This document shows positions 1 to 64,000 of a stretch of 64,000 bases of DNA, one piece after another. The stretch comes from Escherichia phage SD2, in sequence record PQ821640; one strand, 5' to 3'. The notes beneath the pieces are model-generated. The model worked only from the letters and a program-made list of their open reading frames with translations, had not been told where the DNA came from and ran no database searches. The position numbers and the translations under genes were made by a program. Numbering within the stretch: position 1 is the first letter of the stretch; each line of letters begins with the position of its first letter.

Positions 1-212
1 TAAAAGTCATCTAAATCAACAATAATCTTAACACCTTGTGCCTTCAGGCGTTTAACTTCGTCTGATCCACGAGAATACACTCTATTAAAAACTAAAACGT
101 CTTTCTTAGGCTTAAACGTATTTCCCGCAAATGGCATTACAATACGATGGTAATCACAACCACTGCCTAACTTATTATCACACTTAAGTACAGGAGTATT
201 AGGATTTACCAT
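1..212 (-). CDS. hypothetical protein, N-terminal part only (gene runs off window start)
   Basis: Reverse-strand ATG near 210-212 preceded by GGAGG; frame open to position 1; absent from ORF track because there is no in-window stop. Confidence 0.4.
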   Translation of the reverse strand, partial: MVNPNTPVLKCDNKLGSGCDYHRIVMPFAGNTFKPKKDVLVFNRVYSRGSDEVKRLKAQGVKIIVDLDDF

Positions 213-885
213 ATTTTTGAGCCTCCTCATAAGAGATAAAAGTTTTACCATTGCGAAGATCCTCCAGTGATTGTTTATATTGTTCCCAGTTTACACCAAT
301 CCCCTGTTCTTTCTCTTCTTTTGACAGATTTGCAAAAGGTAAAGGATTATCTCCAAACACATCGTCAGGATGGATAAACGCCATAATTCGAATAGGACAT
401 GGTACGCCGTGAATACCTCGGTTCAAACCTGCCAGTGGAACGCGCTGAATCCACTCTGCATCTTCATATCCATAACCGTGGGTGTATGAACGGAAATAGC
501 CAGCTTTCTCAATAACTGCACGGGAATACATACCGAACTGGCACATACCTAGTTCCCAAATAACCACTTCACCTTCAATACCTTTTACTTTATCTTTAAA
601 GTATTCAGGCATACCAAAGAAATCCCAACCATTTTCCTTAGCCTGTTTTACAAAATATGTTTCCCAACCTGGCACAACCGGATAACAATCATCATCAAAA
701 ATAAACCAGTAATCATACCCTTCATCATAAAACTTTTTCATCAGTTCATTACGGGCATATGCAACACCTTTTCGTTCCCGATCATACTGTACAACAAAAG
801 TAGCATTAGGATCAGTCACAAGATAATCTTTAAGAGGACGCTTACCTACAGTAATAACACCAACACCAATTTTTGTATTTTCCAA
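199..885 (-). CDS. putative glycosyltransferase (GT-A-like, DxD motif)
   Basis: ORF track 228 aa; motifs WFIFDDDCYP and YGYEDAEW. Confidence 0.45.
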   Translation of the reverse strand: MENTKIGVGVITVGKRPLKDYLVTDPNATFVVQYDRERKGVAYARNELMKKFYDEGYDYWFIFDDDCYPVVPGWETYFVKQAKENGWDFFGMPEYFKDKVKGIEGEVVIWELGMCQFGMYSRAVIEKAGYFRSYTHGYGYEDAEWIQRVPLAGLNRGIHGVPCPIRIMAFIHPDDVFGDNPLPFANLSKEEKEQGIGVNWEQYKQSLEDLRNGKTFISYEEAQKYGKS

Positions 886-894
886 AATAACTCC

Positions 895-1458
895 TTAAAT
901 AATTTTATTCATGTCTTGACAATGTAAAAGGTGTGAAACAGCTTTCCTAGGATCATCACTACCTAAACGGTATGTGTGAAATAAATATAGCCCACGTAAT
1001 AAACCTAGCCTTTTATTGTTAGCGTGTAATGCTTTAGAGAAAATTATATCAAACTGTATTGATCTTTCCTCAAAAGGGATTTCATTCCACAGACTCTTAC
1101 GAAAGAGAAGAAAGAATCCTGCTAAGATAGCATCTGTAGGTACTTCCTCTATTGAGTTTCCCCATTCTAGATGTGCTCTTTTTGCAATCTCAATGTGGTG
1201 TAATATATTTGGATCTTCACTTCTTTCATTATTAAATAATTGATATGTTGATCCCAATCTATTACAAGATGCACCAAGAACATCAAAATCAGGATTTGAA
1301 CGGACTATTGATTCCAACCAAGCAGGTTGTTCTGGAAGAAGAAACATTGTATCAATGTCTCTTAGGCAAATCCAACTATCTTCTGGTAAGACACTTATTG
1401 TGTCATTGATACCTTTTCCAATATCTCCAGAAAGATAGGGAGTTATGTGAAATATCAT
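895..1458 (-). CDS. hypothetical protein (possibly glycosyltransferase-associated)
   Basis: ORF track 187 aa; compact spacing with flanking genes. Confidence 0.45.
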   Translation of the reverse strand: MIFHITPYLSGDIGKGINDTISVLPEDSWICLRDIDTMFLLPEQPAWLESIVRSNPDFDVLGASCNRLGSTYQLFNNERSEDPNILHHIEIAKRAHLEWGNSIEEVPTDAILAGFFLLFRKSLWNEIPFEERSIQFDIIFSKALHANNKRLGLLRGLYLFHTYRLGSDDPRKAVSHLLHCQDMNKII

Positions 1459-1515
1459 ACTCCCTCCGTATTATTACTTTAGCATTTTTAGACTAAAAAG
1501 TCCAAATGGTTTTAC

Positions 1516-1710
1516 CTATTGATTACGTTTTGCGAGTTCCATCTGGATAGCTAAACTGTGATCTCGTGCTTCCATATACTCTTTATATGTTTCATTAAGA
1601 TGATCACGACAAACATCACGCAGTTTAATCAGTTTATCTGTAGGGATACCACTAAGATCATCCCAAGACTTTACAACTTCACCAGTATCATTGATCCCAA
1701 TGGTTTTCAT
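1516..1710 (-). CDS. hypothetical protein
   Basis: ORF track 64 aa. Confidence 0.4.
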   Translation of the reverse strand: MKTIGINDTGEVVKSWDDLSGIPTDKLIKLRDVCRDHLNETYKEYMEARDHSLAIQMELAKRNQ

Positions 1711-1918
1711 CTACAACCTCCTTAATTGCTACAGCACAGTTTTTGCAGATACACTGCCCTTTACCTTTAGAAATCTGGATGTAAGGTTCATTTTCATTTT
1801 CGCCCTTACGTGAGTCATATATTACAGAATTGAAGCACACAACGCAAATATTTTTTAAGATTGTATACTTATCAACTTTCTTTTTTGTTTTAAAGTTAAC
1901 TTCAATAACATCAGCCAT
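1688..1918 (-). CDS. hypothetical Cys-rich small protein (CxxC...CxxC)
   Basis: ORF track frame; start moved to internal Met that abuts the upstream stop; CVVCFN and CICKNC motifs. Confidence 0.4.
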   Translation of the reverse strand: MADVIEVNFKTKKKVDKYTILKNICVVCFNSVIYDSRKGENENEPYIQISKGKGQCICKNCAVAIKEVVDENHWDQ

Positions 1919-2196
1919 TAGTGTAACACTCCCAGTATGTTGTTTTGTGACATAACCATAGAACATTCAACATTATCGTGACTACGTGAAAAACGTTCCC
2001 AAACATCTTCATCGACTCGTAAAGCTATACAAGGATAGACGTTATCATTGATCATTTCAATTGAATAAACATCCACATTGTCTTCGTCTTCGATGAACAT
2101 CATTGCAAACTGTTCTAAATGTTTCCTAATGTAATGTACATCCTCTTCTGTAAGACCAATAACAAGATAACTTGCAACGATAACGCCATCTTTCAT
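1918..2196 (-). CDS. hypothetical protein
   Basis: ORF track 92 aa. Confidence 0.45.
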   Translation of the reverse strand: MKDGVIVASYLVIGLTEEDVHYIRKHLEQFAMMFIEDEDNVDVYSIEMINDNVYPCIALRVDEDVWERFSRSHDNVECSMVMSQNNILGVLH

Positions 2197-2206
2197 CTAT
2201 ATCTCC

Positions 2207-2716
2207 TTAGCGATAGAATTGATGTTCTTTGTAGCGGTACACTAGAACCATATCTTTTTCCCAGTGTGCTCTTATTGTAGATTTTTTAAAGTATAATGCT
2301 CCTTTTGTAATATCTAATGCAATTCGTAATTCTGGAAAATGGTTATCGAGATAAAGTAGACGTTCTGCTATAGCTTTAGCGTCTTTCCACTTATCGTGTT
2401 CCATAACGTTGAATGTCTTCGTGTAAGAGAATTGTCCTTTCTGAAACAAAACTTCTTTTATAGTATCAGGGAAATATGAATCTCTAGCCCTATTCAATAC
2501 TACATTACCAACAGCAGACATACCGCGCTTTCCTTGATTACGACTTTCTGCATAGATTGCACAAGCTAATAGATTTTCTTTACTATCACGCTTTGTACAC
2601 TTGTGAACTACTTTAGCAGTTTTTACGTTTGCAGCTTCGGCTTGCGCCACAACAGGTGTAAATGTAAAAGCAGTTAAGGATAGTAACGCAATTGCGACAA
2701 AGGTTTTTATTGACAA
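2207..2716 (-). CDS. secreted SleB/CwlJ-like cell wall hydrolase
   Basis: N-terminal signal peptide (AQAEAA cleavage region); motifs CAIYAESRNQG and VGNVVLNR typical of SleB/CwlJ family. Confidence 0.55.
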   Translation of the reverse strand: MSIKTFVAIALLSLTAFTFTPVVAQAEAANVKTAKVVHKCTKRDSKENLLACAIYAESRNQGKRGMSAVGNVVLNRARDSYFPDTIKEVLFQKGQFSYTKTFNVMEHDKWKDAKAIAERLLYLDNHFPELRIALDITKGALYFKKSTIRAHWEKDMVLVYRYKEHQFYR

Positions 2717-2768
2717 ACTTGCCTCCTATTTTGTTAAACGAACTTTTATTGTAACACAGAAGAGGCTA

Positions 2769-2790
2769 TTTTGCAAGTGGAGGGGGATTA
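2769..2790 (-). terminator. GC hairpin downstream of gene 2810-3412 (weak U-tract)
   Basis: GGAGGGGGATTATCCCCCCTC palindrome. Confidence 0.3.
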
Positions 2791-2809
2791 TCCCCCCTCT
2801 TACACTCTG

Positions 2810-3412
2810 TTAGATATTGTAAACCTTTGTATGAGTTACTACACCATCTTCTACAAAATCAATACGTTCTTGATCCGTGACTAGTGCAGACAACACTTTA
2901 AATTTAATTTTTACACGTTCAAAAGCTGGTTGACCATCTTTAAGATAATTATGTTCAGTTGTCACTGTCTTGTTTACAAAATCAACTTTTGCTTTACCGT
3001 TTTCGCGTAAGTGGAATGTTTTTCCTGCTTTATACACAATTTCAACATTACCTTCGAGAGTAATTCCTTCAAAAAGTTCACCATCTTCTTCATTTTCTTC
3101 ACTTTTGAACAGACGACGAAACTCTTCCATATCAAGATAAACAACATCTTCAGAATAACTATCAGTAAGATATGTCTTACCCTCCATTAACCCGAAATAT
3201 TGCCAGATTGCCGAATAAACATCACTAGATGATCCAAGGGTTTCTCTGAGTTTAGTTCCACGGATTACTTCATAAACTTCAAAATTGAAACCAGACTGCA
3301 AAGCATCAAACAGCACATCACTAACTTCTAAAGCATAATCTTCATTGTTGTCAATATCTACAAGAAAATTGCCGCTACGAATAAGTTTTTGACCTTCTAA
3401 AGTAATACCCAT
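2810..3412 (-). CDS. hypothetical protein
   Basis: ORF track 200 aa. Confidence 0.5.
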   Translation of the reverse strand: MGITLEGQKLIRSGNFLVDIDNNEDYALEVSDVLFDALQSGFNFEVYEVIRGTKLRETLGSSSDVYSAIWQYFGLMEGKTYLTDSYSEDVVYLDMEEFRRLFKSEENEEDGELFEGITLEGNVEIVYKAGKTFHLRENGKAKVDFVNKTVTTEHNYLKDGQPAFERVKIKFKVLSALVTDQERIDFVEDGVVTHTKVYNI

Positions 3413-3425
3413 TGTTTTCTCCTCT

Positions 3426-3455
3426 TTTATTTAAAATATGCGCCCCGAAGGGCGC
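3426..3455 (-). terminator. rho-independent terminator (bidirectional-looking)
   Basis: GCGCCCCGAAGGGCGC hairpin flanked by A/T runs. Confidence 0.6.
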
Positions 3456-3476
3456 TATGATTTATTACTTGACGTA

Positions 3477-4073
3477 TTACTCGAACCAATCGTCGCCAGC
3501 GCCAAACGCTTTAACTACATCGTAAATGTCAAGCCCAGCTTTACCGACACCATACGCTTTCAGTTTCCATTCGCTATCTTCTCGCACCAGGGAGGCAACG
3601 TGGCAAATGGTGTTACCTGCAAGTTCTGGAGCCAAGAAGTCAAAGTCCAGCAGTTCAACATTACGTTCATCATCGAAGATTTTAAGGAAACCTTCGGTAG
3701 CGTGACCAAGGCGTTTCTTACCCGTTTCGTCATCAATAGTAATTACGAATGCAATTTCTTGTGCTTCAGCAGAGATATTATCCAGAGTAACATCAATCTG
3801 CTCCATCTGTCCTACACCATCACGAACATCTTCACCTGCAAAAGTAGAACGTTCAGGATCAAATTTCTGCGCGTAGCACACCAGGTGACGAGGAGACAAC
3901 AGTTCCGGCAGACCAGATGCATTGTGTCGGCAAATCAGAGCACTAACATCCAGATCCAGTTTTTCGTTAGATTTCCAAGAGAATTCCAGACGAATGCGTT
4001 TCAGTGCTGGTGCGATCTTTTTCAGAGAAACTTTTTCGCTAGAACCTTTTTTCAGGGAAATTTTCTGAGTCAT
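3477..4073 (-). CDS. terD: TerD-family stress protein
   Basis: 198 aa; N-terminal ISLKKG..KVSLKK, LDLDVSAL, C-terminal EWKLKAYG typical of the TerD domain. Confidence 0.8.
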   Translation of the reverse strand: MTQKISLKKGSSEKVSLKKIAPALKRIRLEFSWKSNEKLDLDVSALICRHNASGLPELLSPRHLVCYAQKFDPERSTFAGEDVRDGVGQMEQIDVTLDNISAEAQEIAFVITIDDETGKKRLGHATEGFLKIFDDERNVELLDFDFLAPELAGNTICHVASLVREDSEWKLKAYGVGKAGLDIYDVVKAFGAGDDWFE

Positions 4074-4145
4074 AATTTATTATCTCCTTTGTTATTAATT
4101 TACGTTGTCTATTTTACTAATCTTTTCTACAAAGTCAAGCGTTTT

Positions 4146-4940
4146 TTACGCTTTTGCTCCGAATTTTTTAACCCACTCACCAAACTCTTCGGATAACAGT
4201 TTATCGTAAAGTTCTTCATCAGACAAGGACAAATCTGCAATACCGATAAAATCAACATTATCGTACTCTTTTGCCAAGTCTTTCAGGAATTTAAAGTTTG
4301 CATTACCTACACCAACCATAAACCAGTAAACAGGCGTATTGCGGTGTTTGTTCAGTAAGCTACGTACTGCTGAAGTATCCATGTTTTCCCCGTCAGTCTG
4401 GAAGAAAATCATTGCAGGAGTACGATCAACTTGTGCATTAGTATCTACAACCTGTTCTACAACAGTACGTGTTACTTCTACAAGTTCTTTTTTACCAGTT
4501 AGTTTAGCAAGGAAACCCTTAGCTGGGACTTCTTCATACTCAACGACTTCGCGTGTAATATTTTTCATAGGTACACTACCGAAGTATGTATCATAGATCT
4601 CCTGCATTACTGGAGCATAAGCAGTACCACCGTTGATGCAAACATTAGACATGCAAGAGCCGACATAATCATCATACACATCAGCCGTTGCAGGGGGCAG
4701 TTCAAAAGAAGAACTATTGAAAGCCCACATGTCAATCTGTGCATTGTCATCAAACTTCATACCAAACGGCAGCAGTTTACCTACAAAATCACTAACAGTG
4801 CCATCACGATACAGCTCACACATACTACCCGAAATATCTAAGGCGCTACCGACACGAAGAACAACATCGTTAATCTTTTTCTTACGCAGAGATACAGTAA
4901 GAGTTTCTTGACGTTTTTTAAGACTGATTTTATTGGACAT
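4146..4940 (-). CDS. vWA-domain protein (TerY/TerF-like, MIDAS motif)
   Basis: 264 aa; DISGSM MIDAS-like motif; N-terminal ISLKK repeat; sits between TerD and TelA-like genes. Confidence 0.6.
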   Translation of the reverse strand: MSNKISLKKRQETLTVSLRKKKINDVVLRVGSALDISGSMCELYRDGTVSDFVGKLLPFGMKFDDNAQIDMWAFNSSSFELPPATADVYDDYVGSCMSNVCINGGTAYAPVMQEIYDTYFGSVPMKNITREVVEYEEVPAKGFLAKLTGKKELVEVTRTVVEQVVDTNAQVDRTPAMIFFQTDGENMDTSAVRSLLNKHRNTPVYWFMVGVGNANFKFLKDLAKEYDNVDFIGIADLSLSDEELYDKLLSEEFGEWVKKFGAKA

Positions 4941-4941
4941 A

Positions 4942-5211
4942 TTATTTCTCCTTTCTGAGTGTAATGTTAGTAACTTCTAAATCCACTTCGACTACTTCTG
5001 TATCATATAAAATACAGTTAAGTTGACCTCTTTGTGAACCGTTCAGACACATTGCTTGGTTTGTATTAACCTTAATAAACACTAAGTTTCTGAACGTATC
5101 TAAACCAGAATCTTGATAGGCAACATAATATACGAATGTATCACCTGCGTCAAGTTCTCCAAAACATTTAGGTTCATCTGATTTGTCGTCTTTGATATTA
5201 AATTTAAGCAC
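4942..5211 (-). CDS. hypothetical protein
   Basis: ORF track 89 aa. Confidence 0.45.
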   Translation of the reverse strand: MLKFNIKDDKSDEPKCFGELDAGDTFVYYVAYQDSGLDTFRNLVFIKVNTNQAMCLNGSQRGQLNCILYDTEVVEVDLEVTNITLRKEK

Positions 5212-5767
5212 TGTCTTCTCCTTTACCTGCCCTCCAGCCTAAATAGAAAGCCTCTCTGGTGATCTTTTGCAACTCGTTTAAAGAGATAGTTACAACTAAA
5301 TCATCTTCAATCTCTAGCTTTGAGTCTTCTTCTGTCTCAATGCAAGTATTATGCACTTTGTGGTAAGGTTTGTCAACACGTTTAAATTTATTATTTTCAA
5401 TACTGAAGAAGCAATCTGGATCTTCTTCTCCATCACCCCAGCCCTGGTTAGGGTCTTCTTCAGATCTTTCTGTTGGGATCTCACCTGTAAAGTGCTCTTC
5501 TAATATCATAGCGATACCATCTCCAAGATCGGAAGAGAACATCAAGTTACAAACTTCTTCCCAAGGCATAGACCACTTAAATCTTTTACGATTGCCATGT
5601 TTATCTTCTTCGTTAGAGAAAACACTACCATAGCTATCATAATTGCCATACATCTCTTCAACAACTTTACCACCTTTCAAAAGAAATAGGTAGCAAGGAG
5701 AGCCATCGAAAGAGGTAGAAAGAGCAGCATTACCAGACTCTTTGCACAAGAAACTAAAACACCCCAT
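5204..5767 (-). CDS. hypothetical acidic protein
   Basis: ORF track 187 aa. Confidence 0.45.
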   Translation of the reverse strand: MGCFSFLCKESGNAALSTSFDGSPCYLFLLKGGKVVEEMYGNYDSYGSVFSNEEDKHGNRKRFKWSMPWEEVCNLMFSSDLGDGIAMILEEHFTGEIPTERSEEDPNQGWGDGEEDPDCFFSIENNKFKRVDKPYHKVHNTCIETEEDSKLEIEDDLVVTISLNELQKITREAFYLGWRAGKGEDSA

Positions 5768-5967
5768 TATACACCAGCCTTAAGATCAATTAAGGCCAAA
5801 GTTGTTTCAGAATGTGTTGGCTCGTCTACAGGTGCAGTCATATGATAATACAAAAAGTTTTCGGCATCATACCAATTTGACTCTTGACATTGTTTCCAAC
5901 CATCAATGAAAGCATCTTCCATAATGGTTTGTAATTCTTCACGAGTTAAGTGAATATCTTTATTCAT
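5767..5967 (-). CDS. hypothetical protein
   Basis: ORF track 66 aa; start/stop overlap with neighbours. Confidence 0.4.
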   Translation of the reverse strand: MNKDIHLTREELQTIMEDAFIDGWKQCQESNWYDAENFLYYHMTAPVDEPTHSETTLALIDLKAGV

Positions 5968-6200
5968 TACACATTCTCCTCTTTTACCAAATCCATCGTT
6001 GAACTATCAAAACCATCTTTAGAAGAATAGGTATAGACAGAACGTAGTTCTCGCAGGACAGTAAATACATTAGGATCATCTAACCAAGCATCCTGGAGGA
6101 GAACATAACGATCTTCATTGTCGTACTGGACAGCGATCATAGAACCAGACAGTTTGTAAATTTTAATATTCATAATATATTTCTCCTTAAAGTAGACCAC
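5967..6200 (-). CDS. hypothetical protein
   Basis: ORF track 77 aa. Confidence 0.4.
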   Translation of the reverse strand: MVYFKEKYIMNIKIYKLSGSMIAVQYDNEDRYVLLQDAWLDDPNVFTVLRELRSVYTYSSKDGFDSSTMDLVKEENV

Positions 6201-7290
6201 GTTTAACAGTTTGAATCATACCATCTTCAAGAGATTGTACTTCTTGAATGTAATCAATACGAGCAGCACGGGCTTCAGTGTTGATCCGATTAGTTTCTTC
6301 CAACATTTTAACTAAGTTTTCTTGATCGCGACGTAATGTCTCAATATCCAATACTTGACGATTAGCAAGTTGTGTAGCTTCAATTTGGTTTTGTGCAGCC
6401 AGATCACTACCCATTGCAATAGCAGCATTAAATTCATTCAGTACATTGTTCTGTGTATCGGCTGCTTTCTTCTGGCGTAGACTTTCAATATACATAGAAA
6501 AGTTTGCAGAGTAAGCAGGAATAACATTATTCACAATATTACGGGCTGATCGCATCAAACTTGCAGATACTTTCTGCATACTTTGTACACGTGGCCCCAT
6601 CTGAACACACAGTAAACGCAAGGCTTTCAGGTCTGCAATACGAATTTCAAGCAGATCCATAGTATCACGAGTACGTTGACGCTCTTCTACTTCATTTTCA
6701 GGTAGTGTATTAAGGCGAACTTCTTCTTTTTCATAAGTAGCTGTTAGAAGCTCTATATCCCTGTTTAAGCTAAGAGCATATTTTGCAATAGCCTCTTCTA
6801 AACGTTGCAGATATCGTAAAGAATCTTCTTCTTTTTTCAAGTCTGTTTGGAGTGTCTTTACCAAACCTTCAATACGATTATTGATGGTGTCAAATTCACC
6901 AAACAAATCTTCTTTCATACCTAATACTTTCTTAACTAGTTTACCTAAGCCTTTAGATTGTTTAATAGAATTAGGATCAAGTTGCTTTGCTTGCTTAATA
7001 AGTGCAGTTAAACGCTCACTCATTTCATCTCCCTGAGATGAACGCTGGTGTTTAAGCACTTCCGCATTAAGGTTACGAAGAGTAAGTCCTGCATCAGCAC
7101 CAACCTGTTCAATCTCTTCACGAGACATTGGAGGCAGCATTTGTACAGGTCGTGCAACAGCAGGGGCATATACAGGGCTTGCATCCATAGCAGTTGGAGC
7201 AAACAAAGACTTACTTTTTTCTGTTGTTGCCGTGAATACACTCATTTCAGACGGTTTGCTTTTTACGGCACTGATAAAAGGACTGGACAT
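6187..7290 (-). CDS. TelA-like (toxic anion resistance) coiled-coil protein
   Basis: 367 aa, long helical/coiled-coil region, size and composition like TelA/KlaA; Ter-gene context. Confidence 0.5.
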   Translation of the reverse strand: MSSPFISAVKSKPSEMSVFTATTEKSKSLFAPTAMDASPVYAPAVARPVQMLPPMSREEIEQVGADAGLTLRNLNAEVLKHQRSSQGDEMSERLTALIKQAKQLDPNSIKQSKGLGKLVKKVLGMKEDLFGEFDTINNRIEGLVKTLQTDLKKEEDSLRYLQRLEEAIAKYALSLNRDIELLTATYEKEEVRLNTLPENEVEERQRTRDTMDLLEIRIADLKALRLLCVQMGPRVQSMQKVSASLMRSARNIVNNVIPAYSANFSMYIESLRQKKAADTQNNVLNEFNAAIAMGSDLAAQNQIEATQLANRQVLDIETLRRDQENLVKMLEETNRINTEARAARIDYIQEVQSLEDGMIQTVKRGLL

Positions 7291-7358
7291 TCAATTTCCT
7301 CCATATTCTTTAGTAGATGGTGATACCTCTGTACCACCATCATAACACAAATTAAGTA

Positions 7359-8210
7359 TTAAACAAACATATCTAAATAATTTGTAGTAATAAATGCTCC
7401 ATCTGCTTCCAGATTAACATAACCAGTAGCATTAGTGGTTAAGAAATCCAGATCGAAGGACTCTTTAACACCCCGTACCTCAACACGAGAGATATCGAAT
7501 ACAGGTAGTGTAACAGCCTCTTCGTGCAATACCGTACCTTTGTAGGTTGCCTTAATGATAAACTTGATATTACCCGTTCCCGCATCATACAAAACACTTT
7601 CAAACCCTTTGAGAGTATATTTATCACCAGAAGTGAAGTGCAAAGTTGCTTTGTTTACAGTACGTTTTTTACGAGGAGTTCCTTTCACACGTTTATGATC
7701 ACTACGTTTTTTGCATTTAGGAATGAATACAAACGATACACTCTCAAGAAAGGTATCAACATCAAGGATTTTAATATCCTCTGTTGCAGCAAATTTTGAA
7801 GTCGTTGCATCAAAATGCTTTCCCCTGCGATCATACATAAAGATATCAAACCGATCTTCTAAATCAAACAAATTGTGTATCTTAATTTCAGAATGCTTGC
7901 ACATTGCAGCAACCTTAAACTCTTCAAAACGTGGGTGTTCTACAAGCTCTTCAAGTTTTACACCAAAGACAGTATATTGTTTCGAAGTTTTTTCTGGCGT
8001 TGGCATTACAGAAGCATAATCACCGATTGCGCTTTTAAAGCAAAATTGTTCTTGACCTGTATTTTTACCAACGAATTTACAGTATTCATCATCGTGCATA
8101 CTTTCCTGGGTAGTACCAACAAACTCAAAACCATCCTTATTCTTCTCAAGAATTTCTTGATTAAAGATCCAACCTTCCAGGCGATACACTTTACCAACTT
8201 CTAGTTTCAT
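7359..8210 (-). CDS. hypothetical protein
   Basis: ORF track 283 aa; N-terminal GKVYR motif also seen in product of 45116-45568. Confidence 0.5.
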   Translation of the reverse strand: MKLEVGKVYRLEGWIFNQEILEKNKDGFEFVGTTQESMHDDEYCKFVGKNTGQEQFCFKSAIGDYASVMPTPEKTSKQYTVFGVKLEELVEHPRFEEFKVAAMCKHSEIKIHNLFDLEDRFDIFMYDRRGKHFDATTSKFAATEDIKILDVDTFLESVSFVFIPKCKKRSDHKRVKGTPRKKRTVNKATLHFTSGDKYTLKGFESVLYDAGTGNIKFIIKATYKGTVLHEEAVTLPVFDISRVEVRGVKESFDLDFLTTNATGYVNLEADGAFITTNYLDMFV

Positions 8211-8245
8211 CTGTTTCTCCTTCTTATTTAATCTGTATTAAATTA

Positions 8246-8836
8246 TTAACGACGACGTGAGCTACTAAAACTACGTTTCGATGAAGAATAACTTTTCGAA
8301 GACTTACTATAAGAGCTAATAGGGCTTGAGTAAGACTTACGAGCAGAGTAATTACTATTCACTTTTGTTGTTGATGGGCGTGAATACGTTTGTACACTTT
8401 GCTGCTTAATTGTGTTTTGTTTAGTGGTTGTATATGTATTCCCTTGTTTATCATAAAAACTATGCTTTTGTGTTGTATATGCTTTACTATTAGTTGTAGG
8501 AGCAGCGTTGTTATTAATAATTGTTGTATTGCTACCGCCATCTCTATAACCACCACCGCCACTATTACCACTCAACATATGACCAAGAAGCATACCTGTA
8601 GCAAATTCACCTACACCAGAAGAACCACTGCCGCCTCCTTGCACAACAACTGTTGAAGGTTGTGCAGGTGCTGCTTGAACAACTTGAGGCGCAGGTTGAT
8701 TTACATATTGTTCATCTACCATCTGATTTGGTGTTTGTTGGTAACGTTGGTTTTGTACACTTTCAGAATCATCACAACCTACCAGCAATGCACTGCCTAA
8801 AACAACTGCAACAATAAAAGATTTAATGTTTTTCAT
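8246..8836 (-). CDS. lipoprotein with Gly-rich and Ser/Tyr/Lys-rich low-complexity tail
   Basis: Start moved to second Met (RBS GAGAGGG); signal peptide with lipobox LLVGC. Confidence 0.55.
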   Translation of the reverse strand: MKNIKSFIVAVVLGSALLVGCDDSESVQNQRYQQTPNQMVDEQYVNQPAPQVVQAAPAQPSTVVVQGGGSGSSGVGEFATGMLLGHMLSGNSGGGGYRDGGSNTTIINNNAAPTTNSKAYTTQKHSFYDKQGNTYTTTKQNTIKQQSVQTYSRPSTTKVNSNYSARKSYSSPISSYSKSSKSYSSSKRSFSSSRRR

Positions 8837-9029
8837 CTGTAACCCTCTCATTTAAAGTCTCGACACAATTTTTAAAATCTCTAGAGAAACAATACATCTG
8901 TTCTCCGTTCCTGTTGATAGTAATTGTATGGTTATCAACATATGTTGTCAAGATAAAAATCAAACAAAATAACCCTAAAGCAAAACAAATATTTTCAAAC
9001 AGAATCCAAAGAACACGTAAAACCACCAT
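8823..9029 (-). CDS. small hydrophobic protein
   Basis: ORF track 68 aa; predicted TM segment; RBS-like GAGGTGA. Confidence 0.35.
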   Translation of the reverse strand: MVVLRVLWILFENICFALGLFCLIFILTTYVDNHTITINRNGEQMYCFSRDFKNCVETLNERVTDEKH

Positions 9030-9040
9030 CAGATCACCTC

Positions 9041-9061
9041 AATAAAGCCCCCGAAGGGGCT
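9041..9061 (-). terminator. rho-independent terminator after TerC gene
   Basis: GCCCCCGAAGGGGC hairpin followed on minus strand by TTTATT. Confidence 0.6.
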
Positions 9062-9068
9062 TAATGAA

Positions 9069-10046
9069 TTAAGCAACAGCCTGGTCTTCTTTTTCAGGGA
9101 AGATTAAACTTGCAATAACACCCAGTCCCAGAGTACCTAACACAATATACATACTGATCGTCGGATCAATGTGTGCTGGCAGGAAACTCACTTTTGCGTG
9201 CAGAGTTTCTGCAAACGGGTGATACATCAGTTTTACACCCACAAATACCAGGACTACGATAACTGCTTTCTCCAGATGAACCAAATATTTCAGTGCAACA
9301 CTAAGGACAAAGAACAGAGCACGTAGACCTAAAATTGCACACAGCATTGAAGAAAATACAAGCAGAGGTTCTTGTGTCACTGCAATTACTGCTGGAACAG
9401 AGTCTACTGCAAAGATTACGTCAACCATTTCCATTACAAACACACAAACCAATGCAGGAGTTGCTACACGAACACCATTTTTGATTGTGAAGAACTTCTC
9501 ACCATCCATCTGATCAGATACAGGGAACAGCTTACGAACAATGCGAGTAGCCCAGTGTTTAGAGTAATCAACTTCTGCGTCATTATCTCCAGCGAATACC
9601 ATTTTAGCGGCGCAGAAAAGGATGACCGCACCGAAGAAGATATTAACATACCAGCCCAAACTCAACAAGTAAGTACCTACTGCTACAAACACACCTCGGA
9701 AGACAATCGCACCTGCAATACCCCAAAGTAGAATCTTGTGCTGCAAGTGTGTGCTTTTAATACCAAAACTTGCGAATACTGCCACAAATACTACTAAGTT
9801 ATCTACAGAAAGAGATTTCTCCAACACATACCCACTCAAGAACAAGCTCGCAAAATCAGCACCGTGTTGGAAGTATACAAAACCATAGTAGGCTAACGAT
9901 ACCCCAATCCAGAAAATTGACCAGCCAATTGCAGATTTAAATGAAATTTCTTTGTTTTCTCTGTGTCCAAAGAAATCAATACAAATCGACAAGACTAAAA
10001 TACCCACTAAAACAACCACATCAATAATTGGGAAACCCAGTTGCAT
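9069..10046 (-). CDS. terC: TerC-family integral membrane protein
   Basis: 325 aa polytopic membrane protein with EKSLSVDN motif characteristic of TerC family. Confidence 0.75.
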   Translation of the reverse strand: MQLGFPIIDVVVLVGILVLSICIDFFGHRENKEISFKSAIGWSIFWIGVSLAYYGFVYFQHGADFASLFLSGYVLEKSLSVDNLVVFVAVFASFGIKSTHLQHKILLWGIAGAIVFRGVFVAVGTYLLSLGWYVNIFFGAVILFCAAKMVFAGDNDAEVDYSKHWATRIVRKLFPVSDQMDGEKFFTIKNGVRVATPALVCVFVMEMVDVIFAVDSVPAVIAVTQEPLLVFSSMLCAILGLRALFFVLSVALKYLVHLEKAVIVVLVFVGVKLMYHPFAETLHAKVSFLPAHIDPTISMYIVLGTLGLGVIASLIFPEKEDQAVA

Positions 10047-10123
10047 TCTTTTCTCCTCTTTAATGCGGAGGACAATCCTCCGCTCTATGTCGTATACTAT
10101 AAACTGTTTTTAAAGAAAGTCAA

Positions 10124-10372
10124 CTAGTTCAGTTCTGTAATTTTAAGTTTATCTTCTTTGTTAATGATAGGGAAAGCTACAGCATCACCTACATCATCAA
10201 TAAAGCAAACAGCAAGACCACCTTCCACTTTGCTAACCTGACCATTAAAGGCGTGATACGGGGCAGGAACAATATCTCCATCTTCAAGGAGAATAGCCTC
10301 ATAAACCTTACCAACAGTACAATCACGAGTGTTTATAAATTTTTCAAGCACTTCAACATTTACTTTACGCAT
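10124..10372 (-). CDS. hypothetical protein
   Basis: ORF track 82 aa. Confidence 0.45.
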   Translation of the reverse strand: MRKVNVEVLEKFINTRDCTVGKVYEAILLEDGDIVPAPYHAFNGQVSKVEGGLAVCFIDDVGDAVAFPIINKEDKLKITELN

Positions 10373-10386
10373 ATAAAAATCCTCTC

Positions 10387-10593
10387 TTATTTGTTAGATT
10401 GAAAGATACCACGAAGTACCGCAAGAATGAACGTCACACAGACTACACTCCAAAACGTTACAGGAACATGATGCCAGTCTAAACCGATAATGTCAATCAT
10501 ATAGTTGTATGCTAAAAGCAGTAGCCAACTAGGGATTAACACAATCAAGAACACAACAATAAAACAACCTAATACTGCTAAAACACCTGCCAT
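10387..10593 (-). CDS. small membrane protein
   Basis: ORF track 68 aa, two hydrophobic segments. Confidence 0.45.
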   Translation of the reverse strand: MAGVLAVLGCFIVVFLIVLIPSWLLLLAYNYMIDIIGLDWHHVPVTFWSVVCVTFILAVLRGIFQSNK

Positions 10594-10602
10594 ACTTTCT
10601 CC

Positions 10603-11319
10603 TTATTTCAGTTTGTAAACAATTACATTTAAACCTTTGTTTACTAGAGTTTCTTCGATCATAAGTTTTACAATATTCCAAGAACCTCCAGCCAAACCAC
10701 AACCAAGCATTGGTAAACCTACAATTTTACCGCCTGAAGATACAACATCGTCTCCCATACTATCTAACGCATTGTAGATAGCTTCATAATTCAGGTCACG
10801 CTTACCTTCCTCACGACGACTATAACCATATTGTCCATATAAATTATAAATTGTCAAATTGTTTTCTGTATACTTAGTAAACGTACCTAATTTTTTATAA
10901 TCACCACGCTTAGTGGCACAGTCTGCTTTAAACGCACCAGGCCACTTGCTTTTAATTTTTGGTGCAATACCACTACCCATAGTGCAAAAACAGTTACAGC
11001 AGTGTGCTATAGCGTCTATATCGCCTCTCTCTGCTGCTGCTAAAAGATCACCGTATACCTCAATGATACCTGCTGGATAACTTGTTACAATTTCATCTTC
11101 CCAGTACATTTTCTCTACACCACCGATCAGTGCAAAGTTTTGTGTGATGCGATCATCAATATAATTAAGACCTGAAACATACACAGCATATTCATCCTGT
11201 GCTGTAATGCCTTGTACACGAATTCTTAAGACACCATCTTTATCTGTTGCTACACGCCCAAAATCTTTTTCTGTAATATTGGTGATAGGATCTCCGAAAG
11301 TCGTCACTTTATTAGACAT
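10603..11319 (-). CDS. Macro-domain-like protein (putative ADP-ribose binding/processing)
   Basis: Start at internal Met with RBS AAAGGGG; DAIAHCCN...MGSGIA resembles macro-domain DAIVNAAN...GGGVA signature. Confidence 0.45.
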   Translation of the reverse strand: MSNKVTTFGDPITNITEKDFGRVATDKDGVLRIRVQGITAQDEYAVYVSGLNYIDDRITQNFALIGGVEKMYWEDEIVTSYPAGIIEVYGDLLAAAERGDIDAIAHCCNCFCTMGSGIAPKIKSKWPGAFKADCATKRGDYKKLGTFTKYTENNLTIYNLYGQYGYSRREEGKRDLNYEAIYNALDSMGDDVVSSGGKIVGLPMLGCGLAGGSWNIVKLMIEETLVNKGLNVIVYKLK

Positions 11320-12169
11320 AATAATCCCCTTTAACATTAGATTTGTTGATAATGTTGCTTTCAAAAAATTGATGCAGGAAATCAAAGTTCTTTTTGTATT
11401 TTTCAATATTATTGTAACCTTCTGCAAGGCAACCAAAGAACAGTTGTTCTACATAATACAAAGGAAGTTGTGAAAGTGCAATTTTAAAATCAACTTCGCT
11501 TTGACTCATTAGATACTTAATAGGACGAACCAAACATTTAGCATCAGTTTCTTGCTTAATCATTTTAATAAAAGCTGCCAGGTTATTGATATAGTTGAAG
11601 TTAAGTGCAGCTTCGGTGTTGGCTTCTGTACCTTCATACTTTGCAAAGTACAGGAAAAACGTATCGTTTTCAACACCTTCTTTGTCTAAAATTTCAATAA
11701 GTTTTTCTTCGTGTGTTCCTGTAATATTAACATCATCAATGAAAATCAGAGTTTTATTACCCCAGAAATCACGATTGATAGAGAAAGTGTCACCATCGAT
11801 CAAAGCCTTACGATCTTCTTTGCTAAGAAATCCATAATCATTGATATAACTCACTTTACGATGAACGATATCCCACTCTACTGCTTTACCTCCTTTGATA
11901 GAGATTAGGTAGTTGAGGTGATCTACAAAATGTTCAGATAACACTGTAGCTGCATTTTTCACATAGTTATATGGAGATGGAATAACAACAAAACTTTCAT
12001 TTACTAGTCGTTCTTCATATTTAGAAAAGAAACTTTCAGCCAGAATGCGTCCCATTCTTTTTGCTGCCTGGTTACTACCAAACTTTAGTTTGGAATAATC
12101 TGCAATGTTAAATTTTGCTTCCTTCAGGTTAGTAAAAGTATTAGCAAAATGTTGAATTTGATTACGCAT
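11312..12169 (-). CDS. phosphoribosyltransferase-like protein
   Basis: 285 aa; PRPP-binding-like motif LIFIDDVNITGTH. Confidence 0.5.
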   Translation of the reverse strand: MRNQIQHFANTFTNLKEAKFNIADYSKLKFGSNQAAKRMGRILAESFFSKYEERLVNESFVVIPSPYNYVKNAATVLSEHFVDHLNYLISIKGGKAVEWDIVHRKVSYINDYGFLSKEDRKALIDGDTFSINRDFWGNKTLIFIDDVNITGTHEEKLIEILDKEGVENDTFFLYFAKYEGTEANTEAALNFNYINNLAAFIKMIKQETDAKCLVRPIKYLMSQSEVDFKIALSQLPLYYVEQLFFGCLAEGYNNIEKYKKNFDFLHQFFESNIINKSNVKGDYYV

Positions 12170-12818
12170 TAATAAGTTCCTCTTTTTTAAGTTTAGCCAA
12201 CAAGTCTTCTGGATTAATAATATGACAGAACTTCATCCCTATGTCAACAGCTTTTCCATCATAAATCAAACTATCTCCAACGTGTAAAATCTCCTCTGGT
12301 GCGAGATCAAACGTTACCATTTCATCAAAAGAGAGTTTAAAAAACCTAGGATCTGGTTTACACAAGCAAAACTCATCAGAAAAATGCATAAAGTCAAATG
12401 GTAATTTTGTTAAGCCAGAATATACAGCTAAGAAACTACCTGGTACAAAATTAGTATTGCTCTTAATACTCAAAGAATAGATTGAACTTAGCTCTTCCAA
12501 CTTCTTGCAAAGCTCAGGGTTCAATATTGGAGGATGTTTTATAAACATTGCTAAACAGTCTCTTTTTAACCCATCTACTTTATCAAGATCAATGTTCAAA
12601 CGAGTAGAAAGTGTTTCCCAAGCATTCCTAGACGTTCCACAAATGCCTTTTTCTGCTTTTAAATCCAGGAGAGTTTTTACCTCTTTATATACAGTAGCTG
12701 CTTCTGCCTCAGAACAAGAGGCATACTCGGCAATAACCTTGTTGCGTTCTTCTGCATACAAAGGATTAGCAGTAATAAGAGTATTCCATACATCAAAAGA
12801 AATATGCTTAACAGTCAT
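12162..12818 (-). CDS. HAD-superfamily hydrolase
   Basis: Start moved to Met with GGAGG RBS; motif I FDVWNTL (DxD-type), C-terminal GDS..D. Confidence 0.55.
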   Translation of the reverse strand: MTVKHISFDVWNTLITANPLYAEERNKVIAEYASCSEAEAATVYKEVKTLLDLKAEKGICGTSRNAWETLSTRLNIDLDKVDGLKRDCLAMFIKHPPILNPELCKKLEELSSIYSLSIKSNTNFVPGSFLAVYSGLTKLPFDFMHFSDEFCLCKPDPRFFKLSFDEMVTFDLAPEEILHVGDSLIYDGKAVDIGMKFCHIINPEDLLAKLKKEELINA

Positions 12819-12821
12819 TTT

Positions 12822-12976
12822 TAATCCTCCGTCCAAAAGAATATCATCTGCTTAATTTTATTGATCTCTTGATGTAGTAACTTTCCAGCATGTGATTGAT
12901 CTTTAATATTGACAGCAAGAATTTCAAGCTCCGTTAGTTTTTCTTGGATAGCTTTATATTCATCATCTGTAAGCAT
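12822..12976 (-). CDS. small hypothetical protein
   Basis: Manually found ~51 aa ORF with RBS AAAGGGGAAG; coordinates approximate. Confidence 0.3.
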
Positions 12977-12987
12977 TTTCTTCCCCT

Positions 12988-13179
12988 TTAGAATGGTAAT
13001 CTTTGTATGTCACTTATCCCCACACCCAGAAGTCTAGCAATATCCTTATCTAAAAGCAACTCTTTTTGTTCTAAAATGTTAATCAAATCTCCTAATACTT
13101 CTTTAATGTCACGATCATTTTTAGCAACGTGACCACCTGCGGTATCAACTTTATCTTTAAAAACAAAATAATGATCCAT
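12988..13179 (-). CDS. hypothetical protein
   Basis: ORF track frame; second Met preferred (GAGGG RBS). Confidence 0.4.
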   Translation of the reverse strand: MDHYFVFKDKVDTAGGHVAKNDRDIKEVLGDLINILEQKELLLDKDIARLLGVGISDIQRLPF

Positions 13180-13189
13180 AATACCCTCC

Positions 13190-13222
13190 ATATAAATAAA
13201 GGAGGCTTTCGCCTCCTTTTAT
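13190..13222 (-). terminator. rho-independent terminator after AAA ATPase gene
   Basis: GGAGGCTTTCGCCTCC hairpin with flanking T/A runs. Confidence 0.6.
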
Positions 13223-13225
13223 CAC

Positions 13226-14386
13226 TTAGTAAGAACGACCACCAAACACATACTCTGTGTAGTTTTTACGTTCTTTGTTTTTAATAACAACTTCAATGTT
13301 GTTACCTTTATCATCGGTGAACATAAAGTGATAGCCGTCACCACCCATTGTACGAATGTGTTTTTCATCATACGTTAGCAAGATACGGTCTACACCCCAG
13401 TAGTAGTCACCTTCTTCATCTTTATCTTCTACGGTAACAATCCCTTCCATTTCAGGAAGATGCTCTTCACCTAGTTTATGGTCTACAGCTACAACATAAC
13501 GATTACCGCTAAACAAACCTTGTGCTGTCATACCGTCAATATCGGTATCTGACGAAACATCTCCTGTACGATCTACACCGTTAACTTTCAGAAGTTTAAC
13601 CTCTTTTGCAGCATAGCTGTGTTCAGTAATACTGATACCCATCAATGCAAGTGCATCAGAGAATTTGTCATTAGGGTAACGGTTAAGTTCTTCTACTAAT
13701 GACTGAACAATATCAAAGTTCAAATCCACGGAGAGATTGTAAAGCGTTTCAAAATCTGGTAAGAAGGCTTTGTTCTCCAGATTTTTAGCCAGATAATCAT
13801 CCATAGTAGCTTTAGGTAGTTTCTTATAGCTAAAACTGTAGAAAATACGGCTAGGACGATTACGCAAAAATTCTGATACATAACCATCATTTTTAGTCAA
13901 TACAAACAGTTTGTCGTAGCCACCAACACCATCCAGCAGGGTAAGCAAACCATCTTGTGCATCTTTTTCAGCATACAATTTATCAAATTCATCGATCATA
14001 ATCATCACAGGTTGTGTGATTTTAGACATAAAATTGATAAAGCCTTCACCATTAAAAGCACTACCGATAGAAATAGTAGGAATACCCATTTCACGAAGAG
14101 CAGAAGACAGCATTTTAGCTTGCAAAGTTTTACCGCTACCTTTCGTACCCTCAAGGAGAACACCTGTGTTTTTACCTTTACGGCTAAGGAACGTCTTGAT
14201 AATACGTTCTGATTTATCATCAGTATCACCGTATGTTACTGAAGGGACTTCCATATCGTTTTTAGGATACAAGAAGAACTCGCCACTTTGAGTAACACCT
14301 ACACCAAAAGTTCCTGCTGGAATTTCTTCAATATCTGTACCAGATTTCTGACGCAGGAAGATTTGATTGCCGAATACTGTAAACAT
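13226..14386 (-). CDS. AAA-type ATPase (paralog A)
   Basis: 386 aa; Walker A GTKGSGKT, Walker B IMIDEFDK; paralog of 30172-31299 product. Confidence 0.7.
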   Translation of the reverse strand: MFTVFGNQIFLRQKSGTDIEEIPAGTFGVGVTQSGEFFLYPKNDMEVPSVTYGDTDDKSERIIKTFLSRKGKNTGVLLEGTKGSGKTLQAKMLSSALREMGIPTISIGSAFNGEGFINFMSKITQPVMIMIDEFDKLYAEKDAQDGLLTLLDGVGGYDKLFVLTKNDGYVSEFLRNRPSRIFYSFSYKKLPKATMDDYLAKNLENKAFLPDFETLYNLSVDLNFDIVQSLVEELNRYPNDKFSDALALMGISITEHSYAAKEVKLLKVNGVDRTGDVSSDTDIDGMTAQGLFSGNRYVVAVDHKLGEEHLPEMEGIVTVEDKDEEGDYYWGVDRILLTYDEKHIRTMGGDGYHFMFTDDKGNNIEVVIKNKERKNYTEYVFGGRSY

Positions 14387-14406
14387 AGTTTTCTCCTCTA
14401 TTTAAT

Positions 14407-14877
14407 TTAGTCAGATTCCCAAATGTTGTCTTTCTTAACCCACATTCGTTGATTATCTGAACCTCTATAACGTTTCGTTGTTGGTTGATTCATATCATAC
14501 TTACCATCTATCACTATGTCAACCAGTTTTTTAATTTTCTCTGGAATTTCTTCAAAAAGATATCCTGTATATAAGACAATATCTTTTTTGTTTCCAAAAC
14601 AATCTCTTACCTTCTCAAGAACATACTCTACAGTGTCAATGTTCTCTTTGTCAAGAGGTTCACCACCTAAAACTGTTAATCCTTTAATGAAAGGTCGAGA
14701 TAAATCTTCCAAGATAAGATCTAATGTTTCAGTAGTGAACTCTTGTCCGTAGTTATACGACCAGGCTTTCTGGTTAAAGCAGCCACGGCAACCGTGGCTA
14801 CAACCGCTCACCCACAAAGAGCATCTTACACCGTCACCGTTGAGCATGTCAACAGGTTCATATCCGGCGTAATTCAA
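14407..14877 (-). CDS. nrdG: anaerobic ribonucleotide reductase activating protein (radical SAM)
   Basis: 156 aa; CSHGCRGC radical-SAM cluster motif; 4-nt overlap with nrdD. Confidence 0.85.
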   Translation of the reverse strand: MNYAGYEPVDMLNGDGVRCSLWVSGCSHGCRGCFNQKAWSYNYGQEFTTETLDLILEDLSRPFIKGLTVLGGEPLDKENIDTVEYVLEKVRDCFGNKKDIVLYTGYLFEEIPEKIKKLVDIVIDGKYDMNQPTTKRYRGSDNQRMWVKKDNIWESD

Positions 14878-15845
14878 AAATGTTTCTCCCTTTCTAGTAC
14901 CTCTTGCATTTTACCTTTATTATAAGGGCGAGAGTTAGGGGCAGAAAGGTATCCTGACACTCTTCTGATCACAGATATGGATTCTTCTTCATGATTACCG
15001 CAACTTGGACACTCGAAGCCTTTAGCCGTTGCTTTAAATTCACCATGAAAACCACATTTGAAACACTGATCTACAGGTTGGTTCACGCCAAAATAAGGAA
15101 TTTTATTGTAGGCATAATCTACAAGAGTTTCCAGTGCTTGCAAGTTATTTTTAAGGTTTGGTGTTTCTACATAACCTATGTTCCCACCATTACTAATTTG
15201 TGCAAAACCTTCCTCATAATCCCACTTTTGGAACGGGGTAGTGTGCATCCATACAGGTTGATGGAAAGAGTTTGTCAAGTAGTCACGATCAATAGAGCCA
15301 GGATAGCGATCATTTAACGCTTTGGCAAATTTATAGCACAAGGATTCTGCTGGTGTTCCATACAAACTAAAAGCTAAACCAGAACGTTCTTTAAATGTGC
15401 AACAGATATCCTTCATATATTGAAGGATGTTTTTACCCATTGCTTTTGGATTGGTGTTGTTTGGGTATAAAATCTCCATAGCTTCTGCTAAACCTACATA
15501 ACCGATACTAATAGAGGCATAACCACCTTCAAATAGTTTACCAATCTCTTCATTAGCTTCTAGTCGAGCTAAAGCCCCTTCCATAAACAATGTAGGGTTT
15601 TGAGATGCTTTGGTATGTCTAATACGGTTAACACGTAGCATATGTGCCTTATACGCCATCTCCATATGTTGTTCCAACAGTTCAGTAAATAAGATGCCCT
15701 TTTCACGGGACTCTGCTGCAATGATAGGTAAGTTTAAAGAAACTACGCCTAAGTTGAAACGACCATCATATTTTTCACCTTGCTCTGTTGCATAGTATGA
15801 CAAGAAACTTCTACACATTATGTTCAAAGTGGCTCGCAAGGCCAC
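14874..15845 (-). CDS. nrdD: anaerobic ribonucleoside-triphosphate reductase, 3' exon (C-terminal half)
   Basis: C-terminal glycyl-radical-like IRRVSGYL, zinc ribbon CFKCGF...CPSCGN; 5' limit is a splice junction not resolved here (track start is GTG). Confidence 0.8.
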   Translation of the reverse strand: MALRATLNIMCRSFLSYYATEQGEKYDGRFNLGVVSLNLPIIAAESREKGILFTELLEQHMEMAYKAHMLRVNRIRHTKASQNPTLFMEGALARLEANEEIGKLFEGGYASISIGYVGLAEAMEILYPNNTNPKAMGKNILQYMKDICCTFKERSGLAFSLYGTPAESLCYKFAKALNDRYPGSIDRDYLTNSFHQPVWMHTTPFQKWDYEEGFAQISNGGNIGYVETPNLKNNLQALETLVDYAYNKIPYFGVNQPVDQCFKCGFHGEFKATAKGFECPSCGNHEEESISVIRRVSGYLSAPNSRPYNKGKMQEVLEREKHF

Positions 15846-16575
15846 TCCCGCACCATTACGTGCTGCTGCATGTCACCATGCAGATCAGACTATATCTTCA
15901 TGCTTAAAGCATGTCTACCATTTGGGGTGTCATAGGCTTACACCCTACGCTGCTACATTCATCACAGCTAGTCGTTAGGCATTTCGTAACAGAACTCATA
16001 ATCATAATTATTTGGTGCTCCGCGCTTTAAGATTGCAGATATTCTTTTTCTGTCCAACCCTAAAGCGTCAGCACAACATCTCAGACTTTTAAAGTAAAAA
16101 ACTTCACCAGTAGCCTTATGAGTAGCTTTTACACTGTGACACCTTGTGTAGAAAGCATAACAGTTATTATCGTAACCCTCTTGCGTGTTGTCTGGACAAG
16201 ATCCCCACTCAAGATTGTATACACTGTTGTCTTTCCTATTGTCACCTTTATGCTTCACATAAGATAAATTGTCTGGATTGGGTAAAAACGCTTCAGCTAC
16301 AAGTCTGTGCACCCGAAAGCAAACAGTTTTCTTGTTTTTACGTATTCTGACAAGTTGGTATCCTGTGTTTATTTCTTCCCACAAGCGAAGGATTCTTTCA
16401 TCCTTATACCTAGTACAATAAACATTTCCAAGCTCGTCAATTTCATACCCTTCAAAATCACGAATTTGTTTTCTCATATCAGTACCCCCTTCTTCTGTGT
16501 TGGGAGTTCTGTTACGTTTAGCACGGGATTGTCTCGTTGAGAGTTCCCCCGTTTAGGCAGATTTTACATGAGCAG
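15846..16575 (-). mobile_element. putative group I intron interrupting nrdD, carrying HNH homing endonuclease ORF
   Basis: nrdD reading frame broken between 16576 and 15845; intervening ~730 nt contains a free-standing HNH ORF and GC-rich structured flanks; boundaries approximate. Confidence 0.6.
15968..16477 (-). CDS. HNH-family homing endonuclease (intron-encoded)
   Basis: 169 aa; YEIDELGNVY, VHRLVAEAF, DNSVYNLEW motifs; RBS AAGGGGG. Confidence 0.75.
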   Translation of the reverse strand: MRKQIRDFEGYEIDELGNVYCTRYKDERILRLWEEINTGYQLVRIRKNKKTVCFRVHRLVAEAFLPNPDNLSYVKHKGDNRKDNSVYNLEWGSCPDNTQEGYDNNCYAFYTRCHSVKATHKATGEVFYFKSLRCCADALGLDRKRISAILKRGAPNNYDYEFCYEMPND

Positions 16576-17442
16576 TTATAGTTTACCCATGCTTGTGACG
16601 CGACCATCTGAAGATCCTGTAACTTCTTTGTTTAAAGGTACAGAGATAAAATCAGGATAAATGCGTTCAGCACAACACTCCATTGCCAGTTGCTTCAAAT
16701 CATAGTTTGGATCACCAGCTTTCATGTTAACACCATCTTCCAAGAAGAAGATAACTTTAGGAAACACAGGAGTTACCCTATCTTTTCCTAATCCTTGTTT
16801 GTGCACCATTAGGTAGTTTTTAGTGATCATTCTACCAAAAGCAGAGGTATCCAAACCTAAACTAATTGTTATAAAAGGTGACTGACCATTTACACTCATT
16901 AGGGTGTTCACCTGGTAGATTAAAGTTTGCATTGCATCATAGACCTGTTTATCTACCATACGCATAGCAATATCATAATCACCAACGTCAGCATAGATTT
17001 TATTAAAACTTGCTTTAACGTATTGACTAAGCCCAGTATCAATATGTGCACAAGTTTGTCCACCATATTGGCTAGAAGCTACTGCTTGAATAATTTGAGT
17101 TAGGACAGTAGTTGCTACACCGATAGATTTTGGTTTTTCAATATGTGCATTACCAATACGGAAACCGTTCTCAAGCATATCTTGGTAATTTACCAGGCAA
17201 CAGTTAGTTAGAGGTGAGAGTAAATAATCTAAATCGTGAATGTGACCATACCCGCTTTTATGCCATTCTGCCAGATCTTCCGGTAAAATATGGGTCATTG
17301 CCATGTGCTTGCTTAGGATACCTGCTAGTAAGTCTCGGTGAGTATTAACAATCATTGCAGGTTTGTTTGCATTTTCACGAGTAAATTCTTCGGATGTTTG
17401 TTCGAGGAATCCGATTACATCCTCATATAGTTTTTGGGTCAT
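16576..17442 (-). CDS. nrdD: anaerobic ribonucleoside-triphosphate reductase, 5' exon (N-terminal half)
   Basis: Start at Met11 of track ORF with GGAGG RBS; class III RNR-like sequence; in-frame stop at 16576 lies in the presumed intron, true exon end slightly upstream. Confidence 0.7.
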   Translation of the reverse strand: MTQKLYEDVIGFLEQTSEEFTRENANKPAMIVNTHRDLLAGILSKHMAMTHILPEDLAEWHKSGYGHIHDLDYLLSPLTNCCLVNYQDMLENGFRIGNAHIEKPKSIGVATTVLTQIIQAVASSQYGGQTCAHIDTGLSQYVKASFNKIYADVGDYDIAMRMVDKQVYDAMQTLIYQVNTLMSVNGQSPFITISLGLDTSAFGRMITKNYLMVHKQGLGKDRVTPVFPKVIFFLEDGVNMKAGDPNYDLKQLAMECCAERIYPDFISVPLNKEVTGSSDGRVTSMGKL

Positions 17443-17460
17443 TAATCCTCCGTGGAAAAT

Positions 17461-17487
17461 AAAAGCCAGCATTAAGCTGGCTTTAGG
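17461..17487 (-). terminator. rho-independent terminator upstream of nrdD
   Basis: AGCCAGCATTAAGCTGGCT hairpin followed on minus strand by TTTTATTTT. Confidence 0.55.
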
Positions 17488-17531
17488 GTGGATCTTTATT
17501 TTAAATCTTTTTCGTAAGATTATCCTTGATC

Positions 17532-18482
17532 TTAGTCAAGGTTTTTGGTAATACGTGTACAACCATCAGAAGTCAAACCGTCAACTTGAGTTTCCCAAGT
17601 ACCATGAATATTTCGGAACAATGTTGTTACACCTTTTGGTTCATTAATAATGATTGCCATAACAAGTTTAGGATCGATAACAGACATAATCTTTTCCTCA
17701 ATACCCTCTGTAATAACATTATTGCGCACAATATTAATTGCATCTTCTTGTACAGTAAGAACACTTACGTTCTTAAGAGTATATACCTGCTGTGTAGTGT
17801 AAATGATACGAACATAACTTACAGAACGAGTAGGCACAGGTTTACGCGGTCGGCGAAAACGTGGTTTTGGTGAAGATTCAGTTTTACTTTCATCTTTTGA
17901 ATAATACTCCTCAAACAGTTTAGTAAATGTTTTTACATCAACTACAAACCGATCTTTCCGATATGGAGAATTCTTATGTGCACCATTAATACCACTGTTT
18001 TCATCGAAGAAAGTAATGTTTTCTTCATTTGAATACATTAGATAATGATCTGCATTTTTCCAATGTGGTTGTGGACAACGAGGATTACAAACGGAAAGCA
18101 GATAACTAATATCTTCTTCCGTGGCATCAGTATCCACGAAACACGTATTATGCACAGTCAGTTGTACTTTTTCAGCCATATCTTTTTCTTTATCCTCTTT
18201 AGCAAGATATTCAGTACGAATAATCTCCAGAAAATTTTCAGGTGTTACTTCCATAAATGTATATTCAGGATGAAGTTCCATATATTCAAATCCACAACCA
18301 TCTAACTGCTGTAGAAAGTTAGGGTAGAAGAACAAATCATTAACACTGTGAATCAGATTATTGATTTCTGCTTCAGTTGTGTAACCAAAACTCTTGTGAA
18401 TTGCTTCGTTAAGAATATGCAGGATACCCATCTCTTCTGCTGCTTTTTTAACTTCCAGTTTATTAGCGTAAAATGCAATCAT
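17532..18482 (-). CDS. hypothetical protein
   Basis: ORF track 316 aa. Confidence 0.5.
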   Translation of the reverse strand: MIAFYANKLEVKKAAEEMGILHILNEAIHKSFGYTTEAEINNLIHSVNDLFFYPNFLQQLDGCGFEYMELHPEYTFMEVTPENFLEIIRTEYLAKEDKEKDMAEKVQLTVHNTCFVDTDATEEDISYLLSVCNPRCPQPHWKNADHYLMYSNEENITFFDENSGINGAHKNSPYRKDRFVVDVKTFTKLFEEYYSKDESKTESSPKPRFRRPRKPVPTRSVSYVRIIYTTQQVYTLKNVSVLTVQEDAINIVRNNVITEGIEEKIMSVIDPKLVMAIIINEPKGVTTLFRNIHGTWETQVDGLTSDGCTRITKNLD

Positions 18483-18499
18483 TATGTTCTCCTTCTAAA

Positions 18500-18934
18500 T
18501 TAGTTTAAAATTTCTTTTGCAATGGTAGAAGCAAGTTTTCCATCATATTGATTCGGATACTCTGCTTTAAGGTGTTTCATCATATCTGGCATTTTCTTGC
18601 CTGTCAAGGCAAATTCTTCAGCAATAGCGCGAAGGTCATCTTCAGATAGCATTTCTGGTAAATATTTTTCCAGAGTGGTGATATCACGCATAGCTCGCTC
18701 ACATTTGCTAAGGGAAGCATTAACTTTCTTAAGTGAGTCTAGTTCCTCTTTAGCGTGTGCAATACCAATCTTAACAATGTTAATCATAATATCGTCTTCT
18801 GATTTGTTTAGATTTGCCTTTTGAGTACGAGCAAGGTCAAACTCACCAATAATATTAGTTAACAAAGCAAAAGCACCCTTATCGGTTGTACGTGCTAAGA
18901 TACGATCTGCTTTCATTTGTGTCACAATAGACAT
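18500..18934 (-). CDS. GatB/YqeY-domain protein
   Basis: 144 aa; C-terminal YLPEMLSEDDL...DGKLAS pattern resembles the YqeY family. Confidence 0.5.
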   Translation of the reverse strand: MSIVTQMKADRILARTTDKGAFALLTNIIGEFDLARTQKANLNKSEDDIMINIVKIGIAHAKEELDSLKKVNASLSKCERAMRDITTLEKYLPEMLSEDDLRAIAEEFALTGKKMPDMMKHLKAEYPNQYDGKLASTIAKEILN

Positions 18935-18946
18935 TCTATTCTCCTC

Positions 18947-19519
18947 TTATTTGCTAATGCTTTGAATGTTATTTACAACACGGTTTATTGCCAGTGAAGC
19001 CCTAGGCTCTGCAATACCTGTTGCATAGATATAAGGATGACCTTTTGGAGACTCCCTCATACCGAATGAACCTAATTCTAAACCATATTCATCCTCTACG
19101 TCAACCCCAATATTAGTGGGTACTAAATATGTTTTAACTCCATAATAAGTAGAGAAGAAACAACGCATAGCGTTAGCATACTCTTCAATTGTAGCATCAG
19201 GGTAGAACTCAATCAACTCCAATTTCAAGAAAATATTAAAATGGGTATCATCTAAATTTTCTTCTGTACGGTAACATGGCGTTAGTGCCATATATGGATT
19301 ACCTGCTGCAAATTCAAAACCATCCTTCTCCATTTGCAGGAAAGATTGTTCTGCACTAGCTACATAGTATTTACCGTTAGGATGCCCTAATGGGCGATCC
19401 TCTTTATTTTCTGGTAGTGTGTACGCCAGTATATCAGCATCCACGAGATATGGAACTTCTAACATTTGTGCAAATCGACCATAGTAATCAATAGCTTGAG
19501 CTATTACTGCAACATTCAT
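18947..19519 (-). CDS. hypothetical protein
   Basis: ORF track 190 aa. Confidence 0.5.
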   Translation of the reverse strand: MNVAVIAQAIDYYGRFAQMLEVPYLVDADILAYTLPENKEDRPLGHPNGKYYVASAEQSFLQMEKDGFEFAAGNPYMALTPCYRTEENLDDTHFNIFLKLELIEFYPDATIEEYANAMRCFFSTYYGVKTYLVPTNIGVDVEDEYGLELGSFGMRESPKGHPYIYATGIAEPRASLAINRVVNNIQSISK

Positions 19520-19767
19520 GATCGACCTCCATTGCGGAATGCACGTTTAGTAATGTTTGACATAGTGATCAAATCTTGAAGCGTCATAGCAGGAAAATGC
19601 TGTTCAAGAACACCTTCAACAGCGCCTACAATATCTGATAACTCAATAAGTTGCATCAGCTTGCAATCTTGATCAATAGCATCTTGAAGTTCATAAAGCT
19701 CTTCTTGAATCTTAGCAACAGAACCATATTCCTCTTTGCTAATCTCCTTCAAATGATACCCTGCCAC
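19516..19767 (-). CDS. hypothetical protein (weak MazG-like pattern)
   Basis: 83 aa; EELYELQDAI resembles MazG EExGEL motif; tentative. Confidence 0.35.
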   Translation of the reverse strand: MAGYHLKEISKEEYGSVAKIQEELYELQDAIDQDCKLMQLIELSDIVGAVEGVLEQHFPAMTLQDLITMSNITKRAFRNGGRS

Positions 19768-19777
19768 TTTAACCCCC

Positions 19778-22552
19778 TTAGTTTACCAGTTTATTTATGT
19801 CTGGTAAAAGATTTATTTCACCTAAGAAATCACCTTCACCTTCCTCTAGCCAACTTTCATATGCTTGTGCATGATTATAGTTACCATCAAAAGAATCTGC
19901 AACAAATTTTTCTACAGTTTTTCGAGATGTGCCAGCGCCAAATACACCAAGTTTAATACCATTGATCGGTAAAGTGGTGCTTGTGGGTACTTTCTCTGTT
20001 GCAACACGGTTGATATCTATAATCTCCTGTACGGTTGTATTCCATTGTAAGCATTTAACACAACGGGTGTGCGCTACATACAGTAGGTTTCGCTCTGCCT
20101 CTTCTAGTCCTACCCATTCACCAGTCTTTTTATCATAGTTGGAAGGAAAATCATTAGCAACAATAACCTGATCCCACTCCAAACCTTTAGACTTATGTGC
20201 TGTAGTCAGTGTGACTTTTGCTGTAGGAGAATTTCTATGCGTTCTAAGTGTATGTGCTATAGTGTTTGCCTTACCAGAAACTACAATGTTTAACAAGCGT
20301 TTAGCATCTGGATCAGCCTCTGCACACTCAACAAATTCATTCCAGTCTGCGTAAGGTAATACAGTTTCATGTTTTACTTTCTCAATATCTCCTCTTCGAA
20401 GAGCATTAACACTATCTACCATAGAGATAAAATCCCTGGTATCTACGTTAATAATAATTTCTTCCCCATCTGCAATACGATCCATTGCCTCCATAAGCAA
20501 GGTTAAATTCTTGCGAAAGATGATAGTGTAAGGTTTTGTATAGTCTACAACATCTGATTTGTAGCTACCTACTACAGTATCAAAGCCTTTACCAACCAAA
20601 GGATGACGCAAAGGTTCTTTATCACTTAAAATCATATTCGCAATGTTTGCCACTTTGGGGCCAAAACGGAAGCAAGCAGTTAATGGAAGCTCTGCCCCAT
20701 ACTTAGCTGTTTCAATCATCATATTAGAGCTACCTCTAAATTGATAAATGCAGTTATGGCTAAGAATTTCATTGCCAAAGAAGTTAGCAGTATCCTCTAC
20801 TTCAATATCATAATAGATACCATCACTATCTACAATGTCCACAATTTCTTCTGCCGTTACAGTATCACCATCTTTTACCAATACAGACATGCCTTTAAAC
20901 AAACCCGCTGCCGGAATTAAATTATATTTGGCGGTGTTCACAGAGGACATGCATTCTTTTAAAGATGCAAACGGAACTATTTCAAGGATCTTTTGTGCAA
21001 AACTCAATGCTTCACGATAAGAGTTGAAATATTTACGTACACGGTAACGACCTTCCAATTTAGCAACACTCACGCTTACACCTGCTTCAATGAGTGAAGC
21101 ATAGATTGGCATTTCACTTTCTGTCCACTCAAAGCTAACTTGTGTTCCTTTACAACTTTGTGCTCGCAAAGTCACTGTTAACATTTTTCTTTCATCTACT
21201 GCACAATTGATGCTGTGCCAGTGTGGATAAGCAAAATGATAATCTTTATCCTCTAAAAGTTTAAAACCATTTTGTCCGAATTGTTCAAAGATGTTGTTGA
21301 TTCTTTCTTGATTAATACCGCGTGAACTTGCTTCAAATACACAAGTAGGAATGCCATATTGTAAACTGTATGCCATTTCTTTTTCCATAGCAGCTTCACG
21401 GTTTTCAACAATATCCAACACCCATAACTTCTGTGCTTTTTCAGAACGTGTACGTTGCCCCAGTTTAGAAAAACCTTCTTTATCATCGAATTTGTTAGTG
21501 ATCCCTACTCGGAAGCCTAAATCTTTTCTCCACATTAGGTATACCACCATCTGATCATCTTTCAGAACATAAGGTGAAGCCCAAATACGATGGTTATGTG
21601 TCATATCTAAAGTCTTACCTTTAGCAGTAATAACATTCCTACCTTTTGTACGTGTAGATAAAGTCTTATTTGTTACTTTTCTAAATGTAACTTTACCGTT
21701 AGAATAAGACTCTACCTTATCACCTATTTGCAGGTCTTTCATTGTAACCTGACCATTTTCGGTATTAAGTACCGTGTTTTCTGACACACATTGGAATTCA
21801 TCACCAACTACCACAATTTGTTTTGCAGATTTAGCATTTCGCAGAATAGACAAGAATGCAGGGTTAACATCCTGGAATTCATCCCCAAAAATAATGTCAT
21901 AACCAAGATCAGCACCAGACAATTCAAACAATTTTACATAGGTGTCGTGCGTCATCAAAGTATCTGTGTTAGGGTCAATGCGCTCTCGCCACAATTGTTT
22001 TGCATACTTAACTACTTCTGTAATTAGTTTGTGTTCGTTAATACCTTTTCTTTTAATATCTGCAAGATGTACACTAGGAAAATGTTTACGGCTGATAAAA
22101 GGATCATCCGAAAATTCAAACTTACCTACGGTTTGCTTGATCATTAAACCAATCATAGCACGAGTTAAAAGTGTTTTCCCTCGTTTATCAATAAGATTAT
22201 TAATCTTAAATTTCTTTGCTATCTCACTACCTGTACCTGCAACGTTAACATACTGTCCTTCTGGTCGGGACAGTTTTGCACGTAAACGATGATCCAGGAA
22301 TTGATAGCAAATGGAATGCAATGTACGGCATTCTACATTTGGTGGCATCTTACGCCGTGCTTCTTCTGCCATGCTTTTATTGAAAGCTAAGTAAAGAATG
22401 CGATCTTCTGTACTGTTAGCCAGCAAATAAAGTGTTGACGTTTTTCCTGATCCAGATTTAGCTTGGATAGTTAAAAACCGATGATCTGGAAAAGCCTCCT
22501 TAATAGCTGTTTGCTCTTCTGTTGGAGTAAAACTCAACTCTTTCTTAGCCAT
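19778..22552 (-). CDS. UvrD-like SF1 DNA helicase interrupted by an intein
   Basis: Start at MAKKELSF (RBS AAGAGAGG); Walker A AKSGSGKTS, motif II IIFGDEFQDV; motif III GDEFQ / CIYQFRG is split by a 346-aa insertion. Confidence 0.8.
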   Translation of the reverse strand: MAKKELSFTPTEEQTAIKEAFPDHRFLTIQAKSGSGKTSTLYLLANSTEDRILYLAFNKSMAEEARRKMPPNVECRTLHSICYQFLDHRLRAKLSRPEGQYVNVAGTGSEIAKKFKINNLIDKRGKTLLTRAMIGLMIKQTVGKFEFSDDPFISRKHFPSVHLADIKRKGINEHKLITEVVKYAKQLWRERIDPNTDTLMTHDTYVKLFELSGADLGYDIIFGDEFQDVNPAFLSILRNAKSAKQIVVVGDEFQCVSENTVLNTENGQVTMKDLQIGDKVESYSNGKVTFRKVTNKTLSTRTKGRNVITAKGKTLDMTHNHRIWASPYVLKDDQMVVYLMWRKDLGFRVGITNKFDDKEGFSKLGQRTRSEKAQKLWVLDIVENREAAMEKEMAYSLQYGIPTCVFEASSRGINQERINNIFEQFGQNGFKLLEDKDYHFAYPHWHSINCAVDERKMLTVTLRAQSCKGTQVSFEWTESEMPIYASLIEAGVSVSVAKLEGRYRVRKYFNSYREALSFAQKILEIVPFASLKECMSSVNTAKYNLIPAAGLFKGMSVLVKDGDTVTAEEIVDIVDSDGIYYDIEVEDTANFFGNEILSHNCIYQFRGSSNMMIETAKYGAELPLTACFRFGPKVANIANMILSDKEPLRHPLVGKGFDTVVGSYKSDVVDYTKPYTIIFRKNLTLLMEAMDRIADGEEIIINVDTRDFISMVDSVNALRRGDIEKVKHETVLPYADWNEFVECAEADPDAKRLLNIVVSGKANTIAHTLRTHRNSPTAKVTLTTAHKSKGLEWDQVIVANDFPSNYDKKTGEWVGLEEAERNLLYVAHTRCVKCLQWNTTVQEIIDINRVATEKVPTSTTLPINGIKLGVFGAGTSRKTVEKFVADSFDGNYNHAQAYESWLEEGEGDFLGEINLLPDINKLVN
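20753..21790 (-). mobile_element. intein (about 346 aa) inside helicase motif III
   Basis: Insertion begins with Cys (CVSENTVL, Hint block A-like) and ends SHN followed by Cys (+1); flanking exteins reconstitute GDEFQCIYQFRG. Confidence 0.75.
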
Positions 22553-22553
22553 T

Positions 22554-23030
22554 TCAACCTCTCTTAATTTGTTTAACAAGCATAGGAACAAAATCTCGTT
22601 TTAAAATTTGTTCAATAATATGATCAGGTAGCTGTTGGAAATTATAATTAAACGCTACTGTCTCACCTTTAGGTGTTTCTACCCGCACATATAGCATGTT
22701 ACGAAGTTTATCCACTTGTGCTGTATATTCTAAACCATGTAATTGATGCATTGCAAACATCAAATCATCAGTTTCAGTTTGGAATCTATCCCTTGTTTGC
22801 ATCAAGGATAAGGTAAAAGGTAGATTTTCCCTAAGAGCCACCTTCTTAGGAATTAGTGAAGGGAAATACTCCCCAATAACTTCCTGTGTAAGCTGAATAC
22901 ACTCTTTTTCAAGTTGGTTTTGTTCCTTAAGTTCACAAACACTTTTTTGTAAAGTGTTAACCTCTTTTTGCAAAGCTGCTAGTTGAGCACTTAACTTTCT
23001 TTTTTGATTACGACCAAAACGTTTAGACAT
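22554..23030 (-). CDS. hypothetical coiled-coil protein
   Basis: ORF track 158 aa. Confidence 0.5.
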   Translation of the reverse strand: MSKRFGRNQKRKLSAQLAALQKEVNTLQKSVCELKEQNQLEKECIQLTQEVIGEYFPSLIPKKVALRENLPFTLSLMQTRDRFQTETDDLMFAMHQLHGLEYTAQVDKLRNMLYVRVETPKGETVAFNYNFQQLPDHIIEQILKRDFVPMLVKQIKRG

Positions 23031-23038
23031 ATTTCCCC

Positions 23039-23554
23039 CTAGTAAAACCCCTTAACAATTTGTATTAACTCGGCACAACGGTTGACCAACTTTTCATCGT
23101 ACAATACACGTTGTGGCATATGTTGTATAATATACTCCATTTGCTCATGCCATGTCCACTTTTCTTTTTTGTCCGGGATAACATCACTAGCACGAGAATT
23201 ATCTTTTAATGTTTGTATAATCCAATTGCTTGGAAAGTGCTCTCCACCTTTTTTAAATGGTTTATAGTGGCCTAGAGTGAATTGAGAATCCCCTGTTAGA
23301 GCACCCAATTTATTTAGATGGATAATCAAACTACGAAACACGTAGTATTCATAGATGTTATCCACCGTATAGCAAGCATAATATTTCAAGATGCCCTTAT
23401 CTCGCGGATACTTACCAACATCCAGATTACACCAGTTGACATTTTCTGGATCATAGTTGTGTTCCTTAAGCCATATTTCTCTTTCATCAAAGTCTGGGTA
23501 TATTACCGCCCTGCTTACAGAGTCAACAAGTGGAGATTGAGCATCAAAAAACAT
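23039..23554 (-). CDS. hypothetical protein
   Basis: ORF track 171 aa. Confidence 0.5.
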   Translation of the reverse strand: MFFDAQSPLVDSVSRAVIYPDFDEREIWLKEHNYDPENVNWCNLDVGKYPRDKGILKYYACYTVDNIYEYYVFRSLIIHLNKLGALTGDSQFTLGHYKPFKKGGEHFPSNWIIQTLKDNSRASDVIPDKKEKWTWHEQMEYIIQHMPQRVLYDEKLVNRCAELIQIVKGFY

Positions 23555-23575
23555 TATATTTTCCTTATTGGTTTA

Positions 23576-23941
23576 TTAAACGTTTTCTAAATCTTTTAAG
23601 GCATTACCCAACGTTAGAACAATAACATCGTTTGCTGCCTCTTCCCCATTGATATTGGTGAAATTTGGTGTGACAAAAGTAACCATATAAAACTCGTCCA
23701 CCTGGAAGACAGCAATAACACCGTCCATCTTAACATCTTGACGAAAGGAAAAACCAATCATCTTCTCTTGCAAAGGCATATCCCCTTCCTTCATTACTGC
23801 CAGGGAGTTTTCAGGAATGTTATATTTATCTGCTCCGATGTAGATGTACGTAATGTTATCTTTATCGTGATGATACAGGGTTGCTTTTTCCATATCTAAA
23901 CCTGACAGATCAAATACGTTAATTTCTTGTGTAGTCTTCAT
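23576..23941 (-). CDS. hypothetical protein
   Basis: Track ORF with start moved to internal Met (GGGAGG RBS). Confidence 0.45.
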   Translation of the reverse strand: MKTTQEINVFDLSGLDMEKATLYHHDKDNITYIYIGADKYNIPENSLAVMKEGDMPLQEKMIGFSFRQDVKMDGVIAVFQVDEFYMVTFVTPNFTNINGEEAANDVIVLTLGNALKDLENV

Positions 23942-24305
23942 AAATATCCTCCCAAATCCAATAATCATCTGTGTAAGTAGGATGCCTTTTATCCCACTCT
24001 GTTCTAGCCCAAGCAACCGCTGCTACCAATACATCACCATGACAAGGTTGAGGTGAGCAGAAGCAAACTAAGTCTTTCCCTTCTAATTCTAACAAATCCT
24101 CAAGAGTGATTTTACCACAACGAATTTGTTCCCACAACCACTCTTTATATCTTTGTATAGTTGATCCTCGTGGTTCATCATCCTTTAACTTAAAAGGATT
24201 TGCAAACTTTGAGGCTTTTAACCCCATATGAGGCATAGCTCTGCCAATGTACACTGCACCTTCAGGTATTACTTTACCTAAATGGTAGAAATTTAATACT
24301 TTCAT
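23919..24305 (-). CDS. hypothetical protein (DUF4326-like C-terminal motif)
   Basis: LVCFCSPQPCHGDVL motif; start coupled to upstream stop. Confidence 0.4.
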   Translation of the reverse strand: MKVLNFYHLGKVIPEGAVYIGRAMPHMGLKASKFANPFKLKDDEPRGSTIQRYKEWLWEQIRCGKITLEDLLELEGKDLVCFCSPQPCHGDVLVAAVAWARTEWDKRHPTYTDDYWIWEDIYEDYTRN

Positions 24306-24306
24306 A

Positions 24307-24657
24307 TTAACCCAAACACATCTGTGCAATCAAGCCCTGTATAAATTTATTAGCTTCTTTACTGTCGTAATCAGTTTCTTCTGGATATCCATCTCCATCG
24401 TACACAACTGTACCTTCAATATACCCTGCCTCAATTAAGGCACGGATCATATCAAATTGCCAGCATGAGTTACCAAATGGACGTTTACCATTAAAACACT
24501 CTTCTTCTCTCCATAACGTAGAGAGTAGTTGTCGGAAATATTCCCGTACAGTGACAGTACCAAGATCTGAATCCTCAAACATAACATCCAGGGCATCAGG
24601 ATTGCTTTTCTCTACATAAGGAATATATTTAACACCATTAATAGTTACATCAAGCAT
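24307..24657 (-). CDS. hypothetical protein
   Basis: ORF track 116 aa. Confidence 0.5.
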   Translation of the reverse strand: MLDVTINGVKYIPYVEKSNPDALDVMFEDSDLGTVTVREYFRQLLSTLWREEECFNGKRPFGNSCWQFDMIRALIEAGYIEGTVVYDGDGYPEETDYDSKEANKFIQGLIAQMCLG

Positions 24658-25020
24658 TTATTTCTCCTTATCATCATATTCTAGGAACATATCTGCACGA
24701 TATGCTTTACGCTCTTCAAACTTAGCAGGATCTACAACAATAAGCAATACAAGGTTAACATCTAAATACTTCTTAACAAATAGAAATAAATCTTTTCCAC
24801 AGTTAAAACCTACACCAGTATAGGCATCCCCATATTGATCTACTGATTTAATCTTCTTACTAACCGTACACTCTATGCTATTCTTTTCTTCTTGGTATAA
24901 GGCTTTCCCACCCCAATATGTAAAGAATTTAGTACCGTCAGCACCAAGTTTAAAACCTTCTGTTGCATGTCCAGCAAATGAAAGTAAACATAACCAAGTG
25001 ATCATCAGGTACTTTAGCAT
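24658..25020 (-). CDS. secreted/periplasmic hypothetical protein
   Basis: Start at MLKYLMITWLCLLSFAGHA signal peptide. Confidence 0.45.
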   Translation of the reverse strand: MLKYLMITWLCLLSFAGHATEGFKLGADGTKFFTYWGGKALYQEEKNSIECTVSKKIKSVDQYGDAYTGVGFNCGKDLFLFVKKYLDVNLVLLIVVDPAKFEERKAYRADMFLEYDDKEK

Positions 25021-25021
25021 T

Positions 25022-25504
25022 TTAACCACCCAATTGCAAATGTTTAGAAAGAACAATATCCCACTGATCACCACAACCGTTATCTATGCGGAACATAATG
25101 TACGTATCATCTTCTTCTACAACATATAACACCTCATAGGAATTACAACAGCCTTCCCAATTTTTAACAGCCTCTGGTGTATCATGTGTAAAAATTTCAT
25201 TACCATCATACGACCAAAACAAAGGGGTGAGGTTTTCGAACGTCAGTAAAGTAGGGTTTACTTCATCTTTAACTGCTTCCTCATATTCTTTATGTGTTTG
25301 TACTGCTTTAGTTAGTGTACTCATGTCTATCTCCTTTTCTCCTTCTTGACTATGAAGGATAGCGAACTCTCTAAACTCCACCTCACGCCATGTTTTCAGG
25401 TAGTGCTTTATAATTTGATCAACATCTGCCTGTTCAACGTTACTTTTCAAGCAATAGTAGTCATGGTCTTCACCCATTCTACCCCATATGCTATACATTG
25501 TCAT
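25022..25504 (-). CDS. hypothetical protein
   Basis: ORF track 160 aa. Confidence 0.5.
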   Translation of the reverse strand: MTMYSIWGRMGEDHDYYCLKSNVEQADVDQIIKHYLKTWREVEFREFAILHSQEGEKEIDMSTLTKAVQTHKEYEEAVKDEVNPTLLTFENLTPLFWSYDGNEIFTHDTPEAVKNWEGCCNSYEVLYVVEEDDTYIMFRIDNGCGDQWDIVLSKHLQLGG

Positions 25505-25772
25505 CTGATTGATCCTTCACATTGTTCTTGGCATACACAGGAATAACATCATGGTGATCTTTATTACTTTCGTCTGTTAAAGCCCAAAACAACTTACCTG
25601 CCGGATGTTTAAAGATGTAAGCAATAGGTTCCTCTTCCTGTGCTTCTTTGCTACGGATGCCATCCCGCCAGGCAAGCCAAGTGTAGATCATCATCTCTTG
25701 ACGTTCTTCTTCATTAGGCCACAGATGGGGTAGAAAGTTTTTATCAAACCATTGCTTAAATTCTTCAGTCAT
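25491..25772 (-). CDS. hypothetical protein
   Basis: ORF track 93 aa. Confidence 0.45.
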   Translation of the reverse strand: MTEEFKQWFDKNFLPHLWPNEEERQEMMIYTWLAWRDGIRSKEAQEEEPIAYIFKHPAGKLFWALTDESNKDHHDVIPVYAKNNVKDQSDDNV

Positions 25773-25782
25773 AGTCTACTCC

Positions 25783-25947
25783 TTAGCGTACAAAGTTAAC
25801 TTCTGCTTCTTTCAACTTTGACACTTCTACATAACCACCATGATCATCTTTAATCCATTCTTTTCCTTTACGGATGATAACAGGGTAGGTAGAGTGAGTA
25901 AGTTTAGGTACAGATCTTTTTGTTTTAGTGATAGAAATGTTTTGCAT
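25783..25947 (-). CDS. small hypothetical protein
   Basis: Manually found ~54 aa ORF with AAGGAG RBS; coordinates approximate. Confidence 0.35.
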   Translation of the reverse strand: MQNISITKTKRSVPKLTHSTYPVIIRKGKEWIKDDHGGYVEVSKLKEAEVNFVR

Positions 25948-26007
25948 AGTAGTCTCCTTAGTAAATTTTACATAGAGTCTAGATTATTTAGTAGGTAGAG
26001 TCAATAA

Positions 26008-26274
26008 CTAATTACTGTTAGATCTGTACTCTGTCTTCCATTCACAATGGTAAACTTCAACAGGTTCTAACTTCCAGTGTTCAGGAACTAGTTCAGGACA
26101 ATATCTACAAAAGAGAAATAGATAGATAACTAAGACAGGTATTAAATAGTAAAATGGTATACGATCATAACCATACTTACGAGATAACATGTAGACATAT
26201 AGATAGGGTATAACAATTAATCCTATAACTATAAGTAAGAAGAGAAGTATAAACCTTAGTGTAGTAACATCCAT
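26008..26274 (-). CDS. small membrane protein
   Basis: ORF track 88 aa, two TM segments. Confidence 0.45.
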   Translation of the reverse strand: MDVTTLRFILLFLLIVIGLIVIPYLYVYMLSRKYGYDRIPFYYLIPVLVIYLFLFCRYCPELVPEHWKLEPVEVYHCEWKTEYRSNSN

Positions 26275-26293
26275 AGTATTCTCCTATACAGTA

Positions 26294-26413
26294 ATATACT
26301 CTGTTCCTGCCCCTCCATGAGTGACAGGAACAATATCTATAGAGAATACTAACTCGCTTCGCTCGTCACCTTTCAGGTTTAGGGTAGCATGTTTTTCTGA
26401 AAAAGTCAATACT
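26294..26413 (+). repeat. conserved noncoding element, copy A (hairpin + CTCGCTNTCGCTCG + TTAGGGTAGCATGTTTTT + GAAAAGT)
   Basis: About 70-120 bp shared with 51664-51760 in the same orientation; intergenic. Confidence 0.5.
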
Positions 26414-26438
26414 CTCCACAAAACTTTACAAAATACTT

Positions 26439-26711
26439 TTACATAGGTACAACAGAGTCTGTTTTGAAGTCGTACATATGATTTACACCTGTGATTTTTG
26501 ACATAGAGATTGCACGTTTAGCACCTGCAATTACCTGGTCTGTCTTCTTAATCTCTTCACGGAACTTACGTACAGTTAGAGAGAAGAAACGATGATCCAT
26601 CCATTGACGATTCACACGATCACGCTTGAAGTGACGGAAATCTTCAATCTGTTTATTGCGCAATCGGCGCAGTACATGCAATAATTTATAGTAAGGGTGT
26701 TTATTTTTCAT
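26439..26711 (-). CDS. hypothetical basic protein
   Basis: ORF track 90 aa. Confidence 0.45.
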   Translation of the reverse strand: MKNKHPYYKLLHVLRRLRNKQIEDFRHFKRDRVNRQWMDHRFFSLTVRKFREEIKKTDQVIAGAKRAISMSKITGVNHMYDFKTDSVVPM

Positions 26712-26714
26712 AAT

Positions 26715-27143
26715 TTATTCTCCAAATCGAAAATCGTCAATATCATCAAACCATACACAATGGCGAGTCCTTTCTTTTTCTGTTGCAGACATTGTTTCAA
26801 CAGCTTTAGGACTAAGCACAACAGGAATGTAACGAACAGGTCGTTCATAATAGTAGCCATACTTTTCTGTATTAGCTGCCTCAAAGACTTTACGGCGTTC
26901 TTCAAGATCTTCTATGGTGAATCCTACCATATAACCATCATGTTTGCTACCCCATCCTTCCTCACTTTCAACAATCGGGATATAAAAGCCGTTACGCGTC
27001 CCTGACGCTGGTTCCTCTTGAGCCTGAAGGCAAGCCTCCCATCCTGCTTTAAAGACGTTATAGAGCGATTTACGCACGTTATGAGTGCCGCTTTCGCTTG
27101 CTGGATAGAGTTCATTAAACTTGTCTTGGATTTGTTGTGTCAT
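26715..27143 (-). CDS. hypothetical protein
   Basis: ORF track 142 aa. Confidence 0.5.
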   Translation of the reverse strand: MTQQIQDKFNELYPASESGTHNVRKSLYNVFKAGWEACLQAQEEPASGTRNGFYIPIVESEEGWGSKHDGYMVGFTIEDLEERRKVFEAANTEKYGYYYERPVRYIPVVLSPKAVETMSATEKERTRHCVWFDDIDDFRFGE

Positions 27144-27286
27144 ACTCGCCCCTTAGTGATTATTTGACCAGCTAAACAAATAGCTTGTAGTACAATAAAG
27201 AAGTAGCCTAATTTTACACTACCCAATACCCAGAATGCAATGTTTGCAAACAAACAAAAAGTAATATTAAGTCTAAAGAATAACAT

Positions 27287-27487
27287 TTAATCCCCTTCAT
27301 ATTTAGGTAAAGGCATATATGCCACAATGGGAGGGTAATCAAAGTGAAAATGATGGTTCACCACAATAATCTTACCAGACATACTTTTATGCACTTCACA
27401 ATACCCTTTTCCACCATCTTCCATTACCACCACATACTCACCTAGTGGGATATCGTATGGATCTTCTACTTTTACCCATTCTGTCAT
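27287..27487 (-). CDS. hypothetical protein
   Basis: Track frame, start at internal Met overlapping upstream stop (ATGA). Confidence 0.4.
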   Translation of the reverse strand: MTEWVKVEDPYDIPLGEYVVVMEDGGKGYCEVHKSMSGKIIVVNHHFHFDYPPIVAYMPLPKYEGD

Positions 27488-27639
27488 TTTGTAGACTCCT
27501 CGTAGTAAGGTAAAGCCCTGATCAGTTGTTCTGAAGTGCCATTTTGCACCCACGTAACACCATTGTCAACAGAAACATACCCTTTTTTGTCAATAAATTT
27601 ACGCAGACAGCCAGTGAACTTATTTTTGTAGATAACCAT
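27484..27639 (-). CDS. small hypothetical protein
   Basis: Manually found ~51 aa ORF with AAGGAG RBS; approximate. Confidence 0.35.
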   Translation of the reverse strand: MVIYKNKFTGCLRKFIDKKGYVSVDNGVTWVQNGTSEQLIRALPYYEESTK

Positions 27640-27651
27640 CTTTACTCCTTG

Positions 27652-28005
27652 TTACATCCACAGGTTATGAAAATACTTAGCAAACAAAATACGACCTTCT
27701 AAACGATCTTGCCGTTGTTTTTCATTAACTTCTTCTGGTGGAGTTGAGTCCTTAAAAGAAGACTCCATTTTTTCAAGAATTTCTAACCAGTGTTCTGCTG
27801 CTCGTTCTTCCATATAAGGTAGATAGTCACCTTTAGCGTGTGGGTACATCCGACGAAGTAACCCACTAGGAATTTTAACATTGTTTGTGGCTATCACTTT
27901 TGCACGATACGCAGAAAGTGCATTGTAGATCAGTTTACTTAGTGTCACATCCAGATCAAGAAGATCACTCTCTTCAAATTGAATTTCATCGTGTACAATT
28001 TTCAT
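27652..28005 (-). CDS. hypothetical protein
   Basis: ORF track 117 aa. Confidence 0.5.
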   Translation of the reverse strand: MKIVHDEIQFEESDLLDLDVTLSKLIYNALSAYRAKVIATNNVKIPSGLLRRMYPHAKGDYLPYMEERAAEHWLEILEKMESSFKDSTPPEEVNEKQRQDRLEGRILFAKYFHNLWM

Positions 28006-28289
28006 CGTGCCTTCTCCCGATCTGCATCTAATTTCAACAAGAAATCTGTATACTCTTCCGAACCTTGGTGTAAAAACATGTGATAAGAGCTTACCAGTTT
28101 CTTCGTTGTCGTATAACGTTCCATTTCCCCAACAACACCTCCACCTAGTGTGTAGAGCACAATACCTTCAACTCCAACATAGGTTACTACTTCAACCAAG
28201 TCTGTGTTATCCCAATAGTAGTTAGGTGACACAATAAGATCGCCCACTGCCAGTTTAATGTTTGCTACTTCGTCTTGTGAATAATACAT
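28002..28289 (-). CDS. hypothetical protein
   Basis: ORF track 95 aa. Confidence 0.45.
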   Translation of the reverse strand: MYYSQDEVANIKLAVGDLIVSPNYYWDNTDLVEVVTYVGVEGIVLYTLGGGVVGEMERYTTTKKLVSSYHMFLHQGSEEYTDFLLKLDADREKAR

Positions 28290-28301
28290 TTGGTTCTCCT
28301 C

Positions 28302-28595
28302 TCACATTAAGACACGTTTTGTGTTGATGGGAGCATCATCAAACATGTTAAGAACATTGTCAAGCAGTTTTACTAATTCATTTGTAATTTGTTCCCTTGA
28401 ACGGGAGGAAGTGAGCACTTTGCTTTCACCAACAATATGCATAACTTTTATAGGAGCATCTAAAATGATGTTGTGCTGACGATCCTCTTCAAAAGAAGCC
28501 AACCATTTCTCATTGTTACCGTGCAAGGCTACAATCACACCAAAACCGTTAATTGTTTCAGAAATATTCTTAGTTGCTAAAGTAATGTTCATCAT
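28302..28595 (-). CDS. hypothetical protein
   Basis: ORF track 97 aa; first gene of the minus-strand block. Confidence 0.5.
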   Translation of the reverse strand: MMNITLATKNISETINGFGVIVALHGNNEKWLASFEEDRQHNIILDAPIKVMHIVGESKVLTSSRSREQITNELVKLLDNVLNMFDDAPINTKRVLM

Positions 28596-28711
28596 CTACC
28601 TCTTTTGTTACGATACACACAGAGTACCAGAAACTAATTTCAGATCAAGTATTGACATACTGTTTTATTGTGCTAATCTTAATGCATACACAAATGAGAG
28701 GAGATAAACGA

Positions 28712-29263
28712 ATGCAAAACACCGATCTGACTTGGGTAGAAGCCAAAGAAGCAATGTTAAAAGGCAAACGTGTTAAACATAAATACTTTTGCGAAGGGGA
28801 ATGGTTTGAAATGCGTAACCAATCCCTTGTAGACGAAAAAGGAAATAACATGGAACAATGGTTCAAAAATGAAATTTGGCAGGGAACAGGTTGGTCTATA
28901 GTTGAAGATCAGCCTAACTCAAGCGCACTGTTTAGCCCTATTATGTATCGCGTCATCGGTGCTTTAGTTGTTGATCACGGGATTGCAGTGGAAAAAGAAT
29001 GCTGGGAAGAGGTATCTTTTTTCAACCTGGCTTCTTATGCAAAAAGCCATATGCACTTGTTTGAAGAAGGGGGTGAATTTGTTCTTCGTATGCGCTATGG
29101 CAAAGAATTCAGATTACCACTTGATAATGATGTAGACACTGTTGTAAAATGGTTAGCAGAGCATTATGCTTACGATGCAATTTGTGGTCGCAGCTTCGGT
29201 AACGAACGCTGGGACATGATTTGTGAAAAATATGATTTTGAGCCGGAATACGGAGTTTTATAA
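28712..29263 (+). CDS. hypothetical protein
   Basis: Start at MQNTDL with RBS GAGAGGAG; track ORF trimmed. Confidence 0.5.
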   Translation: MQNTDLTWVEAKEAMLKGKRVKHKYFCEGEWFEMRNQSLVDEKGNNMEQWFKNEIWQGTGWSIVEDQPNSSALFSPIMYRVIGALVVDHGIAVEKECWEEVSFFNLASYAKSHMHLFEEGGEFVLRMRYGKEFRLPLDNDVDTVVKWLAEHYAYDAICGRSFGNERWDMICEKYDFEPEYGVL

Positions 29264-29514
29264 TGTTAAGTATCAAACCTAAAATGATAACAGCAGATGA
29301 AGCAGACTTTATTTTCAAATGTGGACGTGTATGGAGAGAATTCACAAAAGGGAATGAAGTGGTTGTTGTTGTCGAACACAAGATATCTATCCAGGATCTG
29401 TTTGGACAATATGTTGATGTTATTAAATTAGGTATTGACAAGGGTTTAGTTGAGGTGTTAACATTAGATCAAGTTGAAGCAGAGCACCTCGATAAAGTGG
29501 TGGTTGAATTTTAA
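29263..29514 (+). CDS. hypothetical protein
   Basis: ORF track 83 aa. Confidence 0.45.
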   Translation: MLSIKPKMITADEADFIFKCGRVWREFTKGNEVVVVVEHKISIQDLFGQYVDVIKLGIDKGLVEVLTLDQVEAEHLDKVVVEF

Positions 29515-29534
29515 AATACAGACGGGAGAAAGGT

Positions 29535-29708
29535 ATGAGTTTCTTTGTTACAGTATTTATGGCTATCTGGATTGTAGTCTCACTCGTTCTTTTCCTGGTG
29601 GGTTGTCTGGAAGAGATTAAGAAAGCAGTTATTTGCGGTTTCTTTGGCTTTATTATCTCTCCTGCCTGGATGTGGTTCTTCATTATGATTGGTTTCCTTA
29701 AAAGGTAA
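29535..29708 (+). CDS. small membrane protein
   Basis: Manually found ~57 aa hydrophobic ORF, RBS GGGAGAAAGG; approximate. Confidence 0.35.
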   Translation: MSFFVTVFMAIWIVVSLVLFLVGCLEEIKKAVICGFFGFIISPAWMWFFIMIGFLKR

Positions 29709-29722
29709 GTGAGGAATAAAGA

Positions 29723-30160
29723 ATGAGTAAAACAAACGCAATCGCAGATAAAGCAACGGATGTACTTCTGAACATGGTTAACGTCACTATTCAAACAATG
29801 AGTGATGTTGTGGAGTTTGGAAAACAACAAATTCCAGAAGTAATCCATCAATTACTAGTGTGGAAAGCAGTATCCGCAGGTTTATGGCAACTTTTTAGTA
29901 TTTGCTTTATGTTTATTACTTTTATTGCTGTGCGGAACCTCGTAAAAGCAATTAAAGATAAAGAATGCCTGTGGTCACGAGATCGCTATGGTGAAGTATC
30001 TGCTTTACCTATTGTTGGTCTTGTTGTCTGTGCTTTCTTTTTCTTTTTAGGATTTGTTATTTTCTTTTCGAATTTTGATTGGCTAAAAATCATTATTGCA
30101 CCAAAAGTGTATCTGATTGAATTTGCTGCTGATTTAATTCGTTCATCTCAACAAAAATAA
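29723..30160 (+). CDS. membrane protein
   Basis: ORF track 145 aa, multiple TM segments. Confidence 0.5.
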   Translation: MSKTNAIADKATDVLLNMVNVTIQTMSDVVEFGKQQIPEVIHQLLVWKAVSAGLWQLFSICFMFITFIAVRNLVKAIKDKECLWSRDRYGEVSALPIVGLVVCAFFFFLGFVIFFSNFDWLKIIIAPKVYLIEFAADLIRSSQQK

Positions 30161-30171
30161 AAGGGGTTAAA

Positions 30172-31299
30172 ATGAAATACACGATTTATGGTGATATTGT
30201 AAGTGTAAATAAAGATATGGGTGTGGAATCTAATTATCTTCCACCTGGATTCTATACTGTTAGTCGTGATCCCCTTGGCAATTATTTTTTAAGCCGTGGT
30301 AATCTAACAGGTGTACCGGATGTTCTGTATGGTGAAACAGAAAAACGAGCAAATCACGTTATCCGTACATTCCATCGCCGGAGTGCACAAGGTAAAAATA
30401 CAGGTTTGCTTCTGACAGGAACTAAGGGCAGTGGTAAAACTATGTTAGCCAAGCTCATTAGTCGTGACCTTGTAGAAGAAGGTATTCCAACTATTATGGT
30501 TACTCAAGCCTACAGTGATGCTAATTTCATTGAACTTATTAGCAAGATCACCGACAAAGCAGTGATTATTTTTGACGAGTTTGATAAAGTGTATGAGAAG
30601 AAACAAGATCAAGAAGCACTTCTCACTTTGTTAGATGGTACTGGCAGTGGTAATAAACTGTTTATTCTAACTAAAAACAGTGGCTTTATCTCTGAATTCT
30701 TTCTAAATCGTCCTAGTCGTGTGTTTTATAATTTTAATTATGATAAAATCTCACTAGAAACTATGATTGACTATTTAGATAAAAACCTGGATAACAAAGC
30801 ACACTTTGATAATTTCCAAAGACTTTGGGATGTAAGTTTAGAGTTGTCCTTTGATGTGATCCAAGGTATAGTAGAAGAACTTAATTTCTACCCTGATTTA
30901 TCCTTTAAAGAATGCATCTCTATGATGGGCGTTTCTTTGGGTGGTGGTAATAAATGGGATATCAGCAGCGTTGTTATTAATGGAAAACTTCAGAAAGTTA
31001 GCTGGGTATCTAGTTGGCATAACTTCACACCTGCAATCTTTTTAGGTGGTTCGTGCACACTAGACGTGTACTTGTCATCTCCAAGTGATGCAGACTCTAA
31101 AGAAGCCCTTGCTAATAGCTCTTACGTGGTTTTTGATGATGAAGGCGATGCTCGAATTCCATTGAATGCGACAAAAATGAAAGCAGATCTTATTACAGGC
31201 GGTAAAATCGTTGTGTTTAGTGATGATCCAGAAGATTCTTTCCGTATTGTTCTGGAACCAACTATCACCAATGGTGCAACTTTGGCAAGTGTGTTTTAA
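30172..31299 (+). CDS. AAA-type ATPase (paralog B)
   Basis: 375 aa; Walker A GTKGSGKT, Walker B IIFDEFDK; collinear similarity to 13226-14386 product. Confidence 0.7.
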   Translation: MKYTIYGDIVSVNKDMGVESNYLPPGFYTVSRDPLGNYFLSRGNLTGVPDVLYGETEKRANHVIRTFHRRSAQGKNTGLLLTGTKGSGKTMLAKLISRDLVEEGIPTIMVTQAYSDANFIELISKITDKAVIIFDEFDKVYEKKQDQEALLTLLDGTGSGNKLFILTKNSGFISEFFLNRPSRVFYNFNYDKISLETMIDYLDKNLDNKAHFDNFQRLWDVSLELSFDVIQGIVEELNFYPDLSFKECISMMGVSLGGGNKWDISSVVINGKLQKVSWVSSWHNFTPAIFLGGSCTLDVYLSSPSDADSKEALANSSYVVFDDEGDARIPLNATKMKADLITGGKIVVFSDDPEDSFRIVLEPTITNGATLASVF

Positions 31300-31304
31300 G
31301 TAAG

Positions 31305-31330
31305 CCAGCAAATAAAAACCCGCTTCGGCG
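31305..31330 (+). terminator. rho-independent terminator
   Basis: AAACCCGCTTCGGCGGGTTTTCTTG; same core as terminator at 55300-55324. Confidence 0.7.
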
Positions 31331-31373
31331 GGTTTTCTTGCATTAATGCCAGATTTAATAAGAGGAGTAGTAG

Positions 31374-32363
31374 ATGGCAGCACCAAAATCATGGGAACAA
31401 TATAAAGAAGAGTGTATACCAATAGCAGAGAGTAAGCAAATCCAAATCTTAGGATGGACGGGACAATGGAAAGGGGTCCACACAAAACTTGATTTGTTGT
31501 GCCATTGTGGTTATAAATGGGATACTACAAGTATTAACAGTTTTAAATGTGGTAGCGGTTGTCCACAATGTAGGAGGAAGAATATAAGGAAGTCACAAAC
31601 AATGTCCGACGATCAACATATTGCAGATTTCTTTTCTACAGGGGAATTTAAGGAAGGCACTATCTTCACTAACACAGGAACACGGGGTAAAGGATGTAGG
31701 AATATTATCTGGATGGTTGAATGTCCTGTTTGCTCTCATGATGAATATGTTCAAGCAGGTGTTTGTGATGGTAAATTTTACTCTGAAGGAGATAACCTTA
31801 AACGAGGGTATATTCCGTGTCGTTGTGGGAACTATCGGTATACAGAAGACCAGATCACCTATAGGGTAAAAAAGGAAGTAGAAGGGAAAGGGTATGTCTG
31901 GGTAGATTGGATTACCAAACCCTCTTCTATAGGTAAGTTTAAATATCTTTGTCTTGTGCATGGTGAGCAGATAGGGAGTGCTAATAATTTATTAAGCCTC
32001 GGTCGAGGTTGTCCTATGTGTGCTGGTCATAGTCAGCAGCAGTTATATATTAATATTGTTAAGGATGATAATATTATAGTTGCTCTTAAGTTTGGTATAG
32101 CTAAAGATAGTGATAGGCGATTAAACATTCAAAATAGCCGTAATCTGTTTTTTATGGAACGTATTTGTTTATATGATTTTAGCACAGTGAAACAGTGTAA
32201 GGCTGCTGAAAGAGCTATAAAGAAAAAATTAAAAACTGGTATTTTAACAGCAAGAGAGTTGAAAGACGGTCATACAGAAACAGTAAGTGTTTCTGATTTG
32301 GAAAATCTTCAAAAAATTATTACACAATATGGTGGCAAGTTAGTATACAATAAGGAGGTGTAA
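31374..32363 (+). CDS. zinc-ribbon repeat protein with C-terminal T5orf172/GIY-YIG-like region
   Basis: 329 aa; several CxxC...CxxC pairs; C-terminal VALKFGIAKDSDRRL resembles T5orf172 motif. Confidence 0.5.
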   Translation: MAAPKSWEQYKEECIPIAESKQIQILGWTGQWKGVHTKLDLLCHCGYKWDTTSINSFKCGSGCPQCRRKNIRKSQTMSDDQHIADFFSTGEFKEGTIFTNTGTRGKGCRNIIWMVECPVCSHDEYVQAGVCDGKFYSEGDNLKRGYIPCRCGNYRYTEDQITYRVKKEVEGKGYVWVDWITKPSSIGKFKYLCLVHGEQIGSANNLLSLGRGCPMCAGHSQQQLYINIVKDDNIIVALKFGIAKDSDRRLNIQNSRNLFFMERICLYDFSTVKQCKAAERAIKKKLKTGILTARELKDGHTETVSVSDLENLQKIITQYGGKLVYNKEV

Positions 32364-32915
32364 ATGCGGATTACTGATAAGTATGTGTTCTTCTTTTCAG
32401 CAAAAGATGAATTTAGCAACTGGTATCTATCATCTTTTATTGAACCTTTAGCACCCAAGTATAATAATTCTATTACAAGTTCTGTTGAATTTACTTGTGT
32501 GGAACAATATATGATGTGGAGAAAAGCATGTTTGTTTTATGATTACAGTATTGCATCTTCTATTTTAACCGGAGATCTAAGATATACAGGAGAAAAAGAA
32601 CAAGCATATTATAAGCGACTAGGCAGATTAGTTAAAGATTATGATGAAGATACCTGGACTTCTTTACGGGAGAAGATTGTCAAACGTGGTTTGTATCTTA
32701 AATACACACAAAATGAAGATCTCAAAAATAAACTTATAACCTACGCAGATAAGGAGTTCGTAGAGGCAAGCCCTTATGATTCTATTTATGGTATCAAAAT
32801 GGGGATGTGGGATCGTGACGTGGAAAATAAGGACTGTTGGAAAGGACAAAATCTTTTAGGAAAATGGCATACAGACCTTGCTGTTTATCTAAAAGCACAA
32901 TCTGATATTTCCTGA
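32364..32915 (+). CDS. NADAR (YbiA-like) domain protein
   Basis: 183 aa; EFSNW, EQYMMWRKACLF, LGRLV, KFTQNEDLKNKLITY..EFVEAS..D..YGIKMG pattern of the NADAR/DUF1768 family. Confidence 0.7.
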   Translation: MRITDKYVFFFSAKDEFSNWYLSSFIEPLAPKYNNSITSSVEFTCVEQYMMWRKACLFYDYSIASSILTGDLRYTGEKEQAYYKRLGRLVKDYDEDTWTSLREKIVKRGLYLKYTQNEDLKNKLITYADKEFVEASPYDSIYGIKMGMWDRDVENKDCWKGQNLLGKWHTDLAVYLKAQSDIS

Positions 32916-32940
32916 TATTTTGAAAATTTTTATTTTTATA

Positions 32941-32955
32941 AAAAGGGGTGTGGGT
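32941..32955 (+). promoter_or_regulatory. AAAGGGGTGTG motif, copy 1
   Basis: Recurs at 44180 and 44259 at the borders of the cassette array. Confidence 0.3.
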
Positions 32956-33129
32956 TTCATGTACGGAAATTCACCCTCTGAATAATATATTCAGAGTAAA
33001 TATTATTTTGTACTCTGTTAATAAATTATTTAATTTGTTTGTTGGATTATGATATCTGGTTTTTAAAAGGCATACTATCTCTTAACTACTACTTATAACA
33101 GAACAGTAAAATCATTTTTATAAAAAGGA

Positions 33130-33340
33130 CAAAATTATTTAAAGTTTTTACAGATTTTTGGATACAAATTTTGAAAATGAAAAGTTCAAGTTTGGTCAAA
33201 ATTATTTAAAGTTTTTGTATGTATTTCTATCCAGATTTTGAAAATGAAAACTTCAATTTTTTAAAAATTCCCCAGTTTATTTAAAGTTTTTTTACCTTTT
33301 TCCGTAGAAAAATCAAAAATGAAAAGTTCAATTTCGTGTT
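33130..33340 (+). repeat. three tandem ~68-70 bp repeats (ATTTAAAGTTTTT ... ATTTTGAAAATGAAAAGTTCAA)
   Basis: Direct repeat units at about 33130, 33198 and 33266; each contains the inverted repeat TTGAA..TTCAA. Confidence 0.6.
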
Positions 33341-33349
33341 TTTATGGGT

Positions 33350-33470
33350 ATGCGTATGATAATCATTCTCATTTGTAAATGAGAATCATTATCATTTAAT
33401 TATGTAAATGATAAGCATTCTCACTAAGAGAATGAGAATCATTAGCAAATGAGAATTTTTCTCATTTGCA
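33350..33470. promoter_or_regulatory. cluster of at least 4 Fur-box-like palindromes
   Basis: ATGATAATCATTCTCATT, AATGAGAATCATTATCATT, AATGATAAGCATTCTC, AATGAGAATCATTAGCAAATGAGAA versus Fur consensus GATAATGATAATCATTATC. Confidence 0.45.
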
Positions 33471-33479
33471 GAATAACGC

Positions 33480-34100
33480 GCAGGGGCGGTGTTTGTCTCG
33501 CGCTCCCGTGTCCCCTCGCCATACAATAAGAATAGCATAACCAACAACAAAAGCAAGCGATTATTTTTATCTTTACATTTCTTTACAAATTTATTTTAGA
33601 CGAGCTACCGGCGATCAACCTTCCAACCAGTGCCCCTGGTATGTTAGCCCCGCCTTTACGCCGTGGGGGTGGCGCTTCCTCTTCTGTATGTAAAACAGTA
33701 TAAGCCCGATCCCTGGGCTTGTCAAGATTATTTTTTGTTTTCTTGCCAGGATAGGACACCTAACCAAAAATACATGTCGCCCCGTGCCCCTGGCGGGATC
33801 TTGCTTTCCCCGCCGCCACTGCAAGCCCATAAATAACCATTTACGAACGTATCAAAGTGATCTATCTCTTCCACCTTATGATCGCCCAGGTTGAGAACGG
33901 TTTCAACCTTTAAGCCCGTTGCGCTTGCTACCTGGTGCACCGTGCCGCCTTGCCAGCCCAATGAGTGCATGAGATGTAAAGGAGTATTTGTCATGGTATC
34001 GCCCTTTCTTTGATGTGCGCCCTGGTTGGCGCGGTAGAAAGATAATAGCCGTTTCCTTTATAGATAGCAAGCAAAAAAGAAATGAAAAAAGATTAAAAAA
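33480..34100. other. GC-rich compositional island
   Basis: Visibly higher GC than the flanking AT-rich sequence. Confidence 0.5.
33728..33994 (-). CDS. hypothetical protein encoded in the GC-rich island
   Basis: ORF track 88 aa; overlapping alternative frames present. Confidence 0.3.
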   Translation of the reverse strand: MTNTPLHLMHSLGWQGGTVHQVASATGLKVETVLNLGDHKVEEIDHFDTFVNGYLWACSGGGESKIPPGARGDMYFWLGVLSWQENKK

Positions 34101-34104
34101 ATGG

Positions 34105-34166
34105 TTGACGTTCCTCACCTGGTAGCGTAGTATTCATCTTGTCGAGGGGCGGCAATAGTGCCGCTC
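34105..34166 (+). promoter_or_regulatory. cassette 1: promoter (TTGACG-17-TAGTAT) + 5' hairpin GGGCGGCAATAGTGCCGCTC
   Basis: Sigma70-like boxes; hairpin starts ~8 nt after the -10. Confidence 0.6.
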
Positions 34167-34188
34167 ATAACAGAAGAGAGAAATAATC

Positions 34189-34461
34189 ATGGCATCATAT
34201 AGCGCATCAATGATCGTAGCTGGCATCACTGGTAAACCTATGCGCGGTGGCGGATCTTTCGCTAACATCAATATTGATGGACGTTTATCCCTGGACGCAG
34301 CGATCACAGTGGCACGGGAAACGTTTAAAAAAGAATGTAATTTCAATAAACAAGATTATCTCGGTTTCGCTATTGAAAAAACCGCGCGATTTGTGGATTA
34401 TAAAAGCCCGAAAATGATCGACACTACACTAAAAGCGCAAGATGTAGCGTTTTTGCTTTAA
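34189..34461 (+). CDS. hypothetical protein (cassette 1)
   Basis: ORF track 90 aa. Confidence 0.55.
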   Translation: MASYSASMIVAGITGKPMRGGGSFANINIDGRLSLDAAITVARETFKKECNFNKQDYLGFAIEKTARFVDYKSPKMIDTTLKAQDVAFLL

Positions 34462-34464
34462 GTC

Positions 34465-34524
34465 TTGACACTGAAAAATAATTTGGTAATATATACTCCA
34501 TAAGGCGGGAAATGGTTTCCCGCC
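34465..34524 (+). promoter_or_regulatory. cassette 2: promoter TTGACA + hairpin GGCGGGAAATGGTTTCCCGCC
   Basis: Consensus -35, TG-extended -10; canonical hairpin core. Confidence 0.65.
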
Positions 34525-34546
34525 AAAACAAAGAAAGGGTAACACA

Positions 34547-34909
34547 ATGAGCAAGCAAATCAATACTATCATGTTAAACCTGGTATCTTTCCGCGATGAC
34601 GTGAAAAACCTTTCGCGTGATGCAGTGGATGCACGGATCGAAAGCTATCGCACACAGATCGCAACGTTACCGCTGAAACGTGATCAACATGCCGCTAATA
34701 TGATGCTTGATGCTATGATTAAAAAGATGATTCAATGTGATCTTACCCTGGCTTATGAATATGCTGGCGATCTCTTTGTAACATATAGCAAGCCCGTTCC
34801 AGGTATGAGCACCACGGAAGAATTGCATGCCTTAAATCTGCGACAAGATGCATGGGATAACATGCGCCGTGTTATGGTATGGGTAGAAAGCGGTAAAATT
34901 TACGAATAA
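34547..34909 (+). CDS. hypothetical protein (cassette 2)
   Basis: ORF track 120 aa; RBS AAGAAAGGG. Confidence 0.55.
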   Translation: MSKQINTIMLNLVSFRDDVKNLSRDAVDARIESYRTQIATLPLKRDQHAANMMLDAMIKKMIQCDLTLAYEYAGDLFVTYSKPVPGMSTTEELHALNLRQDAWDNMRRVMVWVESGKIYE

Positions 34910-34915
34910 AAACGG

Positions 34916-34969
34916 TTGACATTGCACTAAAACCTGATAAGCTATCTTAAAGCGGGAATTGTTCCCGCT
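34916..34969 (+). promoter_or_regulatory. cassette 3: promoter TTGACA + hairpin AGCGGGAATTGTTCCCGCT
   Basis: Hairpin variant preserves pairing. Confidence 0.55.
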
Positions 34970-34987
34970 TACATAGGATAAAACTTT

Positions 34988-35134
34988 ATGAAACAATATG
35001 TAATGAGTATTCATACCAAAAACGGCGCTACTGTTACGACTCCGGCACGGTTTGCACTTGTAAACCGTTGCAAGAGACTAAAACGAGAGTTAAAAAATAA
35101 CCGTGCAACGGGCTTTAAACGCTGGGGAGGATAA
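34988..35134 (+). CDS. small basic protein (cassette 3, ~48 aa)
   Basis: Manual ORF; stop is followed by GGAGG and the TTG start of the next gene; approximate. Confidence 0.4.
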   Translation: MKQYVMSIHTKNGATVTTPARFALVNRCKRLKRELKNNRATGFKRWGG

Positions 35135-35136
35135 TC

Positions 35137-35397
35137 TTGTTTTTTCTAAAAGTTTTTGATAATGTGATCGCTTTTGAACATGCTACAACGTTCGACCTGG
35201 CGAGATACGCTATCAGGTTTAAAGATAATGTTTATCCCCGTGCTGGCGGCGGTTACACTATTTTTAATCATCGCAACGCGCAACTGACTGATGTAACTAA
35301 TCCAGATCCTGGAGTGTATCGCATAGGCTGGCTACCGTCAAAAGACGCGGCAAGCATGTTTAAGTTATGTAAACTACTAACAGAAGAGGCGAACTAA
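35137..35397 (+). CDS. hypothetical protein (TTG start)
   Basis: ORF track 86 aa; TTG start 6 nt after GGGGAGGA. Confidence 0.5.
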   Translation: MFFLKVFDNVIAFEHATTFDLARYAIRFKDNVYPRAGGGYTIFNHRNAQLTDVTNPDPGVYRIGWLPSKDAASMFKLCKLLTEEAN

Positions 35398-35398
35398 C

Positions 35399-35953
35399 AT
35401 GGGGCGTGAATATGTGATCCAGTCCTGGGTAAAGCATGACGCAAATGATCCGCGCATAATACCAGATGACATGATCGATCACATGGTGGGGTATAGCGGG
35501 GAGCAGATAGGAAATCGAGCGGCAAAGAGCAACGGCAACACCAGAACGAGATCCGTTCGCCCTGGATGGCTGGCAAATGGTAACGCTGACATTGCAAGCG
35601 CCGCAGATCCAAGCGATGACGCTAAAAATAATCCCTTGTATAACATTGATCCGGCTTTTAAGGTGTTGGAAGAGTATCCCGCTAAATTAGCCGCACTAGA
35701 TAAAGCATACGAAGAAAAACGGGTGGCATGGACTGTATACAACACCGCTAAAATGGTGCTAGATGCAAAATTGATTAAAGCCCAGGAGAAGATCAATAAA
35801 CTTGTTACCATAGCGCAAGAGGAAGACCAGGACGACCAGGAGGAAGAGGAAGAAATCATGCCTATCCTGGAAGAGGAAGAGATCCAGCCATACATGCCGA
35901 CGGAAGAGGAAAAAAGACAAGCCTTAAAAAATTATAAAAATTGTATTGTGTAA
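35399..35953 (+). CDS. hypothetical protein with acidic D/E-rich C-terminal region
   Basis: ORF track 184 aa; RBS GAAGAGG. Confidence 0.55.
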   Translation: MGREYVIQSWVKHDANDPRIIPDDMIDHMVGYSGEQIGNRAAKSNGNTRTRSVRPGWLANGNADIASAADPSDDAKNNPLYNIDPAFKVLEEYPAKLAALDKAYEEKRVAWTVYNTAKMVLDAKLIKAQEKINKLVTIAQEEDQDDQEEEEEIMPILEEEEIQPYMPTEEEKRQALKNYKNCIV

Positions 35954-35956
35954 GGC

Positions 35957-36013
35957 TTGACATATGCAAACAAGCCCCGTAATATGTACCACATAGAGCG
36001 GGGCAACGCCCCA
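35957..36013 (+). promoter_or_regulatory. cassette 4a: promoter TTGACA-17-TAATAT + hairpin GAGCGGGGCAACGCCCC, no ORF directly after
   Basis: Followed ~20 nt later by a second promoter; possible short leader or small RNA. Confidence 0.5.
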
Positions 36014-36034
36014 TAAGGTGAAATAAAAAATCAC

Positions 36035-36062
36035 TTGACACCTGAAATCAGTAAGCTATAAT
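36035..36062 (+). promoter_or_regulatory. cassette 4b: consensus promoter TTGACA-16-TATAAT
   Basis: Exact -35 and -10 hexamers. Confidence 0.65.
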
Positions 36063-36099
36063 GCTTATATAAATTAAAGCGTTACTAAGGAATAAAATC

Positions 36100-36465
36100 A
36101 TGGCTAAAAATATTAATGTTTCTGCTTATGCTACCCTGGCTAATACTGCTAAAATTGAACTATCCAGCATTGAAGCGGTACATATTAGCGCCCGTCGCTG
36201 GTTTCAAAAGTCTTATGGTAATACTTATTTCTCTTTGATGGTTGACGTTGAGATCGGCGGTAAACTGATTGAAGTCGTTAACGTTCCGTTTCATTATGGT
36301 TATGGTGATCATTTTGATACCGTTGCCCTGGAAGAGTTTAGCAAGGTTATCAACCTGGAAGGTAAAGAGTTTTCAAATTATGCTTATCTTTCCCGTTTTT
36401 GCCGTGATAATGGGATCGCTGTATACAGTCATGCAAGCGATGTTAAACGTAAAAAAGATTTATAA
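36100..36465 (+). CDS. hypothetical protein
   Basis: ORF track 121 aa. Confidence 0.55.
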   Translation: MAKNINVSAYATLANTAKIELSSIEAVHISARRWFQKSYGNTYFSLMVDVEIGGKLIEVVNVPFHYGYGDHFDTVALEEFSKVINLEGKEFSNYAYLSRFCRDNGIAVYSHASDVKRKKDL

Positions 36466-36469
36466 AAAG

Positions 36470-36535
36470 CATTGACAGCACGAATAAAAAGAGTAAAATG
36501 TTTCATATCAGGACGGGGGAACGGTTTCCCCTCCT
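36470..36535 (+). promoter_or_regulatory. cassette 5: promoter TTGACA + hairpin GGACGGGGGAACGGTTTCCCCTCC
   Basis: Hairpin variant with altered stem that still pairs. Confidence 0.55.
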
Positions 36536-36554
36536 AACAAAGAGAGAAATAAAA

Positions 36555-36737
36555 ATGGCTAAATGCACTATTTGTAAGAAAGAAATAGTATTAGTTCCAA
36601 GCGCCCGTGAACGTGCCGCTAAGTTCGGTGGCAAACCGTCAGACTATACGAAAATGTTTACTACCCATGCAGCTTGTCAAGTAGCAAAACGTTCACAAGA
36701 AAGCGTAGAATTAATGCGTAAACTTTCCAAAAAATAA
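36555..36737 (+). CDS. small protein MAKCTICKKE... (cassette 5)
   Basis: Start at Met20 of track ORF, after hairpin and RBS AAGAGAGAAA. Confidence 0.5.
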   Translation: MAKCTICKKEIVLVPSARERAAKFGGKPSDYTKMFTTHAACQVAKRSQESVELMRKLSKK

Positions 36738-36741
36738 GTAT

Positions 36742-36803
36742 TGACAAAGTATTTTATTACTATATAATGGTTTACATCGAGAGCGGGAATAGTTCCCGCC
36801 TCA
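36742..36803 (+). promoter_or_regulatory. cassette 6: promoter TTGACA-16-TATAAT + hairpin GAGCGGGAATAGTTCCCGCCTC
   Basis: Consensus boxes. Confidence 0.65.
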
Positions 36804-36823
36804 CTGAAAAAGAGATTAACATC

Positions 36824-37063
36824 ATGGCTAAATCTAAAATGTACAACGGTCACAAAAATAAAACTCATTGGAATGTAAGCCTTTGGATTAATAACGATCC
36901 AGGTTTTTATAATATGGCAAAAGAATTTATAGCCGTGAACAACAATAAAGATAACGCCGCGCGTGAAATGATGTCATTACTTAACGAAATGGGCCAAAAT
37001 ACTACGCCAGATGGCTATAAATTCAGTAAAACCAGTATCCGCGCCGCTATGGTAGGAATGTAA
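36824..37063 (+). CDS. hypothetical protein (cassette 6)
   Basis: Start at MAKSK, Met20 of track ORF. Confidence 0.5.
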   Translation: MAKSKMYNGHKNKTHWNVSLWINNDPGFYNMAKEFIAVNNNKDNAAREMMSLLNEMGQNTTPDGYKFSKTSIRAAMVGM

Positions 37064-37072
37064 TAAAAGCAG

Positions 37073-37132
37073 TTGACAACGTTTTTTAATCTGGTATAGT
37101 TTATCACATAGGGCGGGAAATGGTTTCCCGCC
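37073..37132 (+). promoter_or_regulatory. cassette 7: promoter TTGACA + TGgTATAGT extended -10 + hairpin GGGCGGGAAATGGTTTCCCGCC
   Basis: Canonical hairpin. Confidence 0.65.
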
Positions 37133-37154
37133 AAATGAAAGAAAGGTTATCATT

Positions 37155-37382
37155 ATGGCTATCGTTATTGTTCGCGTATCCGGCACGGTTGGAATCTCCC
37201 AGGTAGTAGCAGTTATCACCGAGAAGAAAGGGGATGATCTTCACTCCTCCTTGAATAGCTGGGCGGTCGCTAATTTCGGGCAATGGTCGAGCGTTGAGTA
37301 TATCGAATCCTACCAGGTGCCAACGATTAGCCTAACCGATCTGAATGTTGATCGCTTATTGTGCCTGGATGGATTAAACTAA
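37155..37382 (+). CDS. hypothetical protein (cassette 7)
   Basis: ORF track 75 aa. Confidence 0.55.
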   Translation: MAIVIVRVSGTVGISQVVAVITEKKGDDLHSSLNSWAVANFGQWSSVEYIESYQVPTISLTDLNVDRLLCLDGLN

Positions 37383-37390
37383 AAATAATC

Positions 37391-37448
37391 TTGACAAGAT
37401 AACTAAAATCAGTAAAATGTAATGCATAGGGCGGCAATAGTGCCGCTC
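37391..37448 (+). promoter_or_regulatory. cassette 8: promoter TTGACA + hairpin GGGCGGCAATAGTGCCGCTC
   Basis: Hairpin identical to cassette 1. Confidence 0.6.
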
Positions 37449-37469
37449 ATAGTAAGAGAGATTATCAAA

Positions 37470-37685
37470 ATGGCTAATATCCGCACACTGTTAAAAAATG
37501 CAAGTCAAGTTTTATTTTCAGATGACGAGTATTTCAACAAAGACATTACAGGCGTGAAAAATTTAAAAGACGTGAAGGATGTTATCGGTATCCGTGGATC
37601 TTTACGTAAAGGTGACATATACGGTAACAAGGTGCAATATAAACTATCAAAAGATTATGATTTTACTTTGACAATTATTTCATAA
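37470..37685 (+). CDS. hypothetical protein (cassette 8)
   Basis: Start at MANIRT, Met17 of track ORF. Confidence 0.5.
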   Translation: MANIRTLLKNASQVLFSDDEYFNKDITGVKNLKDVKDVIGIRGSLRKGDIYGNKVQYKLSKDYDFTLTIIS

Positions 37686-37691
37686 AACTAC

Positions 37692-37752
37692 TTGCAAACC
37701 TGGTAAAATAAAGTAAACTATATTCATTAAGGCGGTGGAATAGCCCACCGCC
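37692..37752 (+). promoter_or_regulatory. cassette 9: promoter-like TTGCAA + hairpin GGCGGTGGAATAGCCCACCGCC
   Basis: Stem differs from canonical copy on both arms (GGTGG / CCACC) and still pairs. Confidence 0.5.
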
Positions 37753-37775
37753 TAACAAAGAGAAGAGGAAACATC

Positions 37776-37946
37776 ATGATCACTTTCGCTACCCGTGAAG
37801 CCGCTCGCAACGTTGCACGTAAAGTTAACGCCGCCAACCTGGGCGCTACGCTTAAAGCCCCGGTGAAAGATGAATCAGGAAAATGGATCTTTCCTGGTCT
37901 GCGTCACGCTGATAAGCTGGGGACATTAACGTTAAAAAATAAATAA
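37776..37946 (+). CDS. small protein ~56 aa (cassette 9)
   Basis: Manual ORF, RBS AAGAGGAAA; approximate. Confidence 0.4.
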   Translation: MITFATREAARNVARKVNAANLGATLKAPVKDESGKWIFPGLRHADKLGTLTLKNK

Positions 37947-37953
37947 TATCCGC

Positions 37954-38020
37954 TTGACAGTAGCATCATTTATAAGTAAAGTAACAACAACGGCGGGAAA
38001 ATTATTGGTTATATATTGCA
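37954..38020 (+). promoter_or_regulatory. cassette 10: promoter TTGACA + degenerate hairpin remnant (GGCGGGAAAATTATTGG)
   Basis: Hairpin 3' arm lost. Confidence 0.4.
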
Positions 38021-38076
38021 AGCATGATCATAACTTTGGCAAAATATCATAACGTAGCGTAATCGAGAGGAAAAAC

Positions 38077-38214
38077 ATGAACGCATCACAGCAGATCGAA
38101 AAATTCAACCGCAGCAAGGCGCGTAAAAATTGGAACGAAGAGATCACCAAGAAAGGCGATAAGCGGAACAAAACAAAAAGAGATCGCAGCACAAAAAGAC
38201 ACTGGAACGAATAA
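38077..38214 (+). CDS. very basic 45-aa protein (K/R-rich)
   Basis: Manual ORF MNASQQIEKFNRSKARKNW...; RBS GAGAGGAAAAA; followed by terminator; approximate. Confidence 0.4.
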   Translation: MNASQQIEKFNRSKARKNWNEEITKKGDKRNKTKRDRSTKRHWNE

Positions 38215-38216
38215 CA

Positions 38217-38245
38217 AAAAGGGCGCAATAAGCGCCCTTTTAGCT
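38217..38245 (+). terminator. rho-independent terminator
   Basis: AAAAGGGCGCAATAAGCGCCCTTTT. Confidence 0.7.
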
Positions 38246-38332
38246 TATATAGAGGCTTGTTACCCATAGGCAATGGTAACGCCAGGGCAAGCCTATAAAT
38301 CAACGTTAGACGGCTTTACAGGAGCTTTAAAA

Positions 38333-38515
38333 ATGAGATTAGAAGAAATAAGCAAGGCACTAGCCCAGGGGCAAAGGTTATGCGCCCGATATCGTGATCA
38401 ATATGGCTTTATAACTAGCGGCGTGATCCTGGGGATTGAAGGCAATAAAATTTTTATTGACACGTTGAAAAACGTTGTATATAGTGACAATATAATCTCA
38501 ATAAAACATATATGA
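38333..38515 (+). CDS. hypothetical protein
   Basis: Start at MRLEEISK after AGGAG RBS, within track ORF 38273-38515. Confidence 0.45.
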   Translation: MRLEEISKALAQGQRLCARYRDQYGFITSGVILGIEGNKIFIDTLKNVVYSDNIISIKHI

Positions 38516-38523
38516 GGCAAGAA

Positions 38524-38925
38524 ATGAAAAAATTATTGATCGCTGGTTTAATCTCTTTTGGCATGGTTGGAACATCTAGCGCGGCGATATCCTCCACAGT
38601 AGCAGAATTAAGCGCCGTTGATGCAATGGAAAACGTCATGATCATTAATAACGCGATCCCCGATGAAATCATGGAGGATTCACACATGATCGCTTATGGT
38701 GCTGTTACACAATTAACGGCAAAAATAGATAAATCTATTGTTAATGGCTTAAATGAAGATGTACCATGTGAAATTATTACCAGTGTGCTAACGACTCAAA
38801 ATTTTACGCCGTGGCTAAAAAGTATTCAAAAGGTACACAGCACCGCCGCAGATCGTAGCAATGAAAAACTAGTGTCAGCACTTGCAACGTATACCCTAGC
38901 AAAATGTACCGAGATAAAAGGTTGA
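38524..38925 (+). CDS. secreted protein with signal peptide
   Basis: MKKLLIAGLISFGMVGTSSAA signal peptide; RBS GAGG. Confidence 0.5.
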   Translation: MKKLLIAGLISFGMVGTSSAAISSTVAELSAVDAMENVMIINNAIPDEIMEDSHMIAYGAVTQLTAKIDKSIVNGLNEDVPCEIITSVLTTQNFTPWLKSIQKVHSTAADRSNEKLVSALATYTLAKCTEIKG

Positions 38926-38949
38926 CAATATAGAAAGCACGTTATAAGA
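38922..38949 (+). promoter_or_regulatory. promoter TTGACA-16-TATAAG (no hairpin)
   Basis: Sigma70-like boxes upstream of 38971 ORF. Confidence 0.5.
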
Positions 38950-38970
38950 TACACAACAAAGGAGAACCAC

Positions 38971-39273
38971 ATGAACGGCATAGCTAAAACGTTTTTTCTT
39001 TTTTCTGGTGTAAATGATCCATCAATAAAAGTCGATAGTGTAAAAGAAAACAATACTATCACCGCTAAATTGTTTCAAGATGAAACAAATAACGTGCTAA
39101 TCATTAATCTTAAAGAAATAACGAAAGGTTATTATACTATTGCTTACCATGCGATCTATCATGCGGGTACTAGTGAGGAAGTGCAAACAAGCAACAACGA
39201 AAGCGCGGCGCTACCTGGTGATCTGGTGCTGGGCGTTATCAGTTTAATTGTCAATGATTTTTTTAAGGAGTAA
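38971..39273 (+). CDS. hypothetical protein
   Basis: ORF track 100 aa; RBS AAGGAGAA. Confidence 0.55.
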   Translation: MNGIAKTFFLFSGVNDPSIKVDSVKENNTITAKLFQDETNNVLIINLKEITKGYYTIAYHAIYHAGTSEEVQTSNNESAALPGDLVLGVISLIVNDFFKE

Positions 39274-39277
39274 AACC

Positions 39278-39373
39278 ATGCCCTATTTACATTTATTTTT
39301 CGGTATCTTATTGACAGGATCTTTTTTCTTCTGTATGCTTGTTTCTATTGTAAACCACGTTTTAAGACATTAA
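39278..39373 (+). CDS. tiny hydrophobic peptide (~31 aa)
   Basis: Manual ORF MPYLHLFFGILLTG...; approximate. Confidence 0.25.
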   Translation: MPYLHLFFGILLTGSFFFCMLVSIVNHVLRH

Positions 39374-39382
39374 GGAAACAGC

Positions 39383-39502
39383 ATGAAAATTATTCCCGTA
39401 CAGTATAGCGTAATAAATCCAGCATATGAGGAAGGAAGGAAAACAAGCATGGCTTTATGTTGTATTACTACTATAGCCATGTTATTATATATTGTGTTTT
39501 AA
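39383..39502 (+). CDS. tiny hydrophobic peptide (~39 aa)
   Basis: Manual ORF MKIIPVQYSV...CCITTIAMLLYIVF; approximate. Confidence 0.25.
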   Translation: MKIIPVQYSVINPAYEEGRKTSMALCCITTIAMLLYIVF

Positions 39503-39531
39503 TAGGTTTTATAGTTGTACGCTTTAAAGGC

Positions 39532-39560
39532 TTGACAATTTTTTGTTATGCTTTAAAATA
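39532..39560 (+). promoter_or_regulatory. promoter TTGACA + TAAAAT
   Basis: Followed by mini-hairpin CGGCAAAGGCCG. Confidence 0.45.
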
Positions 39561-39602
39561 TATCTTGAAAACGGCAAAGGCCGCAAACAAAAGGGTAAAA
39601 TT

Positions 39603-39926
39603 ATGAAATCTGTGATCGGTGTTTATTTGGATAACTCTGATTTTTTCTATCATCGTGCGCGTTTCCTTGATGCGATTGAAATGATAGAATCAGGCTTTAA
39701 AGAGTATCGCCTTGCACATGATGACCTGGAAGCATTACAGGGCAATAGTGTTTTTACATTGCAAGCTAAAGCACTATGTAAAAGCCGGATCGACATTGCG
39801 AGCAAAAAGATAGAACGCGGCATGTCCTGGTTACGCACCGCAGAAATTAACATGGGGCAATGGTACGGCGAAAACTTAGAAAATAAACTCACTTTTGTAA
39901 ATGTAGAAAATCTTAAAGATTATTGA
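39603..39926 (+). CDS. hypothetical protein
   Basis: Start at MKSVIG, Met21 of track ORF. Confidence 0.5.
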   Translation: MKSVIGVYLDNSDFFYHRARFLDAIEMIESGFKEYRLAHDDLEALQGNSVFTLQAKALCKSRIDIASKKIERGMSWLRTAEINMGQWYGENLENKLTFVNVENLKDY

Positions 39927-39989
39927 TTGACAGCACGCCTGATAAGGAGTATATTGTATCTCATAGAGCGGGGAAATGGTTTCCCCGCC
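39927..39989 (+). promoter_or_regulatory. cassette 11: promoter TTGACA + hairpin AGCGGGGAAATGGTTTCCCCGCC
   Basis: Hairpin variant with one extra G-C pair. Confidence 0.6.
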
Positions 39990-40008
39990 TTAACAGAAGA
40001 GATAAGAT

Positions 40009-40293
40009 ATGAAAATCACAAAAGCACTTTTCAACTATGCAGCACGTCGCGGATTATGCTTATCCGTTGAAAATTTAGGAAAAGAAGATTTTTTGTGCTT
40101 TTGGGAGCTTGAGAATGATAATGAGTGGATCTTCTCTTATTCTATCTGCAAAGATCAAAATGGTTGCTTGTTAACCTGGCACGGTAATATCTATTTGCCG
40201 GAAGAAATAAAACAAGAATTACCAGGCACGATCATGACTGAGAAACAGCTTAAGGAAGTGATCAATTTTGTAAGGCAAAACATTAAAAAATAA
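40009..40293 (+). CDS. hypothetical protein (cassette 11)
   Basis: ORF track 94 aa. Confidence 0.55.
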   Translation: MKITKALFNYAARRGLCLSVENLGKEDFLCFWELENDNEWIFSYSICKDQNGCLLTWHGNIYLPEEIKQELPGTIMTEKQLKEVINFVRQNIKK

Positions 40294-40294
40294 T

Positions 40295-40355
40295 TTGACA
40301 GTAGGCAAACAACGTAGTAAAGTTTACCACATAGGGCGGGAAATGGTTTCCCGCC
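40295..40355 (+). promoter_or_regulatory. cassette 12: promoter TTGACA + hairpin GGGCGGGAAATGGTTTCCCGCC
   Basis: Canonical hairpin. Confidence 0.65.
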
Positions 40356-40373
40356 AGAATAGAGAGAACTAAA

Positions 40374-40478
40374 ATGATTATTCTTACCATGATGTGCGCG
40401 GCGGTTATTATTCCTTTGATAACGCTTATTGTTTCTGAGATCGATGATCTTCTCTTTGAAAGAAGTTTAAAAAAGTAA
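40374..40478 (+). CDS. tiny membrane peptide (~34 aa, cassette 12)
   Basis: Manual ORF MIILTMMCAAVIIPLITLIVSE...; approximate. Confidence 0.35.
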   Translation: MIILTMMCAAVIIPLITLIVSEIDDLLFERSLKK

Positions 40479-40540
40479 TTGACAACGGCTAATAAGCTGA
40501 TAATATGTATCACATAGGGCGGGGCAATAAGGCAACGCCC
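40479..40540 (+). promoter_or_regulatory. cassette 13: promoter TTGACA-TAATAT + hairpin GGGCGGGGCAATAAGGCAACGCCC
   Basis: Hairpin variant with enlarged loop. Confidence 0.55.
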
Positions 40541-40558
40541 ACTAATGAGGGTAGCATC

Positions 40559-40663
40559 ATGTTAGAGAAAATTTTCACGGTTGTAATAGTGGGCCTGGCG
40601 TTATCGGTTGGAGTGATTGCAACTATGGCTAACATGATCCTATCTTCCCACGGTATCGGCTAA
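40559..40663 (+). CDS. tiny membrane peptide (~34 aa, cassette 13)
   Basis: Manual ORF MLEKIFTVVIVGLALSVGVIATMANMI...; approximate. Confidence 0.35.
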   Translation: MLEKIFTVVIVGLALSVGVIATMANMILSSHGIG

Positions 40664-40677
40664 AAGAGAAACACAAC

Positions 40678-41064
40678 ATGAAAACAGAAATCATTATTGA
40701 AATCATCAACGGTTATAAAGAAGCCTTTATTTTTGCTGAATCAGCAAGGGATCATGAAGGTAATTTTATTGATAACTTAGACGATTATGATTTTTCAGAT
40801 CAAGCCCATCAACGGATCATTAATGACGTAGCGGCTTATTGTGATGCCAATGATGCTGCTATCTCTGAGGCAATGAGCGACGGCGCAACAGCAAACCAGA
40901 TCGGGAATGATTTACATTTTACCCGTAACGGTCACGGCGTAGGTTTTTGGGATCGCCCTGAAATATACACTACTAACACCGCCAACCGCCTAACAAATGC
41001 AGCTAGATTAATGCCATCGGTGCATGCTTACATTGGTGAAGATAATTTGATTTATATTGAATAA
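40678..41064 (+). CDS. hypothetical acidic protein
   Basis: ORF track 128 aa. Confidence 0.55.
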   Translation: MKTEIIIEIINGYKEAFIFAESARDHEGNFIDNLDDYDFSDQAHQRIINDVAAYCDANDAAISEAMSDGATANQIGNDLHFTRNGHGVGFWDRPEIYTTNTANRLTNAARLMPSVHAYIGEDNLIYIE

Positions 41065-41070
41065 AAAGTG

Positions 41071-41129
41071 TTGACACCGATCCCCAATATGGTATTATTT
41101 ACCACGTAGGCGGGAAATGGTTTCCCGCC
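41071..41129 (+). promoter_or_regulatory. cassette 14: promoter TTGACA + hairpin GGCGGGAAATGGTTTCCCGCC
   Basis: Canonical hairpin. Confidence 0.65.
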
Positions 41130-41153
41130 AGGTAATCAAAAAAGGTAAACATT

Positions 41154-41543
41154 ATGCGCAACCTGATTTCTGTTTCTAACGTTGAAAAATTTCAATCCTT
41201 GCAGGGTATCATTAACAACGTAGCGCCTTTTTTAGTCAATGGCTTGATTGCAAAGATGAAAAATAAACATCATGCGGCATGGTCTGCTTATTGCTTTGAT
41301 AATGATGAAAAAGCGGCTGAAATGATGTTAAATATGCTTTTGGATAGTGTAGAATCATCTTTACCGGAAAACATCGCAGAAGAGATCACCTATCGTTATA
41401 ATATGGCGATCACTTACCAGGAGGTTGCGCAATTCAACATGATGGATGATGACGAACAACAGGATCAAGAAATGTTCTGGGAGTATGCAGATCGTCAATC
41501 GGCTTTTGATGAAAAGTTAGCGATGTATTATAACGAATATTAA
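41154..41543 (+). CDS. hypothetical protein (cassette 14)
   Basis: ORF track 129 aa. Confidence 0.55.
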   Translation: MRNLISVSNVEKFQSLQGIINNVAPFLVNGLIAKMKNKHHAAWSAYCFDNDEKAAEMMLNMLLDSVESSLPENIAEEITYRYNMAITYQEVAQFNMMDDDEQQDQEMFWEYADRQSAFDEKLAMYYNEY

Positions 41544-41557
41544 TACACGGTAAAAGA

Positions 41558-41585
41558 AAGGGGCGCACTAAGCGCCCTTTTTTGT
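41558..41585 (+). terminator. rho-independent terminator
   Basis: AAAGGGGCGCACTAAGCGCCCTTTTTTTG. Confidence 0.7.
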
Positions 41586-41861
41586 ATTCTTTTTTCACGA
41601 TGGAAACAACACGTAAAGAATAGGCGTAAAGGTGGCGTAAAACAGCCTAAAACCGATTATAACCGCTTAAACAAGGTAGGGATGATTAATCACCTTACCA
41701 GGATGAAAAAGCCGTTATAAAGCTATCTAGAGCGTTTAAAGCACATAGGAAATAATTTGCTTTTTATCTTGCCTTTTATTCTGCTTTTGATTATTATTAT
41801 GGAACGGGCGGCACCTGGGAGCAGGGGAAGATAATCACCGGACGATCTTATTATATATTGA

Positions 41862-41880
41862 TAGCTTCCACCTATCAAAC
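41862..41880. promoter_or_regulatory. inverted repeat TGATAGCTTCCACCTATCA
   Basis: 6-bp arms TGATAG/CTATCA; second copy at 42753. Confidence 0.4.
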
Positions 41881-41928
41881 AACAAAACATTAAAGAAATA
41901 AACTATCAAATCTTTACAATCTCACCTA

Positions 41929-41987
41929 TTGACACCGGATCGCCCTTATACTAAGATGTATCACGTAGGCGGGAAGTGGTTTCCCGC
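41929..41987 (+). promoter_or_regulatory. cassette 15: promoter TTGACA-TATACT + hairpin GGCGGGAAGTGGTTTCCCGC
   Basis: Hairpin variant. Confidence 0.6.
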
Positions 41988-42006
41988 TCAATATAGGAAT
42001 CATATC

Positions 42007-42237
42007 ATGATCGAACAAATTAAACGCGCTGAGGCTATTAACGGCAATGTGATCTACTCTGTCAGCAATAACGAAAAAGGCGTACCTTATGCAGCGGTGA
42101 TAGTACAGCCTGACGGTGATTATTGGTTTACTGTATACGGATCTTATTCTTTTGGGCGTCCAGTACATGATAAAATTTTGAAAGTAGCTAATCCCACTGG
42201 GAAGAATATCACAGTAGAAAAATTCTTTGAAAAATAA
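42007..42237 (+). CDS. hypothetical protein (cassette 15)
   Basis: Start at MIEQIK, Met27 of track ORF. Confidence 0.5.
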   Translation: MIEQIKRAEAINGNVIYSVSNNEKGVPYAAVIVQPDGDYWFTVYGSYSFGRPVHDKILKVANPTGKNITVEKFFEK

Positions 42238-42312
42238 CTTGCTTTATAGCCTCTGTTAATTTATAGTTATCGTGTAGGGCAAGCAATTTTAAACGGTAAA
42301 CGAGGAATCTCC

Positions 42313-42696
42313 ATGAGCAATATCATCAACCTGGCGGCTACTGTAAACGGTAAAGATTTTAACGGCGCTGTAGATCGTGATCCTATGTGGTACTTGTCAG
42401 TATTTAAAGGCGATCTGGTTGAAGTTAGAACAACCGAAGGGTATAGCGATGATTATAAATGCGAGATCCATTTACATAACTGGTACACGGGGAAAACTTA
42501 TGCGCTAAACCATGCGTTTATCGGGAAAATTGAATATCGCGAGATGATCGACGAAGAAACGGGGCAAGATTTTAGCGATTATGTTTATATTCGTTCAGAA
42601 ACATTAGCCGAACGTTTGATCGAGAAAATGAAAGCAAAAAATAAAATTAATTTAGCTCATTGGCTTGATATAACAAACGATCCGGCTTATAAGTAA
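42313..42696 (+). CDS. hypothetical protein
   Basis: ORF track 127 aa; RBS ACGAGGAA. Confidence 0.55.
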   Translation: MSNIINLAATVNGKDFNGAVDRDPMWYLSVFKGDLVEVRTTEGYSDDYKCEIHLHNWYTGKTYALNHAFIGKIEYREMIDEETGQDFSDYVYIRSETLAERLIEKMKAKNKINLAHWLDITNDPAYK

Positions 42697-42711
42697 ATAA
42701 CATTTCACACC

Positions 42712-42740
42712 AGGGCGCACAAAGCGCCCTTTCTTTTTTA
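42712..42740 (+). terminator. rho-independent terminator
   Basis: AGGGCGCACAAAGCGCCCTTTCTTTTTT. Confidence 0.7.
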
Positions 42741-42752
42741 CCTAAATAAAGA

Positions 42753-42772
42753 TGATAGCTTTTACCTATCAA
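42753..42772. promoter_or_regulatory. inverted repeat TGATAGCTTTTACCTATCA
   Basis: Second copy of TGATAG-N-CTATCA site, again just downstream of a terminator. Confidence 0.4.
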
Positions 42773-42939
42773 AAACGTTCACCGAAAAAAGTGAATAGAT
42801 CGCGGTATCGAGCTAATCAAGGAGCAGATGAACAACCATACCATGAAGATCATAAGGCGCTTACAACGTGTTTTAGACCGCTTATTTTTAATTTCTTCAT
42901 GTAACTATCTGGCAAAAACAGCCTTTTTCTTGTCTTTCC

Positions 42940-43020
42940 TCTTAAATGATAATCATTCTTATTTATAGCTGATTATTTATGCAATAAACTGAATAATGTA
43001 ATAATGATAATCATTCTTAA
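42940..43020. promoter_or_regulatory. two Fur-box-like sites (AAATGATAATCATTCTTAT; ATAATGATAATCATTCTTAA)
   Basis: 14-16 of 16-18 positions match Fur consensus. Confidence 0.45.
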
Positions 43021-43844
43021 CTTAAGACCATCTAACCTATAAAATAATAAGTTATCTAACTAAATTAAAACTAATTATCTCACCTTTATTTATAACTTAC
43101 TGTTACTATCTCATTGATAACCTTATATTAAACAACAATAACTAATATAAATTATTACTAAGCTAAATATAATCTATCTAACCTTTAAAACTATAATTAT
43201 AATCTATCGAATTGTTGCACAAAGTAACTATTAAATTGTTAGTAACATTACTAAATAATTAATATCCTATCTATTTATGATCTAATCTTTACCTTCCTAT
43301 TTATTACCTAAATAATCATTTCATACCGTAATCATTTCATACAATAATTATAACAAGAAATATAATTAACAAGCGTATCATTAGCAGCCTATGCCGGACA
43401 CATAGGCGGCTAATAATAACGCAACTACACACCCCACATAATAACCATCACCGATAGTTATTATTTGTGCTTATGTAGCTTGCAACAACTGCAAGCGCAA
43501 CAATATACATGGTATATTGTATTCCCTTACATTGTTGCGGTGCGTTATTATTAGCTAATGTTTGGAACATTGGCTATAATATAAGCTATCCAATAATAAA
43601 CATAGTGAATAATAACCCTGATGATCATAATGCGCCACCTTCCAGGGGGCGCTATGTGAACACAAAGAAATCTTTCTTGTCAAGAAAAATATTACCATTA
43701 TTGCGCAAAATTATTTACATCTGAATAGATGGTTTTTCATACTATTGCCCCATATAGCCTATCATTTGTTGAGCCTACTTTCTTAAAAGCGCAATAAATT
43801 AGAATTATCTTGATTTTTAGGGCGTTTTATAGTATAGAAAATAT

Positions 43845-43865
43845 GCAAATGATAATCATTATCAG
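43845..43865. promoter_or_regulatory. Fur-box-like site GCAAATGATAATCATTATCAG
   Basis: 16/17 match to GATAATGATAATCATTATC. Confidence 0.5.
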
Positions 43866-44029
43866 TTATCTTCCACGGGTGGCACTATTTCACGCAGGAT
43901 CATTTCATTTGGCAAGGTGTATATAGATGTTTAGACTTGCCAAGCCATTGATTTGCTTAGAATTTATCTGTTTTGTTGTGAGTAATGCCTTTCTTGCTCA
44001 GAAAATAATCAAAAGTCTTATAAGTCATT

Positions 44030-44062
44030 GAATGATAATGCAAATGATAATAATTCTCATTG
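44030..44062. promoter_or_regulatory. Fur-box-like tandem site GAATGATAATGCAAATGATAATAATTCTCATTG
   Basis: Overlapping GATAAT hexamer repeats. Confidence 0.4.
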
Positions 44063-44179
44063 ATATTTGAGGGGGACGGTCAGCAGAAATCGGGGGGCGC
44101 TGAAAATCGCGTTAAGCACCTCTCGCAAGCGAGCAGTATTTTGCGGCAAGTTATTGATATTATTGACTTTACGCTTATG

Positions 44180-44290
44180 AAAAGGGGGTGTGTCGAAATA
44201 AATCGGGTATACCGGAAAATTTTTGTGGCATAGATATTTATTTGTCTATATTATGTACAAAGGGGTGTGTTAAAAATATTAGGTATATAT
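44180..44290 (+). promoter_or_regulatory. two copies of AAAGGGGTGTG-N-AAATA-N-T(C/T)(G/A)GGTATA motif
   Basis: 44180-44210 and 44259-44290; upstream of the 44468 operon. Confidence 0.35.
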
Positions 44291-44467
44291 AGAATAATTG
44301 ATAGGGAAATCCTATACTAAATCCTTCATTATTGCAGCGGGTGAAAGACAGAATCGAAGATGCAAATAATGCTTGCATTGGATAGAAATGTCTGTATAGT
44401 GGTTTGCATACCGCGCACGACGCGTTTCCATTTTCAATAAAATGTTAGCATTATGGGGAGGTAGAAA

Positions 44468-44935
44468 ATGAGCGAAAAACCAGTGAGAGCTTCCACAATA
44501 TTGGAAGCATACCTGCAATGCGTTGTAGATTACGTCAAGAGAAACTCCAGCCTACTGGACGTCTACCGTGCAGATGATGGCGATGTTGGTATTGTCTATG
44601 TGAAACACACTTTATCCGCGCGTAATGAGGTTTTCCGTGCAAGTATGTTAGGGTGTGATCGTGTTCGTGTGAACTATTTAGACCCGAACTATCGCCATGC
44701 TCTTGAAGATATTGAAGATTATCTTCCTCGCTGCCCGACAGGTAATGCAAAAGTGGCAGAAGAAGCCCCACAAGGTGTTGATTATCGTGTAGCCTTGTGG
44801 AAAAAGGCACGTCAACTACAAGTGCTGAATGAAATGAAAGAAGAGATTGAAAAAGAACTGAAAGAAGATTTTGGTATGCTTCCAAAAGACGCTTTGAAAT
44901 GGTATGATGAACTAGGAGGAGAAAGTTATGAATAA
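44468..44935 (+). CDS. hypothetical protein (first gene of small-gene operon)
   Basis: ORF track 155 aa; RBS GGGGAGG. Confidence 0.6.
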   Translation: MSEKPVRASTILEAYLQCVVDYVKRNSSLLDVYRADDGDVGIVYVKHTLSARNEVFRASMLGCDRVRVNYLDPNYRHALEDIEDYLPRCPTGNAKVAEEAPQGVDYRVALWKKARQLQVLNEMKEEIEKELKEDFGMLPKDALKWYDELGGESYE

Positions 44936-45104
44936 AGGAACTACTGTATATTTAGTGACTAAGAACACCCCAGGTTGGAATCAGTGCACAACAACTCCGT
45001 ATAAGATTTGTGCAACATTGGAACTAGCACGACGTGCAGAAGCAGAAGTTGATGCTATGCGATACAGCTATGGTGAAATCATTCCTTTTACTCTTCAACA
45101 ATAA
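44928..45104 (+). CDS. small hypothetical protein (~58 aa)
   Basis: Manual ORF overlapping upstream stop (ATGAATAA); approximate. Confidence 0.4.
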   Translation: MNKGTTVYLVTKNTPGWNQCTTTPYKICATLELARRAEAEVDAMRYSYGEIIPFTLQQ

Positions 45105-45115
45105 GGATTTGTGTA

Positions 45116-45568
45116 ATGTTTGAAATTGGTAAAGTGTATCGTTTTAAGAACGCATCTTATATCCGTAAGTTTGCTAATATGTCTGAGTGCAATAGCAGGA
45201 TTGCTTCTTTCTTAGGTGATTCCTATTTTCGTGTATTAGATGTGGATGACTGGTATGGTGTCACTGCTTTGCAATCCTTAGCAGGAGAACAAGAAATTAT
45301 CGCTCAAAATGAAGGAGACTTTCTTCAGTGTTACACGTTGCTTGCAAAAAGTGAGTTTGAATACTTTGTAGAAGTATTAGAAGAAGCACCAAAAAGTAAA
45401 CACGAAGAGAAATACCTGCTTGTAGTGGATGGAGTTCCGATCATGGAAACCATCTCCCGTGAGGAAGTTGAAAAAGAGGCAAAACGTTACAAACTGGATC
45501 GTACACAGAGTGTAGTCGAAGTCTATTCTCTTGTTGGTGTTGCAGATATTAATGTGACCATTGTATAA
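45116..45568 (+). CDS. hypothetical protein
   Basis: ORF track 150 aa. Confidence 0.55.
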   Translation: MFEIGKVYRFKNASYIRKFANMSECNSRIASFLGDSYFRVLDVDDWYGVTALQSLAGEQEIIAQNEGDFLQCYTLLAKSEFEYFVEVLEEAPKSKHEEKYLLVVDGVPIMETISREEVEKEAKRYKLDRTQSVVEVYSLVGVADINVTIV

Positions 45569-45616
45569 TATATATGTAATGACAGATACATTCTTCGTGT
45601 ATCTGATAAGTCTCCT

Positions 45617-45784
45617 ATGTTTGACTGGCGGGGCTGGTGGCTACTGGCTCCGATGCAAGGTCTGACTGACGTGGAAAAGGAGGCTTATGTGTATACAAAA
45701 GAAGAGATAGAAGATAGCCTTTATTTGACAGATAATATTAAGAATGGTATCTTTGAGTGTAAATTGAAAGGAGAGGAAGAATGA
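45617..45784 (+). CDS. small hypothetical protein (~55 aa)
   Basis: Manual ORF ending in ATGA overlap with next gene; no clear RBS; approximate. Confidence 0.3.
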   Translation: MFDWRGWWLLAPMQGLTDVEKEAYVYTKEEIEDSLYLTDNIKNGIFECKLKGEEE

Positions 45785-46080
45785 CTGTTACAGAAAAACT
45801 GCGCTGTATTGCAAAGCAAAGTGGGGAAGGCTTATGGTTTCCTATTGATGAAGTTATTCAAGACTGTTATGATCAGGCAAAAACTGGCAAATACTCCAAG
45901 GCATTTAAACCATCTGTTTTCGGTTTGGATGACTACCCGACAAATGAACAAGCAAAGAAACGTCAAGTTGATTTGATTGATCTTGCTATGGAAGCACTAC
46001 GAGAGCGTGGACTTAGTAAGGTGTATGCTTTAAACACCAAAGAAGGTTTTGTAGATTCAGTGATCGTAGACTGGCATTAA
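45781..46080 (+). CDS. hypothetical protein
   Basis: ORF track 99 aa; RBS AAAGGAGAGG. Confidence 0.55.
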   Translation: MTVTEKLRCIAKQSGEGLWFPIDEVIQDCYDQAKTGKYSKAFKPSVFGLDDYPTNEQAKKRQVDLIDLAMEALRERGLSKVYALNTKEGFVDSVIVDWH

Positions 46081-46089
46081 GGAGAAGCC

Positions 46090-46458
46090 ATGCAAGAGAA
46101 TAATAAAGTGTGTAACATGAAAAGCAGCCCCTATTTGCTACAATTTTATGAGTGGTGGTTGGAACAAGAAGATACAAACTTTAGCAAAAAGCATTATGGT
46201 CTTTGCACGTGTCTTGTAGACTTCTTATACAACATTGCTTGGATAAAAGATGTTGAGAATGTAGCAAACCTTCAAGCCTCTGTACGAGAGGAAATGAAGG
46301 AACAGTTTAAGAAAGCAGGTTTGAACCATTTACATCCATTTAATACAGATTTCTCACATTACTTTACAGAAACAGAGTTAGGCATTGCACACCTTAACAA
46401 AGAACGTGTACAATGGGTGATTGATCGTATTCGTGATATGGAGAAATACAATGGTTAA
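46090..46458 (+). CDS. hypothetical protein (paralog of 47082 product N-terminal domain)
   Basis: Shared LLQFY, LHPFN, HLNKERVQWV motifs. Confidence 0.55.
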   Translation: MQENNKVCNMKSSPYLLQFYEWWLEQEDTNFSKKHYGLCTCLVDFLYNIAWIKDVENVANLQASVREEMKEQFKKAGLNHLHPFNTDFSHYFTETELGIAHLNKERVQWVIDRIRDMEKYNG

Positions 46459-46669
46459 GTTTAAAACTTTCTGTGCAATCTCTGTTTGTCTTATTCTTGC
46501 ATACGTGTTATTCTCTGGTATCATTCGTTTAGGTGATCATATGGCAAGAGAAGCTCGTGAAAGTGAAGCTAAAAAAGAACAGTGTATTGTGTTCAAGCAT
46601 CAAAGAAATGCTGAAAAGTTTCTCGCACTTGATTGCAATCGTTATGTATCTTATCAAATGTATGAGTAA
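46451..46669 (+). CDS. small membrane protein (paralog of 51160 product)
   Basis: Start at MVKFKTF; TM segment plus C..KH...AE.FL...C..Y pattern shared with 51160-51384. Confidence 0.45.
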   Translation: MVKFKTFCAISVCLILAYVLFSGIIRLGDHMAREARESEAKKEQCIVFKHQRNAEKFLALDCNRYVSYQMYE

Positions 46670-46678
46670 GGAGGATTT

Positions 46679-46903
46679 ATGGTAAAACGTCTGGAATGGG
46701 ATGCGTGTACTGCTCACGCTTGTCACTGCGATATTGTGGAAGATCCTAATGGAGAAATGGTGTATTATGAGAACTACGAAGCATTGCACAATGCTGTGAT
46801 TGCTTTGCTGGATGATATTAGCTCACGCTACCCAGGACAACAATTCACGTGTCCACATATTCAACTGTTAGCCAAACTTACGGAGTATCCAAGTGTTCCA
46901 TAA
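46679..46903 (+). CDS. hypothetical protein
   Basis: ORF track 74 aa; RBS AAGGAGGA. Confidence 0.55.
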   Translation: MVKRLEWDACTAHACHCDIVEDPNGEMVYYENYEALHNAVIALLDDISSRYPGQQFTCPHIQLLAKLTEYPSVP

Positions 46904-46904
46904 T

Positions 46905-47072
46905 ATGGGTGTCCCTGAACAACTACTCTTTATTGTAGGACTAGTAGGCTTATTGGCGGCTGGAGCTAAAGCCGCTTCTCACACGCGTCACATAATGTTA
47001 AGATTTCTATTCCTGCTCCCTTCTATCCTCGTACTACTAGTCATACTGATCGATAACATTTTTCACAATTAA
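46905..47072 (+). CDS. small membrane protein (~55 aa)
   Basis: Manual ORF MGVPEQLLFIVGLVGLLAAG...; approximate. Confidence 0.35.
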   Translation: MGVPEQLLFIVGLVGLLAAGAKAASHTRHIMLRFLFLLPSILVLLVILIDNIFHN

Positions 47073-47081
47073 GGAGAGGTC

Positions 47082-47666
47082 ATGAGTAAAATTATACCAA
47101 GCAGTTATGAATTATTGCAGTTTTATGTATATTATATAGACTGGGTTACTAGATCGAATGTTAAAGACAATGCGATGTTTAGTAAAAGCATCTGTTTAAC
47201 GGAAAGTATCTTCCGTTATTGGCACACAGGCAGAAAGTGTACACACAGTGAAGCTATGCGCATTGTAGGTGAATACCTGGAGCAATTGCAAAAAGCAGAA
47301 CTTCCTGTCCTTCACCCATTCAACGAATCTAAAGAAGAATTAGAACAAGAGTGTAGGGAAGGTAAGTGCCATTTGAATAAAAAACGTATTGAATGGGTAA
47401 GGCAACGTTTAGCCGATGCAGGAAAGACTCCTAGTGACTCTGACTATACGTGGTACGATGTAGAGGGTTTAGTTCAAGGTTTTGAGGCTTGTGCTATAGA
47501 TAATACCAACTTTGCCAAAATTTTATGCGAGGTTTATGATCTGGCAGATAAAATCCGAAATCAAGGATGGAAACAAGAGCATAAAGAATCATATGAACGT
47601 CTTGACAAGATTTTCAAACAGATCTATTCTAACCACAAAGAGATGTTCCAAATGGAGGATGTGTAA
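47082..47666 (+). CDS. hypothetical protein
   Basis: ORF track 194 aa; RBS AAGGAGAGG. Confidence 0.55.
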   Translation: MSKIIPSSYELLQFYVYYIDWVTRSNVKDNAMFSKSICLTESIFRYWHTGRKCTHSEAMRIVGEYLEQLQKAELPVLHPFNESKEELEQECREGKCHLNKKRIEWVRQRLADAGKTPSDSDYTWYDVEGLVQGFEACAIDNTNFAKILCEVYDLADKIRNQGWKQEHKESYERLDKIFKQIYSNHKEMFQMEDV

Positions 47667-48349
47667 TGAAAGAGATTATGTTTGAAGGTCATCGTTACGA
47701 AGTCCCAGACAATGCAAATTTCATGGCTCGTGATATCACTGGAGATGTGTTCTGGTTTGAAGATGAACCTGTGTTTTCGAACAAACACTGGTTTTCACAA
47801 CAATCTTCTTCTGAAAATATGACTTTTGGCTACGTAGAACCTAAAGTCTGTTGCAGAGCAGCTTCTTCTTTGGTAAAAATTTCCCAGGATGATCAAGAAA
47901 ATACTCCAGATGTTGTTAGTGCACTACTGAAGTACATTGCAGAACTTGAGAAGAAAATTAAAGAAGCAGAAACTAAGGTGAAAGCACGATCAGCAATCAT
48001 TGAAGCTATGTCTGAACGTATTTTAGAACTAGAAGATTTGTGTGGAGAGGCTTATCAAGTGGTTGGTGCACTGGCTTGTGAAGCACAAATGTTTGAAACT
48101 TCAGAGCAAGTTTCACATATGTTAGATAATTTAAGTGAATGTAAAATGATTCATGATGATGTATTGCCATTCTGTTGCAATGTTAACAAAACAGAGCAAA
48201 CAGAAGATTCAGAAACAGTTTATGTTCCGCTAATGTGTGTTCCAGATCATCTAAAAGGTGTATTCTCTTGTAAATGGTCACTGTTGAGCGTTACTAATTG
48301 TGGTGAAAACTATTCTGCTAACATTGAATTGCTAAAACACGTTAAATAA
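47666..48349 (+). CDS. hypothetical protein
   Basis: ORF track 227 aa. Confidence 0.55.
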   Translation: MKEIMFEGHRYEVPDNANFMARDITGDVFWFEDEPVFSNKHWFSQQSSSENMTFGYVEPKVCCRAASSLVKISQDDQENTPDVVSALLKYIAELEKKIKEAETKVKARSAIIEAMSERILELEDLCGEAYQVVGALACEAQMFETSEQVSHMLDNLSECKMIHDDVLPFCCNVNKTEQTEDSETVYVPLMCVPDHLKGVFSCKWSLLSVTNCGENYSANIELLKHVK

Positions 48350-48359
48350 GGAGAGTAAG

Positions 48360-48764
48360 ATGTGGTCTGTTAAAATCAAATATAATGCGCAGTATTATGG
48401 TGGAAAACCTTACGAAGTTGTTATTTGTGATTGTATCTCTAAAGACGTTGCACAGCTTTGTGGCGCTGGTGTTAGTGAAGCTATGAACAAAATGCATAAT
48501 TCTACTGTGCGTTTCCTGGATCGGGATATTCCAGAAGATGTAAATGACTATGGTTACGAAGTTATTTACAGTGAAGGTAAGAAGCTCTCTATTGAAGATG
48601 CACTTAAAGCACTACCTGCTATGTGCAACCCGACACCAGAAGCAGTTAAAGAGATTTTACCAGAATCCAACCCCGATGAATATGCTTCTATGGTTGCTTC
48701 AGATATGTGGAATCTCTGTCGAGAAACTATGATTAAAAATCTTGTGGAGATGGCACATGAGTAA
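48360..48764 (+). CDS. hypothetical protein
   Basis: ORF track 134 aa; RBS AAGGAGAG. Confidence 0.55.
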   Translation: MWSVKIKYNAQYYGGKPYEVVICDCISKDVAQLCGAGVSEAMNKMHNSTVRFLDRDIPEDVNDYGYEVIYSEGKKLSIEDALKALPAMCNPTPEAVKEILPESNPDEYASMVASDMWNLCRETMIKNLVEMAHE

Positions 48765-48975
48765 AACGCACTTTATACATCCGTTTGATCCAAAGAACAA
48801 GGCGGTCATACACCGCCGTTGGACTGAAACGCGCATTACAAAATGTCCTGTGCCAGCAGCACAGGAATATAACAAAACATATAAAGCAGAATTCGTGGAG
48901 TACACCTTTGTGAATAACAAAGGGAAGGAGGTTTATGTTCCAGAATACTGCCTTTGGATAAAATGGGAGGAATAA
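48757..48975 (+). CDS. hypothetical protein
   Basis: Track frame, start at MSKTHF. Confidence 0.45.
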   Translation: MSKTHFIHPFDPKNKAVIHRRWTETRITKCPVPAAQEYNKTYKAEFVEYTFVNNKGKEVYVPEYCLWIKWEE

Positions 48976-49142
48976 TGCAAACATTTTTTATCGACAAGTT
49001 CAACAAAAATATGAACACGTGGATGGCAACATTCACTATGCAATTTGCGTCATTTAAAGAGGCTCAAGAATGGTGCGATCAACACAAGGATTTTGATTTT
49101 TACTATCAAATTAATCCAAATCTCTCTCCAGAGGAGAAATAA
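48975..49142 (+). CDS. small hypothetical protein
   Basis: Track frame, start at MQTFFID after GGAGG. Confidence 0.45.
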   Translation: MQTFFIDKFNKNMNTWMATFTMQFASFKEAQEWCDQHKDFDFYYQINPNLSPEEK

Positions 49143-49143
49143 T

Positions 49144-49488
49144 ATGTTGGCTGATATTGAAATCCTTATGTACCGACAAGGTATGATCAAGATGTGGCTG
49201 GATTCTTTTAGCAACATATACTGCACAGTGCGATCAGCAGAGGAGCGTAAAACGCTTATTTTATCTGCTATTATTGATAAACAACGTTTCTTCAAAGAAG
49301 TTTTGCAAACAGGATTCTCCGATGCAGGAGTAGAGATTGCAACTCTTAGTCTTGGGGTGCTGTCTTACTTGGAGTCCGTTGTTTTATATGTCTTCTCTTT
49401 AGAAGAAGACTTGCAATTGGAAGCATTAAAACTTATTCTAAATGCTGCAATTGACATAGAACAAAATCGAATTGATTCTTTTGAATAA
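49144..49488 (+). CDS. hypothetical protein
   Basis: Track frame, start at MLADIE. Confidence 0.5.
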   Translation: MLADIEILMYRQGMIKMWLDSFSNIYCTVRSAEERKTLILSAIIDKQRFFKEVLQTGFSDAGVEIATLSLGVLSYLESVVLYVFSLEEDLQLEALKLILNAAIDIEQNRIDSFE

Positions 49489-49504
49489 AAATAAGGAGAA
49501 AACT

Positions 49505-49963
49505 ATGCAAGAGGTTAAACATTATCCACATGGTCGTAGTTTTGTAGCTGTATGGCATGTTCCTGCTCGTAATGAACTGTTTTGTGCATCTTTTCATTAT
49601 AAAGATGGACAATATTTCACCTATGACGAAACGATGGATGATTTTATCCCAGAGTGCGATCATGGGTATACACCAATGTTCTTTAAACGTATGAAAGCTC
49701 GTTTCTTCGTTACAGATGTTGATGGTGAACCTACTTGGCACATCGAAGAAGATTGGCAATATTCTGTGGATATTAAAGAAGCCCCAGAATGGGCTACACT
49801 GCTGGTACACGTCAAAACCCCTACCCTTGACGTTATGGCGTGGGTTAATCATGATGATACCCATTTCCAATACATAAATAGTAGCACAGAAATTTCTGGT
49901 GAGATTATTGGTCGTTGGAAACCTACGAATCAGGTTGCTATTGTTGGATATAAGACAGTATAA
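49505..49963 (+). CDS. hypothetical protein
   Basis: Track frame, start at MQEVKH after AAGGAGAA. Confidence 0.55.
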   Translation: MQEVKHYPHGRSFVAVWHVPARNELFCASFHYKDGQYFTYDETMDDFIPECDHGYTPMFFKRMKARFFVTDVDGEPTWHIEEDWQYSVDIKEAPEWATLLVHVKTPTLDVMAWVNHDDTHFQYINSSTEISGEIIGRWKPTNQVAIVGYKTV

Positions 49964-49964
49964 T

Positions 49965-50159
49965 ATGAAAAATAGCGTAGACTGGGATGATTTATCCGAT
50001 TTTGAAAAATGGTTCTTAGGTAGTGGTTGTTATGCAGATGGGGATCTCGAAAGAGATCCTTCTGGAAACTACACTATGCCATTAACCCAAGGTTTTTATG
50101 AGTGCTGGTGCGCAGCACAAGACAACGTACTGAATAAGGAGACAACACAATGCAATTAA
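49965..50159 (+). CDS. hypothetical protein
   Basis: Track frame, start at MKNSVD. Confidence 0.45.
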   Translation: MKNSVDWDDLSDFEKWFLGSGCYADGDLERDPSGNYTMPLTQGFYECWCAAQDNVLNKETTQCN

Positions 50160-50389
50160 ACATCGGACAACCAATTTTTGATGCAGATACTGGTCAATAT
50201 GCAGTAATTGTTGCTCGTATGAGCGGTGATGATTTTATTGTTTCAGAACTACTTGAATCAGATCCGCAACTGCGCGTAGTATGTGACCTATATCTTCGAG
50301 ACGAAAGTGATCGCATTGCACTGAAAGAAGATGGTATGCTCTACTACACCTGGACTAGAGATCCTGGGGTAACGGAGGTAGAGGTATAA
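50150..50389 (+). CDS. hypothetical protein
   Basis: ORF track 79 aa. Confidence 0.5.
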   Translation: MQLNIGQPIFDADTGQYAVIVARMSGDDFIVSELLESDPQLRVVCDLYLRDESDRIALKEDGMLYYTWTRDPGVTEVEV

Positions 50390-50688
50390 TGGTAAGGAAC
50401 AGGGGTTTACATAAAAGAAGACACCTTACTTACTGGCATCGTAAAGTACATGAACCTGTATCAAAGAAAGAATGGCAATACCTGCCTTATGGAAAGGAGC
50501 GAAGAAAGTATTTGTTAGCTCATTTAAGGGTACATGGTTCGCTTCCTGTTAACAGTAAGTGGCAATTGCAAACAGCTTATGACGAAGATATGAAATATTT
50601 GTTAAAGAGAGGCATTATTTGCCTTGTTAAGATAGGGCGATGGAAATCTCGTCAATCCTATATCGTACTTAAACAGGAGAAACCATGA
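50389..50688 (+). CDS. hypothetical basic protein
   Basis: ORF track 99 aa. Confidence 0.5.
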   Translation: MVRNRGLHKRRHLTYWHRKVHEPVSKKEWQYLPYGKERRKYLLAHLRVHGSLPVNSKWQLQTAYDEDMKYLLKRGIICLVKIGRWKSRQSYIVLKQEKP

Positions 50689-50936
50689 ATATCAAAGATG
50701 TTGTAGCATACGTAGCAGATGAAGTTAAAAACCATACAAGTTTACTGAAAGTAATGGTTGTGGTTAAAAATGGCATTGGACAAGTAAACGTACAACATGT
50801 CTTATCTGATACTGTATATAATGTGTTTGAATGTAAAGACACACCTCATGGAGTACGTGTGGTGTATATTGATAACAATTTCAAAGAGTGTGTGAGACAT
50901 ACCTTAAAAAATGAGCTAAGGATCACAACCTTATGA
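50685..50936 (+). CDS. hypothetical protein
   Basis: ORF track 83 aa. Confidence 0.5.
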   Translation: MNIKDVVAYVADEVKNHTSLLKVMVVVKNGIGQVNVQHVLSDTVYNVFECKDTPHGVRVVYIDNNFKECVRHTLKNELRITTL

Positions 50937-51106
50937 GTTATTATGTTGTACCTTATGCCAATAAGTGGAGAGTAAGAGAAACTTGTTTTCTATTCTCCTG
51001 GTGGGCTACATTCGGAGATGGTTGTGGAAATGATACAGGAAAGCCTGTAGAGTATGACACAAAAGAAGAATGTGAACAGTGGATAAAATTAACACAAAGA
51101 TGTTGA
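50933..51106 (+). CDS. small Cys-containing protein (~57 aa)
   Basis: Manual ORF MSYYVVPYANKW...; approximate. Confidence 0.35.
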   Translation: MSYYVVPYANKWRVRETCFLFSWWATFGDGCGNDTGKPVEYDTKEECEQWIKLTQRC

Positions 51107-51159
51107 CACGATCTTAACTTCTTGTTAGTATCAATGTGTACTAACGATAAGGAGGGTTT

Positions 51160-51384
51160 ATGAAGTCTGTAAACAAGTTGCAACAATTTTTGTTATCAAC
51201 AGCAATCTTTTTGCTTTTGTTAATTGGTATTCTGTATGGTGCATCTAACTTATACAATCTACACAACAATGTAGAACATAACATAGAGAAGTGCACCATT
51301 CTAAAACACAATAAACAAGCAGAAGATTTCTTAAAGAATAAATGTTACAACTACATTGATTATGAGGAGACAAATAATGATTAA
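51160..51384 (+). CDS. small membrane protein (paralog of 46451 product)
   Basis: ORF track 74 aa; RBS AAGGAGGG. Confidence 0.5.
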   Translation: MKSVNKLQQFLLSTAIFLLLLIGILYGASNLYNLHNNVEHNIEKCTILKHNKQAEDFLKNKCYNYIDYEETNND

Positions 51385-51619
51385 AGAATTAGGCATGCGA
51401 GTATACAGTGAGTGGACTCCAAGCAATGGCCCAGGAGTTGTTGCAGCTAAGTGTATCAATGGTCGTATTGAGTACCTGGAAGGTTATGAAGATAATGAAG
51501 AGTTAGTAGATTATGCTAAATCTTTTATTGAAGATGATACAGACTTTATTGTATTATATGATACAGGAGAGTTAGAGTATGGATATGATGGAGATGGGGA
51601 TATCTTTGAACTTCAATAA
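51377..51619 (+). CDS. hypothetical acidic protein
   Basis: Start at MIKELG after GAGGAG. Confidence 0.5.
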   Translation: MIKELGMRVYSEWTPSNGPGVVAAKCINGRIEYLEGYEDNEELVDYAKSFIEDDTDFIVLYDTGELEYGYDGDGDIFELQ

Positions 51620-51663
51620 GAGTAGTAAGTAAGATATAAAGAGTGTATAGTTAGTAACATTAC

Positions 51664-51760
51664 ATATACTCTTTCCATGTATAACATGGAATATTCTCTA
51701 CCTCGCTATCGCTCGGTATATAAGATTAGGGTAGCATGTTTTTTACGAAAAGTAAAACTG
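51664..51760 (+). repeat. conserved noncoding element, copy B
   Basis: Shares hairpin + CTCGCTATCGCTCGG + TTAGGGTAGCATGTTTTTT + GAAAAGT with 26294-26413. Confidence 0.5.
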
Positions 51761-51814
51761 TTTGTACCGATTGATAGCAGGTTTTTAATAGATTTTATCT
51801 ATGAGGAGTAGAAA

Positions 51815-52033
51815 TTGTACAAATTATATAAAGCAAAAGATAAGTTTACGGGTAATACATCTGGTTTCTATGTAACACCTCGTGGTGTTGCTGTGTTCGA
51901 TTGGATCTCTGGTACTCCAGATCGTGAAATGATCTCTCTTGTAAAACTGTCGGAACAAGAGTACACTTACGGTGACATTACAACATTCTATTCTCGTGCA
52001 GAAAATCCAAAACTGATCGCGGAGTGGGAATAA
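51815..52033 (+). CDS. hypothetical protein (TTG start)
   Basis: ORF track 72 aa; TTG start after GAGGAG. Confidence 0.45.
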   Translation: MYKLYKAKDKFTGNTSGFYVTPRGVAVFDWISGTPDREMISLVKLSEQEYTYGDITTFYSRAENPKLIAEWE

Positions 52034-52296
52034 TGGTTACACGATATGGCTTAGAGGTGTACAGCCAAGGTGCTGCTGGTCAGTGTGATATTGTACCAGA
52101 TCCAGAAGGGGATTATGTTCTTCTTGCTGATTACAATAAGCTAGAAGAAAGACTTCTGGCTGTGTATGCTAAAGAAAACAAAACAATCTGCCCTTATTGC
52201 AGTGGAATGGGTTGGGTGGTTGCAGATGTTGGACAAATGTACGAATGTGTGCCTTGTAAAACCACAGGATTTATTGAAAAGGATACTGACAAATGA
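52024..52296 (+). CDS. hypothetical protein with C-terminal CxxC...CxxC
   Basis: ORF track 90 aa. Confidence 0.5.
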   Translation: MGIMVTRYGLEVYSQGAAGQCDIVPDPEGDYVLLADYNKLEERLLAVYAKENKTICPYCSGMGWVVADVGQMYECVPCKTTGFIEKDTDK

Positions 52297-52541
52297 CTGT
52301 AGCAGATAAAATGAGAGAACTGGCAGAAAACGCAGAACTTAACAAAGCAAAGGATAGTCTACAAAATATCTACTCGTATATTGAGAGAGCAGCTAAAGAT
52401 GGAGACAGAGAAGTTGCTATATATACGCTTTATCCAACTTTTGTAAAAGTTAACTTGGATGCTGAAGGTTTTTCAACTTTTATTGATACAGAAACATCTC
52501 ATTACGACGAAAACTTTACTCGAATAGTTATTCGATGGTAA
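52293..52541 (+). CDS. hypothetical protein
   Basis: ORF track 82 aa. Confidence 0.5.
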   Translation: MTVADKMRELAENAELNKAKDSLQNIYSYIERAAKDGDREVAIYTLYPTFVKVNLDAEGFSTFIDTETSHYDENFTRIVIRW

Positions 52542-52646
52542 ATTTCTGACATTTATACGCCCTGGCTACCTGGGCGTAATAAATTCAGCTTATATTTGAT
52601 CCGCGCCTTCGGCGCTTAGGCAAAGCCACGCCACACAGGAGGGTTT

Positions 52647-53057
52647 ATGTTCAAATGGTTAAAAGGGTTTCTAACATCTTTGGCAGAACCTAAGCAAGAT
52701 GTTATTAAAAGCTCTATCACAGGAAAACCGCTTGTTATAGTCACAGGCGGCTTTGGTCATGGGTTTTCTCTTAAACAAACAGATATAGGTTTACAGGGGT
52801 GTCTGATTAGCTTTAGAATCACTCAATTAGGAGATAATAGACAAACAATCTTAGATCTTTTCAATGGGGAGTTTGATGATTATTTATCTAAGAGGGATAA
52901 AGAACGTCTGATCGAGCATATAAAACACCGCTATGAGCGTGGTGGTTACTATTTAGAGACAAAACGTAATTCACAAGGTGATCTTGACATAGTTAGCATA
53001 GCGTGGGATAATGAATTTAAAACTAAACTTGGTAAACTTCTGGAGGAGTTATGGTAA
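52647..53057 (+). CDS. hypothetical protein
   Basis: ORF track 136 aa; RBS CAGGAGGG. Confidence 0.55.
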   Translation: MFKWLKGFLTSLAEPKQDVIKSSITGKPLVIVTGGFGHGFSLKQTDIGLQGCLISFRITQLGDNRQTILDLFNGEFDDYLSKRDKERLIEHIKHRYERGGYYLETKRNSQGDLDIVSIAWDNEFKTKLGKLLEELW

Positions 53058-53233
53058 ATATTAAAACAGGTGATATTGTACGTCTTGCCAGCGAAGAAAT
53101 GTTAATGACTGTAATGGTATCTACTTACGATACTTGCGAAGTGGTGTGGTTTGATGTTAATGAGCAACTACAGAAAGCTACATTTGATAAACGTATGCTT
53201 CGTAAAGTTGAAGAAGTGAAGGAGGAAGAATAA
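53051..53233 (+). CDS. hypothetical protein
   Basis: ORF track 60 aa. Confidence 0.45.
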   Translation: MVNIKTGDIVRLASEEMLMTVMVSTYDTCEVVWFDVNEQLQKATFDKRMLRKVEEVKEEE

Positions 53234-53234
53234 T

Positions 53235-53447
53235 ATGGGAATGTTGCTTCGTGTTTTTGTGTTTCTTATGTTCTGGATTATCGTTGGTAACGGTATTGTA
53301 TTTTTGATTTTTCCTGAAGTGATGACAGGTAATGAAAATAAGGCAGTGCCTTACATTATGCTTATCGGTTACGGTATTGGTACACTTGGACTACTGTTTG
53401 CTGATTGGTTAATCAATACTTTGTTCTCTAAGTACAGGAACAACTAA
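53235..53447 (+). CDS. small membrane protein
   Basis: ORF track 70 aa, two TM segments. Confidence 0.5.
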   Translation: MGMLLRVFVFLMFWIIVGNGIVFLIFPEVMTGNENKAVPYIMLIGYGIGTLGLLFADWLINTLFSKYRNN

Positions 53448-53448
53448 T

Positions 53449-53721
53449 ATGTCGGAAAACTTACCTAATGTTTTCTTTTGTTTTGTAGATGGTGTTACAC
53501 AAGAAATTATAGTTGACGAAGAAGGTATGTTTACTTATTTTGCATCTGAAGAAGAGGCAAAACTATCAGCTATGAAATGTATAAGCCAAATGTCAGTACC
53601 TGCTGTCAACAGGTTCGGTATTGCCCAGGTGTATAAAACAGTAACAGAGTTTACACCAGATCGAAAACTAACTTTTCTTAACGTTCACTTTGTTTGTAAG
53701 TTTAGTGAACTACGACATTAA
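53449..53721 (+). CDS. hypothetical protein
   Basis: ORF track 90 aa. Confidence 0.5.
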   Translation: MSENLPNVFFCFVDGVTQEIIVDEEGMFTYFASEEEAKLSAMKCISQMSVPAVNRFGIAQVYKTVTEFTPDRKLTFLNVHFVCKFSELRH

Positions 53722-53735
53722 AAGCAGGAGTAAAA

Positions 53736-54335
53736 ATGAAAGAATATTGGAGTGGTGAGAAGGGCTTGCTAAAGCCAGGGATGCTTTTGCGAGTAAAGAA
53801 CATGTTGATCACACAAGATTACATAATGCCTAATCCTGGAGCATTAGTAGAATTCCTTACTGCGCGAGATCAACCTGGGGTTGGTGAAATGTGGATTGTA
53901 ACGTGGATATCTCTCGATAGTAAATTGCGCGTTGCTCCTATTGACCCAAAACACTTGGAATCTCCTTACGCCAGCATTGATTCTCGGATCATAGATTTGG
54001 CTAGAGTTTATAAAGCTAGGACTGGTGTAGAATTAGATGTAGAAATTTTAAATCAATGTATTGACTTCTTACCTGAAAAAGTGCATAATGCACAACAAGA
54101 AGATAGCAGTTTAGAAGTTATTCTTCTGAATGATGGGATGTTCTCTGGTTTAGCATCTGTAGATTTTCCAATAACATTAAGATTGTTACCTGGAGAATAC
54201 GTACTGGATGAAGATACTATTGCTATATCCTCTAAAATTTTAGAACTCATTCCAGGTGCAAGGTGTGTTGGTGATACATCTTCCTTGCTGTTTACTCTGA
54301 ATGAAGAAGCCGTTATAGTTAAAAAGGAGAAGTAA
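53736..54335 (+). CDS. hypothetical protein
   Basis: ORF track 199 aa; RBS AGCAGGAG. Confidence 0.55.
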   Translation: MKEYWSGEKGLLKPGMLLRVKNMLITQDYIMPNPGALVEFLTARDQPGVGEMWIVTWISLDSKLRVAPIDPKHLESPYASIDSRIIDLARVYKARTGVELDVEILNQCIDFLPEKVHNAQQEDSSLEVILLNDGMFSGLASVDFPITLRLLPGEYVLDEDTIAISSKILELIPGARCVGDTSSLLFTLNEEAVIVKKEK

Positions 54336-54336
54336 A

Positions 54337-54441
54337 TGATGACGTTTATTGTTGGTGTTGTTGTTGGTTATTTTGGTCACAAGTATCAGGATGTTATCAT
54401 CGCTAAAGTTGACGAAGTAATCGAAAAATTTAAACACTAAT
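54337..54441 (+). CDS. tiny membrane peptide (~34 aa)
   Basis: Manual ORF MMTFIVGVVVGYFG...; approximate. Confidence 0.3.
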
Positions 54442-54491
54442 TTTCTAAAAGGCTGTACTATTGTGCAGCCTATCTTTCAAAGGAGAGTAAA

Positions 54492-54665
54492 ATGTTCAAA
54501 GATACCAATTATAAATGTGTACATTGTGGTAAATCTTTTGGTGATCACCAAGCTAAGACGTTCAATTGTCCACGAAAAGGGCGAGGTAGCTTTAAAGGTT
54601 TTAATCCATCCCACGTTTATTCTCCCAACTACGAGAAACCAGAAGAAGAAAAATTTGTAATCTGA
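54492..54665 (+). CDS. small zinc-ribbon-like protein (~57 aa)
   Basis: Manual ORF MFKDTNYKCVHCGK...CPRKG with RBS AAAGGAGAG; differs in frame from track ORF 54463-54660; approximate. Confidence 0.4.
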   Translation: MFKDTNYKCVHCGKSFGDHQAKTFNCPRKGRGSFKGFNPSHVYSPNYEKPEEEKFVI

Positions 54666-54674
54666 GGAGGCAAT

Positions 54675-54962
54675 ATGGAACTAGTACAAGAAGTTTATGA
54701 AAAACTAAAAGAAGAGAGTCTTGATTGGCCTGAACATGCTCTTATTGTCGTCAAAGATACTAATGGTGAAATAAAATTCTCAAGTGTGAGTGAAGACGAT
54801 GTTGTTTTAAGTCCTACAGGATATTATATGAGAGGTGTTACGTGTCTGTTCAACACCAAAGTGTATCCTGAAGTTAAACTTAGTTACGGTGAACCTGATC
54901 ATCCAGAAATCGTTACACGTAATGAATATGAAAATTATTATTTTGCTCGTGAAAGCAAATAA
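54675..54962 (+). CDS. hypothetical protein
   Basis: ORF track 95 aa; RBS GAGGAGG. Confidence 0.55.
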   Translation: MELVQEVYEKLKEESLDWPEHALIVVKDTNGEIKFSSVSEDDVVLSPTGYYMRGVTCLFNTKVYPEVKLSYGEPDHPEIVTRNEYENYYFARESK

Positions 54963-54970
54963 GGAAAACT

Positions 54971-55294
54971 ATGCAAAAAATAAATACTGGTTCTCGTCCT
55001 AAACAGAAGCAAACAAAAGCAAGGGTATCTTATGTTGATAACTCTTGTTATAATTTCAAAAATGTTAAAGAAGTTATCATTGATGAAAAAGAAGGTTTGA
55101 TTCACATTTCATCTGAACGTTTGAAAGGTAGTGTTACTCTTCGTGAGAATGTATCTATACCTATGAAAGTTGTGGTTACACTCTGTGTTGATAAGCCAGA
55201 TGTTGTTAACTACTATGTGTTCCGTGATAGTTGTATTTCATCACATAATAAGATTTTTAAATCTTCGCACGTTAAAACAAAACACATTGTATAA
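54971..55294 (+). CDS. hypothetical protein
   Basis: ORF track 107 aa. Confidence 0.55.
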   Translation: MQKINTGSRPKQKQTKARVSYVDNSCYNFKNVKEVIIDEKEGLIHISSERLKGSVTLRENVSIPMKVVVTLCVDKPDVVNYYVFRDSCISSHNKIFKSSHVKTKHIV

Positions 55295-55299
55295 CACAT

Positions 55300-55324
55300 A
55301 AACCCGCTTCGGCGGGTTTTCTTG
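55300..55324 (+). terminator. rho-independent terminator
   Basis: AAACCCGCTTCGGCGGGTTTTCTTG. Confidence 0.7.
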
Positions 55325-55379
55325 TATATACGCTCTTTATCTGTTATAAACACTTTTACCATAAACAATAGGAGGTATT

Positions 55380-55601
55380 ATGTCTGTAGTTGTAGAAGGT
55401 AGTATTGGTTTCTTAGTAGATAACCCTCACCCTTTCGTGGTTAAGGTTCATATTCAAGAAAAGGTAAGCAACAATACGTGGCTGTGCTTGTTAGATAGTA
55501 AGATACACTCTTATACAGAGGTTTATCTTCACACTTGGCAAATTGGTACAATAACAGCAGAGGATGAATTGATAATTGAACTATATGAACGAGATCTATA
55601 G
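55380..55601 (+). CDS. hypothetical protein
   Basis: ORF track 73 aa; RBS AGGAGG. Confidence 0.55.
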   Translation: MSVVVEGSIGFLVDNPHPFVVKVHIQEKVSNNTWLCLLDSKIHSYTEVYLHTWQIGTITAEDELIIELYERDL

Positions 55602-55668
55602 ATGACTTTATTAGAGAGTATAGTAGTGTTAATCATCTTTATCATTGTTGTCATAGGATATTTTACAG

Positions 55669-55705
55669 AAGACTAAAATAAAGCCCCTAGAATCGCTTCT
55701 AGGGG
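55669..55705 (+). terminator. rho-independent terminator at end of plus-strand block
   Basis: AAAGCCCCTAGAATCGCTTCTAGGGGCTTTTGTTTG. Confidence 0.7.
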
Positions 55706-55776
55706 CTTTTGTTTGTATTAGGTAGGGAAACGTATTACTAAAATAAAAAGTGCGTTAGAATGCGTTACAGGAGGTT

Positions 55777-56034
55777 TTAGGAATGCATAAAATCTTCTTC
55801 AGGGCAGGTTGAGAGATAAGAGATGCACGTTGGGACAACAACAACATTGTCTTTAAGGTTTTCAACCAAGCCTTTTGTAATCCCAGCCACTGCCCCGTTA
55901 ATATCTGCTTGACGGATACCAAAGCCTTGTTGTGCGGATAGATAACAAAATCCCTCACCTTTCTGTTGATTGTTATTGAAGTAATAAACGTAGTGCATCA
56001 TAAAATGGTCTTTAACGATTTGTTCTGTGGTCAT
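55777..56034 (-). CDS. hypothetical protein
   Basis: ORF track 85 aa. Confidence 0.5.
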   Translation of the reverse strand: MTTEQIVKDHFMMHYVYYFNNNQQKGEGFCYLSAQQGFGIRQADINGAVAGITKGLVENLKDNVVVVPTCISYLSTCPEEDFMHS

Positions 56035-56045
56035 AATATTCTCCT

Positions 56046-56072
56046 ATAAGAAAAGGGGCTTTCGCCCCCTTG
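56046..56072 (-). terminator. rho-independent terminator after Sir2-like gene
   Basis: GGGGGCGAAAGCCCC hairpin then TTTTCTTAT on minus strand. Confidence 0.6.
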
Positions 56073-56078
56073 GTTAAG

Positions 56079-56891
56079 TTATTTAGTCAAATGATCTTCT
56101 ATCATTTTTATGAAAGCAGGATTGCTAAAAGCATCTGCGGCCTTTTCTCGATAAACAAAGACTCCTCTATCTTCGTAAAGAAGAGTTTCTTCGTAATTAA
56201 TTCCTGGGTTAACAACAATCATTTTTGTACCCATATTAAGTGCAGGGAATAATTCCCAATTAAAATTGATAACTTGGTTTGAACATCCTACTACTACAAC
56301 CAAATCTTGCATGGTCAAAGTATCAAACAAGTGAGCCATATCTGCATACAAAGGTGCAGCCTCACCAAAAAATACAACATTAGGCTTCACCCAGTTGTAA
56401 TCATCTATGTTTATACTGTTGTAACCAATATCTACCAGTGTTTTGTAATCCCCAGGATGCATACGGTAAACTACTTCAGGAAGATATCCGTGCACGTGGA
56501 TAACAGAATCCCTGTCTACACCTGCTCGCTCTAGTAGATCATCAACGTTTGTTGTCAAGTTTACTACTTGGTTAGGATATTCCTTAAACCACTTTGCTAT
56601 TTGAATATGTGCAGCATTAGGTTGTACATCTTTAAGCTCAACACGTCTTTTGTTATAAAATTCGTGTGTTTTGGCATACAAATCCATACCGTTTTCGTCT
56701 ACACCACCAACCACTGGAAGATCTGGTGATGTTCTCACACGATAACCTGCTTGGAAAGCTCCAATATCGCAGATCTCTTCTAAATCCCATTCTTCCCATA
56801 AGGCACGACCACTATCTGTGTCTGTTCGGAATGTTCGAATCCCACTGTCTGCACTTAAACCAGCTCCACTAACAAAAATTACTCTTCGCAT
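56079..56891 (-). CDS. Sir2-family (sirtuin-like) NAD-dependent protein
   Basis: 270 aa; FVSGAGLSADSGIRTFR (GAGxS..SGIxTFR), TTNVDDLLERAG, HVHG motifs of the Sir2 fold. Confidence 0.75.
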   Translation of the reverse strand: MRRVIFVSGAGLSADSGIRTFRTDTDSGRALWEEWDLEEICDIGAFQAGYRVRTSPDLPVVGGVDENGMDLYAKTHEFYNKRRVELKDVQPNAAHIQIAKWFKEYPNQVVNLTTNVDDLLERAGVDRDSVIHVHGYLPEVVYRMHPGDYKTLVDIGYNSINIDDYNWVKPNVVFFGEAAPLYADMAHLFDTLTMQDLVVVVGCSNQVINFNWELFPALNMGTKMIVVNPGINYEETLLYEDRGVFVYREKAADAFSNPAFIKMIEDHLTK

Positions 56892-57448
56892 TCAATATCC
56901 TCTTCGTAATCATCATACCAAGAAGATGCGTCGTAACGCTCTTCCTCTTCAAAATCCCAATTAATTTCTACTCCAAAATCTAAAAACAATTTAACAATGT
57001 TTTCTGTAGAATAGTATTTATCATAAGCGTTAGCTAGTTCCCAATACTTATCACTCAATTTTTTATAATTAGGATCATTATAATCATGAGCTACTTTATC
57101 ACCATAATCATACATCTCTTGTTCAGCTTTAAGCATAGCTTCTGGTGTAAGAAGATTAGGGAACGGACGATTTCTTTCTTTTAACTTAGAAGCAATCCAG
57201 TTTGCAACATTCGCCACTTCACCATCTCGATTATCACCTAAACAACTTGCATAATCTCCATCTTCGTAAGTGCCTAAATCCCCACTGACTTCATGTACAA
57301 TAGATGAATACGATCCACACGTTTCACAATCTGAAAAAGTGTCTACTGTTGTAATATCAATAGATAAAACTGGTAAAGCCATAGCTTCTTTCACACAAGC
57401 CTCCTCATATAATAACATATCATCAAAACCCATATATCCTCCAGACAA
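56879..57448 (-). CDS. hypothetical acidic protein
   Basis: ORF track 189 aa. Confidence 0.5.
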   Translation of the reverse strand: MSGGYMGFDDMLLYEEACVKEAMALPVLSIDITTVDTFSDCETCGSYSSIVHEVSGDLGTYEDGDYASCLGDNRDGEVANVANWIASKLKERNRPFPNLLTPEAMLKAEQEMYDYGDKVAHDYNDPNYKKLSDKYWELANAYDKYYSTENIVKLFLDFGVEINWDFEEEERYDASSWYDDYEEDIECEE

Positions 57449-57452
57449 ATAA

Positions 57453-57472
57453 AGCCCCTGGTTGGGGGCTTT
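57453..57472 (-). terminator. terminator-like hairpin
   Basis: AGCCCCTGGTTGGGGGCT followed on minus strand by TTTATTTG. Confidence 0.5.
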
Positions 57473-57488
57473 GGTTAAGTTTTACGGA

Positions 57489-58100
57489 TTATACCAGACT
57501 TTTAAGGTAGTTGTCAAGTGCTTCTTGATCACCTTGACAAACATAGCAACGGAAGTCTTGAGCAGAAGGTTCTTTGTCCTCTTCCCAATCCCAATAGACA
57601 GTACCTTTGTAGCGTGAACCTGGGAACTCGAAGTACGCTACATGGGTAATATGGTGTGGGCCACCCCAAAACTCTGTAAAAGTAAATTGAGGATACGCTG
57701 CTTTAACTGTATTTTCAAACCAAGTTTTACGATCTAATGCTTCGTTTATAAAATAAGCATGGCGTTCCATTTCATCCCAATCTTTCCAAACGCATTTTTC
57801 ATCCAAAGAAAAAACAAAATTCTCACTGTTAAAATCGTCTGTATCTGATTCCAAAATATCATAATCATGTGCGCTAGGTATCCACCATCCAGCTTCTAAT
57901 AGTGCTTTCGCAGGTACAAAACCTTTTTCAGCGTATTGATCAAATTCTTTTACTCTACGTACAGTGCAGTATTCATCTTCACCACCAATGTCCAGTATAC
58001 AAGCGCCTTTGCGTCTTGCTGCAAGACCATGTGTATCAAAAACTACAACACTACCTTCACCATCTTCACGATCTACTTGATATGCAACTTTTTGAGTCAT
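57489..58100 (-). CDS. hypothetical protein
   Basis: ORF track 203 aa. Confidence 0.5.
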   Translation of the reverse strand: MTQKVAYQVDREDGEGSVVVFDTHGLAARRKGACILDIGGEDEYCTVRRVKEFDQYAEKGFVPAKALLEAGWWIPSAHDYDILESDTDDFNSENFVFSLDEKCVWKDWDEMERHAYFINEALDRKTWFENTVKAAYPQFTFTEFWGGPHHITHVAYFEFPGSRYKGTVYWDWEEDKEPSAQDFRCYVCQGDQEALDNYLKSLV

Positions 58101-58120
58101 ATTACCCCCAATGTATATGG

Positions 58121-58219
58121 GAAATTAACCAAAAGATAAATTCCCAAAAACACCAACCAAGAAAAGTTAATGGAATTATAAAAGCTATCAAAGCAGTCTT
58201 CCAGCCTTTCCACAATGTT
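58121..58219 (-). CDS. tiny membrane peptide (~32 aa)
   Basis: Manual ORF METLWKGWKTALIAFIIPLTF... with GGAGG RBS; approximate. Confidence 0.3.
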
Positions 58220-58223
58220 TCCA

Positions 58224-59213
58224 TCATTCCTCCATACACTTAAGAATATGTGCAATGACAGGTATAGTCCAACCATTACCTAACATCTTATATGCTTGTG
58301 TGTTACTACTTACTTTAAAGTAATCATCTGGAACACCTTGTAAGCGGCAACACTCTTTAACCGTTAACTTTCTATAATGCACACCTTCACTCAATTTTTC
58401 AAAGGCATCCAGATATCTTCCAGGTGGAATGTAAGCTAATAGTACGTCTTTCGGCACAGTCGTGAGGCAACGAGTTTTTTCACTGTCCTGAACTTCCAAG
58501 CAATGTACCAAACGATCAGTTTTAGATGTACTACGTTTGCCATTTTCATTAATTCTACGCCCATATATTGCCGCTGGATAAAAAACCAGTTGTCTGCGAC
58601 TCTTTTCAAAATACTGTTCTATATTACCACCTTTGGCATAATTTGCATCTATGCAATACGCCTTGTCCCTGTCTACAATACTATCATCTTCAATGATATC
58701 TTGCAACACTTCATTGGTAATATCCCAAGGCTTTATTTCCCAATTGCACCAGTATAAACGTTGTCTATTCTGTGCCGTGAAATCTGCGGAGTTAATGAAC
58801 ACAGGATCAACACCTAAGTAACTTGTGATCACGTTTTCCCACTCCACCTTCATCTTAACGTTTTCAAGCATGAACTTAACATTAGGGTTAAACTTTTTAA
58901 TATGTTCAAGGATTTCAACATATTCAAAGAACAGTTTAGATCGCGGATCTTGAAAGTTCAAACCCTTACCAGAAGAAGAGAAGCCTTGGCACGGACTACC
59001 ACCTAGCAAAAGATCAATTTCTCCCCACGGGATATCCCATTCTCTCCATTTTGTAACATCACCTAATTGAACAATATCTGGAAAATTGGCTTGGCTTTCA
59101 GCTATGGCAAATTTGTCCAACTCTGAAGCATAATACTTATCTACTTCAATACCTGCACTTTTTAGTGCAAGCATTCCTCCTGACATACCATCAAAAAGAC
59201 TTAAAACTTTCAT
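58224..59213 (-). CDS. DNA (cytosine-5)-methyltransferase
   Basis: 329 aa; motif I FDGMSGG, motif IV GGSPCQGFS, motif VI ENV, QNRQR. Confidence 0.85.
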   Translation of the reverse strand: MKVLSLFDGMSGGMLALKSAGIEVDKYYASELDKFAIAESQANFPDIVQLGDVTKWREWDIPWGEIDLLLGGSPCQGFSSSGKGLNFQDPRSKLFFEYVEILEHIKKFNPNVKFMLENVKMKVEWENVITSYLGVDPVFINSADFTAQNRQRLYWCNWEIKPWDITNEVLQDIIEDDSIVDRDKAYCIDANYAKGGNIEQYFEKSRRQLVFYPAAIYGRRINENGKRSTSKTDRLVHCLEVQDSEKTRCLTTVPKDVLLAYIPPGRYLDAFEKLSEGVHYRKLTVKECCRLQGVPDDYFKVSSNTQAYKMLGNGWTIPVIAHILKCMEE

Positions 59214-59626
59214 TATTGCTTCTTCTCCTTAACACTAGCTGGTAATTCTGCCTTAAGGCAGAAGTTTAAACGGTAAGCCTCATTTTCATTTAAAAGTACA
59301 GATTCACACGATAACCAGAACAAGAGATCCTCAATACTAGGACTGTGAAGCCAACAGTGCAGAAGAGAATGTTGTTCTATATCAATGTAATTTAGCAACA
59401 AGCCTTGTAAGGCGTAACTAGTTCCTGTCGTTTTTGCTTTTTCAAGGATGATATTGTGTTTACTAACAACCTTCTTTCTAAGACCAAACCATTTATTAAC
59501 AACAACAGTCTCTTCTTGTAGTTGTTTTCTTATTTTCTCACATTCTTTAACTACAATCTGCATCTTATCCACTGCTGATTGAAGTTGTTCTTTTGTTGGG
59601 TTTACAAAATAGTCACTATAATACAT
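59213..59626 (-). CDS. hypothetical protein
   Basis: ORF track 137 aa. Confidence 0.5.
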   Translation of the reverse strand: MYYSDYFVNPTKEQLQSAVDKMQIVVKECEKIRKQLQEETVVVNKWFGLRKKVVSKHNIILEKAKTTGTSYALQGLLLNYIDIEQHSLLHCWLHSPSIEDLLFWLSCESVLLNENEAYRLNFCLKAELPASVKEKKQ

Positions 59627-59683
59627 ACTAATCTCCTCTTCTGTTTTTGTGTAGTTTATTCGAAAAAACTGGTGTTGTCAACA

Positions 59684-59710
59684 AAAAACCCGCCGAAGCG
59701 GGTTTATATT
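59684..59710 (-). terminator. rho-independent terminator
   Basis: AACCCGCCGAAGCGGGTT with T-run on minus strand. Confidence 0.6.
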
Positions 59711-59966
59711 ATTCTACAGGAATTTCTTCACCAAGAGAAACTTCCAAACGGAATGCTTTACTTTCAATACATTCACTACCTTTTAAGAAATCGAATTGCA
59801 CTATAGACTGACTTAATAGAATAGATAGAATCACATCGCAATCTTCACTAGGAGCCAGATGTTTGTATTCTTCCTTCAAGGTAACATCATAAAAACATAA
59901 ATCCCCTACTCCTAGTTCATCCCATCCTTCCCACGCATCTACAAAGTTAAACTCTAAACCTTTCAT
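59709..59966 (-). CDS. hypothetical protein
   Basis: ORF track 85 aa. Confidence 0.45.
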   Translation of the reverse strand: MKGLEFNFVDAWEGWDELGVGDLCFYDVTLKEEYKHLAPSEDCDVILSILLSQSIVQFDFLKGSECIESKAFRLEVSLGEEIPVE

Positions 59967-60487
59967 ACAACCTCCTCGTAATTGTTATTGTGTTTTACTG
60001 TCTCAACATACAATAAAGATTCCATCTGTAAGACATTACCAGAAATAATAAATCCATAAGCCATTTCAGATGTGTCTATATCATACGCCCCGTCTTCCGG
60101 TTTAGCAAAGTGTAAAACTATTTCATCTGGGTTTTCTTCATCCCATATTTTAGAAATTTTCCGAACCAGAATATTAGCTAAAATAGTTGACATTCGGGAT
60201 AAAGCTGTATCCTCGTATCTTTTAAAACCTAACCAATAGAGGTTAAGAATTTCTACTTCTTCTTGTGTTAAGTTTTTGTCTAAAGTAATCAGATCTGTAG
60301 GATACATCGTTTTTGTTGAATCTACTATTACAAAACCTGGAGTGTTATGAAAAACAATCTTAACTTTATCACGTATGAAGTTTAAACCTTGTGCCTCAAC
60401 TATATATTGTATTGTAGGTACAATATCGTTTGTTACATCAATAAAGCTATCTTTAATGACGCTTATATTATTTCTGGACAAGACCAT
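59963..60487 (-). CDS. hypothetical protein
   Basis: ORF track 174 aa. Confidence 0.5.
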   Translation of the reverse strand: MVLSRNNISVIKDSFIDVTNDIVPTIQYIVEAQGLNFIRDKVKIVFHNTPGFVIVDSTKTMYPTDLITLDKNLTQEEVEILNLYWLGFKRYEDTALSRMSTILANILVRKISKIWDEENPDEIVLHFAKPEDGAYDIDTSEMAYGFIISGNVLQMESLLYVETVKHNNNYEEVV

Positions 60488-61046
60488 TCTCCTCTAAAAT
60501 AGGTTTAATAAATTCGAAGATTTGTTTTTTACTTTTACCTCGAATATTAAAACAAGGAACATTAAACTTTTTAGCCAACATCCAAGCTGTTCTTGTACCA
60601 CCTAAAGGATCTCCATTTTTATCTGTATTTGCACAAGCTAAAAGAAAACAAGATGGTTTTGGATTCTCAAGATCTCTGCCAAGAACTTGGTGGATATTCC
60701 TTTGATGTAATTTTTTAGCACCTTGAGATAATCTGTCCCAAGCAGGATGCAATTCTTTTGCATATTGCAAGGTTAGAGCATAGTTTACACTATCTGGTCT
60801 GTCAAGAACAATAACCTCTCCCTCTATCTCATTACCTTTAAACGAAGGCCAAGGAATGTATATTTCTTTCTTTGTATTGTTTCCACTATCATATACCCCG
60901 CATTCAAATGCGGAATCTGCGCCTTCTGCTTTACCAGATCGTAAAATGAACCATGTAGATAACCATTTGGCAACAGCTACCATAGTGTCCCATTCTTCGT
61001 CTGTAATATCTCTGCTACCAACACCTGTGTAGAATAAATCGCTCAT
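60468..61046 (-). CDS. hypothetical protein (possible DprA/SLOG-like Rossmann domain)
   Basis: Start at MSDLFYTGVGSR with AAGGAG RBS; GVGSR...SGKAEGADSA pattern; tentative. Confidence 0.4.
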   Translation of the reverse strand: MSDLFYTGVGSRDITDEEWDTMVAVAKWLSTWFILRSGKAEGADSAFECGVYDSGNNTKKEIYIPWPSFKGNEIEGEVIVLDRPDSVNYALTLQYAKELHPAWDRLSQGAKKLHQRNIHQVLGRDLENPKPSCFLLACANTDKNGDPLGGTRTAWMLAKKFNVPCFNIRGKSKKQIFEFIKPILEENGLVQK

Positions 61047-61056
61047 GGTTTTCTCC

Positions 61057-61377
61057 TTAACAAGTAATATTGGGAATAATACTGGGAGTAACAATTGGAG
61101 TAATAGGGTACGTAAACCAAGGGCTTCCAATTTCCCAAGGACTATAAGGTGTACGAGGATCAAATGGAGGCGTTACTTGAGGCTTTTTCCAAATCTCCGC
61201 TAGTTGTTTCTTCCATTTATCCCTTGCTGTATCGTTATCTTCATCCAACTGTTCGTCATTATCTTTTATTTCTGATTTTGGAAATAAAAGCTCTTTGACT
61301 AACTCAACGTCTTCCGTTTCAATAGTAGTTTCTTTCGTAATATTCCCTACCGTCTCTTTAATTGTGACTTTATACAT
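61057..61377 (-). CDS. hypothetical protein
   Basis: ORF track 106 aa. Confidence 0.45.
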   Translation of the reverse strand: MYKVTIKETVGNITKETTIETEDVELVKELLFPKSEIKDNDEQLDEDNDTARDKWKKQLAEIWKKPQVTPPFDPRTPYSPWEIGSPWFTYPITPIVTPSIIPNITC

Positions 61378-62123
61378 TAGTCCTCCTCTAAAGTAGAATA
61401 AAATTGTAACGTATTTGAATCATCAAAATATGCAAAGGTTAAATTACCATTGAACACAGATCCAGTATCCATATATACCCTATTACTGCTAATTACAGGT
61501 TTAGGAACATAAGAATGCCCGTGAAATACATAATCTACTCCTGAAACTCTAGGAAGAAGAATCCCTTCAAGGGCGCAATCTATCATATCACGATCCCACA
61601 TTAAAGATTCTGTGAATCGAGATACTTGTTCTTTATTCATATTCGAACAAAATGGCAAAACTTCCGTCACTGGTAGATGTTCCAAAACTGAAGGATATCC
61701 TCCGTGAATAAAGCCTAGTTTCATATTACGATAGTTGACAACAAGTACAACAGGTAAATCTTCTAGCATCAAAGCAAGAGCAGTTGCACCTTCTTCTCCA
61801 CACTCATTTAGAACTGTATGGCCTCCGTTCTGAAACCAACATTCGTAATATCGCCTATCACCTTCTAGCAACCCTTTAATCATCATATCTTCGTGATTTC
61901 CACGAATAGCATAGCGATTTAGCTTTCTGGTGAATTCAACGGTACAACGAAAATTCTGCTTGCCGCGATCTGTAAGATCTCCTAAAGATACAACAACATC
62001 TTGATCTCGAATACCTAAAGTATTAACACCTTTCTGGTATAAATCAAAGCAACCATGTAAATCACCAATAATAAACAGGTCTTGATCATCTTTTACACTA
62101 ATTTCTTGATATACTAGCATCAA
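61377..62123 (-). CDS. Ser/Thr protein phosphatase (calcineurin-like metallophosphoesterase)
   Basis: 248 aa; GDLHG, GDLTDRG, GNHE motifs. Confidence 0.85.
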   Translation of the reverse strand: MMLVYQEISVKDDQDLFIIGDLHGCFDLYQKGVNTLGIRDQDVVVSLGDLTDRGKQNFRCTVEFTRKLNRYAIRGNHEDMMIKGLLEGDRRYYECWFQNGGHTVLNECGEEGATALALMLEDLPVVLVVNYRNMKLGFIHGGYPSVLEHLPVTEVLPFCSNMNKEQVSRFTESLMWDRDMIDCALEGILLPRVSGVDYVFHGHSYVPKPVISSNRVYMDTGSVFNGNLTFAYFDDSNTLQFYSTLEED

Positions 62124-62446
62124 CTCTCCTCAAAATCCATAAGTATAAAGATATTAACTTTACCTTCTATATTATGTTCTACAACAAGATCTGCAAATTC
62201 TTTGTAGGCTTTTTCTTCTATTTGCTCAATGTGAGACGCTACATCTTTGTATATAGCGTCACCATCTACTTTAACAAGGAGGAATAGAGATCTTACCTCA
62301 ATCTCTTTATTTTTACGGGGTAGAAAATCGACGGCTTCTTGTATACGCCAGCCGAGATACCCTGGAGTCCTTTGAATATCCTCCAAATGACTTTCTAAGA
62401 TTTCCCTTCCTTTGTCTATTAAAGCCTGTTCTGTCGTTATTTTCAT
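62120..62446 (-). CDS. hypothetical protein
   Basis: ORF track 108 aa. Confidence 0.5.
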   Translation of the reverse strand: MKITTEQALIDKGREILESHLEDIQRTPGYLGWRIQEAVDFLPRKNKEIEVRSLFLLVKVDGDAIYKDVASHIEQIEEKAYKEFADLVVEHNIEGKVNIFILMDFEES

Positions 62447-62456
62447 CCCCTTCTCC

Positions 62457-63029
62457 TTAATGTGTTAATGAAACTGCGTAACTAAACACAGGTTCAGATA
62501 TTACATCGGCTACAGTAATAAAAACGTCCTCATCTTGCGTTGTTTCTACACGACATACAGTTACACCATTTACCACAAATTCAACGCAATGTGGAATATC
62601 TTCACAAACGAATGTAGTGTAAGTAACACCCAAAGCATCATACAAAGATTTAACAGTATTTGCAAGTGCCGCAGTTTCTTCTTTTTCTGAAACAATGAAT
62701 GCTGTAACAACAAGATTGTTTGCATAGTTTAGACTGTCCTCTATAGCCAATGATTTACAAGGTAGTAATGCAAAATATTTACCTGGTTTAATCAGACCTG
62801 CTTCCCATTGATTCAAAATTGCCTGGGATGGTTTAGTAATATAAAACAGATTTTCACTTGGGTTATCAATATTACTTCTGGCAATACAACGTGAAGGATT
62901 ATTAATATCAAACACATGATCAAAATCTACACAAACTGGTAAACTGAAAGGTGTAAATTTTTTACCTAATAATCCTACTGCTGACAATATGTTTGCTGTG
63001 CTTATCTTCCCGTTAAAAGCTAAACGCAT
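62457..63029 (-). CDS. hypothetical protein
   Basis: ORF track 190 aa. Confidence 0.5.
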   Translation of the reverse strand: MRLAFNGKISTANILSAVGLLGKKFTPFSLPVCVDFDHVFDINNPSRCIARSNIDNPSENLFYITKPSQAILNQWEAGLIKPGKYFALLPCKSLAIEDSLNYANNLVVTAFIVSEKEETAALANTVKSLYDALGVTYTTFVCEDIPHCVEFVVNGVTVCRVETTQDEDVFITVADVISEPVFSYAVSLTH

Positions 63030-63040
63030 ATTTAACTCCT

Positions 63041-63244
63041 TTAACTAGCAACCGTAACTTCCGAACTTTCTTCTTTCGTACTATCTACGATATGCCTGGT
63101 GGCAATATACGAGACTTGCCAGTTACCATCTGGTGTAGTCTCAATAAGTACCCTATCTACTTCGAGAAAATGCAAAAATTCAACCATCGCTCGCTTCGAT
63201 AGGAATTGTTTTTTAACAGTCTCCTCAAAAGATTGAACTGCCAT
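63041..63244 (-). CDS. hypothetical protein
   Basis: ORF track 67 aa. Confidence 0.45.
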   Translation of the reverse strand: MAVQSFEETVKKQFLSKRAMVEFLHFLEVDRVLIETTPDGNWQVSYIATRHIVDSTKEESSEVTVAS

Positions 63245-63253
63245 GTTTCCTCC

Positions 63254-63916
63254 TTATTTAATATCCAATTTTGCACAAAGACGTTGTACCGCTTTGGCAT
63301 CGAACAAACTCCCACGAATAGTTCTCTTTCCTGATTCATTCAGATGCTTTGCAATCGTCATATATGGCGTTTTACAAGCTCTGTATGCAACTAAAGAATC
63401 TTTTAAAGAAAGCGCAAACTCTTTTGAGCGTTTTGCTTCTTCTGTTTTCGTATAATCTGTTCTTTTGTATTTAGGGTTTGCTGCACCAAGAAGCGTTCCC
63501 TTCGCTTTTGCTACCTTAAGGCTCTTCTTAACACGATCAGATATTGCACGAGCCTCTTCTTCTGCCAGAACTGCTAAAATATTTATTATCATATTTTCAG
63601 CGGAGGGCATAGTTGCTATCCGTACATTAATCATCTCTAACAAGGTTGCAACAGAAGCTGTGTTACGTCCCAGACGGTCAACCTTAGCAACAACAAGTGT
63701 AGCACCTGTTTCTTTGCAAAGATTAACAGCTTTTACAAGCTCTCTACGTTGCTTCCAATCGCCTTTACCAGAATAAAACTCTGCAAAGCTACCTACAATA
63801 GTATAATTTTCTTGTGAATCCAGGAAGCGTTGGATATCTGCTTCCTGTGATTCTATACCATACTGGTTGCCTTGTTGTTTCTTCTTAGAAAGTCGATGAT
63901 ACAGTACAAACTTCAT
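63254..63916 (-). CDS. serine recombinase (resolvase/invertase family)
   Basis: 220 aa; N-terminal YHRLSKKKQ (catalytic Ser context), VVAKVDRLGRN, C-terminal HTH-like region. Confidence 0.75.
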   Translation of the reverse strand: MKFVLYHRLSKKKQQGNQYGIESQEADIQRFLDSQENYTIVGSFAEFYSGKGDWKQRRELVKAVNLCKETGATLVVAKVDRLGRNTASVATLLEMINVRIATMPSAENMIINILAVLAEEEARAISDRVKKSLKVAKAKGTLLGAANPKYKRTDYTKTEEAKRSKEFALSLKDSLVAYRACKTPYMTIAKHLNESGKRTIRGSLFDAKAVQRLCAKLDIK

Positions 63917-64000
63917 AACACCCTCCTGTTCTGTTGCAGGAAGTATGCACTACCTTAATGTTAAAGTCAACAGTTAAGTAGTGGTAATATCATCCTCTTG

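Follow-up and report, generated by a model that had tools for sequence, protein, structure and literature searches.

Two intergenic regions of Escherichia phage SD2 (record PQ821640, of which 64,000 nucleotides were analysed, hereafter the window) carry an element that is real, conserved and unannotated, and judging from its sequence both copies are probably minus-strand cassettes that join a promoter to a conserved RNA hairpin at the 5′ end. The window comes from a phi92-like coliphage (Justusliebigvirus, subfamily Stephanstirmvirinae), and more than 50 genomes of phi92-like coliphages match the region around the left copy (copy A) at 98-99% identity. A sequence-only reading of the window had described shared blocks at 26.3 and 51.7 kb that lie in the same orientation within opposite gene contexts. 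The blocks are present as described and unique in the window, and the flanking open reading frames confirm the contexts: copy A lies between two frames on the minus strand (26439-26711 and 26008-26274) and copy B between two on the plus strand (51356-51619 and 51815-52033). The perfect hairpins that had been noticed are also there, TTCCTG/CAGGAA at 26304-26309/26325-26330 in copy A and TCCATG/CATGGA at 51674-51679/51685-51690 in copy B.

The sequence TTAGGGTAGCATGTTTTT occurs at 26379-26396 and 51726-51743, letter for letter identical, and allowing three mismatches brought up no further match in the window, where chance would give 0.10. A profile search of the window returned exactly copies A and B. 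When a covariance model was run with filters off, exactly two matches were found in the window (runner-up E = 0.4), and three in each of two whole genomes; the search for further copies that the sequence-only reading had proposed thus gave two in the window and three per whole genome. A tRNA or known RNA family was not found: there is no tRNA in the window and no Rfam match to it at gathering level, and with E values up to 10 at both loci the best match was at chance level, with at most 23 bits compared with a gathering score of 86. The phi92 record, although richly annotated, has no feature on either locus, nor is anything annotated at these loci in GenBank records of phi92-like and phAPEC8-like phages. 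The literature that we searched contained no match to the motif and, for Stephanstirmvirinae, no transcript, start site or polymerase binding.

Related phages, to which the sequence-only reading had looked for similar elements, carry it as well. In Stephanstirmvirinae there are three syntenic copies per genome (two whole genomes scanned), referred to below as types A, B and C. Distant BLAST matches placed the core in Phapecoctavirus (phAPEC8, ZCKP1 and phiWec181), in Klebsiella phages KP13-26 and FKP3, and in Citrobacter phage Tr1. Type A, represented in the window by copy A, is flanked by minus-strand genes and heads a conserved gene for an 88-aa membrane protein; the same context is found in Campylobacter phage B15 (a Phapecoctavirus genome). 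Type B, represented by copy B, is flanked by plus-strand genes and always lies directly before the gp024 homologue. The window does not include type C, which occupies the intergenic region between divergent genes beside a prs-like gene (phi92 gp106A/gp107) and heads prs-like/NAMPT-like genes; it points at the prs-like gene in phi92, Tr1 and two metagenomic relatives. The pairing of types A and B in the same orientation recurs in KP13-26, Tr1, phAPEC8-like phages and one metagenomic relative. Because this pairing of one orientation with opposite contexts recurs in relatives, it is conserved and no chance feature of the SD2 genome. Loose pattern scans of IMG/VR and metagenomes yielded mostly chance hits among the matches listed, and only filtered matches were used.

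Read on the minus strand, the shared blocks acquire a different meaning. The blocks TTAGGGTAGCATG and AAGTCAAT are the reverse complements of a leftward extended -10 (TGCTACCCTAA) and of a -35 (TTGACT), and CTCGCT.TCGCTCG is the complement of an RNA hairpin, here called box 1. Two details of the earlier description were corrected: the CTCGCT..CGCTCG box is present, but its copies differ by a one-base indel (CTCGCTTCGCTCG versus CTCGCTATCGCTCG) and not by a substitution, and the copies of the GAAAAGT..ACT block, also present, differ in length by one base as well. The list of candidates that had been drawn up did contain a promoter and a small RNA gene, but had the strand and the anatomy wrong; for the nicking site on the same list, no evidence was found.

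The promoter layout was read from 25 distinct copies belonging to four or more lineages. All 25 have, on the minus strand, a -35 element, a 17-18-bp spacer, (C/T)ATG(C/G), TACCCT, an A, 11-15 variable bases and CGAGC-loop-GCGAG. TTGAC(T/A) occupies -35 in 19 of the 25, and TTTACT or TTGATT is found there in some type B copies. The sequence of the spacer varies while the -35, the 17-18-bp spacing, the TG at -15/-14 and TACCCT are kept. TG(C/G)TACCCT is present in every copy; some metagenomic and IMG/VR copies were retrieved by patterns requiring TACCCT and others by similarity alone, and TG and TACCCT are invariant in all copies of the latter kind. C is found at -13 except in three distinct copies (phAPEC8, ZCKP1 and their B15 orthologue). 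As far as can be read from the letters, this layout corresponds to a sigma-70 extended -10 promoter (TRTGn). It shares TTGACT, a 17-18-bp spacer and TRTGn at -17 to -13 with the extended -10 promoters of E. coli (TRTGnTATAAT), which also serve early genes of many coliphages. Its hexamer keeps T-12, A-11 and T-7, i.e., the TATAAT consensus at three of six positions, but unlike these promoters it has an invariant TACCCT, and one of the three copies opposes its neighbours. The invariance of TACCCT, like that of C at -13 outside those three copies, exceeds what plain sigma-70 recognition needs, and in TACCCT it hints at a further constraint. A sigma-S-type -10 (KCTAYRCTTAA) is similar in its C(-13) and C(-8), which we treat as a lead only.

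A generic promoter scanner missed both copies, since TACCCT agrees with TATAAT at so few positions. The pattern TTGAC-N18-TAnnnT matches the window 24 times compared with 4.1 expected matches; these follow gene direction and include copy A (26381-26409, minus strand). In copy A, the -35 TTGACT (five of six consensus positions) lies at 26404-26409, the extended -10 (TGC and TACCCT, with the invariant TG and TACCCT) lies 17 bp past it at 26381-26389, and sigma-70 geometry puts the predicted start at G26374, all on the minus strand. In copy B, a weak -35 (TTTACT, four of six; TTTACT, TTGACT or TTGATT in type B) at 51751-51756 is followed after 17 bp by TGC and TACCCT at 51728-51736, and the same geometry predicts a start at A51721, again on the minus strand. 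In each case the predicted start is the seventh base after the hexamer, and in nearly all copies this is a purine that follows pyrimidines. Types A and C point the same way as the gene that follows them, and copy B is antisense to both neighbours. Two more ATGCTACCCT 10-mers, at 36129 and 40548, lie in coding sequence and a ribosome-binding site and are without box 1.

About half of the distinct copies have a short palindrome across the predicted start, and its arms seem to have changed in a compensatory way (ACCT/AGGT, ACCC/GGGT, AACC/GGTT, AAAC/GTTT); window copy B is among those that lack it. The palindrome falls outside the promoter model because its left arm would stay untranscribed. A further hairpin ("hairpin 2"), located upstream of box 1 and downstream of the -10, was rejected as a core feature and is retained as a tendency: 4-bp stems form in 9 of 19 distinct spacers, and window copy B is not among them.

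Box 1 has the form CGAGC-(GAUA/GAA/GCA/GGGA/GAAU/GGC)-GCGAG on the minus strand and begins at about +4 to +8 of the predicted transcript. It consists of a C-G pair, tandem G.A and A.G pairs, a G-C and a C-G pair and a 3-4-nt loop. All 19 sequences compared have the tandem G.A unchanged; it is never turned into Watson-Crick pairs. A 3-bp flanking helix extends the stem, and its three pairs covary, with 2-5 pair types each: the pair adjoining the box (columns 9-24) is CG in 12 sequences and AU in 5, and the third pair out (columns 7-26) occurs as five pair types and is unpaired in none. The covariation score was 0.326; shuffles gave 0.152, with none of the 500 as high, and sliding the partners gave no more than 0.178. 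The support is moderate, as it comes from three variable pairs in related sequences. Structure prediction with covariation had been suggested as a check by the sequence-only reading: the minus-strand hairpin covaries, and folding of the core on the plus strand was not significant (z = -0.28 and +0.42). Of the flank cells, 49 of 57 are paired on the minus strand versus 35 of 57 on the plus strand. This gap arises because many flank pairs are G.U (15 in 57 cells); since G.T is tolerated in DNA, the asymmetry does not separate RNA from the non-template DNA strand.

We considered several other roles for the conserved letters. Pairing of box 1 with the TAGGGTAGC block was rejected, as the middle of box 1 varies and its partner is invariant. 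A kink-turn was rejected too, because it would need a three-nucleotide bulge ahead of the tandem G.A, and these pairs form a symmetric 2x2 internal loop without one. A small protein-coding ORF or leader peptide does not account for the element either: its ORFs lie in differing frames and are open through single changes, spacer lengths differ among copies by non-multiples of three, and the ATG-CTA-CCC-TAA mini-ORF in the -10 has lost its stop in phiWec181-like type A copies (L186 and L230), in L261 and in L272.

A hairpin near the 5′ end is not exceptional in itself. SD2's ordinary early promoters (TTGACA-N17-TATAGT) have a hairpin, GGGCGGGAAATGGTTTCCCGCC, within about ten bases; as these promoters also start with a hairpin, a 5′ hairpin is the usual style of this genome. 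Box 1 shares with such 5′ stem-loops of phage and bacterial mRNAs (ompA-type stabilisers and SD2's own GGGCGGGAAATGGTTTCCCGCC) a beginning a few nucleotides after the predicted start, is likewise repeated with its promoter as a cassette, and has a stem kept by compensatory changes; it differs in having a sequence-invariant tip and a tandem G.A. The invariant tip and the tandem G.A suggest recognition by a factor rather than mere end protection. Lambda nut (boxA/boxB) and HK022 put RNAs likewise have a small promoter-proximal hairpin at few genomic places and in fixed orientation to the promoter. However, the element has neither a boxA (CGCUCUUA) nor the two-stem put architecture. Indeed, no boxA was found from start to hairpin in any copy read, so a lambda-type nut site was not seen, and a boxB-type 5-bp stem with a GNRA-like pentaloop is absent, the hairpin having instead a 2x2 G.A loop and a 3-4-nt loop. 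A nut- or put-like mode of working could at most be proposed by analogy.

Copy A fits the promoter reading most simply. Its box 1 (UGA-C-GA-GC-GAA-GC-GA-G-UUA; DNA core GCGAAGC) lies at 26350-26368 on the minus strand, within a covariance-model match at 26344-26374 (34.9 bits). It is followed in the predicted fold by a long leader helix at 26272-26351 (minus strand), which includes hairpin 1 (26303-26331) and would pair the Shine-Dalgarno AGGAG (26281-26285) and the AUG (26272-26274) with the upstream leader. The leader from 26374 to 26262 has a folding energy of -37.1 kcal/mol (z = -4.65), and 0 of 200 shuffles were as stable. Beyond it, at 26008-26274 on the minus strand, the ORF list gives an 88-aa predicted membrane protein (MDVTTLRF...), the gene that copy A would serve. 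The same 88-90-aa gene (MDV(M/T)T.RF...) follows every type A copy examined, in KP13-26-like and Tr1-like phages and in L287 relatives. The type A orthologues have the box hairpin and then a strong second hairpin before the Shine-Dalgarno; the predicted masking of the ribosome-binding site is found in this genus and one other lineage, not in all. On this sequence evidence, copy A is a conventional promoter and leader for the adjoining minus-strand gene. The suggestion that at least one copy is no conventional promoter leader for its neighbours holds for copy B.

Copy B has the same 5′ anatomy and no evident gene to serve. Its box 1 (UAC-C-GA-GC-GAUA-GC-GA-G-GUA; DNA core GCGATAGC) lies at 51699-51718 on the minus strand, within a covariance-model match at 51693-51724 (36.1 bits), and folds as ((((..((....))..)))) in the minimum-free-energy structure. 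Hairpin 1 (TTCCATG ... CATGGAA, 51673-51691) would be the second hairpin of the predicted minus-strand RNA; all type B copies have a hairpin at this position, differing in sequence. A third, AU-rich hairpin followed by UUUAUAUCUU (51640-51672, minus strand) emerged from the type B folds as a possible weak transcript end. In most phi92-like genomes this third hairpin has 10-11 bp, is AU-rich and is followed by UUUAUACC; that of SD2 is 12 nt shorter than that of phi92, owing to a deletion. The AU-rich stem with its UUUAUA tail is the only terminator candidate of copy B, which has no convincing intrinsic terminator; the sequence past the third hairpin is G-poor and C-rich, so Rho could end the transcript. 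No conserved ORF lies downstream of copy B on the minus strand. Being antisense to both neighbours and without an ORF, copy B probably specifies a noncoding or antisense RNA with a predicted length of about 100 nt. On the plus strand, hairpin 1 has a weak terminator score after gp023, which makes copy B look like a place where two convergent units meet.

Type B is also the most tightly kept of the three. Its box 1 is identical in all type B copies collected, making it the most uniform of the three types, and its -10 is identical but for one base at -13 in phAPEC8 and ZCKP1. It is retained at the same place and in the same antisense orientation in every lineage examined, including L297, although the flanks cannot be aligned. 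The predicted RNA resembles the convergent antisense RNAs of the lambda OOP type, with a predicted promoter of its own between opposite-strand genes and aimed at the 3′ end of the upstream gene. Unlike lambda OOP, copy B lacks a strong intrinsic terminator, its overlap with gp023 hinges on the position of the 3′ end, and its promoter and 5′ hairpin also head two mRNAs. Pairing in trans between the copy A mRNA and the plus-strand mRNA at copy B was rejected, because A and B do not co-vary within genomes (in phAPEC8, type B has GGGTACCAT and type A GGGTAGCAT). Two GenBank records begin no more than 8 nt from window positions 51600-51608, at different bases. A genome terminus or pac site at copy B was considered; papers on 317-342-bp terminal repeats give no position.

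Four other explanations were weighed against a promoter with an RNA hairpin. Box 1 might act as DNA: the mini-hairpin GCGNAGC/GCGNNAGC would fold when the promoter unwinds the strand and mark a priming or replication-initiation site, making the element an R-loop-type origin activated by transcription, along the lines of T4 oriF/oriG or the G4 primase site. Seventeen of the 19 box variants fit GCGNAGC/GCGNNAGC, a motif known from the G4/St-1/alpha3 priming sites, RSF1010 ssiA and N4 early promoters (PMC13037366). With these sites the element shares its core (GCGAAGC in A, GCGATAGC in B), a motif confined to one strand, and a place beside a strand-opening site. Over the box the predicted RNA is rich in purines, with AT-rich sequence after it, an orphan copy B would need no coding target, and several origins per genome have a precedent in T4, which has multiple origins. 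However, the known mini-hairpins act in single-stranded DNA with primases or the N4 virion polymerase, whereas box 1 is embedded in an extra GA/GA layer and a G.U-rich helix; to our knowledge there is no N4-type polymerase in this phage family. The invariant GA/GA and a helix with that many G.U cells fit RNA better, types A and C are placed exactly where ordinary promoters are needed, and the window offers a candidate for a more conventional origin at 33.1-33.3 kb, where the divergent region carries three tandem repeats of 70-79 nt. We regard a DNA mini-hairpin as unlikely. Slightly less likely again is an operator, in which the invariant TGCTACCCTAA, box 1 or both would be a DNA site, overlapping the promoter, for a phage or host regulator of a three-copy regulon, and the RNA hairpin would be incidental. 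The absolute conservation of the -10, far beyond promoter need, would be accounted for, predicted regulators (homologues of phi92 gp026/gp027) lie 0.8-1.2 kb to the right of copy B, and the start-site palindrome in half of the copies looks dyad-like. Yet the sequence of that palindrome varies, which leaves no sequence-specific dyad, and it is missing from several copies, window copy B among them; box 1 is a mirror repeat, not a dyad, and the helix-like covariation of its flanks is unneeded by an operator. An inverted second -10 motif downstream occurs in one lineage only, with the best matches elsewhere at chance level, and an operator composed of the -10 motif and this inverted copy was rejected.

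The two remaining explanations concern single copies or the other strand. Copy B could be a relic of a duplicated promoter-leader that lost its gene and, even if it fires weakly, has no function. It has no downstream ORF and a weaker -35 (TTTACT), and in this genus A and B share AGAGTATAT and ATGTTACTA beyond the core, as they would after duplication or gene conversion that included the gene start. On the other hand, type B is kept antisense before the gp024 homologue in every lineage examined, and a dead copy would have decayed rather than retain the most uniform box 1 and a near-identical -10 between unalignable flanks. This uniformity and retention argue against a dead relic, which we consider improbable. 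Finally, the sequence-only reading had seen the element on the plus strand, as a small RNA or leader running rightwards from TATACT, or as a binding or nicking site. TATACT is indeed present on that strand at 26295-26300 and 51665-51670, but does not qualify as a conserved -10. The copy A box belongs to the minus-strand leader, where hairpin 1 and the Shine-Dalgarno of the minus-strand gene flank it, and it has no -35 partner and is not conserved in orthologues; in copy B the type B alignment shows no conservation in other genera, and the orthologous copies in KP13-26, Tr1 and phAPEC8 are without it. In support of the plus strand, both window copies have a perfect hairpin immediately after TATACT, the surroundings of copy B are transcribed on that strand, and hairpin 1 of copy B scores as terminator-like there. 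Against it, the core fold is insignificant, the box would hold tandem U.C mismatches, 22 of 57 flank cells would be unpaired, the plus strand of copy A is antisense to every neighbouring gene, and small plus-strand ORFs over the element are not kept in frame. A small RNA from TATACT was rejected, given the unconserved box, the unfolded core and the poorer pairing on that strand, and a plus-strand element of any kind is very improbable.

Returning to a promoter with a 5′ RNA hairpin, we infer from sequence comparison that the promoters fire, where they start, and what the hairpin and copy B do, and propose the following course of events. Host RNA polymerase with sigma-70 or a close variant would recognise the -35, the TRTGn extended -10 and the invariant TACCCT, and transcription would start about seven bases past the -10 and proceed leftward. 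The first 25 or so nucleotides of the RNA would fold into the box 1 hairpin, in which a variable stem of 3 bp is followed by a C-G pair, the tandem G.A/A.G and two G-C pairs, and the loop of 3-4 nt starts with G. Copy A and type C would head mRNAs, copy A driving the 88-aa gene through a strongly folded leader that masks the ribosome-binding site. Copy B would fire against its plus-strand neighbours and give a noncoding RNA of about 100 nt with three hairpins, convergent or antisense to the gp023-gp024 transcript. Most plausibly, the hairpin protects the 5′ end, serves as the handle for one RNA-binding regulator coupling the three transcripts, or both. More boldly, the invariant G.A hairpin might be the handle of a new phage regulatory circuit, or the three cassettes might be transcription-activated replication or priming origins; we hold this to be possible but rather doubtful. 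In such a circuit, a private promoter class (TGCTACCCT) would give rise to three transcripts whose 5′ ends are bound by one factor, and copy B would be a small RNA antisense to the gp023-gp024 message or a decoy titrating the factor. As origins, the three cassettes would be built on the GCGNAGC mini-hairpin.

Phi92-like and phAPEC8-like phages are widely isolated for therapy. For them the analysis adds a predicted promoter class of their own, whose -10 is invariant yet departs from the consensus, a conserved RNA hairpin that Rfam lacks, and three syntenic predicted transcription units, one of which is likely a noncoding antisense RNA. If no factor binds the hairpin, the result would be a useful annotation and a caution that repeats with the same orientation in opposite contexts can be self-contained promoters. 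If a factor does bind it, the hairpin would represent a new small RNA-protein recognition module. As type C heads the prs-like/NAMPT-like pair, co-regulation of the three units could bear on how these phages handle host metabolism.

The third copy of the proposed minus-strand promoter and hairpin cassette carried by each Stephanstirmvirinae genome (type C) lies outside the window. It was located at L051:40508-40587, which corresponds to ~140.1 kb of the VEcB record, and at 47.8-48.1 kb of phi92. There it occupies a divergent region with gp106A on one side and the prs-like/NAMPT-like pair gp107/gp108 on the other, and it is aimed at gp107/gp108; in two metagenomic relatives a gene encoding 71-85 aa intervenes between the type C promoter and the downstream genes.

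At copy B, SD2 lacks 12 nt at ~51647 (AGTTAGTTATAG in phi92) that are kept in all other phi92-like records. The deletion leaves a shorter AU-rich hairpin, which may form the end of the predicted copy B RNA. The GenBank records of inny (MN850601) and JLBYU50 (OK272470) both start within 8 nt of window positions 51600-51608, just before copy B. Direct terminal repeats of 317-342 bp have been reported in the phi92-like phage group, with their position unstated (PMC12210895, PMC11663894).

Exact ATGCTACCCT / AGGGTAGCAT 10-mers occur four times in 64 kb, against an expectation of ~0.1. Two of these are additional sites, at 36129-36137 and 40548-40557; one is internal to a coding sequence that is conserved among phAPEC8-like phages, and the other falls at a ribosome-binding site. 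Box 1, the conserved hairpin just 3' of the predicted transcription start, was absent from both.

Hairpins resembling box 1 were also found in unrelated-looking sequences. The ~6-kb IMG/VR and metagenome contigs L184-L201 and L250-L315, together with L218, L245, and L301, contain TACCCTATCCCCCCC(A/T)ACGAGCG(A/G)AGGCGAG or GTCATTCCGAGCGAAGCGAGGAATC, sharing the tip CGAGCG-N-GCGAG with box 1 but differing in the closing stems. An Rfam scan of five contigs (L184, L196, L218, L245, and L301) returned no covering family. The shared tip is very stable, and its uses on these unrelated-looking contigs are probably independent. L196, an IMG/VR contig of 84 kb that carries a tRNA cluster, has at 5851-5879 TGCTACCCTA followed by a box 1 hairpin whose closing stem spans 6 bp; in the metagenomic L272 (position 3664), TGCTACCCTA is followed by a box 1 hairpin closed by GGGGG/CCCCC, with TTGACA at -35. 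The cassette may therefore range more widely than Stephanstirmvirinae.

The window also contains other signals. A family of strong sigma-70 promoters of the TTGACA-N17-TATAGT type spans 34479-41988 (e.g., 37056-37132, 40310-40355, and 41054-41129), each followed ~10 nt 3' by the hairpin GGGCGGGAAATGGTTTCCCGCC, of which the window holds five copies, all on the plus strand (≤3 mismatches). Terminators of the GGGCGCAnTAAGCGCCC type are found at 38221, 41561, and 42713. Three tandem repeats of 67-79 nt (33114-33334; 72-73% identity to the reference copy) lie in the divergent intergenic region at the junction of the leftward and rightward gene blocks. They make a conventional candidate for a regulatory array or an origin of the iteron type. 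Near-consensus matches to the Fur box GATAATGATAATCATTATC number six in the window, with 0.08 expected (≤3 mismatches): 21232-21250, 33375-33393, 33428-33446, 43000-43018, and 43845-43863 (both strands). Their clusters, one at 43-44 kb and one in the divergent early region, suggest that the phage early promoters are touched by host iron regulation.

Follow-up and report, generated by a model that had tools for sequence, protein, structure and literature searches.

Two well-described systems offer the closest comparisons for reiterated elements near a phage genome end. In phage lambda, the cosB region adjoins the cosN cut site and carries the gpNu1 recognition sites R3, R2 and R1 together with the IHF site I1. 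Phage T7 carries about a dozen copies of a heptamer repeat on both sides of its terminal repeat, and the function of these repeats themselves has not been firmly established. A different kind of reiterated motif is found in phage promoter classes, namely the middle and late promoters of T4-type phages (MotA box; TATAAATA) and the motif TggTAaAAtA, described as the 'late' motif of rV5 (PMC3606486).

The locus considered here lies within a 64,000-nucleotide stretch of Escherichia phage SD2 (PQ821640), hereafter the window, which belongs to a phi92-like myovirus (Justusliebigvirus) and is approximately 95% identical to phi92 across 14 kb. The phi92 genome, 148.6 kb in total, is annotated with a direct terminal repeat (DTR) at its left (1-343) and right (148270-148612) ends and with a T7-like DNA polymerase, and the annotation lists no small subunit of the terminase. 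The window contains the equivalent stretch a single time, as would a concatemer junction, and GTTR/AGC (the slash marking the boundary) occurs at both edges of the stretch, at 43768-43774 and 44111-44117, the right boundary falling between 44114 and 44115 and reading GTTA/AGC. In phage BME3, a 342-bp DTR was found independently by PhageTerm (PMC12210895), and the sequence record of that phage terminates in ...AATCGCGTT, written also as ...CGCGTT. The G-rich motif under study had been placed by the initial annotation at the borders of a cassette array, a description that is misleading: the right-hand copies flank the DTR, the physical end of the genome, while the left 'border' copy, copy a, lies at a gene 3' end, in the arm of a hairpin.

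Features of the locus, in window coordinates
Feature	Position	Strand	Sequence or layout	Basis or context
Copy a	32912..32952	+	CTGATATT, A/T-rich spacer, AAAAAGGGGTGTG	first two boxes as in copy b
Hairpin at copy a	32944..32979	+	GGGGUGUGGGUUUC with GGAAAUUCACCCUC	5' arm is copy a; end of gp217-223 operon
Three-helix structured element with copy d	43376..43483	-	core at 43428-43435	covariation
d', diverged inverted second element	43486..43625	+		covariance model R1; head-to-head with the first element
DTR equivalent	43772-44114		343 bp	phi92 annotation and sequence
Second IHF core match	43941-43953	-		within DTR
Unit e	44060..44117	+	TTGATATT (44060), G-run 44092-44097, GAAAATCGCGTTA/AGC	in DTR, right edge
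IHF core consensus match	44147..44159	-	TATCAATAACTTG	between unit e and copy b
Copy b, full module	44156..44211	+	GATATT-N25-AAAAGGGGGTGTG-N-GGGTATA	three-box pattern match
Copy c, full module	44233..44289	+	GATATT-N25-AAAGGGGTGTG-N-GGTATATA	three-box pattern match

The G-rich core and the three-box module

The three strings on which the motif had been based are present in the window as described (AAAAAGGGGTGTGGG at 32940, AAAAGGGGGTGTGTCGAAATAAATCGGGTATA at 44180 and CAAAGGGGTGTGTTAAAAATATTAGGTATATA at 44258), with AAAGGGGTGTG occurring at 32942 and 44259 and AAGGGGGTGTG at 44182, and the G-rich core attributed to them, GGGGTGTG, is exact at all three sites. This core has four exact matches in the window (32945, 44185 and 44262 on the plus strand and 43428 on the minus strand) against 0.78 expected, a number reached in 0 of 100 shuffles; the minus-strand match, copy d, is a new fourth copy that was missing from the earlier description. 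All four are located in the non-coding stretches 32916-33614 and 42697-44467, which together amount to about 4% of the window; the motif is non-random. When up to one mismatch is allowed, AAAGGGGTGTG has four matches where 0.87 are expected (four arise in 2 of 100 shuffles), the fourth of which, at 25221 in coding DNA, is probably due to chance. A motif search across the whole genome, the check that the initial annotation had itself put forward, revealed in the complete 148.6-kb phi92 sequence only four copies of the core, all syntenic with those of the window. The 8-mer that a and d have in common with the other copies could be due to shared ancestry or to a shared factor.

The downstream AAATA...GGTATA segment noted for the two right-hand copies is real, and forms part of a larger, 56-57-nt pattern in which GATATT is followed after about 31 bp by a G-run plus TG and, after about a further 22 bp, by GGTATA, so that the boxes are spaced by approximately three and two helical turns. 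Copies b and c are two instances of this module (GATATT-N22-28-GGGGTG-N13-18-TATA), and are the two matches found in the window against 0.00 expected; their local alignment yields z = 7.4, and they start 42 and 119 bp, respectively, past the DTR boundary (distances also given as 67 and 146 bp), which places them just within the left end of the phage genome. The array that they form was not called by Tandem Repeats Finder. Among 118 loci, the three-box pattern is found only in terminal regions of Stephanstirmvirinae, with 1-2 sites in each when overlapping registers are taken once, and it was not found in the rest of the phi92 genome, outside the terminal region. The module is present in the terminal region of every relative examined, namely Justusliebigvirus, Phapecoctavirus, KP2025-like phages, L095 and 05F01. 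Copy b is kept in Justusliebigvirus, in KP2025 and L106, in L095 and in 05F01, its spacing being fixed across five lineages while the spacer has otherwise diverged, and is degenerate in Phapecoctavirus; for copy c, a 45-nt block is near-identical in Phapecoctavirus DE16, ukendt and L030, and the palindrome ATAGGGAAATCCTAT stands 3' of it at 44301-44315. At one site, the length of the G-run varies from G3 to G6 among near-identical phages, which would be surprising for a site with strict phasing, unless it stems from homopolymer sequencing errors.

A further unit, e, displays the box order and spacing of the module within the DTR itself, and its last box contains the right DTR boundary, GTTA/AGC. 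Its alignment with copy b yields z = 3.7 (p = 0.008), and it reads GGGGGTG or GGGGTGG in KP2025 and L095. The overall likeness between e and b is modest. In the aligned lineages, the elements around the terminus follow a conserved order: a Fur-like box, e, a hairpin, an IHF-like core, b and an ATAGG..CCTAT palindrome. Matches to the IHF core stand on either side of unit e; the window holds 13 of these against 8 expected, and they are therefore weak on their own, with the consensus kept at both sites in KP2025 or L106 and, at the site internal to the DTR, also in L095 and DE16. At the opposite edge of the repeat, the left-boundary motif TTGTTGAGC is reiterated outward in KP2025, DE16 and L095.

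It is improbable that only b and c are related, through a local duplication, and that a and d match by chance or as a compositional by-product of G-rich hairpin arms in A/T-rich spacers, leaving the motif with no function of its own. The contexts do differ, a being a hairpin arm and d a helix plus junction; the G-run of d is lost in KP2025, L022 and the paralogue d', that of a is down to GG in ukendt, G-run length is variable, and AAAGGGG also starts ordinary terminators here, at 41557 and 56052. These points are opposed by the confinement of four of four core copies to so small a part of the window, at a number that no shuffle reaches, by the fixed spacing with which b is kept in five lineages, and by the GATATT plus spacer that a has in the manner of b (five matches to the two-box pattern against 0.32 expected; local alignment of a with b, z = 5.2).

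Structured elements at copies a and d

Copy a has no third box, and the TGA in its CTGATATT ends the gp223 homologue. It stands at the gene 3' end in a convergent intergenic region, where the most plausible reading is a terminator-like hairpin that closes the gp217-223 operon, with copy a as its G-rich arm. The hairpin, which is stable, G+C-rich and directly 3' of the stop codon, folds at -24 kcal/mol (z = -3.7; equalled by 0 of 200 shuffles), and a second, A/U-rich hairpin follows at 32976-32996. At the homologous position of the Klebsiella phage 05F01 and of Phapecoctavirus ukendt, an A-run and a G-run are kept in a different sequence, with a hairpin and U-tract in each (z = -5.2 and -3.9, respectively). 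The A-run, the G-rich 5' arm, the strong hairpin after a stop codon and the convergent setting are all features of intrinsic terminators, as are the U-tracts of the two homologues. Copy a departs from them in that its stem is followed by UGAAUAAUAU, with no clean U-run, and in its 7-nt loop, which contains AUG; past the stem, the window reads UGAAUAAUAUAUUC, 05F01 reads ACAUUUUAUAUUUCAUUUU and ukendt reads UGUUAUUUUAU. A terminator scan of the window did not list this hairpin.

Copy d belongs to a different structured element, in which the TGTG half of the motif is located in helix P1 and the G-run in the junction. In this element 91.6% of cells are paired and eight pairs show compensatory changes, the covariation score being 0.213 versus 0.113 and reached by 0 of 500 shuffles; U.G pairs are invariant on the minus strand. 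The neighboring element d' matches covariance model R1 over its full length (30.5 bits, E = 8e-6), as its phi92 homologue does more strongly (38.9 bits, E = 1.5e-8), and has CCC in place of the G-run of the first element. No Rfam 15 model matched anywhere in the window at its gathering score, or within 42600-44600 at E <= 1.

These structures evoke the question of whether the motif acts in RNA, as a G-rich, Shine-Dalgarno-like segment (the 16S 3' end can pair with AAGGGGGUG) that forms hairpin arms or pairs with CACCUC-like stretches. Non-coding leaders would then be affected in their termination, their stability or their binding of ribosomes. In favor of such a role are the strong hairpin in which copy a is the 5' arm and CACCCUC the 3' arm, the hairpin kept in 05F01 with GGGGGUGGGGUG and CACUCACCUCCC, the strand-specific U.G pairs of the covariation-supported element around d, and the pairing by RNAalifold of the G box of b with GCACCUCUC at the DTR boundary. 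This last pairing, however, amounts to only -8.8 kcal/mol and has no compensatory change, and the folding of b and c is not significant (z = -1.4 and +0.9). None of a, b, c and d is followed 5-10 nt downstream by a start codon of a conserved ORF: b, c and d have no start codon at Shine-Dalgarno spacing, and the properly spaced ATG of copy a opens an 8-codon ORF only. In phi92, a difference in G-run length interrupts the 35-codon GTG frame that extends from b into c. Evidence of a promoter is absent, and the conserved distances to GATATT and GGTATA are a feature of the DNA type. A role in RNA is quite improbable.

Promoter-like features

The initial annotation had stated that the motif is not a sigma70 pattern, and the motif itself indeed goes unlisted in sigma70 scans. 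Closest to it are GTGGCA-18-TATTAT (44225-44254; 9/12 matches, not conserved in DE16) and TTAAAA-17-AATAAT (44270-44298; 9/12), which lies just 3' of the G box of c. The same annotation had proposed a transcription-factor recognition site or a middle or late promoter class. A site recognized in DNA by a protein is still the likeliest kind of function, whereas the promoter class is unsupported, because the core is present only at four syntenic phi92 sites and late genes carry sigma70-type promoters. TTGACA/TATAAT-type promoters were found upstream of the terminase, portal, tail and nucleotide-metabolism genes, and structural and replication genes likewise have such ordinary promoters, as stated also for rV5 (PMC3606486). 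With T4-type middle and late promoters the module does have in common a non-sigma70 box at about -35 and an A/T-rich, TATA-like box, and GGTATATATA loosely resembles the rV5 motif. The T4 and rV5 classes are dispersed, however, with tens of copies upstream of middle and late genes, whereas the motif here amounts to two full and two partial copies, none of them upstream of such genes; a middle or late class fails on that part of the initial annotation's own refuting condition that concerns further copies, phi92 having none beyond the four syntenic ones and none of these preceding a middle or late gene. No homologues of MotA, AsiA, gp55 or gp33 have been reported for this phage group (PMC3606486).

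What survives of the earlier proposal is a narrower and unlikely one, in which b and c, and perhaps a, would be unusual promoters or operators of the left-end operon, with the G box in place of a -35 element and GGTATA as a -10-like element, and with a phage- or host-encoded factor recognizing the G box. The spacing GGGGTG-N14-17-TATA is that of -35 and -10 elements in all lineages, the third box of 05F01 is TATAGT, and copy c overlaps a weak, conserved GTGT(T/C)A-17-TAG(A/G)AT pair; moreover, as in the early cassettes, the predicted 5' end has a palindrome, the one 3' of c, and b and c are the last conserved elements ahead of the first left-end gene, whichever gene follows. On the other hand, there are just two full three-box sites in 148.6 kb, and sigma70 scans find nothing above 9/12 at b or c. 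In most lineages, the final base of the third box is A, C or G in place of the invariant T (L095 reads TACGGG), and unit e combines the same geometry with TTAAGC, which does not resemble a -10 element. A more conventional candidate promoter, TTGCAT-16-TATAGT, stands nearer to gp001, at approximately 44383-44410, and L095 has TTGACA-17-TAGGCT ahead of its first gene. Copy a, finally, is poorly placed for a promoter because it lies at a gene 3' end facing a convergent gene and forms a hairpin arm.

Possible roles in terminus formation and packaging, and an E. coli island

The module stands less than about 200 bp from the mapped genome end, with unit e spanning the DTR boundary; it is reiterated, is kept with the terminus in relatives and is absent elsewhere in phi92, as would be expected of terminase-associated repeats. 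The preferred, though tentative, reading of the sequence comparisons is that copies b, c and e are recognition modules for terminus formation and packaging. Each module would serve as a recognition unit for the proteins that make genome ends and start packaging, the candidate binders being a terminase small-subunit function or an accessory protein, assisted by IHF-type bending. What the sequences show directly is the geometry of the boxes, their conservation, their confinement to the terminus and the coincidence with the mapped DTR boundary, from which protein binding and the role in packaging are inferred. Unit e would be the founding copy, with its third box, GTTA/AGC, as the genome-end cut site that e positions, and b and c would be uncleaved copies that load extra protein and set the direction of packaging.

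Such an arrangement would resemble lambda cosB in having several short recognition elements within about 150 bp on one side of a terminase cut, an IHF-type site among them, and in the location of the elements on the side from which packaging would proceed. The opposite end, with the early-gene array, would therefore be packaged last and ejected first. The two systems differ in their ends (343-bp direct terminal repeats here, cohesive ends in lambda), in the size of the elements (three-box modules of about 56 nt, as opposed to R sites of 16 bp) and in the small terminase subunit, for which phi92 has no annotated gene, the binding to the module being putative; no sequence similarity to lambda cos was found. 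The SRL/SRR repeats of T7 (CCTAAAG-type) and the T3/T7 pac elements likewise belong to short-DTR phages with motifs reiterated in non-coding DNA just outside the DTR, and the T7-like DNA polymerase of phi92 is a further point of resemblance. In contrast to T7, two to three long modules stand here at the right of the DTR, with TTGTTGAGC reiterated on the left in some lineages. A role in packaging leaves some copies unexplained, because a is 11 kb from the terminus and d lies on the opposite strand in a structured element, and GGGGTG-N16-TATA, being spaced like a -35/-10 pair, leaves some probability for an unusual promoter.

Unit e also occurs outside the phages. A 40-nt stretch of it, ATCGGGGGGCGCTGAAAATCGCGTTAAGCACCTCTCGCAA, is identical (40/40) in an unrelated E. 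coli island of about 20 kb, located at thrW and present in 1090 of 5426 complete E. coli genomes. Along with iterons, the island has a capsid gene and one for an O-like initiator, but the stretch inspected contains no gene annotated as terminase. The island has unit e but neither b nor c, which are therefore not required wherever e functions. Its unit e adjoins the O-like replication initiator gene and the iterons, a setting that indicates an origin as much as packaging. The modules would then be parts of replication origins, with G-clusters adjoining A/T-rich repeats, hairpins and host-factor sites and aiding the start of DNA synthesis, for instance by R-loop or primase-signal priming. In both non-coding regions of the window the G motif comes first, followed by a hairpin, A/T-rich repeats over about 300 bp and then Fur-like boxes; in the island, whose non-coding region begins beside the initiator gene, unit e is followed by the iterons and an A/T-rich stretch; and d makes with d' an inverted pair of three-helix elements similar to single-strand initiation signals. 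Against this, the phage group has no mapped origin, skew changes track the direction of transcription (as also in the rV5 paper, PMC3606486), no initiator for these boxes is identified in the phage, and the coincidence of the third box of unit e with the DTR boundary would be left unexplained; an origin function is very unlikely.

Returning to packaging, there is a slim chance, judged from sequence, that phi92-like virulent phages have the module as their packaging signal and that the island carries it as a means of being packaged by these phages. If this were true, the island would be a satellite of a virulent myovirus family.

Distribution of the G-rich core and its relation to promoters

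The region between 32000 and 46000 is ~95% identical to phi92, muut, ESCO8 and other Justusliebigvirus phages (Stephanstirmvirinae), and lies in a window whose genes are carried by the minus strand up to ~28.6 kb and by the plus strand from 28.65 to 55.6 kb. The "cassette array" corresponds to the phi92 early region gp225-gp248, in which a separate TTGACA/TATAAT promoter serves every small gene, together with a hairpin of the GGCGGGAAATGGTTTCCCGCC type and a ribosome binding site. The three G-rich strings that the initial annotation had quoted from the borders of this array are all present in the window. A search for the 11-mer with at most one mismatch yields four matches in the window (0.87 expected), while the core GGGGTGTG displays four exact matches against 0.78 expected, a number that was reached in none of 100 shuffles. 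One of these, copy d on the minus strand, is additional to the three already described, and all four are located within two non-coding stretches that represent ~4% of the window (Table). The motif is real and non-random. The length of its G-run at a single site varies from G3 to G6 among near-identical genomes; phi92 carries G6 at b and G5 at c, and contig L013 carries G3 at c.

It had been proposed that the motif could be a transcription factor site or represent a middle or late promoter class. In the assembled complete phi92 record (148,612 bp), the only occurrences of GGGGTGTG are four copies at positions syntenic with a-d, and the regions upstream of the portal gene, gp121, gp128, gp135, gp108 and others harbor ordinary TTGACA-N17-TATAAT-like promoters. 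The genome of phage rV5 has sigma70-type promoters throughout, and homologues of T4 gp33, gp45 and gp55 were not found in it (PMC3606486). The genome-wide search called for by the initial annotation has thus produced essentially no further copies, and a dispersed promoter class is rejected on the basis of the phi92 counts together with the ordinary promoters that precede late genes.

Features of the window that relate to the G-rich core and to the genome terminus (DTR, direct terminal repeat)
Feature	Position	Strand	Remark
Stop codon of gp223 homologue	32913-32915
First non-coding stretch	32916-33614
Copy a	32942 (core 32945)	+
Hairpin	32944-32979		5' arm is copy a; z = -3.7
Direct repeats	33114-33334		three, ~70 nt each; AAATTATTTAAAGTTTTT ... 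TTTTGAAAATGAAAAGTTCAA
Fur-box clusters	33355-33470; 42945-43019; 43845-43865; 44043-44060
"Cassette array"	~34100-42700
Second non-coding stretch	42697-44467
Unlisted ORF	42828-42971	+	47 codons
Match to E. coli island	42872-42893
Structured element d	43376-43483	-	contains copy d
Copy d	43428	-
Element d'	43486-43625	+	abuts d
Left DTR boundary motif	43768-43774		TTGTTG/AGCC
DTR	43772-44114
Fur box AAATGATAATCATTATC	43847		perfect 15-mer core
IHF-core matches	43941-43953; 44147-44159	-
Unit e	44060-44117		cleaved module copy
Right DTR boundary motif	44111-44117		GCGTTA/AGCA
Copy b	44182 (core 44185)	+
Copy c	44259 (core 44262)	+
Palindrome ATAGGGAAATCCTAT	44301-44315		ATAG-N7-CTAT
First left-end gene	44468-44935

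A three-box module at the genome terminus

The annotated DTRs of phi92 (343 bp; 1-343 and 148270-148612) served to place the DTR in the window, whose left boundary reads ...TTTGTTG/AGCCTAC and whose right boundary reads ...ATCGCGTTA/AGCACCTCTCGC; the window therefore corresponds to a concatemer-junction form. Independently, the DTRs of phage BME3 are reported to be 342 bp long by PhageTerm (PMC12210895), and 342 nt back from the end of its record (...GAAAATCGCGTT) the same AGCCTAC start is encountered. GTTR/AGC, common to both boundaries, is a candidate terminase nicking consensus. The left-boundary motif TTGTTGAGC is tandemly repeated just outside the DTR in KP2025, DE16 and L095, and ATTTGTTG is present as four repeats in BME3. 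Copies b and c, which are found 67 and 146 bp beyond the right DTR boundary, lie just inside the left end of virion DNA and upstream of the first left-end gene. What had been regarded as a border of the array is thus the genome end, and the motif, as judged from its sequence context, would be assigned to the terminal control region of this DTR phage, one of its copies forming a hairpin arm.

Copies b and c resemble each other well beyond the core (local alignment z = 7.4); since Tandem Repeats Finder calls no repeat on them, this relationship rests on local alignment and pattern statistics. When all copies are anchored on GGTG, a GATATT box appears ~31 bp upstream. The pattern GATATT-N20-30-GGGTG has five matches against 0.32 expected, three of which are a, b and c, while GATATT-N22-28-GGGGTG-N13-18-TATA identifies exactly b and c in the window (0.00 expected). 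Among 118 loci, this three-box pattern is present only in the terminal regions of relatives (muut, phi92, W22, PaulScherrer, KP2025, DE16, ukendt and 05F01, as well as IMG/VR contigs L009, L013 and L030 and metagenome contigs L064, L077 and L106), and phi92 has no other such site; the copy in L095, identified by eye, falls outside the exact pattern because its third box is TACGGG. The boxes are separated by ~31 and ~22 bp, that is, three and two helical turns. KP2025-like phages, L095 and 05F01 have one module copy, and Justusliebigvirus and Phapecoctavirus (b degenerate) have two.

A further unit, e, is located inside the DTR and consists of TTGATATT (44060), N24, GGGGGGCG (44092), CTGAAAATCGCG and TTA/AGC, so that the DTR boundary itself forms the third box. 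Its box order and spacing are those of b (alignment z = 3.7, p = 0.008), and its G box reads GGGGGTG in KP2025 and GGGGTGG in L095. The order of Fur-like box, e, small hairpin, ATTGATATTATTGAC, G box, GGTATA box and ATAGG..CCTAT palindrome is conserved in five lineages. Two IHF-core matches keep their consensus in other lineages, the pattern by itself not being enriched in the window (13 matches vs 8 expected).

A role of b and c in terminus recognition and packaging provides the best fit to these facts, although it is put forward tentatively, both binding and function being inferred. Unit e would position the cut, and b and c would provide additional binding modules, not cleaved, on the side where packaging would start out. 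Packaging would end with the early array at the opposite (right) end, which would be the first DNA to be ejected, an order that would suit its strong host-type promoters. Cos site cosB of phage lambda is composed of R sites plus an IHF site, to which the module copies could be likened, and the T7 terminal repeat is flanked by short repeats, as the DTR is by b and c. An unusual promoter or operator at b and c is an unlikely explanation. In its favor are the promoter-type spacing of GGGGTG-N16-TATA and the weak, conserved GTGTTA-17-TAGAAT pair with which c overlaps; against it are the poor quality of the -10-like box, the lack of fit of unit e, the existence of only two sites and the presence of better candidates closer to the first gene.

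Several other identities were considered for the motif and rejected. Scans and by-eye hexamers for a sigma70 promoter gave inconsistent spacers and -10 boxes without the final T, and a reading of TGATATTAT or TGATATTTT as an extended -10 element can be applied to a and b but to neither c nor e. By-eye inspection revealed no fit to CRP, DnaA, ArcA, OxyR or Ter-like sites, and Chi-like end protection was dismissed by reasoning, the motif differing from GCTGGTGG and having the wrong orientation for the nearby ends. No conserved ORF accompanies a Shine-Dalgarno or small-ORF role, and no known RNA family matches in Rfam. Conserved RNA structure around b is weak (-8.8 kcal/mol), and the helix that includes its G box shows no compensatory changes; a role of the motif at the RNA level is held to be improbable. 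Lineage-specific concerted variation of a and b is suggested by ukendt, in which the G-run is short at both sites, but is not consistent in 05F01.

The terminal region presents other features. The palindrome directly after copy c is conserved in DE16 and L095 (ATAGGGAATTCCTAT), degenerate in KP2025 and duplicated in L009 and L013, and could serve the left-end operon as an operator or 5' hairpin. Dense clusters of near-consensus Fur boxes are found within the DTR as well as in each of the two non-coding regions: pattern ATGATAATCATTATC, with at most three mismatches, has 33 matches against 4.8 expected, 16 of them in the clusters, and the box that adjoins unit e is kept in KP2025, DE16, L095 and L106. 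This suggests iron- or Fur-dependent control, or that Fur serves the genome end as an architectural protein. The first left-end gene encodes a protein only ~65% identical to phi92 gp001 and 76% to its phiWec188 homologue, and several close relatives carry, between copy c and this gene, a ~400-bp insertion or a different first gene; these differences mark the stretch just inside the genome end as a recombination hot spot.

Copies a and d

Copy a, which forms one arm of a hairpin, begins 26 nt past the stop codon that ends the gp223 homologue, between this gene and the minus-strand gp224 that converges on it. The equivalent place is occupied in ukendt by a hairpin plus U-tract (z = -3.9), and in 05F01 by a hairpin that differs in sequence and is likewise followed by a U-tract (z = -5.2); in view of these three hairpins, copy a is best read as the arm of a predicted terminator-like hairpin. 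It has the GATATT box and spacer in common with b (z = 5.2) and does not carry the third box; this likeness may reflect common descent or a common factor. Between copy a and the neighboring Fur-box cluster lie three direct repeats of a type also encountered in ukendt and 05F01.

The sequence around copy d is conserved in all lineages, and folds on the minus strand into three helices with eight compensatory pairs and 91.6% of cells paired. Its covariation score (0.213 vs 0.113) was reached by none of 500 shuffles, and slid controls were far lower. Invariant U.G pairs indicate that the functional strand would be the motif-bearing minus strand, as RNA or single-stranded DNA. Within this element the motif is divided between helix P1, which includes its TGTG half, and the junction, which holds the G-run; the G-run is not conserved in KP2025 or L022. 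A covariance model of the structure detected a diverged, inverted second copy, d', which has no G-run (E = 8e-6 in the window, 1.5e-8 in phi92); it found only d and d', with no copy at a, b or c, and Rfam has no match for either. The conserved three-helix structure, the loss of the G-run and its absence from d' suggest that d is probably a separate element whose possession of the core is coincidental. That the motif at both a and d is due to chance, or is a relic, seems distinctly unlikely. The head-to-head d/d' pair (~110-140 nt each, ~290-400 bp left of the DTR) may represent new non-coding RNAs or single-strand initiation signals.

The inverted arrangement of a and d on either side of the array, and the presence of a resolvase/invertase in phi92, had evoked invertase crossover sites; this idea was rejected, since a and d are not similar past the core (z = 0.4) and the best-matching relatives listed align in one orientation. 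Directly after the last early-array terminator lies an unlisted ORF that overlaps a Fur box, has a good ribosome binding site (AAGGAGCAG ATG) and encodes the hydrophobic peptide MNNHTMKIIRRLQRVLDRLFLISSCNYLAKTAFFLSFLLNDNHSYL; a segment within it matches the E. coli island described below.

An E. coli island and the biology of the genome end

A scan of IMG/VR and metagenomes with the DTR-end 17-mer returned mostly one element, an island of ~20 kb that extends from thrW (proA side) to yagU and is present in 1090 of 5426 complete E. coli genomes (for example L028, NZ_OZ547117.1 4732113-4759113, with unit e at ~13440-13515; also loci L010-L025 and many of L031-L115). Island and phage have in common TGATATTTGGGG and the 40-nt ATCGGGGGGCGCTGAAAATCGCGTTAAGCACCTCTCGCAA (40/40 nt identical), as well as two weaker collinear matches in the same non-coding region. 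The island encodes integrases, a major capsid protein, a P22 gp16-like protein and PerC. Its unit e lies within a 2.5-kb non-coding region that carries TGTGTAAT repeats, with TATTTATRGC iterons after e and an O-like replication initiator gene at its edge; b, c and the left-boundary motif are absent from the island. These observations are compatible with either a borrowed packaging signal or a shared origin-type region, and the island may be a satellite or relic that shares the packaging/origin region of phi92-like phages. That the modules themselves are an origin component, to which the island context and the d/d' pair lend some weight, is considered very unlikely.

A packaging-type module is in itself no surprise in a DTR phage, and the Fur-box clusters, the d/d' pair and the island with its cut-site module may merit more attention than the motif. 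If the module is indeed the end-formation and packaging signal, the array "border" motif would move from transcription control to genome-end biology, and the informative experiments would therefore change to read-start mapping and terminase footprints rather than the mapping of transcription starts alone. It would also define the cis-acting pac region of the Stephanstirmvirinae, which would aid the orientation and annotation of their genomes, many of which have been deposited permuted, as well as the engineering of broad-host-range phi92-like therapeutic phages and the packaging of foreign DNA into such phages, and would allow elements that borrow the signal to be recognized.

Follow-up and report, generated by a model that had tools for sequence, protein, structure and literature searches.

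A conserved three-unit repeat array beside Fur-like palindromes in the non-coding region of phi92-, phAPEC8- and rV5-type myoviruses

The non-coding region and its repeat array

The stretch of DNA analysed in this study, referred to as the window, comprises 64,000 nt of Escherichia phage SD2 (PQ821640). Searches with 601 bases around the repeat array returned 58 matching phage records; in 55 of them the match spanned 80% or more of the query, and 47 had an identity of 95% or higher. The close matches all belonged to Justusliebigvirus (phi92-like, Stephanstirmvirinae), and on sequence comparison the window is that of a phi92-like phage of this genus. The array lies inside a 1.27-kb non-coding gap between the NADAR gene (32364–32915) and a set of small plus-strand early genes starting at 34189; the single sizeable ORF of the gap is a minus-strand ORF of 88 aa (33728–33994). 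Neighbouring genes encode a generic AAA ATPase, a homing endonuclease, the NADAR protein and small ORFs without known function, and T7-type replisome genes (primase/helicase and DNA polymerase) are located upstream. The non-coding region heads a long series of small early genes carrying sigma70 promoters, and those near the array were found by consensus scan to be near-consensus sigma70 promoters.

The GenBank records alia and inny label these repeats 'repeat_region', with no function assigned. The rV5 genome paper marks merely a 'non-coding' box, and its skew analysis gave no origin (PMC3606486). Open-access PMC articles and bioRxiv contained no description of the array beyond these 'repeat_region' features and the rV5 box (PMC3606486), and nothing specific on an origin, the transcriptome or Fur sites in these phages.

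Indels in the alignments of the region did not come in multiples of three, and conservation of the small ORFs was lacking; a coding sequence as the identity of the array was supported neither by the ORF list nor by the alignments. No match to the region was found in 5,426 E. coli genomes, and the plasmid matches consisted of the Fur-operator similarity described below and one 55-nt hit on a 137-kb E. coli record, and nothing else. A 17-base core taken from the GC-rich block to the right of the array gave only scattered, unrelated matches in bacteria, in a number close to chance expectation. Neither this search nor that of the E. coli genomes supported a host origin of the region.

Just 5′ of the non-coding region is a slot that holds different homing-endonuclease genes in several lineages (CapR plus T5orf172, HNH or 'endonuclease'); it occupies 31374–32363 in the window, 1368–1955 in L014 and 6229–7689 in L008. 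On the plus strand, TGATATTT is present twice in direct orientation at an interval of 10 bp, overlapping the NADAR stop codon (32903–32920). Throughout both subfamilies considered here, Stephanstirmvirinae and Vequintavirinae, every lineage has direct repeats of the type (T)GATATTT(G), in 2–5 copies about 10–20 bp apart, where the non-coding region has its left edge; they look like a second, sequence-conserved iteron-like set. At 32940–32996, a GC hairpin (GGGTG...CACCC) with a minus-strand T-run, terminator-like in appearance, and a palindromic hairpin (CTCTGAATA-ATA-TATTCAGAG) were recognised by eye and in the alignment. Together the two hairpins would bound the region on the left, a call made from sequence and alignment and not scored by the consensus scan.

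The earlier note had described three direct repeats with a period of about 68 bp immediately after the NADAR gene. The repeats are real, as Tandem Repeats Finder reported 33130–33260 (period 67, 82% matches, score 185) and a repeat search returned three in-register 79-nt copies at 33114, 33181 and 33256, which were 72–73% identical and spaced 67 and 75 nt apart. The units start at 33130, 33197 and 33272, so that the measured periods are 67 and 75 bp and the repeats are not strictly helically phased as had been supposed. The array begins 215 bp past the stop codon (32915), beyond the terminator-like hairpins, rather than directly after the gene.

Each unit consists of box A, about 19 variable nt, an A-tract box B and a short linker, the conserved cores being box A and the A-tract box B with its TAAAGTTT-like end. 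Box A is the exact 15-mer TTATTTAAAGTTTTT, which starts at 33135, 33202 and 33277; both strands of the 64 kb taken together have just one other match, with 2 mismatches. The 19-mer core of box B, TTGAAAATGAAAAGTTCAA, starts at 33171, 33238 and 33313 with 0, 1 and 2 mismatches, respectively; three matches compare with 0.11 expected, and none of 100 shuffles reached three. In unit 1 (33130–33196, plus strand), box A at 33135–33149 and box B at 33168–33192 (core 33171–33189) had conservation scores of 0.93 and 0.81, and the variable spacer between them scored 0.59. Unit 2 (33197–33271, plus strand) has box A at 33202–33216 and box B at 33235–33259 (core 33238–33256), followed by a linker with the conserved sequence AAAAATTCCCCAG. 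Unit 3 (33272–33340, plus strand) has box A at 33277–33291 and box B at 33310–33334 (core 33313–33331). Sensitive self-BLAST and degenerate motif scans found no second array locus in the 64 kb. Boxes A and B being unique in the window, the array is better understood as a cis site present in single copy than as a class of promoters.

A palindromic core, previously taken as the key feature of the repeats, does not hold up as such. The inverted repeat in the units (TTGAA-N9-TTCAA) is weak, its left arm is broken in unit 3, and it is absent from relatives such as Citrobacter phage Tr1 and Klebsiella phage KP2025. The AT content of the array is 79%, and low duplex stability puts it at the 99th percentile; the least stable DNA of the window is not the array but a segment at 43.0–43.3 kb, near the terminal repeat. 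Predicted curvature of the array peaks at the 99.9th percentile in this phage; it was likewise high in KP2025 but ordinary in several relatives, and intrinsic curvature was dropped as a defining property since it is not consistently high.

Tandem early promoters are known in T7 (A1–A3). On this precedent the repeats might be three tandem promoters for host sigma70 or a phage-modified RNA polymerase, and both boxes do contain TAAAGT, a weak −10-like hexamer. We consider this highly improbable, as the consensus scan gave one weak minus-strand match in unit 2 (TAGAAA-17-AATAAT, 9/12), no −35/−10 pair was conserved across lineages, with none at all in Vequintavirinae-type units, and the motif was missing from all other intergenic regions of the 64 kb. 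A sigma70 or phage promoter class was thus left without support by the consensus scan, the hexamer checks across lineages and the motif searches elsewhere in the window.

Fur-like palindromes, GC-rich block and minus-strand promoter

Five Fur-operator-like 7-1-7 palindromes of the TGAGAATCATTCTCA type occur at 33352–33470, starting at 33357, 33380, 33409, 33433 and 33450. Fur operators match GATAATGATAATCATTATC or the 7-1-7 motif TGATAATnATTATCA, usually in overlapping clusters; in the segment 33352–33464, the five 7-1-7 matches agreed at 11–13 of 14 positions and 19-mer matches at 13–16 of 19. This agrees with the Fur-box-like cluster noted earlier downstream of the repeats, and the palindromes at 33357–33464 are credible Fur operators. 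A segment of 46 bases (33356–33401) was 87% identical to the sequence just 5′ of the IucA/IucC siderophore operon of Moraxella plasmids. The resemblance to Fur-regulated iron-uptake promoters, such as that of aerobactin iucA, concerns this adjacent cluster only, through its fit to the 7-1-7 motif and the match to the siderophore-operon upstream region; the three repeats themselves bear no resemblance to Fur boxes, and the setting differs in being a non-coding region of a virulent phage with no iron gene nearby. Among the relatives, the copy number of the Fur-like palindromes ranged from 1 (SSE121 and L026) to about 9 (phiWec188). A different palindrome, GTGATAGTTTC, occupies the Fur position in the L032/L038/L044 lineage, and L028 has none.

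To the right of the palindromes is a GC-rich non-coding block (33470–33694), which contains GAATRAC-GCAGG, CTTTACATTTCTTTACA at 33571–33587, CTACCGGCGAT and GGTGGCGCTTCCTCTTCTG. The block (approximately 210 bp) has about 55% GC, compared with 37% for the genome. It was found in 245 phage records, with 80–85% nucleotide identity even in Vequintavirinae (Mydovirus, Seunavirus and Certrevirus), and is flanked by a promoter-like element on each strand. An Rfam search with the block gave no relevant hit at E ≤ 1. RNAalifold indicated weak covariation on both strands, with 2–3 compensatory pairs in alignments of 7 and 17 sequences, and a hairpin ACCAG...CTGGT showed A-U to G-C swaps. Either a pair of sense and antisense RNAs or a site in DNA may account for the block.

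A 37-nt core of the block, AGACGWGCTACCGGCGATCAACCTTC, was 92% conserved in distant Aeromonas phages of Plateaulakevirus. In Aeromonas phage 2L372D (L015) it lies at 2501–2537, in an intergenic position beside a TGATATT motif and without the repeat array. In the uncultivated genome L028 (IMG/VR UViG_3300026472_000003), the block is split by an insertion of about 520 bp with a minus-strand ORF, approximately 100–620 nt upstream of the TCTTTACAAA anchor; this insertion might represent a mobile endonuclease or be intron-like.

A near-consensus sigma70 promoter (TTGACA-17-TATACT) was identified on the minus strand at 33697–33725 by the consensus scan and by comparison with relatives. Its hexamers (TTGACA/TTGCAA-17-TATAAT-like) are kept in all lineages, and its spacer sequence varies. 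The promoter points leftwards through the GC block to the Fur sites and then to the array, 360–560 nt downstream, and is directed into an AT-rich region, as at transcription-primed origins.

In Escherichia phage ETEC-TG, the GC block has lost its right half through a natural deletion between two CCAGYGCCCTGG repeats (L016 365–624, corresponding to window positions of about 33630–34019), which also took out the minus-strand promoter together with the 88-aa gene and joined the minus-strand promoter of that gene to the remaining GC block. Since ETEC-TG is viable without them, these parts are dispensable for plaque formation. The 88-aa ORF (phrog_19316) contains a helix-turn-helix-like stretch (GGTVHQVASATGLKVETVLNL) and is placed between the minus-strand promoter of the GC block and a divergent early promoter; other lineages carry unrelated small genes (DUF7170 and others) in its place.

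The orientation of this promoter, together with the terminator-like hairpin of the same strand just past the array and the lack of a conserved minus-strand ORF between the two, would suit an element acting at the RNA level, in which the repeats form three modules of a minus-strand non-coding RNA of about 750 nt, running from about 33690 to the hairpin and T-run near 32940 and serving, for example, in protein binding or as a sponge. This was judged quite unlikely. Stable or covarying structure is lacking in the units, their lone inverted repeat is weak and unconserved, no Rfam match was obtained at E ≤ 1, and the 130 nt from the array to the terminator are unconserved; the conserved outer spacing of the units, kept even with a degenerate middle unit (see below), is more easily explained at the DNA level.

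Conservation across Stephanstirmvirinae and Vequintavirinae

Distant relatives within Stephanstirmvirinae were Citrobacter phage Tr1, Klebsiella phages KP2025, KP13-26 and phi1_175008, and the Phapecoctavirus phages Schickermooser and phiWec188. Nucleotide identity at the locus was about 70% in these phages, and the three orthologous units were kept in all of them. Box A spacing was 66–67 bp followed by 75–77 bp in every Stephanstirmvirinae lineage. Column conservation over seven lineages of the subfamily was 0.87–0.93 for box A and 0.75–0.82 for box B, against 0.59–0.68 for the spacers within the units and 0.53 for the 120 bp just 5′ of unit 1. Identity to the window was likewise 56–70% in the array versus 32–35% in the upstream flank. 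In Phapecoctavirus the middle unit is degenerate, yet units 1 and 3 remain 138 bp apart. These alignments show selection on the boxes, on the number of units and on the outer spacing.

The comparison with related phages, which had been suggested earlier as a check, extended beyond this subfamily: besides being kept across Stephanstirmvirinae, the three-unit layout was found in the Vequintavirinae phages KB57, CR9, SSE121, 4MG, AV124 and POP15 and in IMG/VR genomes, the latter having been retrieved via a motif inside the GC block. The same order of elements recurs in Stephanstirmvirinae, Vequintavirinae and uncultivated relatives, namely GATATTT repeats (2–5 copies), TTATCTCAAA-like motifs, the three-unit array, Fur-like palindromes, the GC block and the minus-strand promoter. 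We take the region to be a conserved non-coding control region common to phi92-, phAPEC8- and rV5-type myoviruses.

The sequences of the units differ by lineage. At least five unrelated-looking 5′ boxes were distinguished (TTATTTAAA, GGTTCTCGATCG, GACTTGAGRG, GGTCGTAGGA and GGTCTCGATAG), each followed by a T5–6 tract. In 13 of the 14 lineages, the first and last units are 138–145 bp apart, and this span persists where the middle unit is degenerate (L032 and Phapecoctavirus) or where the array has four short units instead of three (L028). Because the outer span is kept despite a degenerate or replaced middle unit, selection appears to maintain the geometry of one complex rather than three independent sites. 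Array type tracks phage taxonomy and not host, as both types occur in phages of Klebsiella and also in those of E. coli; the partner of the array is therefore probably phage-encoded.

Vequintavirinae-type arrays have a GATC density of 19–33 per kb, compared with 7–9 per kb in their flanks (L012, 2094–2300; L013, 2086–2270; L014, 2219–2430; also L023, L024 and L025). A Dam site lies within the conserved box of this type (TCGATCG), and the phi92-type array has no GATC.

The conservation also bears on the possibility that the repeats are a neutral tandem duplication or a packaging site (pac or terminase repeats), a reading that is largely refuted and to which we give next to no weight. Neutral duplication is excluded by the orthologous conservation of each unit across genera. 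For packaging, several GenBank records begin in or near the region, and the three R-sites of lambda cosB offer a formal analogy: cosB (R3-I1-R2-R1) and SPP1 pacL have repeated protein-binding boxes, three in number, over about 150 bp of bent DNA, as would the array if its putative binding occurs. The array, however, has no IHF site, is not beside terminase genes and is far from the terminal repeats. The record starts near it are assembly artefacts or arbitrary, that of ETEC-TG being a 111-bp assembly overlap, and the terminal repeats defined by PhageTerm map elsewhere. Justusliebigvirus BME3 has a PhageTerm-defined terminal repeat of 342 bp (PMC12210895), which maps to about 43.77–44.19 kb of the window, and the 514-bp terminal repeat of Mydovirus KPP-1 (PMC9862379) is not at the locus homologous to the array. 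A terminase recognition site (pac/cos) was rejected, the array being about 10.5 kb from the terminal repeats.

In T5, the first-step-transfer segment makes up about 8% of the genome, and a repeat-rich non-coding region forms its end. By analogy, the array could delimit DNA entry or some other DNA transaction, like the T5 injection stop, and would mark where the terminal block of small early genes (about 10.5 kb) has its inner edge. The position would fit, as the terminal repeat at about 43.8–44.2 kb is 10.5 kb from the array, or about 7% of the genome, and the intervening small early genes are transcribed towards the genome end. The parallel with T5 is purely positional, though, and we know of no two-step DNA transfer in these myoviruses; such a boundary appears very unlikely.

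Possible roles of the array in replication and transcription

Taken together, the facts point to a single-copy site at which a lineage-specific phage protein would assemble into a nucleoprotein complex. The role that we tentatively place first for it is that of a replication-origin recognition module, on account of the unique site, the co-evolving specificity, the meltable AT-rich DNA, the promoter aimed at the array and the T7-like replisome. In this proposal, the three bipartite units would be cis-acting recognition sites for a sequence-specific, phage-encoded DNA-binding factor, and the occupied units would build one nucleoprotein complex over about 140–145 bp of AT-rich, readily melted DNA, the array acting as an iteron-like module of a phage replication origin. 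Transcription from the flanking conserved promoters, chiefly the strong minus-strand one about 360–560 nt away, would activate or prime the origin, and the neighbouring Fur operators would modulate its activity. The binding of a phage protein, the formation of a higher-order complex and the role in replication initiation are all steps that we infer from sequence comparison.

Comparison with iteron origins, such as lambda ori with its four O-protein iterons and SPP1 oriL/oriR, gave both likenesses and differences. The array has clustered direct repeats of one recognition sequence at a single locus, as in iteron-type origins; these repeats are unique in the 64 kb, with boxes conserved relative to variable spacers, and lie in meltable AT-rich DNA that is predicted to be curved in this phage. 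Their specificity diverges by lineage as co-evolution of initiator and iteron predicts. In SPP1 oriL/oriR, bipartite AB boxes plus an AT-rich region are bound by G38P, and the units of the array are bipartite too. Iterons, in contrast, are repeats of 17–22 bp at about two helical turns, with a period of about 20 bp instead of 67–75 bp, and the array has three units only, the middle one of which can degenerate. The suggestion in the earlier note that the repeats are iterons or regulator-binding sites thus stands for an iterated cis-acting array, with conserved boxes, a unique motif and a geometry kept across two subfamilies, but not for classical iterons, given the bipartite units of about 70 bp; the absence of DnaA or IHF consensus sites and of an adjacent initiator gene counts against an origin.

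The search for consensus sites covered 32900–34200 and found none for DnaA or IHF, and a DnaA/IHF-type origin was rejected on this basis. No initiator (Rep/O-like) gene was found among the genes at or beside the array. The nearby AAA+ ATPase was discarded as an initiator, as it has only generic p97/FtsH-type similarity and is unrelated to the upstream gene of Vequintavirinae; the 88-aa phrog_19316 protein and DUF7170 were discarded as binders of the array, as their presence does not co-vary with array type. GC skew was also discarded as an origin marker. Its switches follow the direction of transcription, its minimum is at about 28–29 kb, where transcription changes direction, and the array is not at a switch. 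Within the plus-strand block the skew steps from about 0.21 left of the locus to about 0.08 right of it, opposite to the change that an origin would give, and gene content confounds this step.

Transcription-activated origins are used by the T7 and T4 (oriF/oriG) systems. Those of T7 (promoters 1.1A/1.1B plus an AT-rich region), T4 (the oriF/oriG middle promoter plus a DNA-unwinding element) and ColE1 (RNA II) resemble the present region in having a strong promoter, conserved here, aimed at AT-rich DNA a few hundred bp downstream; a conserved GC-rich stretch separates the two, and a T7-type primase-helicase and polymerase are present. The differences are that these origins have no repeated recognition boxes, that the promoter here is a host sigma70 promoter and that the ETEC-TG isolate lacks it.

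The adjacency to Fur operators would suit a transcriptional role equally well. In a reading that ranks close behind the origin and that we regard as possible, albeit doubtful, the array would be an operator or enhancer through which a phage regulator controls the adjacent Fur-overlapped promoter or promoters, the GC-rich non-coding transcript or the turning off or on of the neighbouring block of early genes, with no role in replication. The array lies directly 5′ of the Fur-like palindromes and the GAAT-GAC-GCAGG junction in every lineage, one Fur palindrome in Vequintavirinae overlaps a promoter-like pair (TTGAAT-18-CAGAAT), the region leads the long run of small sigma70-driven early genes, and lineage-specific operators in a fixed layout typify regulator–operator co-evolution. 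Against these observations, the array and the putative promoter are separated by about 140 to 330 bp, depending on how many Fur boxes are present, the −10-like hexamer is without its key A in the L032 lineage, and no regulator gene co-varies with the array, the 88-aa and DUF7170 neighbours not tracking its type; a wrapped geometry of 140 bp would also be unusual for a simple operator.

A broader proposal is that the entire rV5/phi92/phAPEC8 supergroup has its master control hub, or its origin, in the 1.3-kb region, with the array assembling a lineage-specific initiator or regulator and the Fur operators gating it by host iron; we consider this unlikely on present comparisons. Were it true, it would amount to an iron-gated switch of replication or early transcription in strictly virulent phages, a prospect that is just as unlikely. 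Fur sites beside the array, if true, would represent a rare case of a virulent phage sensing host iron status.

Phages of the phi92, phAPEC8 and rV5 types, which are components of therapy cocktails, rank with the broad-host-range coliphages and Klebsiella phages that are isolated most frequently. For these phages the cis element is now precisely defined as three boxes with a fixed span of about 142 bp and a lineage-specific sequence, as are its conserved partners, the Fur operators, the GC block in 245 phage records and the strong promoter in antisense orientation. Iterated binding-site arrays as such are known; what is unusual here are the long bipartite units, the fixed span, the lineage-specific sequence and the companion Fur operators. 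Should the array be an origin or a master operator, it could provide a handle for phage engineering and origin-based vectors and could account for incompatibility or specificity when related phages co-infect.

A second large AT-rich non-coding region of the window, at 42900–44450, holds the physical genome ends and the least stable DNA of the window. It contains a perfect Fur 7-1-7 site (TGATAATCATTATCA) at 43850 and weaker ones at 42947, 43005 and 44045, together with a copy of TGATATTTG at 44061 and many TATCTMA repeats. The terminal repeat of KPP-1 likewise ends in Fur-like half-sites.
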